IMG/VR virus record: IMGVR_UViG_3300029309_000030
Location: 1-59,587 of that record
Reading direction: 5' to 3' (one strand)
Source: a virus
Taxonomy: Duplodnaviria > Caudoviricetes
DNA: 59,587 bases
Below the pieces are notes generated by a model that was not told the DNA's origin, did no database searches, and worked only from the letters and a program-made list of their open reading frames with translations. This document shows, piece after piece, positions 1 through 59,587 of this stretch (within the stretch, counting starts at the first letter, position 1; each line of letters opens with the position of its first letter). Made by a program: the position numbers and the translations under genes.

Positions 1-1
1 T

Positions 2-3000
2 TAATGTGAGTTGCTTTGACCTTATACCTTTCATAGCCAAAAATACAGGTATGACTCTAGTGCCGTCAGGAGTATCAAAAAATGTAGAAGACTCTATACT
101 ACTACTGTCTATGACTCGGTGTTCTGCGGTAGCGTCACCAGTTGAAGCCACAGCCGGGTTTGTTCTACTGCTATAACTGTCTTTGGCTATATCTACTAAT
201 CCCCCTATATTGTGTTCCGATATACCTCCAGTGACGCTTTCATTATGTGTCGAGGCATGAGCGTAACTCGCCTCTATAAAATCAGATTTGGTAGTAGTGT
301 TCATTCTCTTGTTCTGACTAGGGAAACCAGCAGCAACATCTAATTGTGTGCCAGAATCTGCCACTGTGTTTTTTACAACTCCTGTTTTATTGGTATCTTC
401 TTCACTAATTCTAGCAGCGGCGGGACTTGACTGAACTTGCATGTGTAAGTCTTGGAACGCAATAAATTCTCTATCACCTTTAACATCGTATAACAATATT
501 CTAACGAAATCGTCTGTGCACTGATACGGGTCCAAGTAAGCGACGACAGGTGCAGTAGTAGTCGCAGCGAACAACTCAGCGTAATTTAACTCAACTGTTT
601 TGTTGATATGTTGGACTAAATTCTTAGCCGTTTCTATACAACTGTTTCCAATTAAGAAATTTTCAATAGCCACGCTATCTCTTGGATTGCCGCTTGCACT
701 AGCCATACCGCCGTTAAACCCTGTCCATACTTCGCCTTCATTTAGTGTCCCTCGACTTTTACAAAACAAACCTTCTACTGCATAAGGATTAGTGTAATGC
801 ATGTTCATCCATACAGTATCGCCCTGTCTTAGTCCACCCACACAATAAGGATGAGACCAAGCCCTGTTGAGGAATGTTTCTTTCACCTTTGGCCAAGTGC
901 TAGCAGAAGTAGCGTGCAAATCCTCTATAGATATTTCATCACCTACTGCCGGGGTGAACCCACTATCGGGACTTACTATAGTAAGCACATTGCCTACTCT
1001 ATTATCATAGAAACCACGATTAACTGTACCGCTGGCATTTCTAAATACGACTCTGAATTTATAATCAGAGTCAGGAGAACTAATAGGAAACTGACTAGCA
1101 TCGTCTAGTGTAAGGGATGTAGCAGGACTTCCGGTCACTGCGATAACTTTTGCTCTCGGCCTTTTACTGACAATCTTGGGTAAGTGGGGGTTAGTTGTCG
1201 GACCTGCTCTGAGTTCGATGGCACTAACATATTGTCTGAGACCATAATCTACATTGCCACCTTGAGTCATCACACTAGACCTATCAAAGTAGAATGAGCG
1301 ACGATTTTCATACCCTGCGCTAATCAGACTTGGGTTGTCAGCAATACTGCTGTAATTCATATCCTGATAGCCGGGTGCGGGTGTCAGATGTGCACCTACA
1401 GTTAAGTCACGGAAGAAGTTTTCACTGGCTATGAAGTCATCACCGTGAGCGCCTACAACTTCTAAGTAATGGTCGCTGGTGTTTCTACCATCATAAATAA
1501 CCCATTCGCCATTGGGTAAGAAAGCCCTACGATATCTGGCTCCGCCAGCAATACCTGCCACATCTACGGCTGGGGCTGTCGGTATCGGGAATATGTTAGC
1601 ATTCTCAACATATATTTTATGACCGCTAGTGGTGTATGGTCTGGTAACTTTCGTGCCACTCCTGTGACTGCCAGACTGTATTGTAAAAGAAAACGGTCCA
1701 AATATTTCAGGGTCTTGAGGTGACACACTATCAACTCTTCTACCAACCGGACTAGGGTTCCATGAGTGAGCAGTATGTGTAGCGTCGATGTGTAGTTTCA
1801 TGCTGTTATCGGGACCGGGAAATATACTTTCCTCTGGATTGTCGAAAAAGAAATCTTCAAACAGCGGTATCTCTACAAGTGCCCTAGTGCTTGCATATTG
1901 ACTACCCAACTGATAATCGTGTTGAACTGTATCTAATGTTTGGAACAGTCTATCGTTGATGGTAGTTCCGTCATTGCACATTGACTCTTCACTAAACTTA
2001 TCATCAACATGTAAAACACTACCCTTAGTTATACTAGTGGAGGTAATCCAATCAGCGAGACTTGCTGCCTCGCTACCGTCTGCCAAAACAAATTTACCTG
2101 AGCCTTGGTGAGTCGCACCACTAGCAAAAGTAAACACATCACCAGATTTACTAGAATATTCTGCACTAGCAAATTGTTTTTGCTCTCCTTGATTACCAGA
2201 CAGTTCCAAGTAAATTCTACCGGTTGCAGGGAAACAGTATGTTCCCCACGATTGTAAATCAGTAGCCTTATTGTTGAGAGGCAACACTGTAACGGTAGTA
2301 GAACTAGTTGCGCTAACAACCGTTTGACAGTCTCTACGAGTATTCCAAGCAAGTCGTGTAAGAGGCGCCGGGTCCCAAGTCTCTTTTGTGTTGACTGCTC
2401 CTTGGCCGCCACCACCTAACATCATTGTGACCACTGGTGCGCCCGGCATGATTTCTTTGACAATGTGAGAATCTGGACTGGCTGAACCCTTTATATCGAC
2501 GGTTGATGATGCTATATCACTGAGTAAACCATGTGCTCTTAGTACAGAGTTATCGTCTTCACCGTCTGAAAAAGACAAAACTCTGGCCTTTGACATCAAA
2601 TGTTCTACGCTGATGTGATTTCGCATTTCGGTATCTTTTATCATTTTAGATAATTGAGCAAAACGACTTCTGTCAGTAGGTTGAATGACTAAACTAGTAA
2701 TATTGTTTCTTGACTTGTGTTCTATGATGTCAAAGTACTCGTGAACAGCAGTGCTTTGATTGGTGCTCCCTCTCCCGGCTGCTTGTGGCTCTAAGAAGAG
2801 TTCGTCTTTGTTGACCACAGCATCGCTCGTACCTGCACCTATGGTGATACTGCTACTGGTAACAGCAGTAACTGTACCCAATTGTTTACCATTCGCCTTG
2901 AAAATCACATCATCGACTGATATTATATCGCTAACAACACCTCCTGATACATTCATTGCACTAGTTGTAGACGCAGAATGGTCAGCAGCAAATGTAAGAC

Positions 3001-5569
3001 CCAACCTTTGCCTTGTCCCATTAGTAGTTTTCCTTAACTTTACATTGGCTAGTTCATCATAATCAGAAGATTTGACAAAATGATTGCGAACTAAAGTACG
3101 ATGAAAAACCGATGACCTATTTGCTAACTCAGTTTGAGACAAACTTATACCTCTTGGTGTAGTTTGTGGCGAGTCTGTACCAACTGATGGTAAATAGTTA
3201 GCCGGGCACAAACTAAGGTCAAGTTGGTTTTCACCTACCAAACCTTCTGCATCGTCGCCTTCTAATTGGCCGTCATCGAATGGAAACAAATTAGGAGTTT
3301 TGAAGGTCAACAGACCACCGGGTGAAACAACAGTTAGTGGTTTAGTGTTAGCGGATGTCCTTATCAAGTCTAATATGCTAGTTGTTCCGGTTAGGATTGT
3401 GCTTACATCAGGTAAAGTTTTGCTAACAAGCAACTTAGGCGTTTGGTCTGATAACTTTACAATTGCATTTGATATAGCAGCGCTGTTAAAATTACTATTA
3501 TTAGGAGTAGCAGAAAACACTATTGTCTTCGCAGAATGACTTATGGTAGCGGTTTGATTAGTATAAGAAGTAAATGGAGTATGACCGTCTATTGATATTC
3601 TACTAGCAGGTATTGTAGCGTTATCTACATCAAAGCCTTTTACACTTTGAAGCGTTAATGTAGCAGTAGATATATTCGCTGTCAATCGAGATGTTGCTCT
3701 TACATTGAAGTGTTCTCCTGTTCTGTCTATAGCATTGTAGTGAATCTGAATGAACGGTGCATAATTATAAGTGCTCAACTCAGGTAAGATTAATGTTGCT
3801 ATCCTATTTTGGTTAGAGGGTATCAGTGCTTTGATATCGTTACTAGCATCGGTAGAAGATATAGACTTCAGCAAAAAAGGCTCAGTATCAAACTGTGGTC
3901 CACCTATCGCTAATAGGCCCCTTTGCGAATCATCAATATCAGCCATACCGTTTTCTACAAAGATAGAAGCAACGGATGAATAAACTAAGTCGTTTACTGG
4001 TATAGTACCGTGAGTATCAAAACTCGATATTATGCTATTTGCAGGAACCAAATCTTTGACATTAGCAAACTGAGGCATAAATGTAGCACTGACTATATCA
4101 CTACCAGCATCCAATTTTTTCTCTACATTATGCGACTCTGGAGGCGGTAATAAACCCATAAATGGGTGACTGATAACATGATTTAGTATATGCCTGCCAC
4201 AATGCCCTATCAAAAAATCTGTTCCCATATTTGTGGTAGTTGCAGAAAACTGATTATATTCATGTGAATCTATTGCCATACTCATAGAGAATACTATACC
4301 ATGGTTCTCAAAATCACTCTCGTCTATAACTACTTGACCTTGGCGTTGAGAAAATTGTGTGCCGCTGCCTTGTGGCTGAAACACATTACCGTTACCAGCG
4401 TCTACAATGCAATCTCCGGTAATGACAACAAACTCACCAGCATCGTGAGCCATTAGTAACCCTCTTCGACCATTACTAGTCGCACCAAAATCAAGATGGA
4501 TAGACTCTACTACTATAGCCCCGGTGCTACCATTTATAGAAATCAATCTGACTCTTTCAGGGGCCTTATTGGTAGGTTTACCCGTCTTTATATTATAGCC
4601 CAAAGGATTTATCAATAGGTTGTAAGGTACTTTTGGAATGGATATGTCACTAGTAGAAGTCGCTGCATATTTCTTAACGATGTAATTCCCAGAACTCCAA
4701 GGAGTAGTAGTAAAGTCTACAGAAGCCAATCCAATTTGACCAGTTAATTCTTGAATCAAAGACTGTGCAGATGCAGTGTTTATTGTAAAAGTGGACGATG
4801 CCGATGTACTTGCCGTTAGTGAGGGAGTTATTACTCTAGTAGATATTGGGTTAATTGGCTCTTCAAACCTCCATAGACCTATCGTGTTATCGCCTTTGAC
4901 AGCGGTAAACTGCTGCCTACCAGATGTAAGCGCACTGGACGACAAATGTATGGTTTCAAGTGTGCCTCTAAAGTCACCGCCTCTGCCACCCAAAAACATC
5001 TGACTTTGTTGAGGTACTAACTCGTGCTCTTCTTCTAGCACTTGTTCAACAAGTAAATCACCATTGACATGCATACTAAGTATTCTTCTATCAAATGTTA
5101 CAGTTACATTTAGTAATTCTCTTGTGCCCTCTGCAAAAGCAGTGACATCGTTACTGTCGACATCTGAACCTAAGTTTGCAGAGTTGATAGTAGAATTATT
5201 AGTTGGGAAAAGAATACCATCCCAATAAGCAAGTAATCCGTTTGCCTTGTTTATGGCTTTAGCACTACTCAAAGTAAACACATTGTCTTTCCCGTTGCTT
5301 TTATTTCTTAATCTAATTTCAAAGAAAGCAGGTGCTGCACTGCTCGGTGACCCTACAGTCAGCCTCATGACATTGTCTTGCTCAAATATAGTTCCTCCAG
5401 AATCCGGTATAAACCATGTCTCTAAAGTAAAGGAACTCATGGAAGTCGGCAGCCTCTTTCTTTCTTTATCTTGTATACCGTGTAAATTATTGTGGTCAGT
5501 TGGCACCAATACGCTATCGCTGATACCATTGAATTTCAATCCATATCCGGCGTCTATTAGTAAACTCAT
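2..5569 (-). CDS. Giant tail/baseplate or receptor-binding protein with N-terminal LamG/concanavalin-like domain (>1850 aa, runs off window start)
   Basis: Missing from the ORF track, consistent with no stop before the edge. Manual translation from ATG 5569 gives MSLLIDAGYGLKFNGISDSVLVP...FTLETWFIP...VTFDRRILSMHVNG...FLGGRGGDFRGTLETIHLS (LamG-like). The same frame is open at spot checks near 3.0 kb and at the window start; not every codon was checked. Confidence 0.75.
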   Translation of the reverse strand, partial: MSLLIDAGYGLKFNGISDSVLVPTDHNNLHGIQDKERKRLPTSMSSFTLETWFIPDSGGTIFEQDNVMRLTVGSPSSAAPAFFEIRLRNKSNGKDNVFTLSSAKAINKANGLLAYWDGILFPTNNSTINSANLGSDVDSNDVTAFAEGTRELLNVTVTFDRRILSMHVNGDLLVEQVLEEEHELVPQQSQMFLGGRGGDFRGTLETIHLSSSALTSGRQQFTAVKGDNTIGLWRFEEPINPISTRVITPSLTASTSASSTFTINTASAQSLIQELTGQIGLASVDFTTTPWSSGNYIVKKYAATSTSDISIPKVPYNLLINPLGYNIKTGKPTNKAPERVRLISINGSTGAIVVESIHLDFGATSNGRRGLLMAHDAGEFVVITGDCIVDAGNGNVFQPQGSGTQFSQRQGQVVIDESDFENHGIVFSMSMAIDSHEYNQFSATTTNMGTDFLIGHCGRHILNHVISHPFMGLLPPPESHNVEKKLDAGSDIVSATFMPQFANVKDLVPANSIISSFDTHGTIPVNDLVYSSVASIFVENGMADIDDSQRGLLAIGGPQFDTEPFLLKSISSTDASNDIKALIPSNQNRIATLILPELSTYNYAPFIQIHYNAIDRTGEHFNVRATSRLTANISTATLTLQSVKGFDVDNATIPASRISIDGHTPFTSYTNQTATISHSAKTIVFSATPNNSNFNSAAISNAIVKLSDQTPKLLVSKTLPDVSTILTGTTSILDLIRTSANTKPLTVVSPGGLLTFKTPNLFPFDDGQLEGDDAEGLVGENQLDLSLCPANYLPSVGTDSPQTTPRGISLSQTELANRSSVFHRTLVRNHFVKSSDYDELANVKLRKTTNGTRQRLGLTFAADHSASTTSAMNVSGGVVSDIISVDDVIFKANGKQLGTVTAVTSSSITIGAGTSDAVVNKDELFLEPQAAGRGSTNQSTAVHEYFDIIEHKSRNNITSLVIQPTDRSRFAQLSKMIKDTEMRNHISVEHLMSKARVLSFSDGEDDNSVLRAHGLLSDIASSTVDIKGSASPDSHIVKEIMPGAPVVTMMLGGGGQGAVNTKETWDPAPLTRLAWNTRRDCQTVVSATSSTTVTVLPLNNKATDLQSWGTYCFPATGRIYLELSGNQGEQKQFASAEYSSKSGDVFTFASGATHQGSGKFVLADGSEAASLADWITSTSITKGSVLHVDDKFSEESMCNDGTTINDRLFQTLDTVQHDYQLGSQYASTRALVEIPLFEDFFFDNPEESIFPGPDNSMKLHIDATHTAHSWNPSPVGRRVDSVSPQDPEIFGPFSFTIQSGSHRSGTKVTRPYTTSGHKIYVENANIFPIPTAPAVDVAGIAGGARYRRAFLPNGEWVIYDGRNTSDHYLEVVGAHGDDFIASENFFRDLTVGAHLTPAPGYQDMNYSSIADNPSLISAGYENRRSFYFDRSSVMTQGGNVDYGLRQYVSAIELRAGPTTNPHLPKIVSKRPRAKVIAVTGSPATSLTLDDASQFPISSPDSDYKFRVVFRNASGTVNRGFYDNRVGNVLTIVSPDSGFTPAVGDEISIEDLHATSASTWPKVKETFLNRAWSHPYCVGGLRQGDTVWMNMHYTNPYAVEGLFCKSRGTLNEGEVWTGFNGGMASASGNPRDSVAIENFLIGNSCIETAKNLVQHINKTVELNYAELFAATTTAPVVAYLDPYQCTDDFVRILLYDVKGDREFIAFQDLHMQVQSSPAAARISEEDTNKTGVVKNTVADSGTQLDVAAGFPSQNKRMNTTTKSDFIEASYAHASTHNESVTGGISEHNIGGLVDIAKDSYSSRTNPAVASTGDATAEHRVIDSSSIESSTFFDTPDGTRVIPVFLAMKGIRSKQLTL

Positions 5570-5570
5570 A

Positions 5571-7589
5571 TTACACACCTATTACAAAGTCCGATGCTGA
5601 CAATAGCAAATTGTAAGCGTAGTAGTTGTTCCCAGCATCATAACGCACATGAAGTTTCTCCGGTATTATCCTAATACCGCCTTCATTTGCACTAGAAAGA
5701 TTAGTTTGCAGAGTCAGCCATATTGCATCCTTGCCTATACCGACCAAAAAGCCAAATAGAGATTCTATCTCATTAGGAGTAATTGCTTTTAATTTTCTTT
5801 CAAACCAACTGTCTGGACTGTCGTCTGTTTGAAACCCTGTCATGTTCAAAAGTAAATTGTCCATTTTTTGAGAAGCAGGGCGATTGTTACTCGCTGAGCC
5901 TTTGTCCAATACGGGCACTTCACCAAAAGTCAAAAAGAAATTGCGGGCTACTCCAGTTACTCCAGAACTTTGTATCAAACTGTCATAAGGTATCTGTATA
6001 CCTCTCAGCAAATCTACTGTTCGGTCTGAATTAGAAACCAAACCTATCAAATCTTGCGCCTTATCGCCTGCTGACTTTCTTGACTCTACAGGGGTATTCC
6101 CCGAACTTTGAAATTCTTGTTCGTCAAACAGCGCTTTCAAGTCAGCGCTTATTATAGAAGGATGTAATATTGGTTCTGGCGGGTTGTGAACTTGTTCAAA
6201 AGTCAATATAGTTCCGTTTTGGATTACTCTAAATGCGTCACTTAACTTTCGACCTGCGCCAAGAGTGTTGTTAGGTTTTTTCAAAAATCCAGTATAAAGT
6301 GAACTAGTTACAATTGCATCGCCGTTTAACTCAAATGCTGCCTTCACTCTGTTAGCCATTTCTAAAGCAGGATTGTCAACTGTATGTATGTCTTGGATTG
6401 GTAAATTGATTACAGCGTCATATTTCGCTGCATCAAGAGCGTTACCTACTCTCCCCTGAAATGCTTTAAGCGCTATAGTCGGAGCATTTGTATAAGGGCT
6501 TCCTATATCAAATTGTATTCTGACTCCTATTCTTGGGACTGAACTGGACATGGTAGATGTAGAAAAACTAGTAAGATTACTATCCATCGAACTGTCGTGA
6601 GTAACGATAGACTGGGCGTTAACTTTGTCAGGATTAGAAAGCCAAAAACTTGGAATTAGTTTTATAGCCTGACCATCAAACCGATTTGCTAATATTTGAT
6701 TACTCAAGTCTACTTGTAACAAGGAATTGCCTAATATTATAGATTCATTATTAGAATAAAGTTTTATTGTGTAAATTGCTTTGTCACCGTCTGCTACACT
6801 TGGGTCATCTACAATAAATTGTATATGTCCCACAAAATCTCCAATATGATTAAACAATTGTGTGGCTATGTGTATTTGTTTATTAGCCGGTAAACTGTTA
6901 GATAAGTTTCCGGTGCAAGTAATAGTATTGCCAGAAACAGATTGAACAATGCCTATCTCAGTGCCATCTTCTTGTACTAATTTATCTCCCACTTCAAATA
7001 TCTGTTCAGCAGTCAAAGTTGCACCAAAGCCAGTGTAAGAAACTGTAAATACACTGACACTGGTGGAAAAAAGAGCAGTTGATTTGAACATCATGTCCGG
7101 GTTAATTCCAAGTTGCGCTGTATGCGTGCTAGCAAATTCAATTGTAGTGCCGGGTAAAGCCGTAACAATTATACTGTCAGTCTGCCCTTTATTGTGTGCG
7201 TTTACAGAAGAAAATTGATGCATGCCAAGACCTTTGGCGTTATATCTGTTATGAGAAGAAGTAAACGGAACACCAGTATGCCTACCACCAATTACCGGTG
7301 ACCTACGATTATTAGTAGGGAAAAACGCACCAAAATTAATTGCGTTTCTCATGGGCTCTGCCTCAAATATACCGTCAGAATTAGCGCTCACTCCTTCGTC
7401 ATCAACGAATATACCATTTACTTCTATCTGTATTTGAGGAGTGTTAGTGTCTATTGCGAATCGCTTGAGCATGTTGTCTGGAGTAGGAAAAGCACTGGCT
7501 TTCCTATCAACTGACATGTCTATACTTTGAGCAACCAAATCAATCTGGTCTTTGCCGTTAGCAAGTAATAGTCTGATTGGTATCGCCAT
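5571..7589 (-). CDS. Distal tail/baseplate hub-like protein, paralog of the adjacent upstream gene
   Basis: 672 aa. Shares N-terminal (IRL...SID..V.R) and C-terminal (KS.GDK.QD.IG, RGIQIPY.SL, RNFFLT) blocks with 7599-10133. AGGTGA RBS upstream; located in the tail module. Confidence 0.55.
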   Translation of the reverse strand: MAIPIRLLLANGKDQIDLVAQSIDMSVDRKASAFPTPDNMLKRFAIDTNTPQIQIEVNGIFVDDEGVSANSDGIFEAEPMRNAINFGAFFPTNNRRSPVIGGRHTGVPFTSSHNRYNAKGLGMHQFSSVNAHNKGQTDSIIVTALPGTTIEFASTHTAQLGINPDMMFKSTALFSTSVSVFTVSYTGFGATLTAEQIFEVGDKLVQEDGTEIGIVQSVSGNTITCTGNLSNSLPANKQIHIATQLFNHIGDFVGHIQFIVDDPSVADGDKAIYTIKLYSNNESIILGNSLLQVDLSNQILANRFDGQAIKLIPSFWLSNPDKVNAQSIVTHDSSMDSNLTSFSTSTMSSSVPRIGVRIQFDIGSPYTNAPTIALKAFQGRVGNALDAAKYDAVINLPIQDIHTVDNPALEMANRVKAAFELNGDAIVTSSLYTGFLKKPNNTLGAGRKLSDAFRVIQNGTILTFEQVHNPPEPILHPSIISADLKALFDEQEFQSSGNTPVESRKSAGDKAQDLIGLVSNSDRTVDLLRGIQIPYDSLIQSSGVTGVARNFFLTFGEVPVLDKGSASNNRPASQKMDNLLLNMTGFQTDDSPDSWFERKLKAITPNEIESLFGFLVGIGKDAIWLTLQTNLSSANEGGIRIIPEKLHVRYDAGNNYYAYNLLLSASDFVIGV

Positions 7590-7598
7590 TTACTCACC

Positions 7599-10133
7599 TC
7601 ACAATATTATATCAGCCGCTATGAATTTCAAACTAAAATCATAGGCTTTCATTTCCGCTTCTCGATGGACATTGAAATCTGTGACTATACCGCTTATGCC
7701 ATTTTTGAAATGACCTTCTGCTGTATGAGAAAACAAGCGAGATGCGTGTACACTGTTTATTGATGACAACTTGTCACTAGTGTTACCCTCAGTAGTCAAG
7801 AAAAAGTTTCTTTGTGCTACTTCTGAATCGAGATTAGACTTACCTTTTGTAGCCAGCGAGTTATAGGGTATCTGTATACCTCTGATATAATCACCCTGTG
7901 CTTCTGGCGTGTTGTAAATGGTATCTTGGACAAAACCGCTTGCTACATCTATTACCTTAGCAATTCTGTTACTAGGCTGGAAGTTTAAAAAGTTATTACT
8001 GTTAGCCAATATACCGATTATATCTTGTGTTTTGTCACCGCCGCTTTTTACTTTCTTACCAGATTTACCGCCGGAAAAACCTTCGATTACAGGCGCTTGC
8101 CCTACTCCTAAGTTAGTGTTTATTGTATCTGCTAACAACCCTAAAGATGTTTCATGGCTTTGGGTAACTGTCAATCTCGAATTGTGACCACTGGAAGATT
8201 GACTAATGGATGTCGTGAACGCTTTGTCAAGAGTTAAATTACCAACCGCATTAACCGCTTTACCTAAAGTAATGTAGTCGCTAGTTATTGCTTTAGAAAA
8301 CAAATAAGCAATATATTCATCAGTTCTATCTAACCCTCCACCTGTATCTCTGGCAGCACCATTTTGGTGTGCGGGAAACTCAGGACCGACTGCTTTGTTG
8401 GGCAGAGCACTTTCCTCGAATGTGTCAGCGTTTTTGACAGGTATAATCAAAACCGGAGACAAATCGTTACCGTTTAAACCAGACGCATCACCGTAATCGA
8501 AAGGCTCTATCCAAACTTGGTCTCCAGTAGCATGAGTCGCACTACCTTGAGACAAATTGACAGTTATTTGATTAGAAGTAACAGCAGTGACTGTTCCAAA
8601 ATATTCTTGACCGCCGCTGGTTTTACGATAACTTGCAGCGTTGTCGCTTTCCTTGAATACTATTCTCATGTTTCTATTGTTTTCTGTAAGTTCAAACCAT
8701 TCTCTTGGGTCTCCACCAGTAACAGGTAAGACAGCGGCACCCGATGATATAGAACCTAACACCATGTTAGTCTTTCTTCTTTGATTGAGAAAACCATGTG
8801 GCTCTTGAACCGAGCCGACTAACTCTTTGTCGAACCCTACCCTCAAGTGCTTATGGTCGTAAGAGTATTGTGCTAACCCTTCGTATTTACCTTCTAGTAA
8901 ATGTAATCCGTATTTCCTAGCAAGATAACCTTCAATTTGATTTCTTTCGTCTGTAGTAATTACCCTGTTGTAAATCAGGACTTCTTGAACAGCCCCATCT
9001 AAACTAGTGGTAGTATCATGACCTATATGCAATACACCGCTAGTAGCGGGCGTGTAATCTACACCTGATGTTTTACTACCAACTTCTTCGCCACGAGAAT
9101 ATATTTTGACTGTATCTGCTTCTGCGTTAGCGTCGGTATCATCCATTGTATAACATATTAGTTGAGTGCTAAAACTTCTGCTGCTACCGGTACTAGACGC
9201 CTGTGTATCAGCGACACCAGATTCGTCCCAGCCAGCCACAACTCTTGTGTTACCTTGGTCGAAGGATAATGAATAACCACCCGTAGCGGATTTTAAAATA
9301 GGTTTTACACCTGTAGAGAAGTTTCTCGCAATGACAAATATAGAAAATTCTTCGGAGTTTAGAAATGCACTGTAAGGTATGTCTAGTCTATCAGAGCCGT
9401 TGAATACTACTTCGGCCAACCCTCCAGTAGATGCAATTCTATGAAACGGCCTTAGACCAGCAATAGACTGAGTAGCATGTCTACCGTTACCACTAGCATC
9501 GTTCCATGTTTCTACAGATGTGTTCGGATTGCCGATTATGTTTTCAGGCTTAAGCCACAACTGTAAGCCAGCCTTGACAGGGTTGTCTAACAAAGTGGCT
9601 TGCTCTACCCAATAACCTATAGGTAAGTCGATGTATCTCTTGCTCCAATGTTGAAGTATACGATTACCTAAGTCAGAACTGCTTGTGGGATGGCCGCCCA
9701 AACCTCCGCCGAAGCCACCACCGAAACCGCCAGAAAAACCACCTCCGCTACCTAAACCAGTGCTACCTATGGCAGATACTCCCATAGCACCTTGAGTGTT
9801 AAAAGCAGACGGTATTGAACCACCTGTCATGCCTCCGCCACCTCCGCTGTCGGGTCTGGGTGTAAACAATTGCTGAGGTTGGTAGAAGTCAAAAAACGCA
9901 ACGGCGCTACTAGTTTCTTCTTGACCGGTGTCATCAGCAAATACGCCCTGTATCTCTATAGCAACCGCTGCTTGGTTCAAGTCTATACCTAACTTTTTGG
10001 CGTCGAAAAAGGGTATACCGAAATTACTAATCTGCCGTTCAACGACTATGTCAATACTGGTAGCATCGAGAGAGATAGTTTCGCCGTTTTCTTGAACTAA
10101 GCGAACTGGCATTCTCTCTCCAGCGTCTACCAA
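7599..10133 (-). CDS. Distal tail/baseplate protein with inserted LamG-like domain and Gly-rich linker
   Basis: Central LQLWLKP...WNDASGNGRHATQ...FNGSDRL...IGHD...DGAVQEVLIYNRVITTDERNQIEGYLARKYG is typical of LamG-like virion domains. Start probably TTG 10133 (or ATG 10112) rather than the track start at 10178. Confidence 0.6.
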   Translation of the reverse strand: MVDAGERMPVRLVQENGETISLDATSIDIVVERQISNFGIPFFDAKKLGIDLNQAAVAIEIQGVFADDTGQEETSSAVAFFDFYQPQQLFTPRPDSGGGGGMTGGSIPSAFNTQGAMGVSAIGSTGLGSGGGFSGGFGGGFGGGLGGHPTSSSDLGNRILQHWSKRYIDLPIGYWVEQATLLDNPVKAGLQLWLKPENIIGNPNTSVETWNDASGNGRHATQSIAGLRPFHRIASTGGLAEVVFNGSDRLDIPYSAFLNSEEFSIFVIARNFSTGVKPILKSATGGYSLSFDQGNTRVVAGWDESGVADTQASSTGSSRSFSTQLICYTMDDTDANAEADTVKIYSRGEEVGSKTSGVDYTPATSGVLHIGHDTTTSLDGAVQEVLIYNRVITTDERNQIEGYLARKYGLHLLEGKYEGLAQYSYDHKHLRVGFDKELVGSVQEPHGFLNQRRKTNMVLGSISSGAAVLPVTGGDPREWFELTENNRNMRIVFKESDNAASYRKTSGGQEYFGTVTAVTSNQITVNLSQGSATHATGDQVWIEPFDYGDASGLNGNDLSPVLIIPVKNADTFEESALPNKAVGPEFPAHQNGAARDTGGGLDRTDEYIAYLFSKAITSDYITLGKAVNAVGNLTLDKAFTTSISQSSSGHNSRLTVTQSHETSLGLLADTINTNLGVGQAPVIEGFSGGKSGKKVKSGGDKTQDIIGILANSNNFLNFQPSNRIAKVIDVASGFVQDTIYNTPEAQGDYIRGIQIPYNSLATKGKSNLDSEVAQRNFFLTTEGNTSDKLSSINSVHASRLFSHTAEGHFKNGISGIVTDFNVHREAEMKAYDFSLKFIAADIIL

Positions 10134-10134
10134 C

Positions 10135-10545
10135 TTAACCACTCCTGTTGAAACCACTTTGTGTAAGAGAGCCGCCAATCTTTGATTTCAATTCTTTACT
10201 AACCATAGCACTTACTTCTTTGGCTAATGTGCGCTTATCGGTTTTATCGGTAACTCCACTGACATCTATTTTTAGATTGACGGTAACATTAGTTTCTTGG
10301 CTTACACCACCGCCAGCAACAGCGGAGCCACCGTCACCCATGCCTTGTTGCATAGGTTCTGTTCTGCTCATATCTTTGAGTGATTTAGTTAAGTCGATGG
10401 TATTAGTTTTGGTCATAGCCATTGATTTAGTAAACTTGTCCATTTGTTGCTGCAACTCTTGCATGTGTTCTTTGGCCTCTTTGCTATACTCGCTAAAATT
10501 TTTCATCGACTCTACTGTCTTAGGGTCTATATTATCGTCTACCAT
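10135..10545 (-). CDS. Very short tape-measure-like protein (136 aa)
   Basis: Occupies the TMP slot between tail chaperones and distal-tail genes. Helical N-half, and a C-terminal NVTVNLKIDVSG...LAKEVSAMV segment resembling TMP C-termini. Confidence 0.4.
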   Translation of the reverse strand: MVDDNIDPKTVESMKNFSEYSKEAKEHMQELQQQMDKFTKSMAMTKTNTIDLTKSLKDMSRTEPMQQGMGDGGSAVAGGGVSQETNVTVNLKIDVSGVTDKTDKRTLAKEVSAMVSKELKSKIGGSLTQSGFNRSG

Positions 10546-10814
10546 TCATCTTCCCCCATGATACCCACTAAGTCATAGCCCAAATAAACTGCGTTTTCAG
10601 CAACCTGCTCTTCACCTTGCATGGCTTGTGCCCAATAAAGAAGTTGCTTAGCATCGTCTATGTCCAACTCTCTCACATCCTTTAGATTCATACCGTAGTG
10701 CGTCATTAGTAAATATTCCATTGCTTGTTTTTGGTAGCGAAGTCGGTCACTCACTGGTCTCCCGTTGATGAAGAACTTGATTTGTCCGACTTCGCTGGCC
10801 GAAAAACTAACCAT
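10539..10814 (-). CDS. Tail assembly chaperone, gpT-like portion (possible -1 frameshift extension of upstream ORF)
   Basis: Overlaps 10751-11086 in the -1 frame. EYLLMTHYGMNLKDVRELDIDD resembles the short helical gpT-type segments. Confidence 0.5.
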   Translation of the reverse strand: MVSFSASEVGQIKFFINGRPVSDRLRYQKQAMEYLLMTHYGMNLKDVRELDIDDAKQLLYWAQAMQGEEQVAENAVYLGYDLVGIMGEDEW

Positions 10815-11086
10815 TCCATAACCTGACTTGGGTCTGGTAAGAGGCTGGTAAGTTTCTTACCGTCTTCGGGCGATAGGCTTTCTACATCAATTTCTATAGA
10901 TTGCCCGGCTGGGTTTGTATAATGAAGCCAGTGGCTAAAAGCATGTCGCCAGTAGTCCGAAAAGTCTAGGCTACCGTGAGTCATTAACGGTGCTACTTTT
11001 TGAATATGATAAAAAGTCAAACGCCGCTTACTAACTTCTATTGGTTTACCATTTATTGTTATTTTACTCTTGTTCTCCTGTGACAT
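10751..11086 (-). CDS. Tail assembly chaperone (gpG-like)
   Basis: 111 aa just downstream of the tail tube gene, with an overlapping -1 frame ORF. Confidence 0.5.
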   Translation of the reverse strand: MSQENKSKITINGKPIEVSKRRLTFYHIQKVAPLMTHGSLDFSDYWRHAFSHWLHYTNPAGQSIEIDVESLSPEDGKKLTSLLPDPSQVMEWLVFRPAKSDKSSSSSTGDQ

Positions 11087-11282
11087 ACTTACTCACTTCC
11101 TCGTCGGATAGTGCCTCTTCCGAGGGGCTATCCTCCAGTTTCAGGTGAGCGAATGGGTCATCACTGGCTCGTCCTGCTTCTGGGTCAAAGAGGTATTCTC
11201 CTCCCTCTTCCTCTTCTTCGATTGCTGACGGTAATCTAAACATGACGAATGGGTTGAGCGAAATTCTCTCTCTCATCGGCAT
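11064..11282 (-). CDS. Small acidic hypothetical protein
   Basis: 72 aa, Glu/Asp rich, fills the gap in the operon with a GAGGGA RBS. Confidence 0.55.
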   Translation of the reverse strand: MPMRERISLNPFVMFRLPSAIEEEEEGGEYLFDPEAGRASDDPFAHLKLEDSPSEEALSDEEVSKYVTGEQE

Positions 11283-11291
11283 GTCAGTCCC

Positions 11292-13352
11292 TCAGCAATG
11301 GTAAATGGTATCTTCACTAATTACTTTAACATTCTGTGGTTTTAGTTTCAAAGTAGTAAACAATAGACCTTTGTCGTCAGGCACAGGTATTGCTAAATCA
11401 GTGATGATGTAATCGTCTATAATTATTCTAATACTAGGTATGGTATCAGAGCCAGTCGTTGTTGGTTTAGTGAAGTGCAACATGATTGTACCGCCAGTAG
11501 AATTTATTGCGCCGCCGCCTCGCTGCGTGTGAGTCCTCAATTCGTGAAATAACGCAGCGTCTTGAAGTGCTAGCGTCACCTCCATTTCAAACTGCTCTCT
11601 ACCTTCTCTGATTATCGAAGCGTTACGGGTTCCACCATATGGCACTTGTTTCAGACTCAGACCATTAGTGTCTACGCTTTCTGCCACTGGATTACTTTGT
11701 ATAGTGTGAAAGACCTCTACTCCAGTCTTACCTCTAAGTTCAAAGGCACTAACCAATCCTAAGTTTTGGTCAAACGCTGTAACACTTCCGTTGTAAAACA
11801 TAAACGGCTTTTCTGAGCCTTTGGCTATACCAGATGCCTTCCTACCTCTAAGCGTATCGGCAGTATTTTGAAACATTCTGTGAGCAGTATACCTGTCGCC
11901 TTTGTTACTCGCTTCTAGTCTACCCGTATCAGTGAAACAAGACAATGCGTCGAATATTGCACGATACTTCAACTCAGCATCAATAGTGCTTGATATCTCG
12001 TATTCAACTATTTTACAACCTCTAAATATCCGAGTAAGTTGTTTAGTGTCACCTGTAGCACCCGGAGCGATAGTGGTTTCATTGGTAGCGTTAAACGAAC
12101 CAGCATCTCGTGTTCTGACGCTATGTTCTAAGCAGAAACTCGGTATTGTATCACCAGAAAACAGCAGTCTGTGCACATGGTTGTCAATCTGTCGGTTAGA
12201 TTCTACATGAGGACTGCCGTCAGAATCATCGTCACGGTAGTGTCTCAACTCTAATGTGTCAGCGGTAGTGTGTTCAAACTGCCAATTACCGTCTACATAC
12301 AATCTAAATTTATTGCTACCTAGACTTTCTATTGCACTTATTCTTCTACACTCGTTGCTCTCTGCCCATTCAAAATGATGAGCGTCGCTGCTTAAATTAG
12401 AACTCGACTCATGTGGCCAATACTTGTCAGTATCAAGCGTTGGTGTTTTGTAAGTAGTCATAGGAACCAAGGTGCTATCTTTGATAAGTAAGTAGTCACC
12501 CACGGCTGCATCGGTGTTACTGCCAAATCGAACACTTGCAGATTGACTACTTAAGACATCAATATAACCTTGGCCGGGAGATACAGAGGCTACTATGCTC
12601 GGCACAGGACTAGTGCTGTGCACACGGTCTCCGCACTTCTCTTTGCTAACCACCTCCCTGCCCAAACTATAGAACAACCATTTAGGGCTATGCAAAGGCA
12701 TCTCGATTGCTCCACCCATGTGATGCACTTTGCCTGTTTGTTGGACTGCGACTTGTCTGCCCAAGCCTACGACATAGTAACTGTGCAAATCTACTTTGGT
12801 ATCGGGCAGCGTCATAAACGAAGCAAGTCCAATAAAACCGTCAATCAGACTGACCTCTTTAGAAGATGCTGCTGCCGTATTCATAACAGAATTAGTATCA
12901 CCTTGCACTGTCGGTAAACCAACTGAATGAATGAGAATAGCATCGCCTGTGCCGCTATTGACAGACGCTTGAAATGGTGTCAAAGCAGGTACAATCTTAA
13001 TTTTAGTAGAGTTACTGTCGAGTGTGTGGTCTATTATAGTGTAGACTTTGCTATTCAAGTCTGTATAGTAATAAGAAGAAAAATTGTTCGTGCCGACAGC
13101 AGAAGAATGGAATGTCATTTTTTGACCAATTAGCATGCCCAAAGGCATTTTCAAAATAGGCAGGGCTGGCTCAAATATACTTGTGTTGCCAGCGGCACTT
13201 GTACCGACAAACTGTATTTCAGTAAAGTCTGGAGATGAACTACTTGTAGTAGCAGTCCAAGTCCGTGGTATGTTATGTTCAATGAATAAACTAGTTTCCT
13301 GTCCCATAACAACTTCGGAGACATCTCCTTTGTAATGGGCACCAAAACTCAC
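11292..13352 (-). CDS. Major tail tube protein with inserted domains
   Basis: 686 aa. Follows a terminator-like gene. Beta-rich N- and C-terminal tube-like segments (PSFCLEHS, RIFRGCKIVEYEIS, GREQFEMEVTL). Confidence 0.55.
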   Translation of the reverse strand: MSFGAHYKGDVSEVVMGQETSLFIEHNIPRTWTATTSSSSPDFTEIQFVGTSAAGNTSIFEPALPILKMPLGMLIGQKMTFHSSAVGTNNFSSYYYTDLNSKVYTIIDHTLDSNSTKIKIVPALTPFQASVNSGTGDAILIHSVGLPTVQGDTNSVMNTAAASSKEVSLIDGFIGLASFMTLPDTKVDLHSYYVVGLGRQVAVQQTGKVHHMGGAIEMPLHSPKWLFYSLGREVVSKEKCGDRVHSTSPVPSIVASVSPGQGYIDVLSSQSASVRFGSNTDAAVGDYLLIKDSTLVPMTTYKTPTLDTDKYWPHESSSNLSSDAHHFEWAESNECRRISAIESLGSNKFRLYVDGNWQFEHTTADTLELRHYRDDDSDGSPHVESNRQIDNHVHRLLFSGDTIPSFCLEHSVRTRDAGSFNATNETTIAPGATGDTKQLTRIFRGCKIVEYEISSTIDAELKYRAIFDALSCFTDTGRLEASNKGDRYTAHRMFQNTADTLRGRKASGIAKGSEKPFMFYNGSVTAFDQNLGLVSAFELRGKTGVEVFHTIQSNPVAESVDTNGLSLKQVPYGGTRNASIIREGREQFEMEVTLALQDAALFHELRTHTQRGGGAINSTGGTIMLHFTKPTTTGSDTIPSIRIIIDDYIITDLAIPVPDDKGLLFTTLKLKPQNVKVISEDTIYHC

Positions 13353-13822
13353 GGTATCGACTCCGCTAATATTACAACTTCTACCTGAAAGGTATGTCTA
13401 AAGAGTTTCTTAGTTCGGTCAGACAAGTCAGTTCTGGTTTTCAAAACCATACGGTCAAAGTTAGCGCCGTCGCCTTTACGACTCGTGTGTATAATTCGGC
13501 GCATTTCGTTTTCCATTTTTCTCAACCTTGACCTACCCCTTGCAGTTCTCATGTCAATAGTTATGTTATAGCGGGTTGTAACAAAGTTGTAGAACAAATC
13601 TGGCACTCGCTCTTCTTCGGCAGTTTCGTAACAAAGAATGAAGTCGTGCCTTTGTAAATCTAACCTCTTACCTCTTTCCGGGCCCTCGCTAGCAATGTCT
13701 ATGATTATTGGTTTTACATTGTCAGTGTTACCTCTGTTCCAACCTGTACCAGTGCCAGCATCATGGTTGGCTTTTAACAAGTCGATGACTGTCTCCAGCG
13801 GCTCTTTGAATGTGGCAACCAT
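13349..13822 (-). CDS. Tail terminator / tail completion protein
   Basis: 157 aa between neck and tail tube genes; typical size and position; ITIDMRT...RRII pattern. Confidence 0.45.
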   Translation of the reverse strand: MVATFKEPLETVIDLLKANHDAGTGTGWNRGNTDNVKPIIIDIASEGPERGKRLDLQRHDFILCYETAEEERVPDLFYNFVTTRYNITIDMRTARGRSRLRKMENEMRRIIHTSRKGDGANFDRMVLKTRTDLSDRTKKLFRHTFQVEVVILAESIP

Positions 13823-15399
13823 TAGGCGAACACCACCACTTCTTTGTAGCGGGTCAATATGTCTGCGGCTTCTTTACGGAACAACTGGATTTTAGAACCT
13901 AAGTCGACATTCTGAGAGCCCTCTGGTATCAAAACGCTGCGGTCATCTGACATCAGTAAATCAGCCGCTACCATCTTAGTAGCAGCCTCTTCTATCGCTT
14001 TCTCCACATATCTTTCTCCGTAGATATAAGATACCTTGACAGAGTTGTGTTCAAAGAAAGGATATGAATTGTTGAAATAAACTATTCCCATCTCTGCATC
14101 TAGCCACCAATCACGCAGTCTTGCTTGGTCACCAGCGGTTCCTGCTTGTAAACTGAGTTGAAGCAAGTGCTGGGTAATAGTTCCACTAGGCGCTAGTGAG
14201 CCTACTACAATTGCACAATCTGTAAACGAAGTAGCAGTAATTCCTTCGTAACGGATTATATTGGTTCCATCTGTAAATACACCTGCCTTGGCAAACCCAT
14301 TCGTACTGTCTACATTTACTGTGCTACCTAAAAAACTAGTAACTGTAGCGGTGTTCTTAGTAACTCGTGTAAAGTCTATATCAGCAGAATTGCTGACTAT
14401 GCTACAAACTTCACCTGCTTTGGTCTGTTTCAGACTAGTGACTTTCAGTTGCCCGCTACCATAGTCAGCATTAGCGCTCGCAAAGAATTCTTGATTGACA
14501 TTTGCTGCGACATTATTTGAGCCCTCTGGATAAAAAATAGGTAAAAATGTCACAATTGACTTCCCTACTCTGTCTTCGTTGTTAATCAAATCAGCAAGGC
14601 TTTGTGCAGCACTGATTTTGTCAGTTTTAACTGACCATTTTAATCCGCTTACTCCTGTCGAACTTAAAGCCTCGGCCTCTAATTTTGCTGCACTACCGTT
14701 ACCGGGTGACAATACAATTGATTTACCTGCAAGTGCTCTCACATCATCTGGTAATTGTATACGAACCTCAGCGCCACATATCTCTCTATAGTTTTCACCT
14801 TGCCACATTTCTATCCTAAGCATTTGTTGAACATTTCTAAACAATAGAGGCGTAGTACCAACATAGTCAGTAAAATATCTGCGTCTGTATGGTTTGTATG
14901 TATCAAAGTTTAGGTATTCCGCCGAGACTAGATAAGGTCTCCAAGCATTATGAGTGATGTTGTCAATGCGGTCTTGTACTTCTTTGATTCTAGTCTCTAC
15001 GGTAGAGCGCTTCATACCACGAGTTTTACCATTAGTAAATGATGCTAAATTTTGTACATGTCCATTATCTGTGGTTTCGTAAAGACCGGGATTTATTGGA
15101 GCAATAAATGATAACTTGACACCACTTGCTGTAGAGGTTATGCTTGTTATCGGTCTTTCTAGTCCTAGCGGGTCAGCGTCGCTGTAAATTAATATTGTAT
15201 CTCCAGTCGAAAATCCAATGTTTCTGTAATCTCCGCCTGTAACAAACACTGCATTTGCCTCTGCATTTGCAGACATTAGTACTGCTTCACTAGGGCCTAT
15301 ACCAAGTAGGTCTGCAACTTTTTGAGCAGTAGTGTAAACTATTGCATCAGGGTCGAAAGGCCGAGTCTCAGGCTCTCCGGGTGAAAATACTACAGGCAT
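13822..15399 (-). CDS. Head-tail adaptor/neck protein with large insertion
   Basis: YTTAQKVADLL N-terminus, RIDNITHNAW, and C-terminal VKVSYIYG...AIEEAATKMVA are typical of head-tail connector proteins. Confidence 0.55.
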   Translation of the reverse strand: MPVVFSPGEPETRPFDPDAIVYTTAQKVADLLGIGPSEAVLMSANAEANAVFVTGGDYRNIGFSTGDTILIYSDADPLGLERPITSITSTASGVKLSFIAPINPGLYETTDNGHVQNLASFTNGKTRGMKRSTVETRIKEVQDRIDNITHNAWRPYLVSAEYLNFDTYKPYRRRYFTDYVGTTPLLFRNVQQMLRIEMWQGENYREICGAEVRIQLPDDVRALAGKSIVLSPGNGSAAKLEAEALSSTGVSGLKWSVKTDKISAAQSLADLINNEDRVGKSIVTFLPIFYPEGSNNVAANVNQEFFASANADYGSGQLKVTSLKQTKAGEVCSIVSNSADIDFTRVTKNTATVTSFLGSTVNVDSTNGFAKAGVFTDGTNIIRYEGITATSFTDCAIVVGSLAPSGTITQHLLQLSLQAGTAGDQARLRDWWLDAEMGIVYFNNSYPFFEHNSVKVSYIYGERYVEKAIEEAATKMVAADLLMSDDRSVLIPEGSQNVDLGSKIQLFRKEAADILTRYKEVVVFA

Positions 15400-15869
15400 T
15401 ACTGTCCCCCTGCGGGATATTGTGCATAATGGTCTTGCATAGTGTAATTATTTTGAGGGTCTATTGCGTTGTAATAACTAGCCTGTTCTATTTGTTCCTG
15501 CAATGTCGGAGGAGGTAAACCTCGCTGTTCACGAGTTCTGTAATTACCATAACCATCAGGGTCTCTTTGAAGAGGGGAATAGAAATGATTAGTCGGACTT
15601 GCATTAGCAAAACCTCCTCCCGCTAAAGGTATTCCCATTTCATCTAGTATGTCGCTTATAGCATTGCGTTCAGCCATCATAGAAAGAGTATTTCCTGCAT
15701 CTAGGGCTCTATCATAACCTGACAACTTTGTCCCAGCAGGATATCTTGCATCATAGCGGCTGGAATAAGGAAAAGTCTGTTTAACATTTCTAACAAATTG
15801 TTTGGGCGCAAAACTCTGAAAGTTTTGTATTGATTTCAACAAATCCCACGCTGCATCAAAAGCCCTCAT
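15399..15869 (-). CDS. Hypothetical protein with AFxxAWxxLK leader
   Basis: Begins MRAFDAAWDLLKS; remainder unrelated to other leader-bearing ORFs. Confidence 0.7.
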   Translation of the reverse strand: MRAFDAAWDLLKSIQNFQSFAPKQFVRNVKQTFPYSSRYDARYPAGTKLSGYDRALDAGNTLSMMAERNAISDILDEMGIPLAGGGFANASPTNHFYSPLQRDPDGYGNYRTREQRGLPPPTLQEQIEQASYYNAIDPQNNYTMQDHYAQYPAGGQ

Positions 15870-15913
15870 CTGCTCTCCCCCTAACTAAGCCATGATACGA
15901 TACATGATTAAAT

Positions 15914-16198
15914 CTACTGCTCTTTCACTCCTAGATTGAAGTCCATTTGCTTGCCGCAAGTCCTGCACTTATCGACCCAACAGAAGTAAAGCATACCGCA
16001 ATGTTTGCATCGTGTACCGCTACCAATGTTCAAGACATCACCAGCGTTCTTGTTACGGTTACGCTGCTTAAGAGTGACACCTTCTAACGGTCTTTCTTCG
16101 TCGGTTTTAATAGAAGTGCCGTATGATTCGTTGAGCCGAATACCACGCTTCTGTAAACGCTTGATATCGTCAAGTCCTAAACTACCAAACGCATCCAT
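15914..16198 (-). CDS. Zinc-ribbon protein
   Basis: CKHC...CRTC; GAGGTGG RBS. Confidence 0.7.
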   Translation of the reverse strand: MDAFGSLGLDDIKRLQKRGIRLNESYGTSIKTDEERPLEGVTLKQRNRNKNAGDVLNIGSGTRCKHCGMLYFCWVDKCRTCGKQMDFNLGVKEQ

Positions 16199-16207
16199 TC
16201 AACCACC

Positions 16208-16381
16208 TCAAGATGTGGTTACGAATATGTAGATGTTACCAAGTATAACTTGAGGGTCGGCAGAAACACATGTGTTGCCACCTATAGCAGTACTTATTGC
16301 ATTTTGTATGGTAGTTTTTCCACTACTAGTGTTAAAGTCTGCCTGTGCAAACGGGCCAAGTATCGTTACTGTTGTTGCCAA
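16208..16381 (-). CDS. Small virion-module protein (57 aa, below track cutoff)
   Basis: TTG start after AGGTGA RBS: MATTVTILGPFAQADFNTSSGKTTIQNAISTAIGGNTCVSADPQVILGNIYIFVTTS; fills the operon gap exactly. Confidence 0.6.
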   Translation of the reverse strand: MATTVTILGPFAQADFNTSSGKTTIQNAISTAIGGNTCVSADPQVILGNIYIFVTTS

Positions 16382-16386
16382 TCAAA

Positions 16387-17193
16387 TCACCTTCTTCCTA
16401 TAATTATAAATTTAAAATGTCCAAATATTGCTCTTTGAGGTTCGCCTGTTTCAAACAACTGTGGAAGTTGTACACCGACTTGAGCGGCAGCGAATAAGCC
16501 ACCAACTTCAGTTAAGTCTTCATTCGTTACTGGTCCACGCAAATAGACTTTATTTCTTTCTTCAATGAATTCAACACCCGGTCTAGTAACCTGTCTAGCA
16601 GGTTGTGAAGATGTGTGATATATTAGGTTTTTAGCGGGGAGGTTGGCAGGAGAGATAAAGTGTTTATCGGTCATCATTCCTGCTGGGACTATTCGACATT
16701 TTGGCTTATCGGTTCCCGATGTAGTTGGTATATCTAGCGTCACTATTTCTCCTACCTGATAACCCCTTCCAGCAGCAGACTGCTCCGTTTTATCACTAGA
16801 ATAAATAAGATTACTGTCTTGTTTTTGCACCGTGTTAGCGACAAACCTAGTGTCAACCATAACTCGTGCAACTTGCATACCTGTACCACTGCCTCCAATC
16901 ACTGGCACATTGATGTATGTTTCATTTGTTCTACCACCTGATGAAAGTGCACCTGCGTCGTCATCAAGATTGGTCCCTAATGTCATATATTGAAGGTCTA
17001 TAGGCTGCGTTGAGACATATCTAAAAGATAAAACTTCTCTCATAAAGTTACTTACATCTATAAATCCTTTATTATGCGTAGCACCATCTGCTGTGTTGAA
17101 TATTTGACTGTTATCCACTCTACCAGTAACTATTATTAAATTACCCACCGCTTGGGGGGCATCGAATCTTATTCCTGCATTGACATTGCCCAT
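16387..17193 (-). CDS. Putative virion decoration/fibre protein (paralog family member 4)
   Basis: AVGNLIIVTG at N-terminus, FIIIGRR at C-terminus; inserted GGSGTG...GRGYQVGEIVT segment. Confidence 0.55.
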   Translation of the reverse strand: MGNVNAGIRFDAPQAVGNLIIVTGRVDNSQIFNTADGATHNKGFIDVSNFMREVLSFRYVSTQPIDLQYMTLGTNLDDDAGALSSGGRTNETYINVPVIGGSGTGMQVARVMVDTRFVANTVQKQDSNLIYSSDKTEQSAAGRGYQVGEIVTLDIPTTSGTDKPKCRIVPAGMMTDKHFISPANLPAKNLIYHTSSQPARQVTRPGVEFIEERNKVYLRGPVTNEDLTEVGGLFAAAQVGVQLPQLFETGEPQRAIFGHFKFIIIGRR

Positions 17194-17194
17194 A

Positions 17195-17947
17195 TTATCG
17201 CTTCCCTATCAAAGTAAATTCACATGTTCTCTTAACATTTTCATTAGAGTCATTTAAAAGCCCGCCATTACCGCTGTCAGAATAAAAATTAATTATTTTG
17301 ATTTTGGTATTATTCAGTAAAAGAGGAAAAAATTGCGCTGCAAAAGCCGCATTGTTATTACTCGTATCATCTCCATAAGCCAATATTTCTGCCCCACTTC
17401 CGCCGCCCGGCGCTGCTACAGTTATTTTTTCCAAAAAATGATAACCAGTACCGTGTGTGGTTACATCTACTGAGGTTACGGTTCCGCCACTAACTATTAC
17501 CGTTGCACGCCCATTATTAGCACCACTGTCCTGCCCAGTTAAAACTTGGCCGGTGTGGGTTCCATTGGAGTAACCGCTTCCGCCGTTAACGATGGCTATT
17601 TTACGCTCAGTACCATCTACATATGTCTGCTGACCACCTATAAGACCTCTTTGACTACCGTTGCTTTGTGAGACAATGCTCGATACACAAGGGAAATTAA
17701 GTATTTGCTGATTACCTTCATTCTTTAATGGAGCGTGAACTTGTATTTGTTCTATCACAGTAGGACTAGAACTGCCCGCAATAAAATCAAAATCTAGTAT
17801 TCGACTGACATGGTCAGAAAAATCAAAACCGCCCCGGTCACCGACTACGAGACCGACAGCACCTGTACTTATGTCTAGTTCCCCGCTCAAGAAAACTAAA
17901 TTACCTATGACGGATTTTCTTGCGTTGATTATAGTAGGCTTCGGCAT
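17195..17947 (-). CDS. Putative virion decoration/fibre protein (paralog family member 3)
   Basis: VIGNLVFLSG...FTLIGKR; insert with IVNGGSGYS / VTTHGTGY repeats common in virion beta-proteins. Confidence 0.55.
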   Translation of the reverse strand: MPKPTIINARKSVIGNLVFLSGELDISTGAVGLVVGDRGGFDFSDHVSRILDFDFIAGSSSPTVIEQIQVHAPLKNEGNQQILNFPCVSSIVSQSNGSQRGLIGGQQTYVDGTERKIAIVNGGSGYSNGTHTGQVLTGQDSGANNGRATVIVSGGTVTSVDVTTHGTGYHFLEKITVAAPGGGSGAEILAYGDDTSNNNAAFAAQFFPLLLNNTKIKIINFYSDSGNGGLLNDSNENVKRTCEFTLIGKR

Positions 17948-18399
17948 TATCTTCTACTCCCTATGACTGTTAGTATTACATCTGTATTGTCGTTTACTGG
18001 TACCGCTTCGTAAGGCGTTGCGTTACTAGTTACGATAATTAGTTTAGTTTCATCTGCGTCTATATATACAAATGGTTGGATATTGAACTTTTCGTTGGTC
18101 GATAGCCCTCGTAAATCAAATGCTCCTTGGTCTGGTCCATTTCTTTTGAATAAACTATTATCCGTCTGAGTGGGAACACCCCGTTTACCCCTAGAAATTA
18201 TGTTAGCACTAAAGACTTCCCGCAAGCCCAATCTGCTGATAGATATAGTCAGTTCTTTTTGAAAATGGGCATCTGTTCTACTAAACACACCTTGGTCAGC
18301 AGTACTCGCATCAGTATGTGCAGGTATATCTATAGTCAACATTGTCAATTTGCCAATGTTACTGGTATCAGTCACAGTGAAATTAGTTAGTTCTGGCAT
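17947..18399 (-). CDS. Putative virion protein (paralog family member 2)
   Basis: NIGKLTMLT...LTVIGSRR termini. Confidence 0.55.
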   Translation of the reverse strand: MPELTNFTVTDTSNIGKLTMLTIDIPAHTDASTADQGVFSRTDAHFQKELTISISRLGLREVFSANIISRGKRGVPTQTDNSLFKRNGPDQGAFDLRGLSTNEKFNIQPFVYIDADETKLIIVTSNATPYEAVPVNDNTDVILTVIGSRR

Positions 18400-18411
18400 T
18401 CAGTCACCGCC

Positions 18412-18693
18412 TTAGTTGCGGCTCCCCATGGCAAACCATGTGCCGTCTTGACCGTTAACATTCTGTATAACCAAACTGCTTCCGTTGATTAAAGCAAAAA
18501 CTCCGTCAACACCTGCACCTGTCCCAGCAGTTGAACTACCAGCGTTAGCACCACATGCTACTATATTTACAAGTAAACCAGAAAGGTCTATACTACCACC
18601 AGCATCGCTGCCACCGTTAGTAAATGTTCCAGTAACCATCAATAAGTTACCTAATGTGTGAGGTCTTTCATCTATTGTGCTTGCGAATGCCAT
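18412..18693 (-). CDS. Putative virion protein (paralog family member 1, minimal form)
   Basis: 93 aa; TLGNLLMVTG...WFAMGSRN. Confidence 0.6.
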   Translation of the reverse strand: MAFASTIDERPHTLGNLLMVTGTFTNGGSDAGGSIDLSGLLVNIVACGANAGSSTAGTGAGVDGVFALINGSSLVIQNVNGQDGTWFAMGSRN

Positions 18694-19142
18694 TATTCTT
18701 CAACTCCGTCTGTCTCTACGATAGGGTCCTCGACTATAGTCTCTTCTACCACTTCTTCTGCTACAGGCTCAGGAGTAACCTTCTCAACCACTGGCTCTGG
18801 TGCCGGTGGATTGAGTGTAATCTTTACCTTGTCCAAGAGTTTTGCTTTAGTAGCATACCCTTTGATAGATACTCCTTTGTCCTTTAACCATGCTGTGATA
18901 TCCTTCTTAGTCCAGCCTTCATCAGGTAGTCCGTCGCCACCTTCGTCTACTGTGATACCTACTCCCGGTGTAGTCTTAGCATCGCCCTCGACTACGAACA
19001 CTGTTGGGTTAGTGCAGATAGCAGTACGGTAAGCGTCTAGCCATTCTTGAGAAACCTCTTTGACTTCTCTTCTTATCCAGACTTCTTTAGTACCCGGTAC
19101 TTTCCTATAGGCGTAGTTACCTATGTATGTAACTGTAGGCAC
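18693..19142 (-). CDS. Hypothetical protein with small helical (HeH/SAP-like) domain and acidic tail
   Basis: WTKKDITAWLKDKGV...ATKAKLL motif, a type often found just downstream of MCP genes. Confidence 0.55.
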   Translation of the reverse strand: MPTVTYIGNYAYRKVPGTKEVWIRREVKEVSQEWLDAYRTAICTNPTVFVVEGDAKTTPGVGITVDEGGDGLPDEGWTKKDITAWLKDKGVSIKGYATKAKLLDKVKITLNPPAPEPVVEKVTPEPVAEEVVEETIVEDPIVETDGVEE

Positions 19143-19152
19143 TTAAAGCACC

Positions 19153-19638
19153 TCAGTTAAGTAATAGTACTGTAATCTGACAAACTTGATTTGCGACTTC
19201 TGAATCTATGATAAGTGCCGGAAGAGTTCCTGAGCCAGTGGTTGGGGCTACTGTTGCATCTGCACCTGCCGTTCCTGTGTTATTCATTGTAATCGTTACA
19301 TCTTTAGCCGCAGTTGCCGAAGCGTATCCGACAATTCCAAGAATCTTTGATGCGCCCGCTGTAAAAACTAGCGGTTCAACAGTTGCTGCTTGAACAATAT
19401 TCACTGTGAAAGTGACCATTCTTAATCCGCCGTTAGCCAACCCGTCAGCGTTACTTGCAGTAAATCCTGTAAGGCTTCCGGGGTATGAACCACCGGAATT
19501 ACCGCTTAACCAACTTGTTTCGTCAACTGGGGTTCCTGTTCTCATATCAATATCAGCGAGAATATCAACAAGTGTAAAATCACTGTCTGCTACTTTGATA
19601 CTCAATCCTTTTTCTGTTTTGGTTGTTGTTGCTACCAT
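19153..19638 (-). CDS. Putative capsid decoration/cement protein
   Basis: 161 aa, Thr/Ala/Gly-rich, immediately downstream of the MCP; GGAGATGA RBS. Confidence 0.5.
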   Translation of the reverse strand: MVATTTKTEKGLSIKVADSDFTLVDILADIDMRTGTPVDETSWLSGNSGGSYPGSLTGFTASNADGLANGGLRMVTFTVNIVQAATVEPLVFTAGASKILGIVGYASATAAKDVTITMNNTGTAGADATVAPTTGSGTLPALIIDSEVANQVCQITVLLLN

Positions 19639-19675
19639 ATCTAATCATCTCCTAAAATATTTTCTCCATTAATCC

Positions 19676-20809
19676 TCACTGTAAGTCACGGATAGAACCT
19701 TGACCTCCAAAGAAAGTTGTCCATACTTCACCCATTGTTCGGTAAAGTCCCTCTTGACCGAGGCGGTTAATGGCGAATGGGTCTCCGGTTTCGATACCAG
19801 ATTCAAAGTATTGTGTTGGCTTTGCAGTGCTAAAGTATAGGTAGTCAGTATCAAGCATGTAAATTCTGCTGATGCCGTCGCTTGCCATCTCCTTGGTTGG
19901 GATAATTGGAACACCGTTGTAAGTTGCTACGATGAAACCTGCTTCCATACCCGGAACACCTTTTACACCGTTGAATGTCGGAACTACTCTCTTTTCTTCC
20001 ATGAACCTTTGTTGGCTTTGTAGAAGTTGTTGTATTCTCATCAAGGTGTCATATCCAGTTAGCATGACCTTTGGATTTCCACCACGAGTCCAGATAAGTC
20101 TAAACATCTCATCTAAGTGGTCAAGTGATAGAGTTCTGTTAGTAGAACTGCTGTTAGCGGAATCCTCAGCAAATGCCCAAGAGTTCCCGGCTGCACTTCT
20201 GTCGATTGAGTAAAGGTCTTCGTCACCAGCATCGTAGTGTGTTCCAGATGTCATTGAGTTGTTACCAGTGGTAATTCTGTCAAGTGATTCAAAGTCGTTA
20301 CCTGCTACAGTTGTTACATCCTCAGTTAGCATGTCGTTGATGTGCTCTGCGTGGTGCTTACCCATCTCTTCTTTCAAGACTGAACGAATGTCACCTAGAC
20401 CGTCGTCTTTGTCGTTTAGAAAAATTGCTACCTCAGACATATCGAATGAGTGAGCGATGGTTTTAGGCTTTGCTGCAACATTCTGGAAAGTAGGTTTGGT
20501 TGTGTCTGGTAGTGTACCGTTCTCTGCAATTCCGCCACCAACAGTCTTGGAAGGCTTAGCAGTAACTACTCTCCATCCACTTCTGTCCCATGGTTTCTTT
20601 GGTAGAATTGAAAATGCGTTGAATTCTTGGTTTAGTTGTGACCAAACTTTTCTACCGTAGATTGCTTGGTATGTTCCTGCTGTTGTGCTTAGCAATGGTG
20701 CGTCAGCCTTTAACAGTTCTGAGCCAGTGTATGAGTATCCCATACTTTGTCCAGCACCGTAGTAGTAACGCTCCATGTCATTGATTGTTCTCATGTAATT
20801 TCTTGCCAT
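19676..20809 (-). CDS. Major capsid protein (HK97 fold)
   Basis: 377 aa directly after protease/scaffold. Motifs GGIAENGTLP, KTIAHSFDMSE, FESLDRI, ATYNGVPII fit HK97-type MCPs; strong GGAGATGA RBS. Confidence 0.85.
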   Translation of the reverse strand: MARNYMRTINDMERYYYGAGQSMGYSYTGSELLKADAPLLSTTAGTYQAIYGRKVWSQLNQEFNAFSILPKKPWDRSGWRVVTAKPSKTVGGGIAENGTLPDTTKPTFQNVAAKPKTIAHSFDMSEVAIFLNDKDDGLGDIRSVLKEEMGKHHAEHINDMLTEDVTTVAGNDFESLDRITTGNNSMTSGTHYDAGDEDLYSIDRSAAGNSWAFAEDSANSSSTNRTLSLDHLDEMFRLIWTRGGNPKVMLTGYDTLMRIQQLLQSQQRFMEEKRVVPTFNGVKGVPGMEAGFIVATYNGVPIIPTKEMASDGISRIYMLDTDYLYFSTAKPTQYFESGIETGDPFAINRLGQEGLYRTMGEVWTTFFGGQGSIRDLQ

Positions 20810-20846
20810 ATCTTGTCATCTCCTTAATCTTATTTTATCCACCTAT

Positions 20847-22274
20847 TCAGTTATGAAATACGCTCCCAGCAAGGTTGTGAACTTCTGACCAGTCCATGCT
20901 CGCTAAGTCCTGTGTCGAAGGAACTTCGACAGTGGAAAGTTGCTTTCTAATTGTTGCTGCTTCTACTGAATCAGACGACTTACTGATATTGTCAATTCTT
21001 TCACTCAAGTCTGATAGAGCCTTTTCGATGTTAGCAAGTGGTGTTCTTGCGTCAAAGGAAGCGGCTTCTCTTGCTTGTGCTTCTGAGGTAAGTTCTTTGT
21101 TTAGTCTGTCAGCGAAAACATTTCCTAGATTGGATTTGAATTGTTCCTCTAGGGATGCTGCTTTGTAAACTTCGTATGCTGCTTCCAAATCAGACGCAGT
21201 GACTAAGTCTGGGTGCAAGTAGCCTTTTGCTACTTCGCCGCTTCCGCCACTGTTGAGTTTGCCGATTGCGTTAGTTGATGGGGAGCCACCTTCTTGTGCT
21301 CGACCCTTAACTTGTCCGCCGAAGTAATCTGCACCGTCACCAATAGATTCTGGTGTGCTTCCTAGATTAGCCTTAGAAACTTGGTCGAAGTGGTTTCTTG
21401 CACCTGCAATATCAACACCTGCTGATTTCAGAGTGTTTTCCATCCAGTTTAGATAATCGCTGGTGATAACATCAGAATATCCTTTTTCCATGTCACCATG
21501 CATACCCTTTTGTTCGTGCATGCCTTTGTGCTCAGAGCCGTACATTTTTTCTTCTTCATCTTTATCAGCCATTTCTTTCGCCTCGTCATCTTTCTTTTTG
21601 CCTTTCATATGTTCTTTCAGACCCTCTGGAATGTCTTTATCTTCTTTTTCCATAGCGTCTAATCTTCCATTCAGTCTATCCAATGTGCTCGACAGTTCAT
21701 TTAATACATTATCATCGTTCATGTTTGTGTCCTCCTTCAATATACGGAATGTCGCCTCCGGGTTAATACCTTTCTCACAAATAGTGACCTCGTGTAGTTC
21801 CAGTTTGGAGATTTCTGTGTAGTCACCATGTTGTTGGTCACTCTTTCGCATTCTCTTGAATGCTTGTCCTCCAATACTAAAACCTCTAAGGGCTCCTTTG
21901 CGAATTTCTTTGGCAACTTCTCTTGCCTTTTCTATGTCATCTCGTAGTTTGATGACTACGAACATACCAGCATCGTCAACGCCGGATTTCCAGACTCTAC
22001 CATCAGAGTCAGTATAAGATGGAATAACGCTTCCAACTTGTATATTTGAATGAGCGAGTTGGACATTTCTAAATCCGTCTGCTTTCATAAAGTCACCAAA
22101 TGCGTTTTTCAAAGCACCTCTGGTAATCAAATCTCCTTGCTTGTCTACCATCTCAACAGATGCATATCCAGCGATTACAAGGTCGTTGTCAGCCTTGACT
22201 ATACTAATAGTTCCACCGTGATTGACGGGGGAAGTTCTCAGTGAAGCCATCGCTGCCATTGGTTCTATAGACAA
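20847..22274 (-). CDS. Prohead protease (HK97-type) fused to C-terminal scaffold
   Basis: IAGYASVEMVDKQGD, catalytic-type H (QLAHSN), GFSIGG (Ser), LHEVTICEKGINPEA; acidic helical C-terminal scaffold region. Confidence 0.88.
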   Translation of the reverse strand: MSIEPMAAMASLRTSPVNHGGTISIVKADNDLVIAGYASVEMVDKQGDLITRGALKNAFGDFMKADGFRNVQLAHSNIQVGSVIPSYTDSDGRVWKSGVDDAGMFVVIKLRDDIEKAREVAKEIRKGALRGFSIGGQAFKRMRKSDQQHGDYTEISKLELHEVTICEKGINPEATFRILKEDTNMNDDNVLNELSSTLDRLNGRLDAMEKEDKDIPEGLKEHMKGKKKDDEAKEMADKDEEEKMYGSEHKGMHEQKGMHGDMEKGYSDVITSDYLNWMENTLKSAGVDIAGARNHFDQVSKANLGSTPESIGDGADYFGGQVKGRAQEGGSPSTNAIGKLNSGGSGEVAKGYLHPDLVTASDLEAAYEVYKAASLEEQFKSNLGNVFADRLNKELTSEAQAREAASFDARTPLANIEKALSDLSERIDNISKSSDSVEAATIRKQLSTVEVPSTQDLASMDWSEVHNLAGSVFHN

Positions 22275-22290
22275 TGCTCATACTATTTAA

Positions 22291-25200
22291 TCAAGTATGG
22301 AAGACGGCCTTATCTGAATCTATTTCTAAAACACCGTTTGATACAGGTATAACCAAGTGCTTTTTATCCTCTTGGTCCTCTGTTTCCGGTTCTATAGTCG
22401 ATTCTTCACCGGGTCGTTTTTTGTTATCGTAATCAGGCATTGTCTTTTCATCATTAAGATTCGTCGGACCCATGGGCGATTCTATAGGCGTAGCATAATC
22501 TATACCCAGACCCATAGTGCCAGTGCTTGATTGACCTACAGCGCCCACTCCACTTTTCAAAAGTTTCTCTATCAACTGTAAGCCTTTGACCATTACCATC
22601 CGTTTGTCTGGTATTTTCCAGTCAGAGTCTTTGACTTTTTTAGGTGGGATTAGCGGTTTACCGTCACCCTTTGATTCGTGCACTTCTGCTTTATCTTCAT
22701 TGTCAGACTCAGCAATATCAAGATTGGCCTTGAGTAGTGCCCCCGCTATAGGACTCCAATATACTCTTTGACTTTCAGATAGTCTAATCAGGTAATTATT
22801 AGATGACAAGGGACTATGGACTGACCAATGCCCTTGAGATTCTGTGGCCTTGTAAACCACATCTCCTTGAGGCATCACTACTCGAATACCACTCTTAGCC
22901 CTATGAACTTCGCACATCCATTGTGAATCTAGTGACTTGGCAAGTAAACTTAGAGTTTCCCTACTAACAAGACCTTCGCCTTCTGCTTCACCGATTATTT
23001 CTGAGCCAGTCAAAGTGTAAACCGTTTCCTCATCTACCGATTCTACTTTAGTTACATTAGCCGCATTGACTCTAACATGGTCACCCTTGTTGTATTTTTC
23101 TTTGCTATTGAAAGCAACACCCACATCCATATAGGTTTCACCTTCTGACTCTACTGCTCGGTTGCCTATTTTTTCTGCCTGAGTAATCGGACCAGTACCT
23201 AGACGATATGTGTAAGGCCCGTTGCCTCTTCTGTCTAATACTCTTAACACTACATCCTTGCCGGGTTTGAGCATGACCCACTTAGGATGTCTTAGTTCAC
23301 CAGCCATATATGTCGACTTAGCGTCTCTTAGTAATACTGAGCCATGGTCTTTCCGTAAATCATCTACCGCTAACTTAAGCCCAGCATCATCAGTAAGCCG
23401 AGTATCACTAGCGCTTGGTAAATGTATATTGTCTATCCCTTCCATAGCACCCCTAAGTATCTTTATTCTGTCGTCAATAGGTATTTCATGGGTTTCTTTG
23501 TCATCGTACTCCAAGACATCAAAAATATAGTAACCATCTTTTGTTTTTATGACATCAGCGTGGTAATCTTCGTCTGCTACTTTCTTGAAATTTTCTTTGT
23601 CTTCGTCTGACAAATCGAAAGTAGGAGATGTAATTTTGTCATCGTCTTTCTTAACAAACCCTCTTTCACCCTCTGGCATAACAGAAACTATCCAGTCGCC
23701 TGTAAAGCCACGCAGATGTTCAAGGTCGTCGAGTTCAAAGATACGGTGCATCGGCTGTAGCGTAGGAACTTTTGGGCCCAAGTCTTTTCTGATAATATCA
23801 GGATTAGTTAAGTCTGCCAGACCGATGTCAGATTTAGTAGCCGACCTAGGTTTTTGATTGAGTGTCCGAGTAAACTCACCAGACTTGAACTGAGGGGCTC
23901 TCCTTTCGTTTATAGCCAATGATTGTCTTGCTTCTTGATGCTCAGGGCCGTAAAGTAAACTCTGCCAAGCAGGTGCCGCTACTGAAATCATCTTGTCCCA
24001 AAAGTGACTAGTCAGTGGAACTAAAGCCTGAGTATTATCTTCATTGGGGTCAACCATGGTAATCTTAGGAGTGCCGTCAGAGCCTATGTAGTAATTGAAA
24101 TTAGGTGAAAAATCATCTCCGAACTCATGTTTGAAACCACCTGAGTTATACAGACTCTTGACAGTATGTGTGTCGTGACCGTTTGGCCCGACTTTAACTC
24201 GACCAAGACCGGATTTAGTTTGAGTAATTTCCTGTGGAACTTCTACATCTGAAAAATTAGTAATCAATGAGTTAAGAGTTTGAATTACCCTGTGTTTAAC
24301 ATCTTCAAACCTAGCATCTTTTTTAGTCGAACTTCCAAAACTAGAACGCTTTGTATGTAAGTCTTCTTCAAACCTATCGTCTAAGTTATGTGCAAGTTGG
24401 AAACCAATACCAGTTTGTCGGTTTCTTTCTTCTGAACCTTTACTACCCAGAACTGCATATATCTGTTCCACTTTTTTAGCAAACTCTTTAGCATCTGGTT
24501 TACCTCTTCTATTTCTATTATTCAAATCTGTAAGCATAGCGTCGATGTCTATATCAGGATACATTTGACTAAACAATTGTCGACCTGTCATAACAGAAGG
24601 TATAGGTTTGTTTTCGTTGAGTCTGGGTAGTAGAGTATTGTCGACATAATCTCTTACCGTTTGTCGCAATCTATTATCAGACTTATCCAAACCAAGTGAA
24701 TCCATGAAGGAATCTTCATACTGGCGATTAGCCGCTTCATTTTGTTCGAGTAAGGCTTGTGCTTGTTCAGGGTCAACCTGCATGATAGCGCTGTTCTGTA
24801 TTTGTGAAATAGCATCCAGACCACTAACATAATTAAAGACATCATTATTGTCAAAAGCGCTACCAAAATTAGAAACCGTAGTTTTCATACCCGTAGCAAA
24901 GTCTGTAGTCGGCTTCGATTGACCTTTGACTTCAAACTTCGTGTTACCTAGTGTCATGATGTCGTGGCTATCTTCGGATGCTCTTTGTAAGAAATCATTT
25001 GACATTGCTGCCCACATACGCATGTTAGCAGCCGCTGTTTCGTGGTCAGCATTTGGGTTGAATATCTGAGCAAGTTGAGTCCTACCTTCTGGAGTCTGCC
25101 CAAGCATCCTGTATAGATGCTCACCTGCATCTGCAATCGCTTTGATATCAGCATCCAACTTTCTTTGTAGAGTATTATGATGACCTTTACCGCCATAATA

Positions 25201-28155
25201 ACGAGTCCCTTTGATATTCTGTCTCTCCCACGCTTCCATCTGGTTATCTAACTGATTCAACTCACCCTGTAAAGTCAGTCTTTCACCTTGTGTCAGACTA
25301 CCAGATTCTAACAACTCTTCTATTTCGCCAGCCCTATCCATCAGACCTTCAAAATACTGTGACTCTTCCTCAGCCGCCATCGGTCTTTGAGACGCAGACA
25401 GCCTCCTAGAAACCTGACCTTCTGGATTTAGTTCTCTAGGTATACCAAGATTAGTCATCATACCTATATCTACTGGTTGACCATCTGGACCGAGAACTTG
25501 GTTACCGATAGTGTGCTGTCTAAGTTTGTCATCCAAGTCAACAATCATTCTTTCTTTAGCCTTCGGTAACTCTTGTAGTTCTCCCATTAACAGATTTTTT
25601 TCAGTTGACAGCGCTCTATTAAACTCAATGAGTTCTTCATCTGTTAAGTTAGGTGGGGCTTTTCTTTGGTTTAGACTTTCAAGTTCTCGCTCTATCCGAC
25701 TTCTGGAGTTTTCTATACTATCCTCTATTTGTTGTTTTTCTTCTTTGATGTCGAACTCACCAAGTGTTTCAAATTTAGCACTGAGGTCGTTTACTAAATC
25801 ATTGTGGTCAGCAAGTGTAGAACGCAAGCCCGTTCCTTCTTGTAAAAGACCGGGGTCTTTGTAACTGATTACTCTTCTAAGCGGCTCCATTGGGTTATTA
25901 CCCATACCAACCATAGTGCCTATAGTGTGGTAACTATGAGCAGCACTTTGTTCAACTTCGTCGTTGTTGAATGTTCCTTGGTGTATATTGACCATTCTTA
26001 GATGGTCGGGAGTTTCACCACGCAGTTTGTCATGAGCATCTTTGGCAGCATCATCGTCACCTGATTCTCTCGCAGCGTGATAATCACTGTGTACCTCGTT
26101 ACTGTATTTACCATCAGTTCCACTAGAGTGTCTTTCGGTGTGAGCATTCTGACCGCCTGCACCTTTTATGCCTGAAGAAGCAACAGCACTCTGTGGGTTC
26201 ATCAAGGAACTAGGTCGGGCAAAGTCACCTCTGAACGCTGTAGTTTTGCCCTCGGCATCGGGAAACAAATTCAACCCACCCTGTCCAAATGGTCCAAAGA
26301 AAGCATCCATGCTCTTACCGCCGTCAATATGCTGTATACCTATTCTATTGCCAGTCTTTTCAAAGAATAAACTCACTTCTTTGTCACCCATCATGGTTCT
26401 TTCCGTCGTAGGCTCAAATTCTCCGACTTGTTCTCCATCTGCACCGATGTCTTGTAGGTAATCGCCAAAACGCTCTCTCAAAGCCTGAGAGTCTGCTGAT
26501 TGTTCTGTCTCTACAGGTCTGTAAGCCAGAGTATGATGATGTAGCAAATTGAATAATTCATTGGCTTTCTTACCCATCCCGCCTACTTGGAAAGGTCTTT
26601 TCCAATGAGTAGCGAGTGTATCATGGTCATCAAGATAATCATAGTGGTCAGGGTGCATATGAGTGCCATAATTTATCGCACCGTGATTTCGAGCGACCCT
26701 GCCTGCCGCCCTCATCTTGATAGACTCGTCTCGCCTCTTTTTCATAATTTCATCGAGTTCTTCTTGGCTAAATGGCGAATCGGCCTTTTTCCAAGCAGGT
26801 CCCCAAACAGGATGTTCCCCGTCTTCATGTAACTTACCTTCACTATCAATATTGAGCATATGTCTTAGCATAGGTTCACTAAGGTAATTCTGTTTCTTAC
26901 CGTTACCAATAGATTGTTTTCTCCAATGTATTTCGTTTCTCTTATCGTCGAAATAAGGGACATGGCTATAACTAAAAGCATCAGCATCTGGATTATACAT
27001 TCTATACATTTTGTTATAATGGTCTACTGCTCTTTCCCAGTCTCTTTTCTTTCCAAGACTACTATCTTGCATTGCCATCCAATTGTGAACTCTTTGAATA
27101 TTCTCAGTATCTTCTGGCAAACGCTTTGGTTTGATTGCTAAAGGATGCTGAGAGTGTTCAGGGACTCTAGTCCACCAGTCGTATAAACCAGAAAATCTTT
27201 GTTGGAAATTGCGTTTTAGTCTGGGTAAAAAATCTTGTATTTGTGGGCTGCTATCAAAAGTCAAAAGTCTAGTGCTATCTGCCCCTCCATAGTCATACAA
27301 GTGCCGATAGGCTTTTTCTCTTTCTTCTGGACTAAACCATTCCATGCCAAGAAAGTAATCCATAAAGCCTAGACTCTGTTGCCAATCTCTTTTGGCATCT
27401 TCCATATGAATTTGCTTCAACTCATGGTCAATTTCTGCCTCCGATAAACCTTGTTCTTTTCTATCTGCTCGAACTTTATCGACTATATCTCGATTACTTT
27501 CTTCCCACCTTTTGTAGTGATTAAGATAGAGTTGATGATTAGTGGCATCTTCGTTTAACTCACCGAGATGCAAAGGTGTTTGTAAAAAACTGTGGTCATT
27601 CTTTGCGGCGTGTTCTTCCCAAGCAAGTTCTTTCTTAGCGTCTATTTGGCTTTGAGAATCGCTGCCAGCCTCGTTTGCTAAATAAAAATCTGCTAAGATT
27701 TGATGATAATTACCGTGTAAAGGATTGAAACCTTGACCTAACGGGTTGCGTGCTCGATAGGGGTCGTTTGCCTCGCCATTAATTACCGTGAAGGGTCTAC
27801 CAGAATATCTTAAATCGTCTGCGTTAGGTGGAACAACTCTGTCTGAATTGATAGATGGGTTGTCGGCTAATTCCATACCAGCAGTATAATCTATTTCAAA
27901 GCCCATTTGTTGCTCACTAATGTTGGTATGCTTTTGAGGAGCCCACTTGTCTTCATCTTCTTGTTTCTGTATAACAGAACTAAACATGTTCAGCAAGCCT
28001 TTGTCATGACCTGATAACTCGTAACCCTTTCGCTCAGCGCTAACGGCTGCAAAGTAAAACTCAGCACCAGCGTCTGCTTTACCAATGCCATCTAATAGAG
28101 ACTTAACGAACACACCTCGTGTTCTATCAAGAGTCTCTAATGGCCCTTCTCTCAA
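22291..28155 (-). CDS. Giant head-module protein with C-terminal ATP-dependent DNA ligase-like fold (apparently catalytically degenerate)
   Basis: 1954 aa. WIVSVMPEGERG (motif I-like), YYIFDVL (IIIa), VLLRDAKSTY...KWVMLK (IV/V) followed by an OB-like region. Confidence 0.65.
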   Translation of the reverse strand: MREGPLETLDRTRGVFVKSLLDGIGKADAGAEFYFAAVSAERKGYELSGHDKGLLNMFSSVIQKQEDEDKWAPQKHTNISEQQMGFEIDYTAGMELADNPSINSDRVVPPNADDLRYSGRPFTVINGEANDPYRARNPLGQGFNPLHGNYHQILADFYLANEAGSDSQSQIDAKKELAWEEHAAKNDHSFLQTPLHLGELNEDATNHQLYLNHYKRWEESNRDIVDKVRADRKEQGLSEAEIDHELKQIHMEDAKRDWQQSLGFMDYFLGMEWFSPEEREKAYRHLYDYGGADSTRLLTFDSSPQIQDFLPRLKRNFQQRFSGLYDWWTRVPEHSQHPLAIKPKRLPEDTENIQRVHNWMAMQDSSLGKKRDWERAVDHYNKMYRMYNPDADAFSYSHVPYFDDKRNEIHWRKQSIGNGKKQNYLSEPMLRHMLNIDSEGKLHEDGEHPVWGPAWKKADSPFSQEELDEIMKKRRDESIKMRAAGRVARNHGAINYGTHMHPDHYDYLDDHDTLATHWKRPFQVGGMGKKANELFNLLHHHTLAYRPVETEQSADSQALRERFGDYLQDIGADGEQVGEFEPTTERTMMGDKEVSLFFEKTGNRIGIQHIDGGKSMDAFFGPFGQGGLNLFPDAEGKTTAFRGDFARPSSLMNPQSAVASSGIKGAGGQNAHTERHSSGTDGKYSNEVHSDYHAARESGDDDAAKDAHDKLRGETPDHLRMVNIHQGTFNNDEVEQSAAHSYHTIGTMVGMGNNPMEPLRRVISYKDPGLLQEGTGLRSTLADHNDLVNDLSAKFETLGEFDIKEEKQQIEDSIENSRSRIERELESLNQRKAPPNLTDEELIEFNRALSTEKNLLMGELQELPKAKERMIVDLDDKLRQHTIGNQVLGPDGQPVDIGMMTNLGIPRELNPEGQVSRRLSASQRPMAAEEESQYFEGLMDRAGEIEELLESGSLTQGERLTLQGELNQLDNQMEAWERQNIKGTRYYGGKGHHNTLQRKLDADIKAIADAGEHLYRMLGQTPEGRTQLAQIFNPNADHETAAANMRMWAAMSNDFLQRASEDSHDIMTLGNTKFEVKGQSKPTTDFATGMKTTVSNFGSAFDNNDVFNYVSGLDAISQIQNSAIMQVDPEQAQALLEQNEAANRQYEDSFMDSLGLDKSDNRLRQTVRDYVDNTLLPRLNENKPIPSVMTGRQLFSQMYPDIDIDAMLTDLNNRNRRGKPDAKEFAKKVEQIYAVLGSKGSEERNRQTGIGFQLAHNLDDRFEEDLHTKRSSFGSSTKKDARFEDVKHRVIQTLNSLITNFSDVEVPQEITQTKSGLGRVKVGPNGHDTHTVKSLYNSGGFKHEFGDDFSPNFNYYIGSDGTPKITMVDPNEDNTQALVPLTSHFWDKMISVAAPAWQSLLYGPEHQEARQSLAINERRAPQFKSGEFTRTLNQKPRSATKSDIGLADLTNPDIIRKDLGPKVPTLQPMHRIFELDDLEHLRGFTGDWIVSVMPEGERGFVKKDDDKITSPTFDLSDEDKENFKKVADEDYHADVIKTKDGYYIFDVLEYDDKETHEIPIDDRIKILRGAMEGIDNIHLPSASDTRLTDDAGLKLAVDDLRKDHGSVLLRDAKSTYMAGELRHPKWVMLKPGKDVVLRVLDRRGNGPYTYRLGTGPITQAEKIGNRAVESEGETYMDVGVAFNSKEKYNKGDHVRVNAANVTKVESVDEETVYTLTGSEIIGEAEGEGLVSRETLSLLAKSLDSQWMCEVHRAKSGIRVVMPQGDVVYKATESQGHWSVHSPLSSNNYLIRLSESQRVYWSPIAGALLKANLDIAESDNEDKAEVHESKGDGKPLIPPKKVKDSDWKIPDKRMVMVKGLQLIEKLLKSGVGAVGQSSTGTMGLGIDYATPIESPMGPTNLNDEKTMPDYDNKKRPGEESTIEPETEDQEDKKHLVIPVSNGVLEIDSDKAVFHT

Positions 28156-28171
28156 CTACATCACCAGCCGC

Positions 28172-28567
28172 TTAATTTAGACGGCTGGCTAATCGGTCAA
28201 TAGACTTCTTTAGTTCTGACAAGGTTGGACCGTCACCACCTTTGAAGTTCTCAAGTGCACCTGTTGTGCTAAACGCTGTAGGATAGTAAGGTGACTCTCT
28301 TGTTAGTACATCGCTGTTCTCTGAGATTGCACCTTTATTAGCGACATCTTGTACATCGTTAAGCAATACATTGTTGGTGTTATAATAAGCATTAGGTACA
28401 CCAGAAGGCTGTGCTTCAAATCGAGCATATCCTACAGTAGCCCCTTCGGGTTGACTTGTATAATCTGGCATACTACCTTCTTTCTTAGCGATACGACTTT
28501 CTAAGTTCTGCGCTGCTTTTAGCAGGTCATACACTTCTTTACTTGCTTGTTCAAATCTTGGCTTCAT
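28172..28567 (-). CDS. Hypothetical head-module protein
   Basis: 131 aa in the portal-protease operon. Confidence 0.65.
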   Translation of the reverse strand: MKPRFEQASKEVYDLLKAAQNLESRIAKKEGSMPDYTSQPEGATVGYARFEAQPSGVPNAYYNTNNVLLNDVQDVANKGAISENSDVLTRESPYYPTAFSTTGALENFKGGDGPTLSELKKSIDRLASRLN

Positions 28568-28568
28568 A

Positions 28569-28937
28569 TTATTCCATTCCTATTTCGTTTCCTATTGCAC
28601 CGCTGCTCTTTGCTTGGTCAGCCAGTGCGTGAATTTCACTCCAGTCTGTCTTGTAAAAGTCTTGATTGGTCTTTGGTATCTCTATTGGATTGCCGTCTTC
28701 CTTCAACAATACATCATCAGAGTCGCCTCTAAATACATCAGGCATAACATCTTCTGGCATATTGTTTCTAGCAGATACAAAACCAGCCTTTCTGAGTAAT
28801 ACTGCTGGGTTTAATAGTGCTTTTTTGAGTTCGGCGTTTTCGGCTTTCAACAATTGAAGACCTGCATCCATATTTTCCATTTTAGTGATGAGCGCACCCA
28901 TCAACTTTTCAGCGACATTTCCCCTCTCTTCGCTCAT
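28569..28937 (-). CDS. Scaffold-like coiled-coil protein
   Basis: C-terminal IPKTNQDFYKTDWSEIHALA resembles the protease-scaffold C-terminus VPSTQDLASMDWSEVHNLA. Confidence 0.6.
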   Translation of the reverse strand: MSEERGNVAEKLMGALITKMENMDAGLQLLKAENAELKKALLNPAVLLRKAGFVSARNNMPEDVMPDVFRGDSDDVLLKEDGNPIEIPKTNQDFYKTDWSEIHALADQAKSSGAIGNEIGME

Positions 28938-28946
28938 TTAATCACC

Positions 28947-29300
28947 TCAAACTGTACGGTTTGACAATCTTCGGTGCGTCGGTCCTGCTCTTGTGGTTCT
29001 AATCATGCCCGGCAACACATCGTTCTGCGCTGTGTGAACATTTTGAGCAGAGCCTGACTTAAGAACAGGTACTCCGCCGACATAGATGTCATTGATACCA
29101 GTGACTTGCACTGTATCAGACTTTGAGATTGTAGTCTCGATATCCTTGTTTAAGTAATCTGCGTACTTGATAACTTCTGTAATGTGACTTCTTGCCGAGA
29201 TACCGTCTTGTTGCTCTAGTGCTTTGTAAAATGCGTCAACATGACTTCTCATTTTTCTAGCCATTGGGTCCAATTTCTTAAGGTCCATGCTCATCTCCAA
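28947..29300 (-). CDS. Hypothetical head-module protein
   Basis: 117 aa directly downstream of the portal. Confidence 0.6.
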   Translation of the reverse strand: MEMSMDLKKLDPMARKMRSHVDAFYKALEQQDGISARSHITEVIKYADYLNKDIETTISKSDTVQVTGINDIYVGGVPVLKSGSAQNVHTAQNDVLPGMIRTTRAGPTHRRLSNRTV

Positions 29301-29323
29301 TACACCACTTGACTTTAAACTTC

Positions 29324-31072
29324 CTAAGCCCCTCTTGGGTTTCTAGCATCTAATATATTTTGACTAGCCTGTTGAACCCCAGTGGGTTGGGGGCCTCTTT
29401 GTTGAACGCTTGACATCGGGGCACCAGCGCCCATACTGGTTCTATTTTGAGGACTTGCTGGGCCTCTATTTCTAAGTCCCATACCTTCTCCACCGGGCTG
29501 AGACATACCCATTTGCGCTTGTCTAGCCATTTGAGCAGCGCCTTGAGGACTAATATTACGGCTTGGAAGCGCACCCGGAGTACCCATGCCGCCACCCATT
29601 TGCATGCCGCCCATAGGCATACCCTGTGGAGGTGGCTGTTGAGCAGGGTCAACTGGGTCAGGTTGCTTATAGATAAAGCGAATATCACGATTTGCATCTT
29701 CGGATAGTGTAGGCTTGTAACCCATCATCATCATTCTTTGTGCAATATTGACTTCCATCTCATCACGGCGTAGTCGAGTAACTTCATCTTCTTCTTCGTT
29801 TGGATACAATGTTAGTTTCCAATCTGTGACATCCAGTTCTTCCATTAGTCTTGGGAACAAGTGGTCGGTGTATACTTTGTGACCAAACTCTACTGCTCTA
29901 TTAGTGACTAATATCTGCATACCTTCGTTGTTTAGTCCACCGGATTTACCAGTGTCCATCATAAATACATTAGATACGCCATAGAAAGCAGCGATTCTTT
30001 GTCGCATCTCGTCTCTTGCAGGTATATATTGCATCTCTTCAAGACTGTCCATTAGTTTGACCCAGTTAATACCGCCTCTACCACTACCAGATTCAATACC
30101 AATCTTAGGTATATAATGCGGGTCACGCTCTAACTTTTCGTCGGTAGCCTTGAAAAACGACTTCATAGACTCAAGATTATCAGTGGTAACGCTCAATATA
30201 CCTCTTGGTATTCTACGCTTTGAATAAGCAGTGTACATGTAATTATCCATCGCTGTCAAAGTCATGGCTTGTCGCCAAAGAGTAGACACTGGGCTTCTAC
30301 CGTATAGTTTGGAAGGTTGATATTTACTAACATGTATTACCTCGCCTTGCAAATAATATTGGGTTTTACCGCTTCCAGCAGTATTGACATGGTGTACATC
30401 AAGCATTTCTGTGCCACATGTAGGACAACTCTTGTTGTCTTCTGAGTACGACTTAACTTCATTACGATGAATAGGGCAAACTCTGAATCGACCTCCTCTT
30501 ACACCACGCTTGTCAGCAATAATACGCATAAAGATAGGGTCACCTCTAACAATTTCTTTGATTCTGTAAAACGCTAACTCGTTTGTTTCTGGGTCCATAT
30601 AATATTCTTTGATAAGAATCAAGAATGCATCGTCTGTAATATTCAAATCGTATTCTACTTCCCTAAGTACATCCATAAAGGTCTGCTCCATAGAGTTTCT
30701 TTGCTCGATTAACCAACGAGGATATACTAATTGGTCAGGGTTAGGTTCTGCTAAGTTTGTATCGCCGCATTCTCTGCATTCGTCGACATCGTGCTGGAAC
30801 TCAGCATCACAAGAAGTACATTTCTTTTGGAATTTCTTTTCCCAGTAGTAACCACGACGAAATATTTCTTGTTGAAGTGTAGAAAGAACGGTTCTAAGAA
30901 TAAGGTTTTCATTAGCAACTGCGTACAATGCAGGTATAGTGATACCCTGTACTAACACAGGCTCTTGTATACCTGTAGTCCAAAGCGGCATCTGTGGCTC
31001 TGGTGTCCTTCTTCTTCGGAACGGATTGCCGATTGATTCTATGAGTTTACCTATTCTGCCCTTTTCTGCCAT
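29324..31072 (-). CDS. Portal protein with zinc-ribbon insertions
   Basis: EVIHVSKYQPSKLYGRSPV, RIPRGIL, RQRIAAFYGVS are portal-like. CTSC..CREC and CPIH..CPTC inserts. Likely start MAEKG at 31072 (track start 31090). Confidence 0.8.
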   Translation of the reverse strand: MAEKGRIGKLIESIGNPFRRRRTPEPQMPLWTTGIQEPVLVQGITIPALYAVANENLILRTVLSTLQQEIFRRGYYWEKKFQKKCTSCDAEFQHDVDECRECGDTNLAEPNPDQLVYPRWLIEQRNSMEQTFMDVLREVEYDLNITDDAFLILIKEYYMDPETNELAFYRIKEIVRGDPIFMRIIADKRGVRGGRFRVCPIHRNEVKSYSEDNKSCPTCGTEMLDVHHVNTAGSGKTQYYLQGEVIHVSKYQPSKLYGRSPVSTLWRQAMTLTAMDNYMYTAYSKRRIPRGILSVTTDNLESMKSFFKATDEKLERDPHYIPKIGIESGSGRGGINWVKLMDSLEEMQYIPARDEMRQRIAAFYGVSNVFMMDTGKSGGLNNEGMQILVTNRAVEFGHKVYTDHLFPRLMEELDVTDWKLTLYPNEEEDEVTRLRRDEMEVNIAQRMMMMGYKPTLSEDANRDIRFIYKQPDPVDPAQQPPPQGMPMGGMQMGGGMGTPGALPSRNISPQGAAQMARQAQMGMSQPGGEGMGLRNRGPASPQNRTSMGAGAPMSSVQQRGPQPTGVQQASQNILDARNPRGA

Positions 31073-32391
31073 TAAAATTCCTCCAGCCAATTAACTACTG
31101 TATCACGGTCTACATCCCACTTCATTAGTAACTTGTCGCCCTTGGCAGTACCTTCCGCATTAGTATACTGTAGAAACTTCTTGACTTTACCCTTTGTGTC
31201 TTTGTTATCAGAGTTGACATAAGTTATCATAGCCTTAGCCAAGTCTCCCTTTATTCTCAAGTTAGGATAGATATTTTGTAAAAACTGAGCAACATCTTCT
31301 GATTTCAAAAATGTAACTCGGTGTTGAGATTGCTCGGAGTCTTGGTATACCTTTTGGTCAAGTTGTAAAGTTCCAAATCCTATACCTTTGTACAACTGTT
31401 CACAATGCATCCTACCCGCTTTACCTTTGGTAACCAAACCAACCTTGGGCTCACCACGGTCTGATATGTTTACATAACCGTTAGAATCAAAGAAACCAGC
31501 AGCATAAGACCAAGGGTCTTTGATAACAAGACCGTCTCGGTCTATACACATATATTCGCCTTTACGGTGAGCCTTGACTATGTTTATTTCTTCGCCATAC
31601 ATATTAAGAAGTTTAGACAGTCTGTTAGAATTCAGTCTTGGTACGCCCTTTTCTATGAGATTTTCAGTAATCGCTCTAGCAGACATTGAGCCGTGATTAC
31701 TTACTTCTTCTTTAGCGAGCCTCATCCATTTCTGCTGCTCTTTGGAAAGGTTGTCGATTTGATGTAGCGAACTCTTCCACATCTTACGAGCGTCTTGTTT
31801 AGTTTCCATAGCGTTAACCCAAGCCATTTTTTCTTCTTCGCCCCAAACATCTTCAAACTCGTCTAACTTAGCAAGTGCATCTTCTGCGCTTTCCCATAAA
31901 TTACAAGCACGAAGTAGACTAGATTGTCTGGATTTGCCAAATAATCTAAGCGAGCGTAGGTCTTTGTCGGCTAATCCCATTTTTCTCATAGTATCGTAAT
32001 GAGGTTTACCCCAAGATATCATGGCTAGAGTTGCATCTACTTCTGCACTTTTGAGGGCCCTAACATTGGATATGATATTGTCAATCTCGTCCTTACTGTC
32101 CTTCATGACTCTTCTTGCTTTTCGCAAATCTTTGATGATTTCGTTAGCACTTTTACCAATTCTATCTTCAAACCAACCGTCACCAGTAGGTGCAAAAGGC
32201 GCGTACTGCGGCTCAGGTAACCTTTCTTCTTCAAACATTACAGTCTGAGAAGCAATCGACTTGGCCACTGTTTCGTCTACTCTCGGATGTGCCATGAGAT
32301 TGATTGCTATATCGTTAAGAATACTGTGACCCATGTCTATGGCATGATTAGTGTTTGTTACATTTAGACTCGGCCACATAATACTCTCCAA
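31072..32391 (-). CDS. Protein with C-terminal LAGLIDADG-like domain
   Basis: WSYAAGFFDSNGYVNI followed by GFGTL...HRVTF...FLQNIYPNLRIK, typical of a LAGLIDADG fold; helical N-terminal part. Confidence 0.65.
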   Translation of the reverse strand: MESIMWPSLNVTNTNHAIDMGHSILNDIAINLMAHPRVDETVAKSIASQTVMFEEERLPEPQYAPFAPTGDGWFEDRIGKSANEIIKDLRKARRVMKDSKDEIDNIISNVRALKSAEVDATLAMISWGKPHYDTMRKMGLADKDLRSLRLFGKSRQSSLLRACNLWESAEDALAKLDEFEDVWGEEEKMAWVNAMETKQDARKMWKSSLHQIDNLSKEQQKWMRLAKEEVSNHGSMSARAITENLIEKGVPRLNSNRLSKLLNMYGEEINIVKAHRKGEYMCIDRDGLVIKDPWSYAAGFFDSNGYVNISDRGEPKVGLVTKGKAGRMHCEQLYKGIGFGTLQLDQKVYQDSEQSQHRVTFLKSEDVAQFLQNIYPNLRIKGDLAKAMITYVNSDNKDTKGKVKKFLQYTNAEGTAKGDKLLMKWDVDRDTVVNWLEEF

Positions 32392-32408
32392 CTTTTGGTG
32401 TCATTTAA

Positions 32409-33890
32409 TTATATCGTGAACCAAGATGCACCTGCTACATTTCTTTGTGAAACATCACCAAACCAATCATTGAATCCGTCGAGGTAATCATCAAGCATAA
32501 CCATAGTACCCTTGAATTCTTTAGTAGCCCAGTTAGCCAAAGCCAGACCCATGGCTAAGTCATCATGAGTACCTACTGACTCTAGTCTACCGTTCTTTTG
32601 CATACCGAATCTACTCAATTGCGTTTCAAGAGCACGAGTAAACTCTTTGCTTCTTTCGTCGCCCCAAGGTGTTTTTATCTTACCTTGCTCAAAAGCCATC
32701 AGTAGAGACATAAACATACTCTCTTTCTTTTGACGAGTAGTCATAAATGTCTTGATAGGAATGTCGTCACGCATTTCTTTCAGTTCCGCCTCAAACATTC
32801 TTTGGAAGTTGTTACCTTCAAGTTCGATAAGGTCTGGTCTAAATCGACTGTTGAGCATAATTATCTTTCTTTTTTGTGCGTTGCTACCTAATCCCTTTTC
32901 ATTAACTATATGTATCAATTGCTTTTCGTCACCTTCTGGTAACATCCTCAACACAACCATAGCGGTGTAATCAGCATTTGCATCTGACGCAATAGCCGGG
33001 TCCCAGCCGATAAAGTGCTGACCGAACACACCAGACGGGTCGCCGTTTTCATCAAACTCTTGTTCTGCTTTGTCAATCAAAATCAAATCTTTGTCCCTTG
33101 CTTTTTCTAACAAAGTCATCGGGAACATACTCGACATGTCGTGAATAGGCTCACAAAGATACTCACGAGCGAACTTAATGGCTGGCATCGACTCTTCTCG
33201 TACCTTTAGTGCATCCAGTGGCCATCTACCGGGCCAAAGAGGTTCACCGTTGGGCAATATAGCAGGGTATGTCTCGACCCTAAATGCAGGCTTGTCCTCT
33301 AATTCAGCATACAGGTCGTTGTAACTGAACGGTGTGCCAACCATCATCAGTCTACCTGTGTGGTGCAGAACCGGAAGTAGAACAGTATAGAACCAGTCAG
33401 CGGCTCTTTGTAATTCAGAACTAGTAGTACCCCACAAAATATCGTCACATACTACAACATCAGGGTGGAAACCACGAGTAGCACCACCAACTGACTTAGC
33501 CATGATACGGCTACCATTAGTGAATTCAAAGTAAGACTTAGCCCAAGGCTTACCTGTTGGCTTTAATTCTTTCAAAATATCAGCGCTTTCGATGTTGTTA
33601 CGGATGAATCGCATGTGTTCAAGCGTCTGCTCAAGGCTGTGACTGAATACCATGATGTGAGTATTGGGGTTAAAAGCAGCCAACCAAAGTGCATAAGACA
33701 TAAAAAATACTGATTTACCATGGTCACGGCTTGCTTTGACGCAGTATCTTCTACTTTCACTTAGACCTGCTAACCAATCTCGGTGGTGGTTTGAAAAATC
33801 AAACTCTAAGATTTCAGTAAAGAAATACTTGAATGACTTTTTGGACATCTCTATGTCCATGTCTCGGATGAGGTTGTTGACATCACTCAA
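32409..33890 (-). CDS. terL: Terminase large subunit
   Basis: Walker A ASRDHGKS, RGFHPDVVVCDD (Walker B), VGTP motif, nuclease GWDPA and HDDLAMG. Confidence 0.92.
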   Translation of the reverse strand: MSDVNNLIRDMDIEMSKKSFKYFFTEILEFDFSNHHRDWLAGLSESRRYCVKASRDHGKSVFFMSYALWLAAFNPNTHIMVFSHSLEQTLEHMRFIRNNIESADILKELKPTGKPWAKSYFEFTNGSRIMAKSVGGATRGFHPDVVVCDDILWGTTSSELQRAADWFYTVLLPVLHHTGRLMMVGTPFSYNDLYAELEDKPAFRVETYPAILPNGEPLWPGRWPLDALKVREESMPAIKFAREYLCEPIHDMSSMFPMTLLEKARDKDLILIDKAEQEFDENGDPSGVFGQHFIGWDPAIASDANADYTAMVVLRMLPEGDEKQLIHIVNEKGLGSNAQKRKIIMLNSRFRPDLIELEGNNFQRMFEAELKEMRDDIPIKTFMTTRQKKESMFMSLLMAFEQGKIKTPWGDERSKEFTRALETQLSRFGMQKNGRLESVGTHDDLAMGLALANWATKEFKGTMVMLDDYLDGFNDWFGDVSQRNVAGASWFTI

Positions 33891-34972
33891 GCCTCAACCT
33901 CCGACTCAAAATTCCTCAATTTATTTTCAATGCCGGTTCGCAACATACTAGATGGTGGTTGTTGTCCTCCCTCTTCCTCATCAGATTCCGGTTTCATCTG
34001 GTTGTATGTATCCATAGGGGTGTTAACTCTAGTGTTCGGAGGTATTGGTTCTTCCTTGGCATCGGCAGCACCCATGTCGTCAGAAGGAGGCGGTATATTA
34101 CGCATGGCGGTCATTGCATCCCCACTTCCCACTACACCTATTTTTTTACCGGCTACATTTACAATAGGTCGTTCAGATTGAGAAGGCTTCGTCACATTTA
34201 CATCCCCTTCTTGAGGCATAACAGTTTGTAACTCTTGTTCTATATCCGCCATCAGTTCGGGATTTTGAAGAGCAAACTGATTGGGTAATTCTACTTGCGG
34301 CTGAGGCAAATTAATCATTTCTGGAACATCTATTCTATTTCCTAGTTGTGCACCTGCCATTCCCAACTGCTTAATGTTGCCCAAAATACCTTGACCTTGT
34401 TGCAAAGTTAAGTCTTCTGGTCTTTCTCCAAGCATTCCGCCAGCCATATTGAACACTTCTTGACCCAAAGCAGCGTTTCTAGCAGCCCTTTCGTCAGCAA
34501 GTCTTCTTTGCACATTTGCTTCATACAATTCTTGTTCTTGCTGACCAGCAGTCATAAAGTTACCACCAGTTAACCTGTCGAACATACCTCTTTGTCTTGC
34601 CTCAGCAGGGGATTCTTGTGACCTATAAGCAGCGTATTGATTAGCGAGGTCTGCTGCTCTGTTGGCTCTTATTTTTTCTCTGCGACCTGACAACCCTCTT
34701 CTTAAACCACGAGCGTCTCTAGCACCTTCAAACATACCATATCTTATGTTGTTGATTAACTGGGACAAAGAATTTACTGGTTGAGTAAGAGCCAAACCAG
34801 CACCTGCTGCACCGCCTAAAATACCAGCCAACCTTTCTCCTCTTACAGGTGCACCTTCTTTTGTAGAAGGAGTCGATAATAACACTGGGTTACCAAAAGC
34901 ATCGAAAGCATAATTACTTTTGACTAACACCTTACCGGGAAGAGCAGACTTAACTAATACTCTTCCCATCAC
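33887..34972 (-). CDS. Hypothetical low-complexity protein (possible internal virion protein)
   Basis: 361 aa; starts with doubled VLVKS...VLVKS; Gly/Ala hydrophobic stretch. Confidence 0.6.
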   Translation of the reverse strand: MMGRVLVKSALPGKVLVKSNYAFDAFGNPVLLSTPSTKEGAPVRGERLAGILGGAAGAGLALTQPVNSLSQLINNIRYGMFEGARDARGLRRGLSGRREKIRANRAADLANQYAAYRSQESPAEARQRGMFDRLTGGNFMTAGQQEQELYEANVQRRLADERAARNAALGQEVFNMAGGMLGERPEDLTLQQGQGILGNIKQLGMAGAQLGNRIDVPEMINLPQPQVELPNQFALQNPELMADIEQELQTVMPQEGDVNVTKPSQSERPIVNVAGKKIGVVGSGDAMTAMRNIPPPSDDMGAADAKEEPIPPNTRVNTPMDTYNQMKPESDEEEGGQQPPSSMLRTGIENKLRNFESEVEA

Positions 34973-36834
34973 TTTAGCCCCCTTAGAAATCCGTCAAAGT
35001 ATCCAATCTTTTTCTTGATTGCATCCATCCCACTGGCTACATCGAAGGAGCGATTCATTATGAAACCATTGTCACCAAATGTTAACTGATTGTCAGGTAT
35101 ACCTTGAGGATAGCCCCTGCTACCCAGTGCTCTTCTTGTCAAATCTGCTGGATTACTTGACTGAACCTGCAATGGGGGTGCTGGTAAATCAATCATCGAA
35201 GGAACTTGCGGAGGCATGGCGGGGGCAGTAGTTTCGGGTCTTGGATAAGATGGCTCTACACGGGCTTCGTCTCCAGTAGGTGCCATCTCGTGTTCACCAA
35301 GCGCTATACGGTCATGGCCATCTGGCCCCCAGTGGTCAGGTGCAGCGTAGTGCGGGAACTCCGGCATAGGAGTAGCAATACTTTGTGTCGCAGCGTCTGT
35401 CGGTATCTCGCCTAAAGAGAATCTTTCGTGCCCAGTAATGTCCATCATACCGGCAATCAGACCTTCAACATCTCGTCTTAGGCCCTCTTTTGGTCCTCGA
35501 TATGCTCTTTCGTAATGATTTACTTTCGATTCTCGCATCTGTCTGGCTATCTGTTCTTTAGCCTCTTCTTGACCCATGCCTTGTGCTATCAATTTACCTG
35601 CGGCGTTACTCATGTGCGCCCCTATCTTTCTAGCAACCAGATTAGCCCTTTTGTGAAAATTAGTTTTTTCGTGACTAGGTGCTCGCTCGATGTGATTTCT
35701 ATGTAGACTATATGTTTCGTCATCGTGATGAGAATCTATATCGTTAAGTAAGCCCCTAGTCAACATTTTTACTGACCCCTTACCCGAATCGCTATTGATA
35801 TTGTGAGTGTCTTGGAACAAAAGTTTCATAGCCCTAGTGCTAGCGATTTCATTTAAGTCTTCATCACTATAATTGTGACTTAGTCCCATACCTTCAAGTT
35901 CCTCTCGTAGCCTTTCACCTGACAATCCACCTGCGGCTATGTTGAAAGAAGCAGGATAATAAAAAGAATCAGGTAACAATTCGGCAATCTGATGAGCATG
36001 TATTTCTGGATGCATCCTTTGGTCACTGATTTGTTGCACTTGCTCGTCACTAAGATATTGATTAGGTAGTATACCTGTTTTCAAGTATTCTTTACCGTCT
36101 CTCGGAGATATAGACTGAACCAATCCACCAGAAAGTGAACCCGGCTTCAAACCGTTGTATTGAACATAGTTCAAACCGTTGACAACATCAGCAGGTGCAC
36201 CTAACTCTTGTAACACCTCACCAATTTCTTGGTTCATGTGAATAAGACCGCTGTCTATCCATCGACCAGTTGCGCCGCCCTCAACATTACCTTGGTTGTA
36301 AGCGTAAGTAATCAAAGGTCTTGGGCCACCGGGTTGTTGAGGTTCACCTCTTCTGGCTTTTCTCATGTGAGTTTCCATATTGTGCTCGTACCAAGGGCCA
36401 ACATGCACTTTACGCCACTGATTACTGTTGAAATCAGGCAAAGTATGTTGGCTGTCATCACCATATTCATCTTGATGCTTCTGATTATATCTGTCGATAG
36501 ACATTTGTAAAACATACTTGGCTTCTTCTGGAGTAAGTTTAAACCGCCTTACTAAGTCATCTCTTACGAAATCAATGGTGTGCTTACCGCCCGGTAACAA
36601 TTCTCCTGTTTCAGGGTGATGATTCCAAGGTGGGTGGTCAGGCTCTTCCGGGTCTTGGCTTATACCGGCATCCGTTGGTGCCCAACCGTGAGGTACTTGT
36701 CCTCCATCACCAACAAAAGTAAGACCAAATGATTTCAATAAAGGCTTGAAGTAAGCCTTGTGGAAATCATCGCTGCCAAAAACCAACAACTTAGGTTTAG
36801 TGTAGTTGACAGGAAAATGTATCTTAAACATCAA
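34969..36834 (-). CDS. Hypothetical protein (possible internal virion protein)
   Basis: 621 aa, translationally coupled to both neighbours. Confidence 0.65.
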   Translation of the reverse strand: MMFKIHFPVNYTKPKLLVFGSDDFHKAYFKPLLKSFGLTFVGDGGQVPHGWAPTDAGISQDPEEPDHPPWNHHPETGELLPGGKHTIDFVRDDLVRRFKLTPEEAKYVLQMSIDRYNQKHQDEYGDDSQHTLPDFNSNQWRKVHVGPWYEHNMETHMRKARRGEPQQPGGPRPLITYAYNQGNVEGGATGRWIDSGLIHMNQEIGEVLQELGAPADVVNGLNYVQYNGLKPGSLSGGLVQSISPRDGKEYLKTGILPNQYLSDEQVQQISDQRMHPEIHAHQIAELLPDSFYYPASFNIAAGGLSGERLREELEGMGLSHNYSDEDLNEIASTRAMKLLFQDTHNINSDSGKGSVKMLTRGLLNDIDSHHDDETYSLHRNHIERAPSHEKTNFHKRANLVARKIGAHMSNAAGKLIAQGMGQEEAKEQIARQMRESKVNHYERAYRGPKEGLRRDVEGLIAGMMDITGHERFSLGEIPTDAATQSIATPMPEFPHYAAPDHWGPDGHDRIALGEHEMAPTGDEARVEPSYPRPETTAPAMPPQVPSMIDLPAPPLQVQSSNPADLTRRALGSRGYPQGIPDNQLTFGDNGFIMNRSFDVASGMDAIKKKIGYFDGFLRGLK

Positions 36835-38201
36835 CCTACTCTCCCACTACCTCTTGCTGCAAACATAGTGGAAGGTGCGCCCCAACTGTCAGGTAAATCA
36901 ATAGTGTCAGTACCACCAGTTGGTTTAGTTGTTTTATTTTGCGCCTCCATATGACCTGCCTCTCTATTATTACCGTGACCGCCTTGCTTGGCGGCCTTTA
37001 GTCTGCGCTCTTGTCTTTCAACTGAATTTTTCAATTGAGAAAGCAATCTTCTAATTTGATTAAATTTCATATAGTCGACTTTCTTTTTGAGGGCTTCGAT
37101 GTCCTTTCTAAGCAAGTTGGTTGATTTAGATAACTTTTGACCTCGAAGTTTAGGTTCGCCCGGCTCTCTAATAGGTCTACCTTTAGGAGAAGATAATTTG
37201 TGAGGTTTTGGATTATATCTACTTTCTGGACCAAGAGCATGACCGGCTTGTGCTTGTGGTACATTTGCTAGTAATTGTCGCTTTTGTTGAGTACCTAACT
37301 GTTGGTCGTAATCTCTAGGAAACAAACGAAGCGGTTGCTTTGTCTTGATACCGAGGTGAGAATAATCTACACTATGAGGGCTCAAATCAAGTCCTCTGTT
37401 TTTCATAGGTGACATCTGACGAGATGTTCTTTTGGCTCTACGAGTATTGGCAGTAGTAATATCAGCGCCACCGGGTTGAATTTCAAACTGCTCTCTTGAA
37501 AACGGTTTTTGCTCTTTACCTTTTATCTTGTCAAGTCTGCTCTTAGTCAAACTAGACCAAGCATTATCCATTGGCTCACCTGTAGTAAAATAATCAGGAT
37601 TGCCGTAAGCAGTAGGTGGAAACTTGTCAGTTTCTCTTGTTTCTATTACATTTTCGTCTGCCAGTCGTCTATAACGATTAATATCTATGTCTGGATTATA
37701 TGTGGCTCTAGGAATTTTTTTCGGCTTAGTGAATTTCTTAGGGTCAGGCTTTTCATCGTCTTCCTCGTCTTCTTTCATTAAAGTAGACCAAGCATCTTCC
37801 ATGGGTTCACCAGTGGCAAGCATACCACCGGGTTGAGGCATTGTACCTGTAGCGTTGCCAATACTGAGATTACCCATGTCAGGCATTCCTGTCATAGCAC
37901 CGAACTGTTGACCTTCGTTAAACTGGTCATCCATCATAAGAGGGTCATCTTCCTCTTCCATCAAACCGGGAAGTTGAGGTATTTCTGGCTTAGGTACAGA
38001 TAATTGTAAATGAGGCAGTTGAGACATTTCGCTTGGCTTATCTTTTTCAGCCATTTTTTTATCTTTAATTTCCTCCATATGTTCGGGGTCACCGACACCA
38101 TACTTGTAGTCATCATCGTCTTTTGAGTAGCCCATATTAGATTCACTTCGAGGACTGTACATCCTAGTATCTGAACCTGTAATCATTGGCATTTTTCTCA
38201 A
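36831..38201 (-). CDS. Hypothetical protein with two internal TGEPMxxAWSxLxK repeats
   Basis: ATGEPMEDAWSTLMKE and TTGEPMDNAWSSLTKS; acidic N-half, basic C-half. Confidence 0.65.
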   Translation of the reverse strand: MRKMPMITGSDTRMYSPRSESNMGYSKDDDDYKYGVGDPEHMEEIKDKKMAEKDKPSEMSQLPHLQLSVPKPEIPQLPGLMEEEDDPLMMDDQFNEGQQFGAMTGMPDMGNLSIGNATGTMPQPGGMLATGEPMEDAWSTLMKEDEEDDEKPDPKKFTKPKKIPRATYNPDIDINRYRRLADENVIETRETDKFPPTAYGNPDYFTTGEPMDNAWSSLTKSRLDKIKGKEQKPFSREQFEIQPGGADITTANTRRAKRTSRQMSPMKNRGLDLSPHSVDYSHLGIKTKQPLRLFPRDYDQQLGTQQKRQLLANVPQAQAGHALGPESRYNPKPHKLSSPKGRPIREPGEPKLRGQKLSKSTNLLRKDIEALKKKVDYMKFNQIRRLLSQLKNSVERQERRLKAAKQGGHGNNREAGHMEAQNKTTKPTGGTDTIDLPDSWGAPSTMFAARGSGRVG

Positions 38202-38202
38202 C

Positions 38203-38904
38203 TCACAATAAATCCATTATGTCTTCATCTATTTTACCGTCTGCTTGTGCAAGTAAACCGGCTTTGACTCGCTTCCAAGTTTCGGGGCTCTCCTTACCTA
38301 ACTCCACTTTAAGCACATTGATAGTATTGTTGGCAATATTCTGTGTTGGCTCTGCCCATTTTTCTTGGTAAGTCGTTAAATCTTTGAGAGTTTCTCTTAC
38401 CTCTTTATGCAACCTAACCATATCAGATATGACACCGTCATCATGTATGCTTGTTTCTTCCATAAACTGTGCAAGTTTACCGTTTAAGCCTTGTACATTG
38501 TTTCGCAATATATTAACTTCCTCTCCTACTTTTATAGATACAAGAGCGGTAGAACTTTTCTTTACCAAGGGTTGGAAATGGTGCTTCATATGTCGATAAA
38601 CTGCTTCTTCACTACACTCTAATTGTTGAGCAATTTCTTCTGTGGTGATATTACCTTCAAAGTAATCTACTTCTAATATTCTTCTGTTATCGTCAGTGCA
38701 TACTTTACACGAATGATTTGCACCCTCGTGGTATTCACCTACATGATTTTTCATGTGTCGTTCTGCGGTATTGGCTCTCCAACCCATATCTTTGTCCAAA
38801 ACTTGAGGGTTAGCAATGCCGTCAATGATGTTCTGCTCTAACATTTCACGGTCACCGTGTTGACAAAAAGGACATGACCGTTTAGTCTGACGCTGACCCG
38901 CCAT
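38203..38904 (-). CDS. Putative terminase small subunit / Zn-HTH DNA-binding protein
   Basis: Two repeats of CxxC...HxxxH with HTH-like spacing plus a C-terminal coiled coil; heads the operon that ends in terL. Confidence 0.5.
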   Translation of the reverse strand: MAGQRQTKRSCPFCQHGDREMLEQNIIDGIANPQVLDKDMGWRANTAERHMKNHVGEYHEGANHSCKVCTDDNRRILEVDYFEGNITTEEIAQQLECSEEAVYRHMKHHFQPLVKKSSTALVSIKVGEEVNILRNNVQGLNGKLAQFMEETSIHDDGVISDMVRLHKEVRETLKDLTTYQEKWAEPTQNIANNTINVLKVELGKESPETWKRVKAGLLAQADGKIDEDIMDLL

Positions 38905-38913
38905 AGAAAGCCC

Positions 38914-39300
38914 ATGGTATTTACACGGATAACCCTTTTGAACAAGAAGCCCCAGTCAAGATGTATGAAACTGCCTAGAATACAGCCTAAAATTATGGGC
39001 GTACCCGTTTCTATAGAGACTGCTAGAAATCTAGCAAAGGCTGGTAGAGACATAGCAATGAAAAGATATGTTCCAGATGATGTGAAAAGAAGCAGAATGG
39101 AACATTGCATGATATGTCCAAGTTGGGAACACAGAAGTAACAGATGTTTAGAGTGCGGTTGTCAAATGAGAGTAAAAACTAGTCTCACATCAAGTGAGTG
39201 CCCTCTTGGAAAGTGGGGTAGATTAGTAATATTAAATACTGGAAATTCTGCTATAGATGCCGCCGAGCATAAAGAAAGCGCCGAACAAACCAGCAACTAG
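38914..39300 (+). CDS. Small Cys-rich protein (CxxC..CxxCGC..CPLGKW; DUF6171-like)
   Basis: CMICPSW...CLECGCQMRVKT...CPLGKW; the only credible plus-strand gene in the late arm; real start probably MKLPRI. Confidence 0.6.
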   Translation: MVFTRITLLNKKPQSRCMKLPRIQPKIMGVPVSIETARNLAKAGRDIAMKRYVPDDVKRSRMEHCMICPSWEHRSNRCLECGCQMRVKTSLTSSECPLGKWGRLVILNTGNSAIDAAEHKESAEQTSN

Positions 39301-39477
39301 GTAAGCCATAGTATCACTACTCAGATTATCAGCACCTGTGACTAAAATAAGACCAAGTGTAACTATTATCGCTAGTAATTGAACCATGACCATATCAATG
39401 ATAACACTTTTCATAGGAGAAAATATGCCCATGGCAGTGTTTGAAATGCTGTAAAGTGGATTATTATCTATCATCAT
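39232..39477 (-). CDS. Small membrane protein (2 TM)
   Basis: Two hydrophobic segments: IIDMVMVQLLAIIVTLGLILV and AYLVAGLFGAFFMLGGIY. Confidence 0.65.
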   Translation of the reverse strand: MMIDNNPLYSISNTAMGIFSPMKSVIIDMVMVQLLAIIVTLGLILVTGADNLSSDTMAYLVAGLFGAFFMLGGIYSRISSI

Positions 39478-40118
39478 CTCATCCCCATCATCCTACCCAT
39501 GAAACTACCCGCAGCAGTGCCTGCTCTGTTCATGAATCCTTCATCCTGTAAAGCAGCGCTTAGCGCACCGCCCATCATAGACTGCTGTGCCATTGCTACA
39601 ATCTGCTGTTGTTGCATTTCGGCGTTTTGTATGTTTTGCTGACTTGCCATTTTGAGGGCATTGAATTGGTTGGATACATTTTCTCCACTCATAGTCTGTA
39701 GATTCTGAGGCAAACTTGTTACATCCATCTGCATAGTACCGCCCTCTTCGTCAATAACAAACTTGGCATTTTTCAGTATCTCTAAAACTGAAAAACTAAC
39801 TAAATCATTGAGTAACTGTAGTAATGTTTGCATTTGTGTGCCCGCAATGAATCTGTCAGCAGGCGCTAGGCTTTTCATCAAAGCCAACAATATATCAGTT
39901 TCACTAGGTGGCATCATAGGTTGACTCATCATGCCTTGTTGCATACCAGCGCCACCCATCATACCCGACATGAACGGATTTTGTGCAGCCTGCTGCATCA
40001 TTCCGCCTTGTGGAGCAAATGGATTTTGGGTCTGACCCTGTACAGGCATTTGTCCCGGTTGACCTACGCCTAAGTTTAGTTTTCCGCTACTTTGCTGATT
40101 GTTTCCGAATAATCCCAT
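39474..40118 (-). CDS. Gln/Met/Gly-rich protein
   Basis: 214 aa with low-complexity ends and a helical core; AGGTGA RBS. Confidence 0.65.
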   Translation of the reverse strand: MGLFGNNQQSSGKLNLGVGQPGQMPVQGQTQNPFAPQGGMMQQAAQNPFMSGMMGGAGMQQGMMSQPMMPPSETDILLALMKSLAPADRFIAGTQMQTLLQLLNDLVSFSVLEILKNAKFVIDEEGGTMQMDVTSLPQNLQTMSGENVSNQFNALKMASQQNIQNAEMQQQQIVAMAQQSMMGGALSAALQDEGFMNRAGTAAGSFMGRMMGMR

Positions 40119-40126
40119 TATATCAC

Positions 40127-41152
40127 CTATTGTTGAGGGAGGCTCATCTGTTCTGATTGTTCCAAGGTGTTTTGATTGATAACACCATTGGTTGTATTAT
40201 TTACTGCCATACCAACCGAGCCTCCGGCACTTGGGACGACATTTTGTGTAATTCCTAAATTAGCAATCGCATCACTGAGTTGGGGATTGGCTGCTAATAT
40301 TTCTTTTTGAAATAACCTCAAATCGAAATATATTGCAGTTATATCATTGATTCCGGTTTCTGGGTTTTTGTAATGCATTAGGCTAATACCGGCCTGTGTC
40401 TTAGAATCTTTTTCGAGTTCCATAAAGAACGGCTCATACTTTTTTAGAAACTCAGGAGTGTTATCTTTTTTCTTGACTATAGAAATTGGCACTGCGATTG
40501 TTGATACACCCTTTTTAACCATCTCTTTCATACCAGTTTTAGTCTTATTATGCTCTTTGTCAGCCTCTAGTTCCCATTTGCACAATAGATGGTAAAGATG
40601 CAAGTGCTCAGGACAATAAGTACCTTTCATTTTCCTACCGTTAGTCACTTGCTCTCTAGCAACAAACGGTTCCGGTGTTTGTGTCACCGGATTTCTCCAA
40701 TACAAATCCCAAAGACTTTGACCAGACTCTTCGTCAGTGATTTTTGCATAGAGATTATCATACTTGATTAGTTCTTCGCAGTTGCATCCGTCAACCACGC
40801 ACAAGTTACTCTGTCTGTTGTAACGGTATTTGCGACCCCATATCCATCTGATGGGGTTATACCAAGCCCGTTTTGTCGGTGTTAATAATTTTCTAGCCTG
40901 CTTAATATCTTGCTTTCTTGCTTTTCTTGGGTCAGGATGTCTACTTGGATAAAAATTAACTTTTGGTACTTCGATGTTTTGTTTAGTTGCGACTTCTTTC
41001 ATACCCTGTTGTGCTGCTTGCATCTCAAGCAACTGCTCATGACTAGCGTTACCCTGCTGTCCCAATGCTGCTAAATGAGCCTGACTCATGTTTGCCAAAT
41101 TTACATCGCCCTGTGGCACCCTTCCGTATCCTCCAAATCCCCAATTGTTCAT
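40127..41152 (-). CDS. Hypothetical protein with Cys/His cluster
   Basis: Likely start MNNWGFG after AGGTGA RBS (track start 41200); CVVDGC...YCPEH possible zinc site. Confidence 0.6.
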   Translation of the reverse strand: MNNWGFGGYGRVPQGDVNLANMSQAHLAALGQQGNASHEQLLEMQAAQQGMKEVATKQNIEVPKVNFYPSRHPDPRKARKQDIKQARKLLTPTKRAWYNPIRWIWGRKYRYNRQSNLCVVDGCNCEELIKYDNLYAKITDEESGQSLWDLYWRNPVTQTPEPFVAREQVTNGRKMKGTYCPEHLHLYHLLCKWELEADKEHNKTKTGMKEMVKKGVSTIAVPISIVKKKDNTPEFLKKYEPFFMELEKDSKTQAGISLMHYKNPETGINDITAIYFDLRLFQKEILAANPQLSDAIANLGITQNVVPSAGGSVGMAVNNTTNGVINQNTLEQSEQMSLPQQ

Positions 41153-41160
41153 CTTATCAC

Positions 41161-41880
41161 CTAACTTAATAAATCCAACATCGTATTTTCTACATTCCAT
41201 CCTATTTTTGTTGCCATCATACCACGCTTTGTTGGCACCCCAGCCTTTTGAAGCCTAACCAAATCTTCTCTAAATGGGTCAAATATTTTATGTTCGCCCA
41301 GTCTTTGTTGTTGCCAAAGCACATTCGCTTGCTCATCCCACCACTGGTCAGCCTTGTTAGCAACTAACATAATTAACTTTGGTGCATATTTTTTACCTCT
41401 GAACCAAGCCTTGAATTTACGATAACGATATTGTCTGTGTAATATAGCATCGACTAAATACTTGAAGCCGCCGACGGCCTGTACTGCCTCATCGCCACCT
41501 TTGCCACTTCTGTGGTCAATTAAGAAAATCACCGCTTCTACTTGTCTATTGACCAAATCGTCAACCCAAAGATTCCAAAAGCGTTCTTCACCACCAATGT
41601 CAGAAGAATAAACTACTCTCGTATCGCCTTTGTAGGTGACTCGCTTTCTACTTGGTCTGGGTAACAAAAAATGATTAATGCCGGGGACCTTGAAATGTTT
41701 TGTTCTGTCTGCTAAAGGTATTTCTTCCATTTCTCCCGGCGTAGTCATGTATCTGTCTAAAGTAGTTTTACCTACCATAGTAGGTCCATACACTCCAACC
41801 TTCCTTGGTTTCCAATAATGCCACAACTCTTTAGCAAATACCACTCCACCAACAAGAGCAGAACCACCTAATGCTGACAT
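41161..41880 (-). CDS. Small Ras-superfamily (Arf-like) GTPase
   Basis: G1 GPTMVGKTT, G3 DIGGEERFWNLW, VIFLID, G4 ANKAD, G5-like MATK; hydrophobic/amphipathic N-terminus. Confidence 0.8.
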   Translation of the reverse strand: MSALGGSALVGGVVFAKELWHYWKPRKVGVYGPTMVGKTTLDRYMTTPGEMEEIPLADRTKHFKVPGINHFLLPRPSRKRVTYKGDTRVVYSSDIGGEERFWNLWVDDLVNRQVEAVIFLIDHRSGKGGDEAVQAVGGFKYLVDAILHRQYRYRKFKAWFRGKKYAPKLIMLVANKADQWWDEQANVLWQQQRLGEHKIFDPFREDLVRLQKAGVPTKRGMMATKIGWNVENTMLDLLS

Positions 41881-41889
41881 AATTACACC

Positions 41890-42138
41890 TCAATCGAAAA
41901 TAGAGTTAGACCAACTCTGTAATTTTTCTTTCAACCAGTTGCCTGTAGATTCCCAAAGGTTCCAATCAGTATAATATTCAAAAGCACTGATAGTAAAGGC
42001 TGTTGCTGTAGAAAAAATCACTACTTTAATCCACCCCATACCTCTTTCATAGGCCACATCAACAGTATTCGCTATATGCATACTCCTCAAAGTTTCTTCA
42101 ACAGCATCGTCGCTGGGAGTCTTGAAGATTCGACCCAC
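41890..42138 (-). CDS. Small single-TM membrane protein
   Basis: WIKVVIFSTATAFTISAF hydrophobic segment followed by an amphipathic Trp-rich tail. Confidence 0.6.
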   Translation of the reverse strand: MGRIFKTPSDDAVEETLRSMHIANTVDVAYERGMGWIKVVIFSTATAFTISAFEYYTDWNLWESTGNWLKEKLQSWSNSIFD

Positions 42139-42144
42139 TTAGGT

Positions 42145-42699
42145 TCACTCCTTTTTCTTGTATCTACCATCAGCGCCTCTAACTTTACCAGACTTGTCTT
42201 GCTTTTCTTCGGCAAAGTCAACCCCAAGTGTCAACGGATTCTTTGCTTTAGGTGTTTCGGGAACAAAATCGGCGGTTCCTAAAGTATCACCATACATTCG
42301 AGCCTCTATCCAAGGGGGAGTTTCGCCCGGATGCTCTTCCATCCACTTTAGTTCAGCCTCTAATTGGGCTTCTTGCATACGCATTTCCATGTCTTGTCGC
42401 CTACGGTCAAAGGTAAACTCCATACTTCGATATCGGTTTCTGCGCTCTCTTTCTTGCGCTGCCATTCTTGCTCTTTCATCCATGCCTTGTTGAAAGAACA
42501 TTTTGAATAAATAATAGGCTAACCCTTGAACAGCAAATGCTGCCATGGCGTAGGTGACCCCGTTGGTAGTAGGATTGTCTAAATCAATCCATAGCGCAGC
42601 GTCAAAAACACCTACTGCTATACCTATACTCACTGCTTGGGTCAATATAAGACCCATCAATCTAATCTCTGCTTGGTCGTGCTCACGATTGGCTTCCAC
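42145..42699 (-). CDS. Membrane protein (2 TM) with cytoplasmic coiled coil
   Basis: Two TM-like segments, then RMAAQERERRNR...MEMRMQEAQLEAELK. Confidence 0.65.
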   Translation of the reverse strand: MEANREHDQAEIRLMGLILTQAVSIGIAVGVFDAALWIDLDNPTTNGVTYAMAAFAVQGLAYYLFKMFFQQGMDERARMAAQERERRNRYRSMEFTFDRRRQDMEMRMQEAQLEAELKWMEEHPGETPPWIEARMYGDTLGTADFVPETPKAKNPLTLGVDFAEEKQDKSGKVRGADGRYKKKE

Positions 42700-42778
42700 A
42701 CTAATCCCTCTCAGTCAGTCCACCTTTGATATCATAAATAAAGTGATACTATAAAATTTTAAGTATAACTAAAATAAG

Positions 42779-42819
42779 ATGGGTCGAAGTTTGCGAGAGG
42801 GTTGCTCCCTCCGACCCAT
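42779..42819 (-). terminator. Branched stem-loop in intergenic region (possible terminator/processing structure)
   Basis: Minus strand ATGGGTCGGA...TTCGACCCAT 10-bp stem with inner AGGG/CCCT hairpin, followed by CTTATTTT. Confidence 0.4.
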
Positions 42820-42847
42820 TAATGCTATGCACTAATATGTCTTGAAA

Positions 42848-44227
42848 TTAATCGTCTTTATTTTCAGAATCTAATTTTTGCCTTTTACCATTCTTTGAAG
42901 GGCCGGGACCTGCTTTTGAACCAATAACAATAACCATACCATGAGCAGGTTTCTTGTCATCTTTCTTTTTCATATCCTTAGCACCCTTACCATCAGCAGC
43001 AAACTTTGGTACTTTCTTACCACCATGTTCGACCATCTCTAAGCCTTCTGCTTTTCTTTCTCCCATGCAGTGGGCTTTACCCAAACAATCTTTTTTCTTA
43101 CACGCCGAGCACTCTGCTTTCTGTTCTGTACCACAGTGCGCTTTGTGTATTCTATACTTAATTTCGCTTATCATTTCGTTTCCTAATCTATTTGTAAACA
43201 TATTATCACTCTTTAGTAATCTGTTAGCAATGTGCATTTCTTCCCCGGTGGCCACTGCCTTACCGCCGTATTGTGCGCTGTCCTCCACTCCCTGCCATAT
43301 TTTTTTCCGTCTGGTAGGGTCTTGGTTACCCAAGACTGGAGTATTAGTTGCGCCAGTTGCCCCGGCTGATGATGTAGAAGAACCGTAGCCAGATGTATCT
43401 ACGCCACCTGCGCTAGGTAGAGCACCTTGTACGAATGGTGCGACAGCGGCAAGGGCTAATTCGGGAACACCTTGCTGTATACCTTGTCCTATGACTTGCG
43501 GTATTCTTGCTGCTGTTCCATATTGCTGATAAGCAGTAGGTTGCTGAGCAATCTCGTCTAATCTACTGGCTTTTCTTCCTAACTTATTGCTTCGCCTAGC
43601 AGCCTGTGCTGCTAATTCAAACTGCGCTTCGGGTGCACGAGATGCAATGCGTTGATTTAATGCATTGACATCTCTGAAATTGATAGGAACGCCTGCTTCC
43701 CGTAGACCCAAAAGTTCGTCACGCTCAGCACGAGCGGCCATCCGGTTTTGAACAGCCCCCCTTGCGTCAGCCGCTGTTCTTGTCGATGCTTCTCTTGCAG
43801 CCTTGGCTCTGTTGGCTGCTCGTTGTGCTCGCTGTGCTCGACTTAAACCAACAGTACTCCTTGCACCTCTGGCAATCCCCCCTGTAATAGCAAGTGGATT
43901 AAGACCTTGAAGTGCACCGAAAGCACCACCTGCAAGTCTACTTCTCCCGGAACTACCTAATTCGTGGTCCATAAGTATACCACCAGTAAGAGGGTCATGA
44001 AGCGCAGCGTCTGCATGAATACCGGGGTCAAATTTACCAGTTTTTGGATTGATGAATCTGCCACCAGCACCGCTATAGGCACCTAATAAACCAAACCCCG
44101 CTCCAACTGCCAAAGGGATTAAGGGAACAATTTTTTCTATCTTATCATCGTTTTGTAACAACGACCATGCAGAATCAATCGCATATGATGATTCCGACAT
44201 GTTCATTCGCACGACACCACTCATCAT
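42848..44227 (-). CDS. Ala/Gly-rich protein with degenerate leader (AIDSAWSLLQ), TM-like segments and basic C-terminal module
   Basis: IVPLIPLAVGAGFGLLGAY hydrophobic stretch; ATGEEMHIANRLLKS internal motif; KAHC repeats. Confidence 0.65.
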   Translation of the reverse strand: MMSGVVRMNMSESSYAIDSAWSLLQNDDKIEKIVPLIPLAVGAGFGLLGAYSGAGGRFINPKTGKFDPGIHADAALHDPLTGGILMDHELGSSGRSRLAGGAFGALQGLNPLAITGGIARGARSTVGLSRAQRAQRAANRAKAAREASTRTAADARGAVQNRMAARAERDELLGLREAGVPINFRDVNALNQRIASRAPEAQFELAAQAARRSNKLGRKASRLDEIAQQPTAYQQYGTAARIPQVIGQGIQQGVPELALAAVAPFVQGALPSAGGVDTSGYGSSTSSAGATGATNTPVLGNQDPTRRKKIWQGVEDSAQYGGKAVATGEEMHIANRLLKSDNMFTNRLGNEMISEIKYRIHKAHCGTEQKAECSACKKKDCLGKAHCMGERKAEGLEMVEHGGKKVPKFAADGKGAKDMKKKDDKKPAHGMVIVIGSKAGPGPSKNGKRQKLDSENKDD

Positions 44228-44378
44228 AAGCCTGTTGGATAAATTGATAATGGTCAGCAGCCTCCATCAATAAACTGAGGCTTTGTGAAGAGCCATCACA
44301 GTGATGCTCTATCTTGCCCAAATTCCACAAAGCAACATGTAGCATTTCTTCAAAGAGTTCTTTCCACCAGTCCATCAT
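44175..44378 (-). CDS. Small hypothetical protein
   Basis: 67 aa, coupled to the upstream stop (TAATG). Confidence 0.45.
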   Translation of the reverse strand: MMDWWKELFEEMLHVALWNLGKIEHHCDGSSQSLSLLMEAADHYQFIQQAYDEWCRANEHVGIIICD

Positions 44379-46123
44379 TACAATCTACCTGTGGTAACGA
44401 GAACCAACTCCCGGTCAATAGGCTTTGTGCTTTTAAGCGTACCTCTTTCCTTGAAATGACGGGCTCGGTTAGTATGCGGGTCTTCTGCAACCAGCGTATG
44501 CCGCTTAGTATGACTCATGTCAGGGCCACCCTTGCCGTAAATGCCTCTTCTTCGTCGCTCACGATTTAACTCTTCACGATATTTTACACGCTCAGGTGTA
44601 GATTCATACTTTTTGTCATACTCTAACTTATGACGCTTAGCCTCTGGACTTACCGGATTCTTGAGAAGTCGCCAAGAAAGGTCTATTGGCTCACCTGCTT
44701 GTATCATTTCTTCTTCCTGTTCTTCTAACATAGGTGAATCTTCCATAAGTCCAACTGGAGTATTCAGATAATCTGTCATTCTTTGCTTCATTCTGCCAAA
44801 CTTGCCCGTAGGTAAATCTGGATTACCTCTTACATCTCCGAACCCAGAACCATACTGATTTATTGTAGTAAATGCTCGTTGAGTTTTTGGAGGTTGCATT
44901 TCAAACATGTCGGGTTGTTGTCTAATTCTACCTTGTAATACTCTTACAGAATTGTTCAAAACATTGAAATCATTTTCTAACTGAGGGGTTCGCCTACCAC
45001 CGGACATCATCATAGTCTCTGGAATTCTCGAAACAAAATCTTTGGCTTTTTGCTGAGATAAAGGGAACGGTAACTCTCCACCCTGATAAGAAGGTGGGCG
45101 AGCCATAACTTGAGAATCCGGTTTAACAAACTTACCTGTCAAATAAGGAACTAATAAATCTCTAATTGTAGCGTTGGGATTATTTCTTAGATGAGTTTGT
45201 AACAAGTCATAATCCATTTCGGTAGGTAAGTGACGAGCGTAGTCACCTCGCCTAACTGATTTTATTATCGAGTTCATTTTTTGCACAAGCACTTGAGCAA
45301 GGTCTGGCTCATACTGCATGGCATGCTCAGTGCACATATGATGGGTATAATCTACGCTTCTTAGCGGGTTGGCATACCTTGCTTTCATCATAGGAGGATT
45401 GTTACAACCGGGTATCGTGCAAGTTTCTGGAGCGTCTACGCCTAGCATACTACCCACACTAATTAACTCTGGAGAAGCATCAGGCATGTTTTCAGGAAAC
45501 TCGCCTTGTTTCAATACCAGCACTGATTTTTTCATTTGTTTAGTTTTCTTTTTCTGTTGTTCGATAAAGTTTCTATAGACACCGGCCTCTTTGGTTTTAC
45601 CCATCTCTCTTGCCCTTTGTTCCATGGCAATGGCTGCCTGTGTTTTGTGAGCGTGACTGCGACTACTATTTTTGATTTTACTAACTGATTGCTTTGCTTT
45701 AGCCGGGTCTTTGAAGCCAAGCCCGTGAATAGTACCTTTTGGATTCTCATCAGTATACAAATCGGAATGTTTCTTCGAGCCTGCGGGCTGACCTTTCTTA
45801 CGAGGTATACGAGGTGCTTTTATCAACACGCTTTTCACAACTGTTGGTTTACCACCAACTCCTTGTTTCTTGGCTCGCTTACGCTTGGTCGCTGCTCGCT
45901 TTTGTCCACTAGTCATCTCGCCGCTAGTCTTTGGAGTCTTACTCGATACTCTTACACTTGGTCGACACTTTGGATAACCTTTACTACCTTTCTTGGCTTT
46001 CGACCTGCCACAAGGTGGGTGTTTACCATCTTTACCTCGACGACTGACATCAACCCACTTTTCTTTGAACCACCTGTTAAGGTTCTTGACAATAAGAACA
46101 TCATGACAGGTGCATTCTGACAT
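44378..46123 (-). CDS. Modular basic polyprotein-like ORF
   Basis: Distinct modules (RWFKEKWVD..PCGRS..YPKCRP; KKHSDLYTDENPKGT; Zn-finger; HNH-like DMSH..NRAR) separated by VVKS/LIKA/VLKQ/IIKS/LLKN. Confidence 0.7.
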   Translation of the reverse strand: MSECTCHDVLIVKNLNRWFKEKWVDVSRRGKDGKHPPCGRSKAKKGSKGYPKCRPSVRVSSKTPKTSGEMTSGQKRAATKRKRAKKQGVGGKPTVVKSVLIKAPRIPRKKGQPAGSKKHSDLYTDENPKGTIHGLGFKDPAKAKQSVSKIKNSSRSHAHKTQAAIAMEQRAREMGKTKEAGVYRNFIEQQKKKTKQMKKSVLVLKQGEFPENMPDASPELISVGSMLGVDAPETCTIPGCNNPPMMKARYANPLRSVDYTHHMCTEHAMQYEPDLAQVLVQKMNSIIKSVRRGDYARHLPTEMDYDLLQTHLRNNPNATIRDLLVPYLTGKFVKPDSQVMARPPSYQGGELPFPLSQQKAKDFVSRIPETMMMSGGRRTPQLENDFNVLNNSVRVLQGRIRQQPDMFEMQPPKTQRAFTTINQYGSGFGDVRGNPDLPTGKFGRMKQRMTDYLNTPVGLMEDSPMLEEQEEEMIQAGEPIDLSWRLLKNPVSPEAKRHKLEYDKKYESTPERVKYREELNRERRRRGIYGKGGPDMSHTKRHTLVAEDPHTNRARHFKERGTLKSTKPIDRELVLVTTGRL

Positions 46124-46659
46124 TAATTAAAACCTCTTATTCTCTTCAAATCACGAGCGACTTCTTCGTCAGTGACAGGTTTGTTAGTTTTGCGACGGTA
46201 TGAATCAGGTACAATTGATTGTCTAGCAGCGCTTCTTATTGTAGCAAAGAAGTTCTGTAATTCTTCGTCACTCATTGGTGTATTGAAATCTCTTGGTTCG
46301 TCACTAGCAACGGGCGGTGCGTTAAGTTGGGCTTCGAGTGCTGCTGCCTGTTCTCTAAACCTACGAGCATCGCCGGGGTTGCGAGAAAAGTCTGCTTGTG
46401 TATTGAGGTCAAGAACTTGTAAATCTGGCTGTGTTTCATAAATTCTAGTTCCACCAAGAGAGGGGAAGCCGCCAAAAAAAGGACCGGGTTTTGCGCCACT
46501 AGGTCCGTAACCTAATGTATTACCACGAGGTGTATAGGTTTCTCGCATTTGCTGCATAGTTTGAAAGTGCCTCATGTCTTTTTCTGGTGTATCTTCAAAG
46601 TCTAGCACGCTAGGTTGAAGAGCCTTAAGGACAGACCAAGCAGATTCAAACGGATTCAT
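46123..46659 (-). CDS. Hypothetical protein with leader MNPFESAWSVLKA
   Basis: Leader motif; coupled to neighbours. Confidence 0.7.
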   Translation of the reverse strand: MNPFESAWSVLKALQPSVLDFEDTPEKDMRHFQTMQQMRETYTPRGNTLGYGPSGAKPGPFFGGFPSLGGTRIYETQPDLQVLDLNTQADFSRNPGDARRFREQAAALEAQLNAPPVASDEPRDFNTPMSDEELQNFFATIRSAARQSIVPDSYRRKTNKPVTDEEVARDLKRIRGFN

Positions 46660-47303
46660 TTCTTCTCCCCCTTTTTCTTACGGAATTTGCCTCGGCAGTA
46701 TTGCACCGCCCAGCCGTTCGCATAAGCAGAGGGGTAAACTTTGAACTTACGCTTGGCTGCTGCTTTACCAGCAGGGCACAACTTTTTTTCTAAGAAGTCA
46801 AATGCATTGTCTATACCAACACAGTGCCCACAATCGCAACCCTTAGCCATGTCATCGGTAGGCTCGTGAGTATAGATGTCGCCATCTTCGTGAACAAATA
46901 TTTTACCTTGACGAATCATATCGTTAAGAGTAGATTTTAATTTTTCTTCATCGGGCACCACCTTTCTAAGATTTTTCATACCCAAAGCGCCACCTTCTTT
47001 TTCTATTTCACGCAAGATAACCTGCTCAGTATCTTCCATAGCCTTTTTCAACTGAGGATGAAACTTCATAGTTACCTTTTTAGCATCTTTTTTGACTGAT
47101 TTACCGTCGACTAATACTTCGATTGGATATGGTTCGTGTTTATCATACCAATAGGCCATTTCGTAGCCACCGTTCTTTAACAGTTTAACAAGTAAGCCTC
47201 TTTCATAATCTTTATCTTCGGCTTGAAGCACCATTTCTTTACCTCTCGGTAAAGTCAAATCTGGGTCTTTTTGCTTCTTTAGAAGTTCCCACCACGCTGT
47301 CAT
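46656..47303 (-). CDS. Modular protein with leader MTAWWELLKK, winged-helix-like middle and basic C-terminal module
   Basis: Probable start ATG 47303 (TAATG coupling); C-terminal LCPAGKAAAKRKFKVYPSAYANGWAVQYC preceded by DNAFDFLEK. Confidence 0.65.
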   Translation of the reverse strand: MTAWWELLKKQKDPDLTLPRGKEMVLQAEDKDYERGLLVKLLKNGGYEMAYWYDKHEPYPIEVLVDGKSVKKDAKKVTMKFHPQLKKAMEDTEQVILREIEKEGGALGMKNLRKVVPDEEKLKSTLNDMIRQGKIFVHEDGDIYTHEPTDDMAKGCDCGHCVGIDNAFDFLEKKLCPAGKAAAKRKFKVYPSAYANGWAVQYCRGKFRKKKGEKK

Positions 47304-47644
47304 TAACAATTCCACCTTTTCAATGCCGCACCTTTCGGTGTCAATTTGCCACCTTTACTAGTTGGACCCTTAACTCCACTCATACGAGCGCAGAACGATT
47401 TACGCCTCTTGGCTTTCTTAGAGCCGGGTTTGAGTTTACTCGGTTTGGTTGTAACTGGTCTTTTCAGGTTTGCACCTGTTTTGCGCTTAGCCTCAGCACG
47501 ACCTTTAGCACTCAGGCCGCCTGTCCGAGCATGTTTCTTTTTATTATAGCCATGGAACGGTTTTGACTTTGCTTTTAACACTTCAAAAGCGAGTTCAGCG
47601 GGACTACAACAGTCACAAAACTGAAACTCAAAGTCTCCGCCCAT
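47303..47644 (-). CDS. Small highly basic protein (DUF6321-like)
   Basis: GGLSAKGR...NLKRPV...RRKSFCARMSG...ALKRWNC; preceded by ELAFEVLKA. Confidence 0.65.
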   Translation of the reverse strand: MGGDFEFQFCDCCSPAELAFEVLKAKSKPFHGYNKKKHARTGGLSAKGRAEAKRKTGANLKRPVTTKPSKLKPGSKKAKRRKSFCARMSGVKGPTSKGGKLTPKGAALKRWNC

Positions 47645-47679
47645 ACTGCGCCTAAGTAAGAACTAAACAAAAAGATAGT

Positions 47680-47750
47680 GGTCGTGCGGGGAAAAGAGGT
47701 TATAGGATGAAGAAAACCGAACATCAGGGAAATACCAAAAACCGCAGACC
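47680..47750 (-). ncRNA. Putative ~71-nt small RNA
   Basis: TTTATATA box starts 29 nt upstream; terminal stem GGTCTGCGG/CCGCACGACC; pyrimidine-rich loop; downstream TCTTTTT. Confidence 0.45.
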
Positions 47751-47780
47751 AAACTCGGCTTTGCTTTCGTATATATAAAC

Positions 47781-47924
47781 TCAACTCATGTCTAAAGTAA
47801 ATTCACCGCATTCTGTACAGAACCAAGCGATACCACGGAAGATGCCCGACTTTTTGATGTAAACCCGCTTTGTGGGATGGTAGCCACAATGAGAACATTC
47901 CTTACTTCTTTGTTTGCCTTTCAT
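47781..47924 (-). CDS. Small zinc-finger protein (47 aa)
   Basis: MKGKQRSKECSHCGYHPTKRVYIKKSGIFRGIAWFCTECGEFTLDMS; AGGTGA RBS. Confidence 0.6.
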   Translation of the reverse strand: MKGKQRSKECSHCGYHPTKRVYIKKSGIFRGIAWFCTECGEFTLDMS

Positions 47925-48090
47925 CTTTTTCACCTTGCTTCAACTTCTCCATGGCGTTGTATCTGAGTACTCTGACCATCGAAGACAAATCTTTGACTTC
48001 TGACTGAGTAGATTCTAATTTTTTAGCAATAGTATAGATTGCCAAGGCTAAAGCGACTATACTTAGGCCAGTAATTAAATCCCAGAACAT
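47902..48090 (-). CDS. Small TM + coiled-coil protein
   Basis: Likely start MFWDLITGLSIVALALAIY (track start 48144). Confidence 0.55.
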   Translation of the reverse strand: MFWDLITGLSIVALALAIYTIAKKLESTQSEVKDLSSMVRVLRYNAMEKLKQGEKDERQTKK

Positions 48091-48140
48091 GCTTGTGGGT
48101 AAACGATACCCTACTTGAACTTTGGTGTCACTTAGTAACT

Positions 48141-49067
48141 TCAAGCAGTTTGGTCAACAGCGGTTTGTCGAGCGCCGCCTTGCTTTCCAAGTTGCCTCGC
48201 AAGTTCCATTAACCTTACTTGACTCATGGCCTGTGGGTCAACAGTTCTCCTAAGTCTTGTTTGTAGTGGGATTACTCTTTCATTCATAGGTGCTGAGCGA
48301 GGCCCCATACCTTGAGGTTGGTCTGGTCTCATGGTAAATCCGGTCATAGACTCTTGGGGTCTGAAAGGGTTGGGTTGATTATCAATTGATTGCCGTGTTC
48401 TAATTCCTCTTCGACCTCCACGACCTGCTGTTTCTAATTGTTCGTTGATTCCGCCAGACTTTGGTTCAGGCTTCAAGTCTACTTCTGCTGGTCTGTCAAA
48501 CTCAGTGCTCTGCTGTTGAGCAAACTGTTCGAGTATATCTGCTGTATTTTGAGCAACGGTAGGCTTGCCTGTTCTTTCTTGTTGAGTTTCTACAGGTTTA
48601 GTATCTCTTCTAAGCCTTGTTGGACTTGCTACACCGACATTTGTTCGGAGCATGCCTTCTTTCATTCGGTAAGGAGTAAAGCCTTGTTCGCCTCTAGCAC
48701 CGCTTTCCATCCTACGCCTTGCAGCACCTACTCCTCTACGAGCCATACCTCTTTCCGGTTGAGTCATAAAGGCTTCTTCCGGCATAGTTTCTGTGATTGG
48801 TATAGATTCATATGCGTCAAGGTTTCTACCGCTGCCCATTCTTGACATGGTAGTCTCACCTAATGGAGTAATGTCTTGCATGACTGTGGGGTAGCCCTGC
48901 CTTGTTGCACCAGAAAAGTCAACAAAAGGAGGTAGACCTTGTGCGCCTTCTCTTCTTTGCCTTTCTATCATGCTAATCAAGGTATCAGGTCGCAAAGACC
49001 CCATTCCACCTTGTGCCAAAGGGTCTGCCTTTAGTAATGCCCACGCCTGCTCAAAGGCTCTCATCAT
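48141..49067 (-). CDS. Hypothetical protein with leader MMRAFEQAWALLKAD
   Basis: Leader motif; own CTTTTATCTT box about 25 nt upstream; Arg/Gln-rich disordered body. Confidence 0.7.
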   Translation of the reverse strand: MMRAFEQAWALLKADPLAQGGMGSLRPDTLISMIERQRREGAQGLPPFVDFSGATRQGYPTVMQDITPLGETTMSRMGSGRNLDAYESIPITETMPEEAFMTQPERGMARRGVGAARRRMESGARGEQGFTPYRMKEGMLRTNVGVASPTRLRRDTKPVETQQERTGKPTVAQNTADILEQFAQQQSTEFDRPAEVDLKPEPKSGGINEQLETAGRGGRRGIRTRQSIDNQPNPFRPQESMTGFTMRPDQPQGMGPRSAPMNERVIPLQTRLRRTVDPQAMSQVRLMELARQLGKQGGARQTAVDQTA

Positions 49068-49084
49068 GTGTGGCGTAGGAACAC

Positions 49085-49912
49085 CTAAGATAAAAGAACA
49101 TTGGTTAAAGAACGAGCGATTCGAGCAGCATCAGCGAGGTCTTCTTCCTGTAAACCACAGTCAAAACCCCATGCGTTTAGATGGCGTACCAAGGTCTGAG
49201 TGCTTAGGTTAGCCCCACTACCCTCGGCAAACGGACAGCCGCCAAGTCCGTTAATACTACTGTCAAACTGCTTGATGCCATTGAACAAACCGCTTCTTAC
49301 CAAAGCAAGCGCTCGCTGCTCATCTCCTTTGTGATGTAAATGTAAGCCCGGCACTAGTCCTTCGTCAAGTGCCATCTCAGCCCAAAGTGCAACTTCTTGT
49401 TCACTTGCTACGCCGACAGTATCGGCAAACACTACAGTGTTGCCAAACATCTTAGCATCTCTCAGACAAGAAAACATGGTCTGTGGCTTGATAACTCCAC
49501 TGTAAGGGCTACCGAAAGCCATGCTGATGTAAACTCTGACATTTTCTTTGGGCACTTTGTCCATGAAAGTTTTGTACATCAAAACTATTTCTTGCCGTGT
49601 CTTACCCATATTGTTAATGTTAAAAGTCTCACAGGGGCTAAAAACTATGTTAATTTTTTCTACACCAGTTTTGACAGCCCGGTCATAGCCCCGCTTATTC
49701 ATTACCAACCCGGCACCAAAGCCAGTGAACACTTTTTCCGCATCAGCCATTTGAGGTAAACGCTTAGGATGTGCAAAACTAACTTCTTCGATGTTTTCTA
49801 TACCTGCTCTATAAAGTGCGTTAATGAGATTCTTTTTGTCGTCTGTGTCGATGATGTGCTCAAGGTATTGTAAACCGTCACGAGGACCGACCTCATAGAC
49901 GGTTACTTTCAT
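49085..49912 (-). CDS. hmgL: Hydroxymethylglutaryl-CoA lyase (DRE-TIM metallolyase)
   Basis: EVGPRDGLQ, ADTVG, HLH metal ligands, GLGGCPFA (catalytic Cys loop), GANLSTQ. Confidence 0.85.
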   Translation of the reverse strand: MKVTVYEVGPRDGLQYLEHIIDTDDKKNLINALYRAGIENIEEVSFAHPKRLPQMADAEKVFTGFGAGLVMNKRGYDRAVKTGVEKINIVFSPCETFNINNMGKTRQEIVLMYKTFMDKVPKENVRVYISMAFGSPYSGVIKPQTMFSCLRDAKMFGNTVVFADTVGVASEQEVALWAEMALDEGLVPGLHLHHKGDEQRALALVRSGLFNGIKQFDSSINGLGGCPFAEGSGANLSTQTLVRHLNAWGFDCGLQEEDLADAARIARSLTNVLLS

Positions 49913-50085
49913 TCAATCCCCTTCCTCATACCGTCAAAACAAGCCTGATGAAACTTTTCAACTTCTTCGTCACTACTAAAGACTTTGAAGTCAGTAGTTT
50001 TGTCATTAATTATCGCAAACCAAGCCCATGCGTAGCCTATAAGAAAGGCCACTAAAAAATATCCAAGTAGTGTAACAGCACCCAT
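49909..50085 (-). CDS. Small single-TM protein (58 aa)
   Basis: MGAVTLLGYFLVAFLIGYAWAWFAII...; ATGA-coupled to the HMG-CoA lyase gene; TTTTTAAA box upstream. Confidence 0.6.
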   Translation of the reverse strand: MGAVTLLGYFLVAFLIGYAWAWFAIINDKTTDFKVFSSDEEVEKFHQACFDGMRKGIE

Positions 50086-50116
50086 GTCGGAGCCTAAAGT
50101 GGTTTAAAAATTAAAC

Positions 50117-50656
50117 TTATTGGTCGAACTGTAGTGGTTGAGGTCCACTACCAGCCCTAACTTTTGCCAGCGCTTGTCCTAAAGGTGTCATACTCTGCCT
50201 TAACTGTTCAAGGTCAGGTCTGAAAGGTGCAGGGGTTAAACTACCTGCCATACCGATGTTAGCAGGCGGAGCGCTGCTCGGTACATCAGGTAGTTCTATT
50301 CCTTCTGCTTCAATATCTTCCGCTGCTCGCTGTCTTTGTAAATCAACCATTGGACCCACATTTTGGCTCGCTACATCAATATCCCTATCATAGTCGTCGG
50401 CAAAAAGGTTTGATTCTCGAATAGCATTTAAGAGGTTATCTGTGTGTTCATCTCGTGAATAAAAATCTTTTGAGTAGCCGGGAATAGAAAGATGTCGACC
50501 TAGTTCTTGAACAAGTAATTTTCGTCGGTCAGTCTCGTCGACTCTAGCATCAATCAAATCTTGCAGGTTTTTAATTTCGTCTTGTTCCATTTCTGGTCGA
50601 TAAATTTCGTGCCCACGCTGCTTAAGCAGTGTCCAAGCGTGGTCGAATGCTGTCAC
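50117..50656 (-). CDS. Hypothetical protein with leader MTAFDHAWTLLKQ
   Basis: Leader motif; GTGA coupling. Confidence 0.7.
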   Translation of the reverse strand: MTAFDHAWTLLKQRGHEIYRPEMEQDEIKNLQDLIDARVDETDRRKLLVQELGRHLSIPGYSKDFYSRDEHTDNLLNAIRESNLFADDYDRDIDVASQNVGPMVDLQRQRAAEDIEAEGIELPDVPSSAPPANIGMAGSLTPAPFRPDLEQLRQSMTPLGQALAKVRAGSGPQPLQFDQ

Positions 50657-51111
50657 TGTTGTTGGCCTCCACCTAGTGGACCAAACCTTTTAGGTCTACC
50701 TACATCATGGAATTGAAAATCAGTAAACCTTTCTGGGTCTCCTCCTCTTGAAACACTCATTCCGGGTGCAACGCCTAATTTTTTAGGACCAGCGGGTAAA
50801 CCGAGGACTTTAGGCTGGTCAACGCTTCTACCACGATAGGAAAAAAACGGTGTTTCGTGTATGTAAGGGTCAAATTTGTCACCGTAGTAAAGTCGATTAA
50901 TGTCTGCTGCGATAAGTTCTGTCGTCATTGCGTCTATAGCCGCCCGTTCTATTTCATCTCTCGTTGCTCTACCGTCTGGGCCGGGCTCATCTGGTGCATT
51001 TCTTGCCATATCCATATATGCTGCTGCGTGTGAACGACCTAAGCCTTCTCCACCTGATAAATCACTAAAGTCTGCTTTTAAAAATGCCCATGCTTGCTCG
51101 AATGCTGTCAT
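50653..51111 (-). CDS. Hypothetical protein with leader MTAFEQAWAFLKAD
   Basis: Leader motif; GGTGA RBS. Confidence 0.7.
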   Translation of the reverse strand: MTAFEQAWAFLKADFSDLSGGEGLGRSHAAAYMDMARNAPDEPGPDGRATRDEIERAAIDAMTTELIAADINRLYYGDKFDPYIHETPFFSYRGRSVDQPKVLGLPAGPKKLGVAPGMSVSRGGDPERFTDFQFHDVGRPKRFGPLGGGQQQ

Positions 51112-51117
51112 TGTTGT

Positions 51118-51765
51118 TCACCGTCTTGAAAAAGATGTTCCGAGTCCAGCCTGTTGTAAATTTCCACCAGTGGAATATGGGAACCTATTGGTTTCCATAA
51201 TAGAAGGTGCGTTTGCACCGAAAGTCAACGCTCTTTGTTGCTCAGGTGTAAGTTCTGGCTCTAGTGAAGGTGCGTAATCATCCATAAGATGTTCTCCGGC
51301 TTCTATCTGTTCGGGCGTGAATTGACTCATGAAAAGTTTATCCATCAATTCCTGTGTAGAGCCTGCTGGCGGCCTGTGAGTTCTTGGGACCCCACCGGCG
51401 TAAGTTTCTTGTCGATAATTTAGCGGCACTGGTGGATGAACGCCCGGATTCTCTGCAACAAATCGTGCTCTTCGGTCAGGATACATAAGTGGTCCTTGGT
51501 CAAACTGTTGAACTCTTGACATACCTTCTCTAGGTGCAAGAGGGAAACTACCTAACTGTTCTCTAAACATGGCAGCCGCTAAATCTGTATGGGGATGCAT
51601 AGCCCTGCGACCTGATTCTGTAACAGTATCAATACCTCCGAACCTATTTGGTTTACCAAGTTCCCTTGCCGACTCCTTTAATCGTCGACGCTCTATATCA
51701 AAAGTCGAGCCGGGGCCCGTAAATTGTTTGAGGACTGTCCATGCTTGCTCAAAAGCCCCGACCAT
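51118..51765 (-). CDS. Hypothetical protein with leader MVGAFEQAWTVLKQ
   Basis: Real start likely ATG 51765 (track start 51858); CTTTTATCTT box about 25 nt upstream. Confidence 0.7.
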   Translation of the reverse strand: MVGAFEQAWTVLKQFTGPGSTFDIERRRLKESARELGKPNRFGGIDTVTESGRRAMHPHTDLAAAMFREQLGSFPLAPREGMSRVQQFDQGPLMYPDRRARFVAENPGVHPPVPLNYRQETYAGGVPRTHRPPAGSTQELMDKLFMSQFTPEQIEAGEHLMDDYAPSLEPELTPEQQRALTFGANAPSIMETNRFPYSTGGNLQQAGLGTSFSRR

Positions 51766-51799
51766 GTAAGCCCTATGACCGTTGAAGATAAAAGCGTTA

Positions 51800-52339
51800 C
51801 TAGATATTATCGTAGACCGCATCGGTAGGCAGGCCGTGATAATCAGCGTAGTCTTCACTTAGTTCATGGCTCCAAGGTTGCTTGCTTTCTTTGTCGTAAG
51901 CATAAACAAAATGCTGGTCTCCATCTAAGTTGGTGCGTATGTGAGGGCGTTCATGAGCACCGTCGAGCACACCCTCGTCAACTAATTTGTTCCAATAACC
52001 AGCCGAATGCCTCTCAACATTGGTTACATGTGTGCCATCTAATTCGTGTTCAAAATGTGCGTGTCCTTGGTCAATCATGTCTTGAATATACTGACGAGAC
52101 TTGTTCTGTCCCCTAACTGGTTCAGCCATCTCAAAATTATTTATCAGCAAACTGTTTAGATAATAATCAGGTCTCATGGTGCCACGAGCCATGCCGTCTT
52201 CTGACTGCCACATGAACCCGCCCATCTGGTCAAGATAGGGCAACATCTTGTAGTGACGACTCTGCTGCATAGGTGGTGGATTGTCATCCGTATAGACAGG
52301 AGCCTTGAGCAAACGCCAAGCCTGCTCGAAAGGGCTCAT
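51800..52339 (-). CDS. Leader-bearing protein (MSPFEQAWRLLKA) with possible GNAT acetyltransferase fold
   Basis: LLINNFEMAEPVRGQNKSR and SAGYWNKL resemble GNAT motifs A and B; start ATG 52339. Confidence 0.5.
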   Translation of the reverse strand: MSPFEQAWRLLKAPVYTDDNPPPMQQSRHYKMLPYLDQMGGFMWQSEDGMARGTMRPDYYLNSLLINNFEMAEPVRGQNKSRQYIQDMIDQGHAHFEHELDGTHVTNVERHSAGYWNKLVDEGVLDGAHERPHIRTNLDGDQHFVYAYDKESKQPWSHELSEDYADYHGLPTDAVYDNI

Positions 52340-52750
52340 GTCTAAACCCATGAGCGAACAGGACAAAAAGCCATCGGTTTGTTTGGTATACCAAAATTTT
52401 TCTAAAAATTTTTTTTGGTCGAGCGCCGTGTGTGGTTAAAAGGAGTCTAAACCCACATCTAAACCCAAGCCTCCGCCTAAGCGTCTAAACCCAGCGCCGT
52501 CTAAACCCGGCGTGGGTTGCAGACTAGGCGAACAGGCTCGCAGTACATCGGTCTATAGAGAAAAGGGTTTAGGCTGAAACCTAAACCCTAACGCAGTCAC
52601 TCGTTCTATAGAACGCTGCCCGTCGCTGCTGTCGGGCTCGCAGTGTTGCATTCTATAGAACGCTTCACTCATGCGTATCTAACTAAGCGGAAATTCGAGC
52701 GGGCTCCATGATAGTCATTTACAGGGGGCTAAACGCTGTACTGCGAGCCA
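52340..52750. repeat. Repeat-rich non-coding strand-switch region
   Basis: CTAAACCC copies near 52340, 52445, 52458, 52483, 52499, 52580; inverted repeat 52564-52589; GGCTCGCAGT at 52535 and 52635 and its inverse at 52740; TCTATAGAACGCT twice; A/T tracts at about 52393-52416. Confidence 0.75.
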
Positions 52751-52764
52751 TTCGGCTGGTTCGG

Positions 52765-52796
52765 TATATAAAGAACTAATAAAGGTTAGGTAGTGA
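52765..52796 (+). promoter_or_regulatory. Conserved early promoter, copy 1
   Basis: TATATAAAGAACTAATAAAGG...GG...TGA. Confidence 0.7.
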
Positions 52797-52905
52797 GAAT
52801 CACCACATCAACCAACCAACGAACCAACCAACCCGACTTGGTCGGGTCGGGTCGGCTCAGTTTTGAGCCGGTTCGCTGGGATTGGTTCGCAGTGTGGTGG
52901 TTTTC
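52795..52905 (+). ncRNA. Putative 111-nt highly structured RNA
   Basis: Begins 30 nt after the TATA start; 14-bp terminal stem with G-U pairs, nested stems, two terminal hairpins; no credible ORF. Confidence 0.6.
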
Positions 52906-52925
52906 TGCTCGACCATCCGGTTGAG

Positions 52926-52957
52926 TATATAAAGAACCAATAAAGAATAGGTGCTGA
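52926..52957 (+). promoter_or_regulatory. Conserved early promoter, copy 2
   Basis: TATATAAAGAACCAATAAAGAATAGGTGCTGA. Confidence 0.7.
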
Positions 52958-53024
52958 CTAACCTCGGTTTGGTCGGAGAGCGCCTCCGAACCCGACCCAC
53001 TACCCAACCTCGCCACGCTCAGTC
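52956..53024 (+). ncRNA. Putative ~69-nt RNA
   Basis: Begins 30 nt after the TATA start; GACT/AGTC ends, TCGGAG/CTCCGA hairpin. Confidence 0.35.
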
Positions 53025-53255
53025 ATTATCATGCGTTCTTATTCACATAAGCAAACGCTTTACTGCTAAGCAATTCATATTATTATCATATTATTATTAC
53101 AATTATTACAAGTATTACACTATTACATTCTATAATATATATCTCTAGGGAGTTACTGTAATCATCATAACTATTCCAATTATGACTATTGAACACCTTG
53201 AAAACATCATAAACGGCTTACTGCGAGCCGACTCAATTGTAATATTCACATTCAC

Positions 53256-53287
53256 TATATAAAGAACCAATAAAGATAAGGAAGTGA
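53256..53287 (+). promoter_or_regulatory. Conserved early promoter, copy 3
   Basis: TATATAAAGAACCAATAAAGATAAGGAAGTGA. Confidence 0.75.
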
Positions 53288-53451
53288 TTGACTTGTATAG
53301 AATCAACCAACACGGAGTAGCAATAATGATATGTTGCGAAAACGACATGGAATTAGACTGCCAAATTGATTGGCGTGGTGTCTACGATTACTGGCGATGC
53401 CGAACCTGTTTCAAAAGGATTACAGACCGTGAAGAAGAATTCAATATATAA
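53284..53451 (+). CDS. Small Cys-rich protein (about 55 aa)
   Basis: ...ICCENDMELDCQIDWRGVYDYWRCRTCFKRITDREEEFNI; stop codon lies inside the next promoter's TATA box. Confidence 0.55.
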   Translation: MIDLYRINQHGVAIMICCENDMELDCQIDWRGVYDYWRCRTCFKRITDREEEFNI

Positions 53452-53476
53452 AGAACCAATAAAGATAAGGAAGTGA
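53445..53476 (+). promoter_or_regulatory. Conserved early promoter, copy 4
   Basis: TATATAAAGAACCAATAAAGATAAGGAAGTGA. Confidence 0.75.
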
Positions 53477-53796
53477 AAAATATGGATAATGTAAGAACAG
53501 TACCTGCACCTAACAGCGAGCGAGGCAAAGAATACATTGTAGAAATAAGAACATGGTTTGACAAAGTCAACGGTAACAGTTATTTCTCAGCAAGGATATA
53601 CGATTTGAGAATGAACTTACTCAAGGTAGTGCCGTTCCAATACGGATACGGTAGCCATCCGAGGGATGTCTGTGTGGCTCACATTCAAGCAATGAACAAA
53701 GTTCATCAGCACAAATTTGAGATATCAAGAAAGACATACTTCAATGAAATGAAGTCACTAAAGAGAGACTGCGTAGCATTTGGAGAGGAAGAATGA
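53473..53796 (+). CDS. Hypothetical early protein
   Basis: WFDKVNGNSYFSARI...PFQYGYG; directly behind promoter copy 4. Confidence 0.7.
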   Translation: MKNMDNVRTVPAPNSERGKEYIVEIRTWFDKVNGNSYFSARIYDLRMNLLKVVPFQYGYGSHPRDVCVAHIQAMNKVHQHKFEISRKTYFNEMKSLKRDCVAFGEEE

Positions 53797-53930
53797 TGAC
53801 ACACAAACAAATCTTGACTAATTCATGGCAGAACGAATCGGAGTATAGAGAATATTGGATTTGCCATCGCTGTGGAAATGCAGAATTTGTAAAAATATGG
53901 AATCAAAGAGGAACTATAAACACATTTTGA
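53793..53930 (+). CDS. Small hypothetical protein (45 aa, CxxC)
   Basis: MMTHKQILTNSWQNESEYREYWICHRCGNAEFVKIWNQRGTINTF; ATGA coupling, GGAGAGG RBS. Confidence 0.5.
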   Translation: MMTHKQILTNSWQNESEYREYWICHRCGNAEFVKIWNQRGTINTF

Positions 53931-53936
53931 ATTCAA

Positions 53937-53968
53937 TATATAAAGAACCAATAAAGAAAAGGAGATGA
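53937..53968 (+). promoter_or_regulatory. Conserved early promoter, copy 5
   Basis: TATATAAAGAACCAATAAAGAAAAGGAGATGA. Confidence 0.75.
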
Positions 53969-53974
53969 AAAAAT

Positions 53975-54412
53975 ATGGAACTGAAACACCTAAGAGCATT
54001 TAACATTGAATTGACAAACGACTTTCAAAATAACTGTCGCACTATAACGATTCTCGATAACCGACATCACCACCGAGTCGAACTGACGACATGGGATTGG
54101 GGTCTAAGTCTTAGAGGCATTGCAGACAGATGGTTCAAATATATGGATATTGAAATTGAATCCTTTACTTACCTAAAAGATGAACATTTGGTATATCTAA
54201 CCAAAGATTTCAGAACCCAAATTTATGACGAGAAGGCTTTACACATACCACAATGGATTGGAGGCACTCTCATTCAAATAGTTATTGACTTCCCAAGTGG
54301 AAAGGTTGAGATTCTTGCAGAAAGAGAGCCGTCAAAGATATACAGAACTGATTGTATCTATCAAGAAAATTACATAAAAGAAAAAACTGAGTTTGATGAA
54401 TGGCATTTATGA
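53975..54412 (+). CDS. Hypothetical early protein
   Basis: 145 aa behind promoter copy 5. Confidence 0.65.
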   Translation: MELKHLRAFNIELTNDFQNNCRTITILDNRHHHRVELTTWDWGLSLRGIADRWFKYMDIEIESFTYLKDEHLVYLTKDFRTQIYDEKALHIPQWIGGTLIQIVIDFPSGKVEILAEREPSKIYRTDCIYQENYIKEKTEFDEWHL

Positions 54413-54419
54413 AATTCAC

Positions 54420-54451
54420 TATATAAAGAACCAATAAAGAAAAGGAGATGA
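54420..54451 (+). promoter_or_regulatory. Conserved early promoter, copy 6
   Basis: TATATAAAGAACCAATAAAGAAAAGGAGATGA. Confidence 0.75.
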
Positions 54452-54457
54452 ACAAAC

Positions 54458-54691
54458 ATGACATTTGACCATGATATAGAACCAATTGACGGCTTTCACC
54501 CTAAGTATAAATCATTAGCATATTATGAAATCGAACCGCACTACGGAAGTTATATCTTAACTTCGCCTGCTAAAGAAGGTTCGATTTTAATGAGCGAGGA
54601 TGATGCAAGGTGGATGTTTGAAGATAGATTCGATGACAGATATGGCTACTTCGTAGATGATTACCTAGACCATTTTGAAACAGAAGAATGA
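54458..54691 (+). CDS. Hypothetical acidic early protein
   Basis: 77 aa behind promoter copy 6. Confidence 0.65.
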   Translation: MTFDHDIEPIDGFHPKYKSLAYYEIEPHYGSYILTSPAKEGSILMSEDDARWMFEDRFDDRYGYFVDDYLDHFETEE

Positions 54692-54698
54692 GATTCAA

Positions 54699-54730
54699 TA
54701 TATAAAGAACCAATAAAGAAAAGGAGATGA
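54699..54730 (+). promoter_or_regulatory. Conserved early promoter, copy 7
   Basis: TATATAAAGAACCAATAAAGAAAAGGAGATGA. Confidence 0.75.
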
Positions 54731-55053
54731 GAAAAATGAAAATACAAGAATTTGAATACAAGAATGACAGCAAAGCAGCAATAAAAAAACTAAGGCAATT
54801 ATGCAAAGAAAAAGAAACTAAAGAAGTCGGAGTCCGAATGAAAACAGATGTGTGGGATTCAGTCAATGTACACATACCGATTAAATACGCTTGTAACTAT
54901 ATCAACGCAGTAGTCAGTGATGTTAACGAGCATAGGAATTGGGAATGGGTACAGTCAGCAGATTTGAAAATAAACATTTCAACAAGTCGGTTTTTTGTAT
55001 ATGTCAATGCATCATGTGAAGTAACTCGCATGCCAAAGAATGAAGAGGAGTGA
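54727..55053 (+). CDS. Hypothetical early protein
   Basis: 108 aa behind promoter copy 7. Confidence 0.65.
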   Translation: MRKMKIQEFEYKNDSKAAIKKLRQLCKEKETKEVGVRMKTDVWDSVNVHIPIKYACNYINAVVSDVNEHRNWEWVQSADLKINISTSRFFVYVNASCEVTRMPKNEEE

Positions 55054-55058
55054 ATCAA

Positions 55059-55205
55059 ATGTTCGAAGATATCAAAGACGCTGTGCTAGACATGACACTA
55101 TCACACTTGAACACAGCACTACATTATCACATCATCGAATTGATGGAATCAATCAATCAGACTCTTGACGAGTTTCAAGAATTAGCGGAGACAATAGGTG
55201 AATAA
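55059..55205 (+). CDS. Small helical protein (48 aa)
   Basis: MFEDIKDAVLDMTLSHLNTALHYHIIELMESINQTLDEFQELAETIGE; GAGGAGTGA RBS. Confidence 0.55.
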   Translation: MFEDIKDAVLDMTLSHLNTALHYHIIELMESINQTLDEFQELAETIGE

Positions 55206-55207
55206 AT

Positions 55208-55576
55208 ATGACAGAACCATGTAAATGCGGAAGCACAGAACACGAAGCAGTCACAAGTAAAGGACTAGGAGGCATGACTACTATTACATCATGCCCTCTT
55301 GAAATAGCGAAGGTACATGAAGCGATAAAAAAACCCGTTAGAATGTATAGTCGTATCAGTTCTAGTGGTGTCAAGCATTACCACGATGAAGAAGGTTGGC
55401 AAGAAAGATATCAAGCAGATGTAGATAAAGCAGAAGCGAGATTCTTTGATGAGTCAAGTTACACAATACTACACCTTCATTATCAATTAGATATGAGCCA
55501 AAAAGGTTTCAGCAATATCACGCCACAGCACTTAGAAGCAGCCAAACTTAGAGATATAGAATTAGGAGAGGAATAA
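55208..55576 (+). CDS. Hypothetical early protein
   Basis: 122 aa; AGGTGA RBS. Confidence 0.65.
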   Translation: MTEPCKCGSTEHEAVTSKGLGGMTTITSCPLEIAKVHEAIKKPVRMYSRISSSGVKHYHDEEGWQERYQADVDKAEARFFDESSYTILHLHYQLDMSQKGFSNITPQHLEAAKLRDIELGEE

Positions 55577-55577
55577 A

Positions 55578-55826
55578 ATGACATGGAGAACACAATACTG
55601 TTACAGCAAAGAAGAAGGAATAACGCTAATGAATGGCAATCATATCATAGGTGGTAGATACCCTCCTCAAGCGAAAGGATTGACAGCGAAATACGGAGAA
55701 GTTACTCACTTTCCCACTGTTAGAGGATTACTCAAGTATTTGAGAACTCAATACCCTCAATGGGTTTGGAGGTCTAAATTAACACACTACTACGGCACTA
55801 TTGTCGAGATACAAACGAAAATGTAG
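55578..55826 (+). CDS. Hypothetical early protein
   Basis: 82 aa; GGAGAGG RBS. Confidence 0.6.
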   Translation: MTWRTQYCYSKEEGITLMNGNHIIGGRYPPQAKGLTAKYGEVTHFPTVRGLLKYLRTQYPQWVWRSKLTHYYGTIVEIQTKM

Positions 55827-55833
55827 ATTTGAA

Positions 55834-55865
55834 TATATAAAGAACCAATAAAGATAAGGAGATGA
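55834..55865 (+). promoter_or_regulatory. Conserved early promoter, copy 8
   Basis: TATATAAAGAACCAATAAAGATAAGGAGATGA. Confidence 0.75.
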
Positions 55866-56821
55866 AAATTATGGCAAAAAGCAAGAGAAAATACAACCCA
55901 CAGAAATCAAAAGAATGGAATGACAAATGCGAAAAAGAATGGTTTGACTCATTCGCTGAGGCAATTCAGACAGGTAATCTTCCGTGGCAAAAGCCGTGGA
56001 AGCCTAACGGTACTGGATTTGACGGCATCCCAATGAACTTAGCAAGCAAGAAAGAGTATCGAGGTGGTAACACCATGAGGCTTATGATTGAAGCAATGTT
56101 TAGAGGTTGGACTGACCTAAGATTCGCTACAAGAAAGCAACTAATCAACGCAGGACTTTCTATTAAAGGGCTCAAAAGTGGTACTGGTTGCATCGTCAAG
56201 TATGCCGAGCGAAAGCCATACGAAGAAGAGCAAGACGACGGCACTATCGAAATCAAATACCGATGGATTAGAAAGTGGTATGAGGTATTCAACATTGAAC
56301 AATGTGAGGACTACGAAGCACCAAAGCCCGACCCGACAGCAGAAGTCAAGCCGACTCATGATATGATGAAGCACTTTAACGACTACATCAAGAACGAAGG
56401 TATCACCTTCAAGACTGGTGGCAACCGGGCTTTCTATCGAAGCAGTGCTGACCTTATCCAACTACCTACCCATGACTCTTTCATCACTCCAATCGGTGAG
56501 GTCATGACAGCATTCCACGAAGCAGGACATTCAACTGGTCATACAAGCAGATTGAAGCGGCCACTAGGCAACGGTTTCGGCACCAAAGCATACGCCTTTG
56601 AAGAACTGATAGCGGAACTATCATCCATGCTTGTAGTCATGCGACTCGGTGGCGAATTCGTACCGGATTCAGTACAAGAAGAGAACGCTAACAATGTGGC
56701 TTATCTACAGTCATGGTTGAAATCCTGTGAGGACAAAGATGAGGCTCTAGGTCTAGCATTCCACGAAGCCCAAAAAGCGGCTGACTACATGATTGAATCA
56801 ATCAAAAAAGGAGAGGAATAA
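55862..56821 (+). CDS. ardC: ArdC-like antirestriction/ssDNA-binding protein with zincin-like domain
   Basis: LPWQKPW, P.N..S.K.YRG.N, VFNIEQ (ArdC N-domain); RAFY...D.IQLP, FHEAGHSTGH..RL.R, YAFEELIAE, YLQSWL (metallopeptidase-like domain). Confidence 0.85.
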   Translation: MKIMAKSKRKYNPQKSKEWNDKCEKEWFDSFAEAIQTGNLPWQKPWKPNGTGFDGIPMNLASKKEYRGGNTMRLMIEAMFRGWTDLRFATRKQLINAGLSIKGLKSGTGCIVKYAERKPYEEEQDDGTIEIKYRWIRKWYEVFNIEQCEDYEAPKPDPTAEVKPTHDMMKHFNDYIKNEGITFKTGGNRAFYRSSADLIQLPTHDSFITPIGEVMTAFHEAGHSTGHTSRLKRPLGNGFGTKAYAFEELIAELSSMLVVMRLGGEFVPDSVQEENANNVAYLQSWLKSCEDKDEALGLAFHEAQKAADYMIESIKKGEE

Positions 56822-56823
56822 AT

Positions 56824-57009
56824 ATGAATATAGAACAAAATGAGATTTTCAATGGCAGACACAAAGAACTAGACGAGAACAAATTTAACAGCATCATAAA
56901 AGACATTGAGGATTTTGCTGAATTGGCAAAGTATAGCGATACGGCTCTTTGGCGACTAATGAATATCATGATGGTCGCAAAGGTAGAATATGAAATAGTA
57001 AGGAGATGA
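56824..57009 (+). CDS. Small hypothetical protein
   Basis: 61 aa; GGAGAGG RBS. Confidence 0.55.
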   Translation: MNIEQNEIFNGRHKELDENKFNSIIKDIEDFAELAKYSDTALWRLMNIMMVAKVEYEIVRR

Positions 57010-57015
57010 AGAATA

Positions 57016-57246
57016 ATGACAAAAATAAGATGTGCAAAGTGCTGTAAAATAACAGATGTAGATGATGAAGATATGTGGCAAGGAGAATTAGAGGATGTGG
57101 CCGATGGTCACCTATCCTTTAGATTCACACATTATTGTGAGAACGAAATAAGAGAAGGTGAGGACTGGGAAGAATGCGGTCACACAATCGAAGTCATAAG
57201 ATACGCTAAACTACAAGACTACAGGGATATTGAACAGGAGGAATAA
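57016..57246 (+). CDS. Small zinc-binding protein
   Basis: CAKC...YC...ECGH; GGAGATGA RBS. Confidence 0.6.
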   Translation: MTKIRCAKCCKITDVDDEDMWQGELEDVADGHLSFRFTHYCENEIREGEDWEECGHTIEVIRYAKLQDYRDIEQEE

Positions 57247-57248
57247 AT

Positions 57249-57578
57249 ATGAGTGTTAATACTAAAGATAATTACCTAAGTTATGAGATACCGAAAGGCG
57301 CAACTGACTACCATGATGACCATGAGAACCACAAGTATTACTGTATAGATGATGACAGATATGATGATAACGACATCTACGAACAAGAACACTACGACTT
57401 TGAAACACTCGGAAAATACTTAGAGTACATCAAGTTCTTCAACAATTCATTCACAGATGTAGAGCCTCTTCTTGAGAAGGCAATATTGTGGGCTAATGGT
57501 GACGAGAGTATTGTTACAGAAAGAATGAACCACATGAAGAGACTTATGGAGAGACGACAATGGAGGCTCAAAGTATGA
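57249..57578 (+). CDS. Hypothetical acidic protein
   Basis: 109 aa; GGAGG RBS. Confidence 0.6.
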   Translation: MSVNTKDNYLSYEIPKGATDYHDDHENHKYYCIDDDRYDDNDIYEQEHYDFETLGKYLEYIKFFNNSFTDVEPLLEKAILWANGDESIVTERMNHMKRLMERRQWRLKV

Positions 57579-57889
57579 AAATTGGAACGGATGAATTATG
57601 GTTGACAGACGAAGAGAAAGGATGGATGCTACATGCTATTTATTTAGGTGAGGATAATATGATATTATTTTCAGAAAAAACATGGAAATGGATTGCCGAG
57701 CCGATGGTAAATACTCCAATACATCAACAATGCAATTTCTATCAACAATATATTAAATTCGGAGGCTTAGATGATTTGACATACAATAATGAAGAGGCTT
57801 TGAAGAAAACTATTGAATATGCCAACGACAAAATCACGAAGATTTTTCGATTCATTGAATCGTTTTTTGAACTCTACAACCAAGGTTGA
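57560..57889 (+). CDS. Hypothetical protein
   Basis: 109 aa; likely start MKIGTD (ATGA coupling). Confidence 0.6.
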   Translation: MEAQSMKIGTDELWLTDEEKGWMLHAIYLGEDNMILFSEKTWKWIAEPMVNTPIHQQCNFYQQYIKFGGLDDLTYNNEEALKKTIEYANDKITKIFRFIESFFELYNQG

Positions 57890-57890
57890 C

Positions 57891-57922
57891 TATATAAAGA
57901 ACCAATAAAGAAAGGGAAGTGA
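57891..57922 (+). promoter_or_regulatory. Conserved early promoter, copy 9
   Basis: TATATAAAGAACCAATAAAGAAAGGGAAGTGA. Confidence 0.75.
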
Positions 57923-58167
57923 GAAAAATGGAAATAACATTACAAGAACTAAACGAAATAATCGAGCAAGCAAAGAACGAAGCAGAAGTAACCATGCGTA
58001 GCAAGATAGCGAAGTATATCAATCAAGGTTACACTACCAACGGAATACTAAACCTGCTTAGCGAATTTAACCTTGTTACAGGTTACAGACATAAGAATCA
58101 AATTCAGATAGACGGCTTCAACTCAGATAAGCCAGTCATGATAATCAATCCGAGGGATGAAGAATGA
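57919..58167 (+). CDS. Hypothetical protein
   Basis: 82 aa behind promoter copy 9. Confidence 0.6.
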   Translation: MRKMEITLQELNEIIEQAKNEAEVTMRSKIAKYINQGYTTNGILNLLSEFNLVTGYRHKNQIQIDGFNSDKPVMIINPRDEE

Positions 58168-58253
58168 CACCATGTAATATTTGTAATGGGTGGAATGATT
58201 CCAAAAACCAAACATGTAGTAATTGTGGTTGTCTAACGGAGGAAGAAAGATGA
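58164..58253 (+). CDS. Micro zinc-finger protein (29 aa)
   Basis: MTPCNICNGWNDSKNQTCSNCGCLTEEER; ATGA-coupled on both sides. Confidence 0.5.
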   Translation: MTPCNICNGWNDSKNQTCSNCGCLTEEER

Positions 58254-58381
58254 TTATTTTTTGCCCTACATGCCATTCAGCAATTACATATCTTAATGCT
58301 CGGAAGAGCATTACATTTGAACCATGCGAATGTATGGAGAAAATTGGATTAACTGAACCTATTATGAGTGATGAAGTATGA
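58250..58381 (+). CDS. Small Cys-rich protein (43 aa)
   Basis: MIIFCPTCHSAITYLNARKSITFEPCECMEKIG...; GGAGG RBS; ATGA coupling. Confidence 0.5.
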   Translation: MIIFCPTCHSAITYLNARKSITFEPCECMEKIGLTEPIMSDEV

Positions 58382-58548
58382 AGTCGGAAACAATACAAGC
58401 ACTCTACGATGATTACAAGGAATATCAAGAATGGTATTATCAAAACCACGGATGGGTCATGGAAGAAACTTTCCGTGAATATGTCCAACGCTGTATTGAC
58501 AACGACGAACTAGAATTACTTAGACAAATAGAAAACGGGAGAGATTGA
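58378..58548 (+). CDS. Small hypothetical protein (56 aa)
   Basis: MKSETIQALYDDYKEYQEWYY...; ATGA coupling. Confidence 0.5.
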   Translation: MKSETIQALYDDYKEYQEWYYQNHGWVMEETFREYVQRCIDNDELELLRQIENGRD

Positions 58549-58549
58549 A

Positions 58550-58705
58550 ATGGCTATGATTATTGAAAACTTTGAAACTGACAGATATAATAAAGAACAA
58601 ATTATTTCGATATTGAAACTATATGTAGAACAAACTGATTGGCTTTATCTTACAAGAGAAGAGGCAATGGAAAACGGTTGGACTTACGAGGATGCTCAAA
58701 TTTGA
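58550..58705 (+). CDS. Small hypothetical protein (51 aa)
   Basis: MAMIIENFETDRYNKEQIISILKLY...; GGGAGAG RBS; ends just before promoter copy 10. Confidence 0.5.
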   Translation: MAMIIENFETDRYNKEQIISILKLYVEQTDWLYLTREEAMENGWTYEDAQI

Positions 58706-58706
58706 G

Positions 58707-58738
58707 TATATAAAGAACTAACAAAGAAAGGGAAGTGA
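58707..58738 (+). promoter_or_regulatory. Conserved early promoter, copy 10
   Basis: TATATAAAGAACTAACAAAGAAAGGGAAGTGA. Confidence 0.7.
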
Positions 58739-59031
58739 AAGAAATGGAATACACAGCAGAACAAAAAGAGCAATACCCTCAATTCAAGAGGCAAGAAGAA
58801 TTTGACGATAACGAAACCTGTCAAGTAAGTGGCACTGGTAAGTATCGGTTCAACCAGTACGGTACAAACGGCTTTGCTTACTGGCAACATAGATTCAAGA
58901 CCAAAGATGAGGCTATCGAATGGCTATGCCATTCAAGGCCACAGAACCTTCGTAGAGTCGACCCTACTGACCCTCAATATGAGGTCATGGTTTGGGATGG
59001 TAAGACAAGAACAAGGAGGCTTAAGAAATGA
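58735..59031 (+). CDS. Hypothetical protein
   Basis: 98 aa behind promoter copy 10. Confidence 0.6.
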   Translation: MKEMEYTAEQKEQYPQFKRQEEFDDNETCQVSGTGKYRFNQYGTNGFAYWQHRFKTKDEAIEWLCHSRPQNLRRVDPTDPQYEVMVWDGKTRTRRLKK

Positions 59032-59288
59032 GTTACGAAGAAGATGAAGAATATATTTACGAAAACGGAGACTGCGAAGTGATAGATGACTATTACATTT
59101 GTGAGACTATACTATGGGAAGCAAGGGATAAGATTGACCCACCTCACAGGAACTATGTAATGTTTGCATCAAGTTCTCCCGAAACAAATGTGCAACACTT
59201 AGTGGAAAATGAAGGAATAGACCTTAAGGATATCTCAGTGGTCATCATAGGTTGCCATGAAACTATTTGGTATAAGAAGGAGGAATGA
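59028..59288 (+). CDS. Hypothetical acidic protein
   Basis: 86 aa; GGAGG RBS; ATGA coupling. Confidence 0.6.
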   Translation: MSYEEDEEYIYENGDCEVIDDYYICETILWEARDKIDPPHRNYVMFASSSPETNVQHLVENEGIDLKDISVVIIGCHETIWYKKEE

Positions 59289-59291
59289 AGA

Positions 59292-59531
59292 ATGATTGAC
59301 ACAGACAAATACGAAGGGCATGATAATTGGGAAGGCACTAAAGTCAATATGGCTAACGAGGCAAATAAATTACTCATAGCCGACGCACCACTTCTTCTAC
59401 AGGAAGTCAAGCGGTTGCGTGAAGAAAACAATCGCTATCTTGACTTTATCCTTTGGCTCGGTATAGAACATAAAGGAAAAAAACTCGCATGGGAATATGG
59501 AGATGAAAAAATAGTGGAGATGGTTGAATGA
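59292..59531 (+). CDS. Hypothetical protein with LIADAPLLL motif
   Basis: ANKLLIADAPLLLQEVKRLR, a motif type common in small phage early proteins. Confidence 0.6.
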   Translation: MIDTDKYEGHDNWEGTKVNMANEANKLLIADAPLLLQEVKRLREENNRYLDFILWLGIEHKGKKLAWEYGDEKIVEMVE

Positions 59532-59587
59532 TGACATTGAATGAAATGATAGCGCACATTCTCGGTATAGAAAATTACCAAGACCCG

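Follow-up and report, generated by a model that had tools for sequence, protein, structure and literature searches.

What is the role of a GC-rich, strongly base-paired element of 111 nt that lies between the first two of ten promoter copies, at the threshold of the early genes of a tailed virus? The element is found in IMGVR_UViG_3300029309_000030, a linear viral record of IMG/VR whose entire 59,587-nt length is referred to here as the window (CheckV estimates a completeness of 56% for these 59.6 kb). An original prediction, made from the letters of the DNA, described it as a Y-shaped, promoter-driven small RNA and the first early transcript of the virus, which might serve as a decoy, a regulator, or a replication primer. 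The structure at 52795-52905 is real and exceptional, and overall the element is probably a small noncoding RNA or leader.

Leftward genes run from 52341 to base 1 of the window and include those for capsid, protease, portal, and a T4-type large terminase, and small rightward genes begin at about 53300. In a collection of 50,697 phage records the capsid protein matched 11, and all 11 are archaeal viruses, with no bacteriophage among them; they comprise the Haloarcula viruses HVTV-1, HCTV-1, and HCTV-5 (31-33% identity) together with viruses of methanogens. The missing half of the genome is supplied by a relative, G002, that shares the promoter motif and encodes a family-B polymerase (PolB) for which 15/15 among the best matches listed are haloviruses, an RFC-like ATPase, a weak match to the primase large subunit, a PD-(D/E)XK nuclease, SNF2, Cpn60, and an ORF of 5,494 aa. 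The G002 contig starts within the early genes. Excerpts of Philosof et al. 2017 (PMC5434244) describe magroviruses as tailed viruses of ~100 kb from the surface ocean that were assigned to marine group II archaea and that carry halovirus-related capsid genes, PolB, an archaeo-eukaryotic primase, a chaperonin, and an SNF2 helicase. The window virus and G002 are like magroviruses in their set of capsid, PolB, primase-like, chaperonin, and SNF2 genes. By gene content and best matches this looks like a magrovirus-like archaeal tailed virus and, as judged from its genes, it is not a bacteriophage. Magroviruses rank with the most abundant archaeal viruses in the surface ocean and, to our knowledge, are known only from assemblies, with none in culture.

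A 20-mer, TATATAAAGAACNAATAAAG, has 10 matches in the window from 52765 to 58726, all on the + strand, where 0.04 would be expected by chance. The TATA-box-form octamer TATATAAA is present in 10/10 copies, with GTTATAAA or TTTATAAA in its place in relatives, and since the genes of the virus are of archaeal type, the ten-copy motif reads as an archaeal TATA box. Transcription in archaea starts ~23 nt after the TATA octamer, at a purine following a pyrimidine. An alignment of the promoter copies shows T30, G31, and A32 to be invariant in 10/10, and as this T/G-A lies ~23 nt past the octamer, the predicted +1 falls on G52795, which is the first base of the terminal stem. The element was said to start 30 nt after promoter copy 1, and this is correct when counted from the first base of that copy (52765 to 52795). 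In relatives, inspection places the helix-opening purine at the 22nd or 23rd nt past the octamer. All 10 motif copies are oriented toward rightward ORFs at a fixed distance; copies 3-10 are followed by ORFs and copies 1 and 2 by noncoding DNA, and the element fills the gap between the latter two. The TATA boxes are near-symmetric, and the direction of the promoters was deduced from the downstream ORFs alone.

Archaeal polymerases stop at oligo-T signals, and a run of four T lies at the element's end. In a variant from a metagenome contig, a C>T change at 52905 produces a run of six T and keeps the terminal pair as G-U. The T-run is not present after the equivalent elements of two more distant relatives, G003 and G013, and since it is also only 4 long, a discrete RNA would be clade-specific at best. 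The start and end assigned in the original prediction are plausible given the archaeal TATA geometry and the T-run, and both stand as predicted positions. A bacterial reading, in which TATATAA would be a -10 box and AAGGAG a Shine-Dalgarno sequence, was dropped on the evidence of the archaeal-virus genes, and no sigma-70-type promoter overlaps the motif. At G003-P2, G013-P2, and G009 an AAAGGAG-type block adjoins the TATA box and a separate ribosome-binding site lies further downstream, which indicates that the block is a promoter-proximal element.

Table 1. Coordinates of the element, its predicted parts, and the surrounding control region in the window.
Feature	Coordinates	Strand	Description
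Promoter copy 1 of 10	52765-52794	+	Octamer TATATAAA (52765-52772), conserved proximal block, invariant T/G-A at motif positions 30-32
Structured noncoding element, 111 nt	52795-52905	+	Fold, z-score, rank 1/11,896, 6 variants, once per genome
Terminal clamp, 5' arm GAGAATCACCACAT	52795-52808	+	Conserved core is the first 10 nt
Hairpin 1, ACCCGAC-ttg-GTCGGGT	52831-52847	+	Variable
Hairpin 2, 12-bp form CGGGTCGGCTCA-gttt-TGAGCCGGTTCG	52848-52875	+	Conserved; RNAalifold consensus
Small 3' hairpin CTGgGAttggtTCgCAG	52876-52892	+	Overlaps a GGYTCGCAGT copy (52884-52893)
Terminal clamp, 3' arm GTGTGGTGGTTTTC	52892-52905	+	Includes T-run 52901-52904
Promoter copy 2	52926-52955	+	Begins 21 nt past the element's end
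Left context	52340-52669		Anchor GCCGTGTGTGGTTAAAAGGAG (52425-52445); five GTCTAAACCC repeats (repeat families D2 and D3 in the region)
Left context, further repeats	52340-52669		Palindromic AGGGTTTAGG/CCTAAACCCT; three CGCAGT..TTCTATAGAA repeats
AT-rich tract with ATTATTAC-type repeats	53060-53150		Between promoter copies 2 and 3; repeat families D6 and D16

The + strand of 52795-52905 (GAGAATCACC...GGTGGTTTTC) has a minimum free energy (MFE) of -58.8 kcal/mol compared with a mean of -33.4 for 200 dinucleotide shuffles, none of which equals its stability (z -7.39); the extensive base pairing described in the original prediction is thereby borne out. Because the two halves of the element are unlike in composition, the first CA-rich and the second GT-rich, each half was shuffled separately, and the window element still has a z-score of -7.0. 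In a scan of both contig strands in full, comprising 11,896 windows of 111 nt, the locus takes the top rank by raw energy as well as by composition-corrected residual. The 111-nt stretches after the ten predicted starts give z -6.2 for P1, a weak -2.0 for P2, and values from -0.36 to +0.50 for P3-P10. Every pairing listed in the original prediction is present in the MFE fold, including the 14-bp terminal stem with its three G-U pairs, the AACCAA/TTGGTT, CCA/TGG, and CGAACC/GGTTCG stems, the ACCCGAC-ttg-GTCGGGT hairpin, and a GGCTCA-gttt-TGAGCC hairpin (52854-52869). The contrast in composition is also as described, with a GC content of 0.56 in the element versus 0.35-0.39 in the early region to its right.

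The argument from G-U pairs for the + strand holds for one part of the structure. The strand bias is confined to the terminal stem, where 14/14 pairs form on the + strand and 11/14 on the minus strand, and it does not extend to the element as a whole, since the minus strand read as RNA folds to -59.0 kcal/mol (z -7.73) and tops the whole-contig window scan. The numbers of G-U pairs are similar in each strand's own best fold, and as single-stranded DNA the two strands fold with energies of -31.6 and -31.5 (z -6.8 and -6.0).

The sole ORF through the element encodes 43 aa from a GTG start (52793-52924). Among the six variants of the element described below, this ORF has an in-frame stop in 2/6 and a frameshift in 1/6, and its GTG start is present in 1/6, the window itself; a small protein was rejected on the grounds that the ORF is broken or shifted in 3/6, and the view that the element holds no credible ORF agrees with this lack of conservation. 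ARAGORN finds 0 tRNA or tmRNA genes in the 59,587 bases, in keeping with the remark that the fold is not a tRNA cloverleaf. The element matches no Rfam family: the covariance models of Rfam 15 (pRNA, 6S, Y RNA, riboswitches, and self-cleaving ribozymes included) have 0 matches at gathering score in the whole window, and at E up to 10 the region 52300-53300 has 2 chance-level matches (10.9 and 10.7 bits), neither on the element.

Several more specific identities were rejected. An intrinsic terminator is a compact GC-rich hairpin with a loop of 3-8 nt followed by a T-run; a terminator scanner flags only an internal stretch (52833-52855), and the "loop" closed by the terminal clamp would be 83 nt. 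C/D-box sRNAs carry a C box (RUGAUGA) and a D box (CUGA) near their paired termini, and neither TGATGA nor CTGA is found in the window element. A pseudoknot between the GUUU loop and an AAAC of the CA tract does not agree with the variants, as the window and L041 have no AAAC and the change in the loop of L016 is unmatched. Tan1, an abundant noncoding RNA of MGII, is 229 nt long and host-encoded according to excerpts of its description (PMC5069720), and was set aside on both counts.

Close variants of the element were gathered by scanning for two promoter copies 130-165 nt apart, leaving the intervening sequence unconstrained. Related loci made up 2/7 of those found in IMG/VR and 6/53 of those in metagenomes, and metagenome contigs of 4 DNA runs contributed a few further variants. 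Counting the window, there are six distinct versions with ~87% identity, and all six beat their shuffles on the + strand (z -3.25 to -8.01), also with the halves shuffled separately (z -3.1 to -7.5). The consensus common to all six consists of an end clamp of about 10-12 bp, the 12-bp hairpin 2, and the small 3' hairpin, with hairpin 1 weak. The 5' arm of the clamp has a probability of being unpaired of <=0.11 in 6/6 variants, and its 10-bp core is invariant save for a single G-to-A change. In hairpin 2, 97.2% of cells are paired; five pairs vary one-sidedly and one, at the base, changes in a compensatory manner from C-G to U-A.

The remainder of the fold is less constant. Of the window's 46 pairs, 44 are kept in L041 and 41 in L017, and 29-31 in L016, L035, and L031. 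Hairpin 1 is found in the window, L041, and L017, with other sequence instead in L016, L035, and L031, and this hairpin decays in 3/6 variants along with the CGAACC/GGTTCG and AACCAA/TTGGTT stems. The CA-rich 5' strand has a probability of being unpaired of 0.15-0.22 in the window and L041 and 0.67-0.77 in L016, L035, and L031, and the interior of the element is rich in indels. The junction that gave the predicted RNA its Y shape is not conserved, being lost in 3/6 variants. Extra cassettes of promoter and ORF follow the element in L017, L031/L040, and L035.

Covariation, which had been named as a check on the structure, is not significant among these six sequences of ~87% identity, with 1 compensatory pair and with 290/500 shuffles reaching the observed values. 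By hand count, one-sided changes keep the pair ~12 times and break it ~4 times, which is roughly what transitions opposite G/U-rich partners would produce, so no selection is needed to account for it. As to the strand, 34-36 of 36 consensus pairs form on + versus 27-30 on -, and the RNAalifold consensus energy is -34.4 on + versus -30.3 kcal/mol on -; the consensus modestly favors the + strand, which is clearly more stable in 3/6 variants. Searched with a covariance model, 402 kb of related sequence yields a single copy in each genome and no paralogues. The original prediction is supported as to the noncoding nature of the element, its extensive pairing, and its position directly behind promoter copy 1, the first of ten. 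The GGYTCGCAGT motif within the element has further copies at 52535 and 52635 (+) and inverted copies at 52740 and 53220, and since the conserved 3' half holds a copy of a DNA motif that occurs in both orientations, its conservation may reflect a DNA-binding protein.

The 21-nt anchor to the left of the promoters is conserved in 10 IMG/VR contigs, four of which extend as far as the first early promoter. Noncoding, GC-rich DNA of 166 and 126 nt separates this promoter (GTTATAAA...) from a second promoter copy in G003 and G013; behind the first promoter of G004 and G012 (TTTATAAA...) there are 103 and 101 nt of GC-rich DNA, then a ribosome-binding site and the first ORF. These segments (GC 0.52-0.73, 101-166 nt) are unalignable to the window element, and all are strongly folded on the sense strand, with z -5.46 in G003, -4.78 in G013, -3.92 in G004, and -3.75 in G012 and 0/150 shuffles as stable. 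Strand preference is mixed, the + strand being better in G003 and G012 and the minus strand in G013 and G004. By inspection, the predicted start is the first base of a helix in 5/5 lineages, and the 3' strand of G013 has the form of a canonical four-run G-tract. Across this virus group the first early promoter recurrently has a structured, GC-rich module immediately behind it, and the recurrence of this module in distant lineages is the strongest argument for a selected fold. Since the structure in G004 and G012 is the 5' leader of the first early ORF, a cis-acting leader is favored over a trans-acting RNA. CA-rich leaders also follow the promoters of coding cassettes in relatives.

The 1-kb control region has no blastn match in the 50,697 phage records, and a scan of IMG/VR with the promoter 20-mer gave 6 single-match loci, of which L009, L011, and L012 are relatives without the control region and the others are unrelated. 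The tandem-promoter pattern occurs at 24 loci in GTDB genomes, none apparently related as judged by record title only. Matches to the neighboring 246-aa and 188-aa genes and to their alignment are confined to 3 contigs, and a scan with a 23-mer of L018 returned only the contig of L018 itself. The anchor pattern is missing from G005-G008, and the ends of G005 have no recognizable control region.

We propose that the element is the structured, noncoding, end-sealed first module of the early transcription unit and that it acts at the level of RNA, a reading to which we give a probability of roughly 45%. From the TATA-box promoter P1, a host-type RNA polymerase would begin transcription at G52795, ~23 nt past the octamer. 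The 5'-terminal nucleotides (GAGAAUCACC) would later pair with the last ones made (GGUGGUUUUC), so that both ends of an RNA of ~110 nt would be locked in a 10-14-bp clamp around the conserved 12-bp hairpin and a variable interior. The 5' end of the first transcript would in this way be sealed in a helix at once, and the sealed ends would protect the RNA from exonucleases. At the T-run 52901-52904 the polymerase would stop in part, with the remaining transcripts reading on into the next cassette. As the T-run and a fresh promoter follow the element in the window clade, partial release is probable there, and part of the transcripts would probably be set free as an exonuclease-resistant small RNA of ~110 nt. 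In relatives with an ORF directly behind, the equivalent structure would be a 5' leader. The function shared by all would be that of a 5'-sealed, stabilizing or regulatory leader for the first transcripts on the incoming genome. A function of the RNA in trans, as the decoy or regulator suggested in the original prediction, is possible, if unsupported. Its fullest form would have magroviruses open infection with a dedicated structured RNA from the first TATA-box promoter, in this clade as an autonomous gene of ~110 nt from promoter to T-run, with the RNA accumulating and sponging a host RNA-binding or defense factor or else serving as a replication switch; we regard this as improbable.

A less likely but serious rival reading is that the element works as DNA, as part of a replication origin or of a genome-end or packaging region. 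Its inverted repeats and C-rich/G-rich blocks would then adopt hairpin, cruciform, or G-rich structures or serve as binding sites for proteins, and the flanking promoters would open or prime the origin, as in T7 or T4. The T7 origin consists of tandem promoters and an AT-rich tract, and T4 origins of a promoter and an unwinding element; a promoter followed by an AT-rich tract is present at this locus too, where the repeat tract 53060-53150 after promoter 2 could be the unwinding region should the region be an origin. The element itself, being GC-rich and stable, has properties contrary to those of an unwinding element. It sits in a 900-bp hub with five GTCTAAACCC repeats, three TTCTATAGAA-type repeats, and GGYTCGCAGT in both orientations (one inside the element), both strands fold equally, as DNA and as RNA, and the virus family has its own PolB, clamp-loader-like, and primase-like genes; the four-run G-tract seen by inspection on the 3' strand of G013 would also be in keeping with a role as DNA. 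Cumulative GC skew turns at 52-53 kb, but this turn coincides with the switch in gene direction and is thus not independent evidence for an origin. The contigs of many relatives end inside the region (L017, L018, L035, L041, G010, and G011), and G009 and G012, which are 98% complete, end 199 and 827 nt after the anchor; however, breaks are expected both at a 10-copy repeat and at variable cassettes, and the contigs of the window, L016, G003, and G004 run through the region. A function at the level of DNA also leaves unexplained why the helix starts at the predicted transcript start in 5/5 lineages and why the 14-bp clamp is perfect on the + strand only.

The strand assigned to that RNA could also be the wrong one, although we consider it very doubtful that a minus-strand RNA is the functional product, either as a leader or as an antisense RNA begun leftward at the TATA box of promoter copy 2 or in the AT-rich tract and running toward the operon at 52341. 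Such an RNA would have the fold that tops the contig scan (-59.0 kcal/mol, z -7.73). The reverse complement of TATATAAAG is CTTTATATA, which we take to match the archaeal box-A form, and a leftward start 23 nt from this CTTTATATA box would fall at ~52903, on the right edge of the element. The archaeal virus HFTV1 makes prominent antisense RNAs according to excerpts of its description (PMC12542753). The clamp, however, has 3 mismatches on the minus strand, fewer of the 36 consensus pairs form there (27-30, against 34-36) with a weaker consensus energy, the + strand is clearly the more stable in 3/6 variants, and 10/10 motif copies face rightward ORFs at a fixed distance. It is likewise highly improbable that the element has no function of its own and is a decayed or recombined promoter cassette, kept between conserved promoters, in which a CA-rich leader and its GT-rich complement pair by accident. 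Promoter-bounded cassettes have been gained and lost among relatives (L017, L031/L040, and L035), the promoters of their coding cassettes are followed by CA-rich leaders, the interior is indel-rich, and covariation is not significant, all of which would fit with such an origin. An accident of this kind would nevertheless have to be more stable than half-preserving shuffles in 6/6 variants (z -3.1 to -7.5 on the + strand), be kept at the same place in all six, have structured equivalents of unrelated sequence in 4 other lineages, and be the single most stable window in 59.6 kb.

In the main texts of the magrovirus papers searched, the word promoter does not occur, and no text searched pairs magrovirus with TATA or with the spelling non-coding; the promoter cassettes and the element appear to be undescribed for these viruses. 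The locus offers a concrete promoter model, in the form of a ten-copy TATA-box cassette with a predicted start, together with a candidate first transcript and a compact control hub of anchor, repeats, and AT-rich tract, in which the origin or genome end may lie. Should the RNA prove real, it would serve as a specific metatranscriptome probe for early magrovirus infection and would represent a new family of structured RNAs encoded by archaeal viruses; if it also acted in trans as a dedicated first RNA, it would be an archaeal-virus counterpart of the Pol III small RNAs of animal viruses and the first noncoding RNA family of magroviruses. If the element instead acts as DNA, it indicates where the origin or terminus of these genomes lies.

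How does the element compare with structured RNAs and early regions known from other viruses? Adenovirus VA RNA and EBV EBER come from animal viruses, are transcribed by Pol III, and have defined protein partners. The element would be like them in being a short, structured, noncoding viral RNA with paired 5' and 3' ends, its own promoter, and an oligo-U end, these being predicted features in the present case, whereas its polymerase would be archaeal and it has no sequence or Rfam relation to either. The pRNA of phi29 (RF00044) is a first early transcript of ~120-170 nt with paired ends, a three-way junction, and two hairpins. The window's own fold likewise has paired ends, a three-way junction, and two hairpins, but it has no Rfam match at E up to 10, the junction decays in 3/6 variants, and the loops UUG and GUUU are not mutually complementary. 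We rejected membership in the phi29-type pRNAs on the unconserved junction and the noncomplementary loops; a virus with a T4-type large terminase also does not need an RNA-bridged packaging motor.

The early region of T7 has tandem promoters without ORFs, an RNase III-type structured leader, and an AT-rich tract. The present locus likewise has tandem early promoters 130-330 nt apart in noncoding DNA, a structured segment ahead of the first ORF, and, behind a promoter, an AT-rich tract, the difference being that T7 is a bacteriophage with sigma-70 and T7-RNAP promoters and that the promoters here are of the TATA-box type. The marine crAss-like phage phi14:2 transcribes intergenic DNA close to where its early region begins, in the rightward direction, from the earliest time point on, and at a very high level, according to excerpts of the preprint (bioRxiv 10.1101/2020.03.07.982082). 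The likeness to phi14:2 lies in early intergenic noncoding RNAs, whose function the same excerpts (bioRxiv 10.1101/2020.03.07.982082) give as undetermined; the phi14:2 RNAs differ, as far as these excerpts describe them, in being long, in being made by a virion RNA polymerase, and in having no common promoter motif, and they have no sequence relation to the element. While a member of none of the families tested, the element appears to resemble most the promoter-proximal structured RNAs of viruses.

The early region is built as a series of cassettes, each delimited by a TATA-box promoter unit of approximately 40 nt, both in the window (10 copies, 52765-58726) and in the relatives L016, G002, G003, and G013. 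The sequence TATATAA often contains the stop codon of the preceding ORF. Whole cassettes are the unit of difference among relatives, which suggests that recombination occurs at these promoter repeats. An additional promoter and ORF cassette lies 3' of the structured 111-nt non-coding element in L017, L031/L040, and L035. The second non-coding cassette of the window contains a GC-rich hairpin (TCGGAG-agcgc-CTCCGA) followed by an AT-rich tract containing two copies of TCATATTATTA and repeats of ATTATTAC, and its conservation is approximately 94% in L031/L040 and in L035.

Features of the window, with positions and strand
Feature	Position	Strand	Details
Open-ended 1,859-aa ORF	2-5578	-	Left edge of window
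Stable 111-nt windows	27051-27201, 28081-28201	+	Residual z -3.9 to -5.7
First leftward gene family	51800-52341	-	1 copy, adjoining the hub
Dense repeat set	52340-52669		GTCTAAACCC x5; palindromic GGGTTTAGG/CCTAAACCC; TTCTATAGAA x3; GGYTCGCAGT in both orientations
21-nt anchor	52425-52445		Kept across lineages despite differing repeat units
Second non-coding cassette	52956-53255		Promoter 2 to promoter 3
ArdC-N and zincin-like metallopeptidase gene	55862-56821	+	Early gene; Pfam E 2e-17 and 3e-29

To the left of the element, the repeats and the anchor together have the appearance of an origin, or else of a master regulatory site. In relatives, the repeat units are CTAAACT, GTAAAGCC, and GTAAACC. 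The control region around the element also holds the contig ends of many relatives (L017/L034, L018, L035, L041, G009, G010, G011, and G012). Two contigs that end within it, 199 and 827 nt past the anchor, were judged 98% complete. These ends could be either assembly breaks at repeats or a physical genome end. The first leftward genes of the window, L016, L017, L018, and G005 form a paralogue family of variable copy number, with 3 or 4 copies in L016 and L017, and share the N-terminal motif M-x-P-F-E-Q-A-W-x-L-L-K.

In stability, the control region is followed by the 111-nt windows at 27051-27201 and 28081-28201, which rank next in the contig and fall within or at the start of the 1,954-aa gene, itself encoded on the opposite strand. 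In the more distant relative G013 (L210), the 3' strand of the element in the first early cassette carries four G-runs of 3-4 (GGGG..GGGG.GGG..GGG) facing a long C-run strand, an arrangement that matches the canonical pattern of a G-quadruplex/i-motif; its counterpart in the window is only GGTCGGGTCGGGTCGG.

Another relative, G002, encodes a 5,494-aa ORF (4264-20748) without a Pfam match, and the open-ended ORF at the left edge of the window may be a portion of the equivalent gene. The ArdC-N gene of the early region has a predicted function of the anti-restriction type, and its carrier looks like an archaeal virus.
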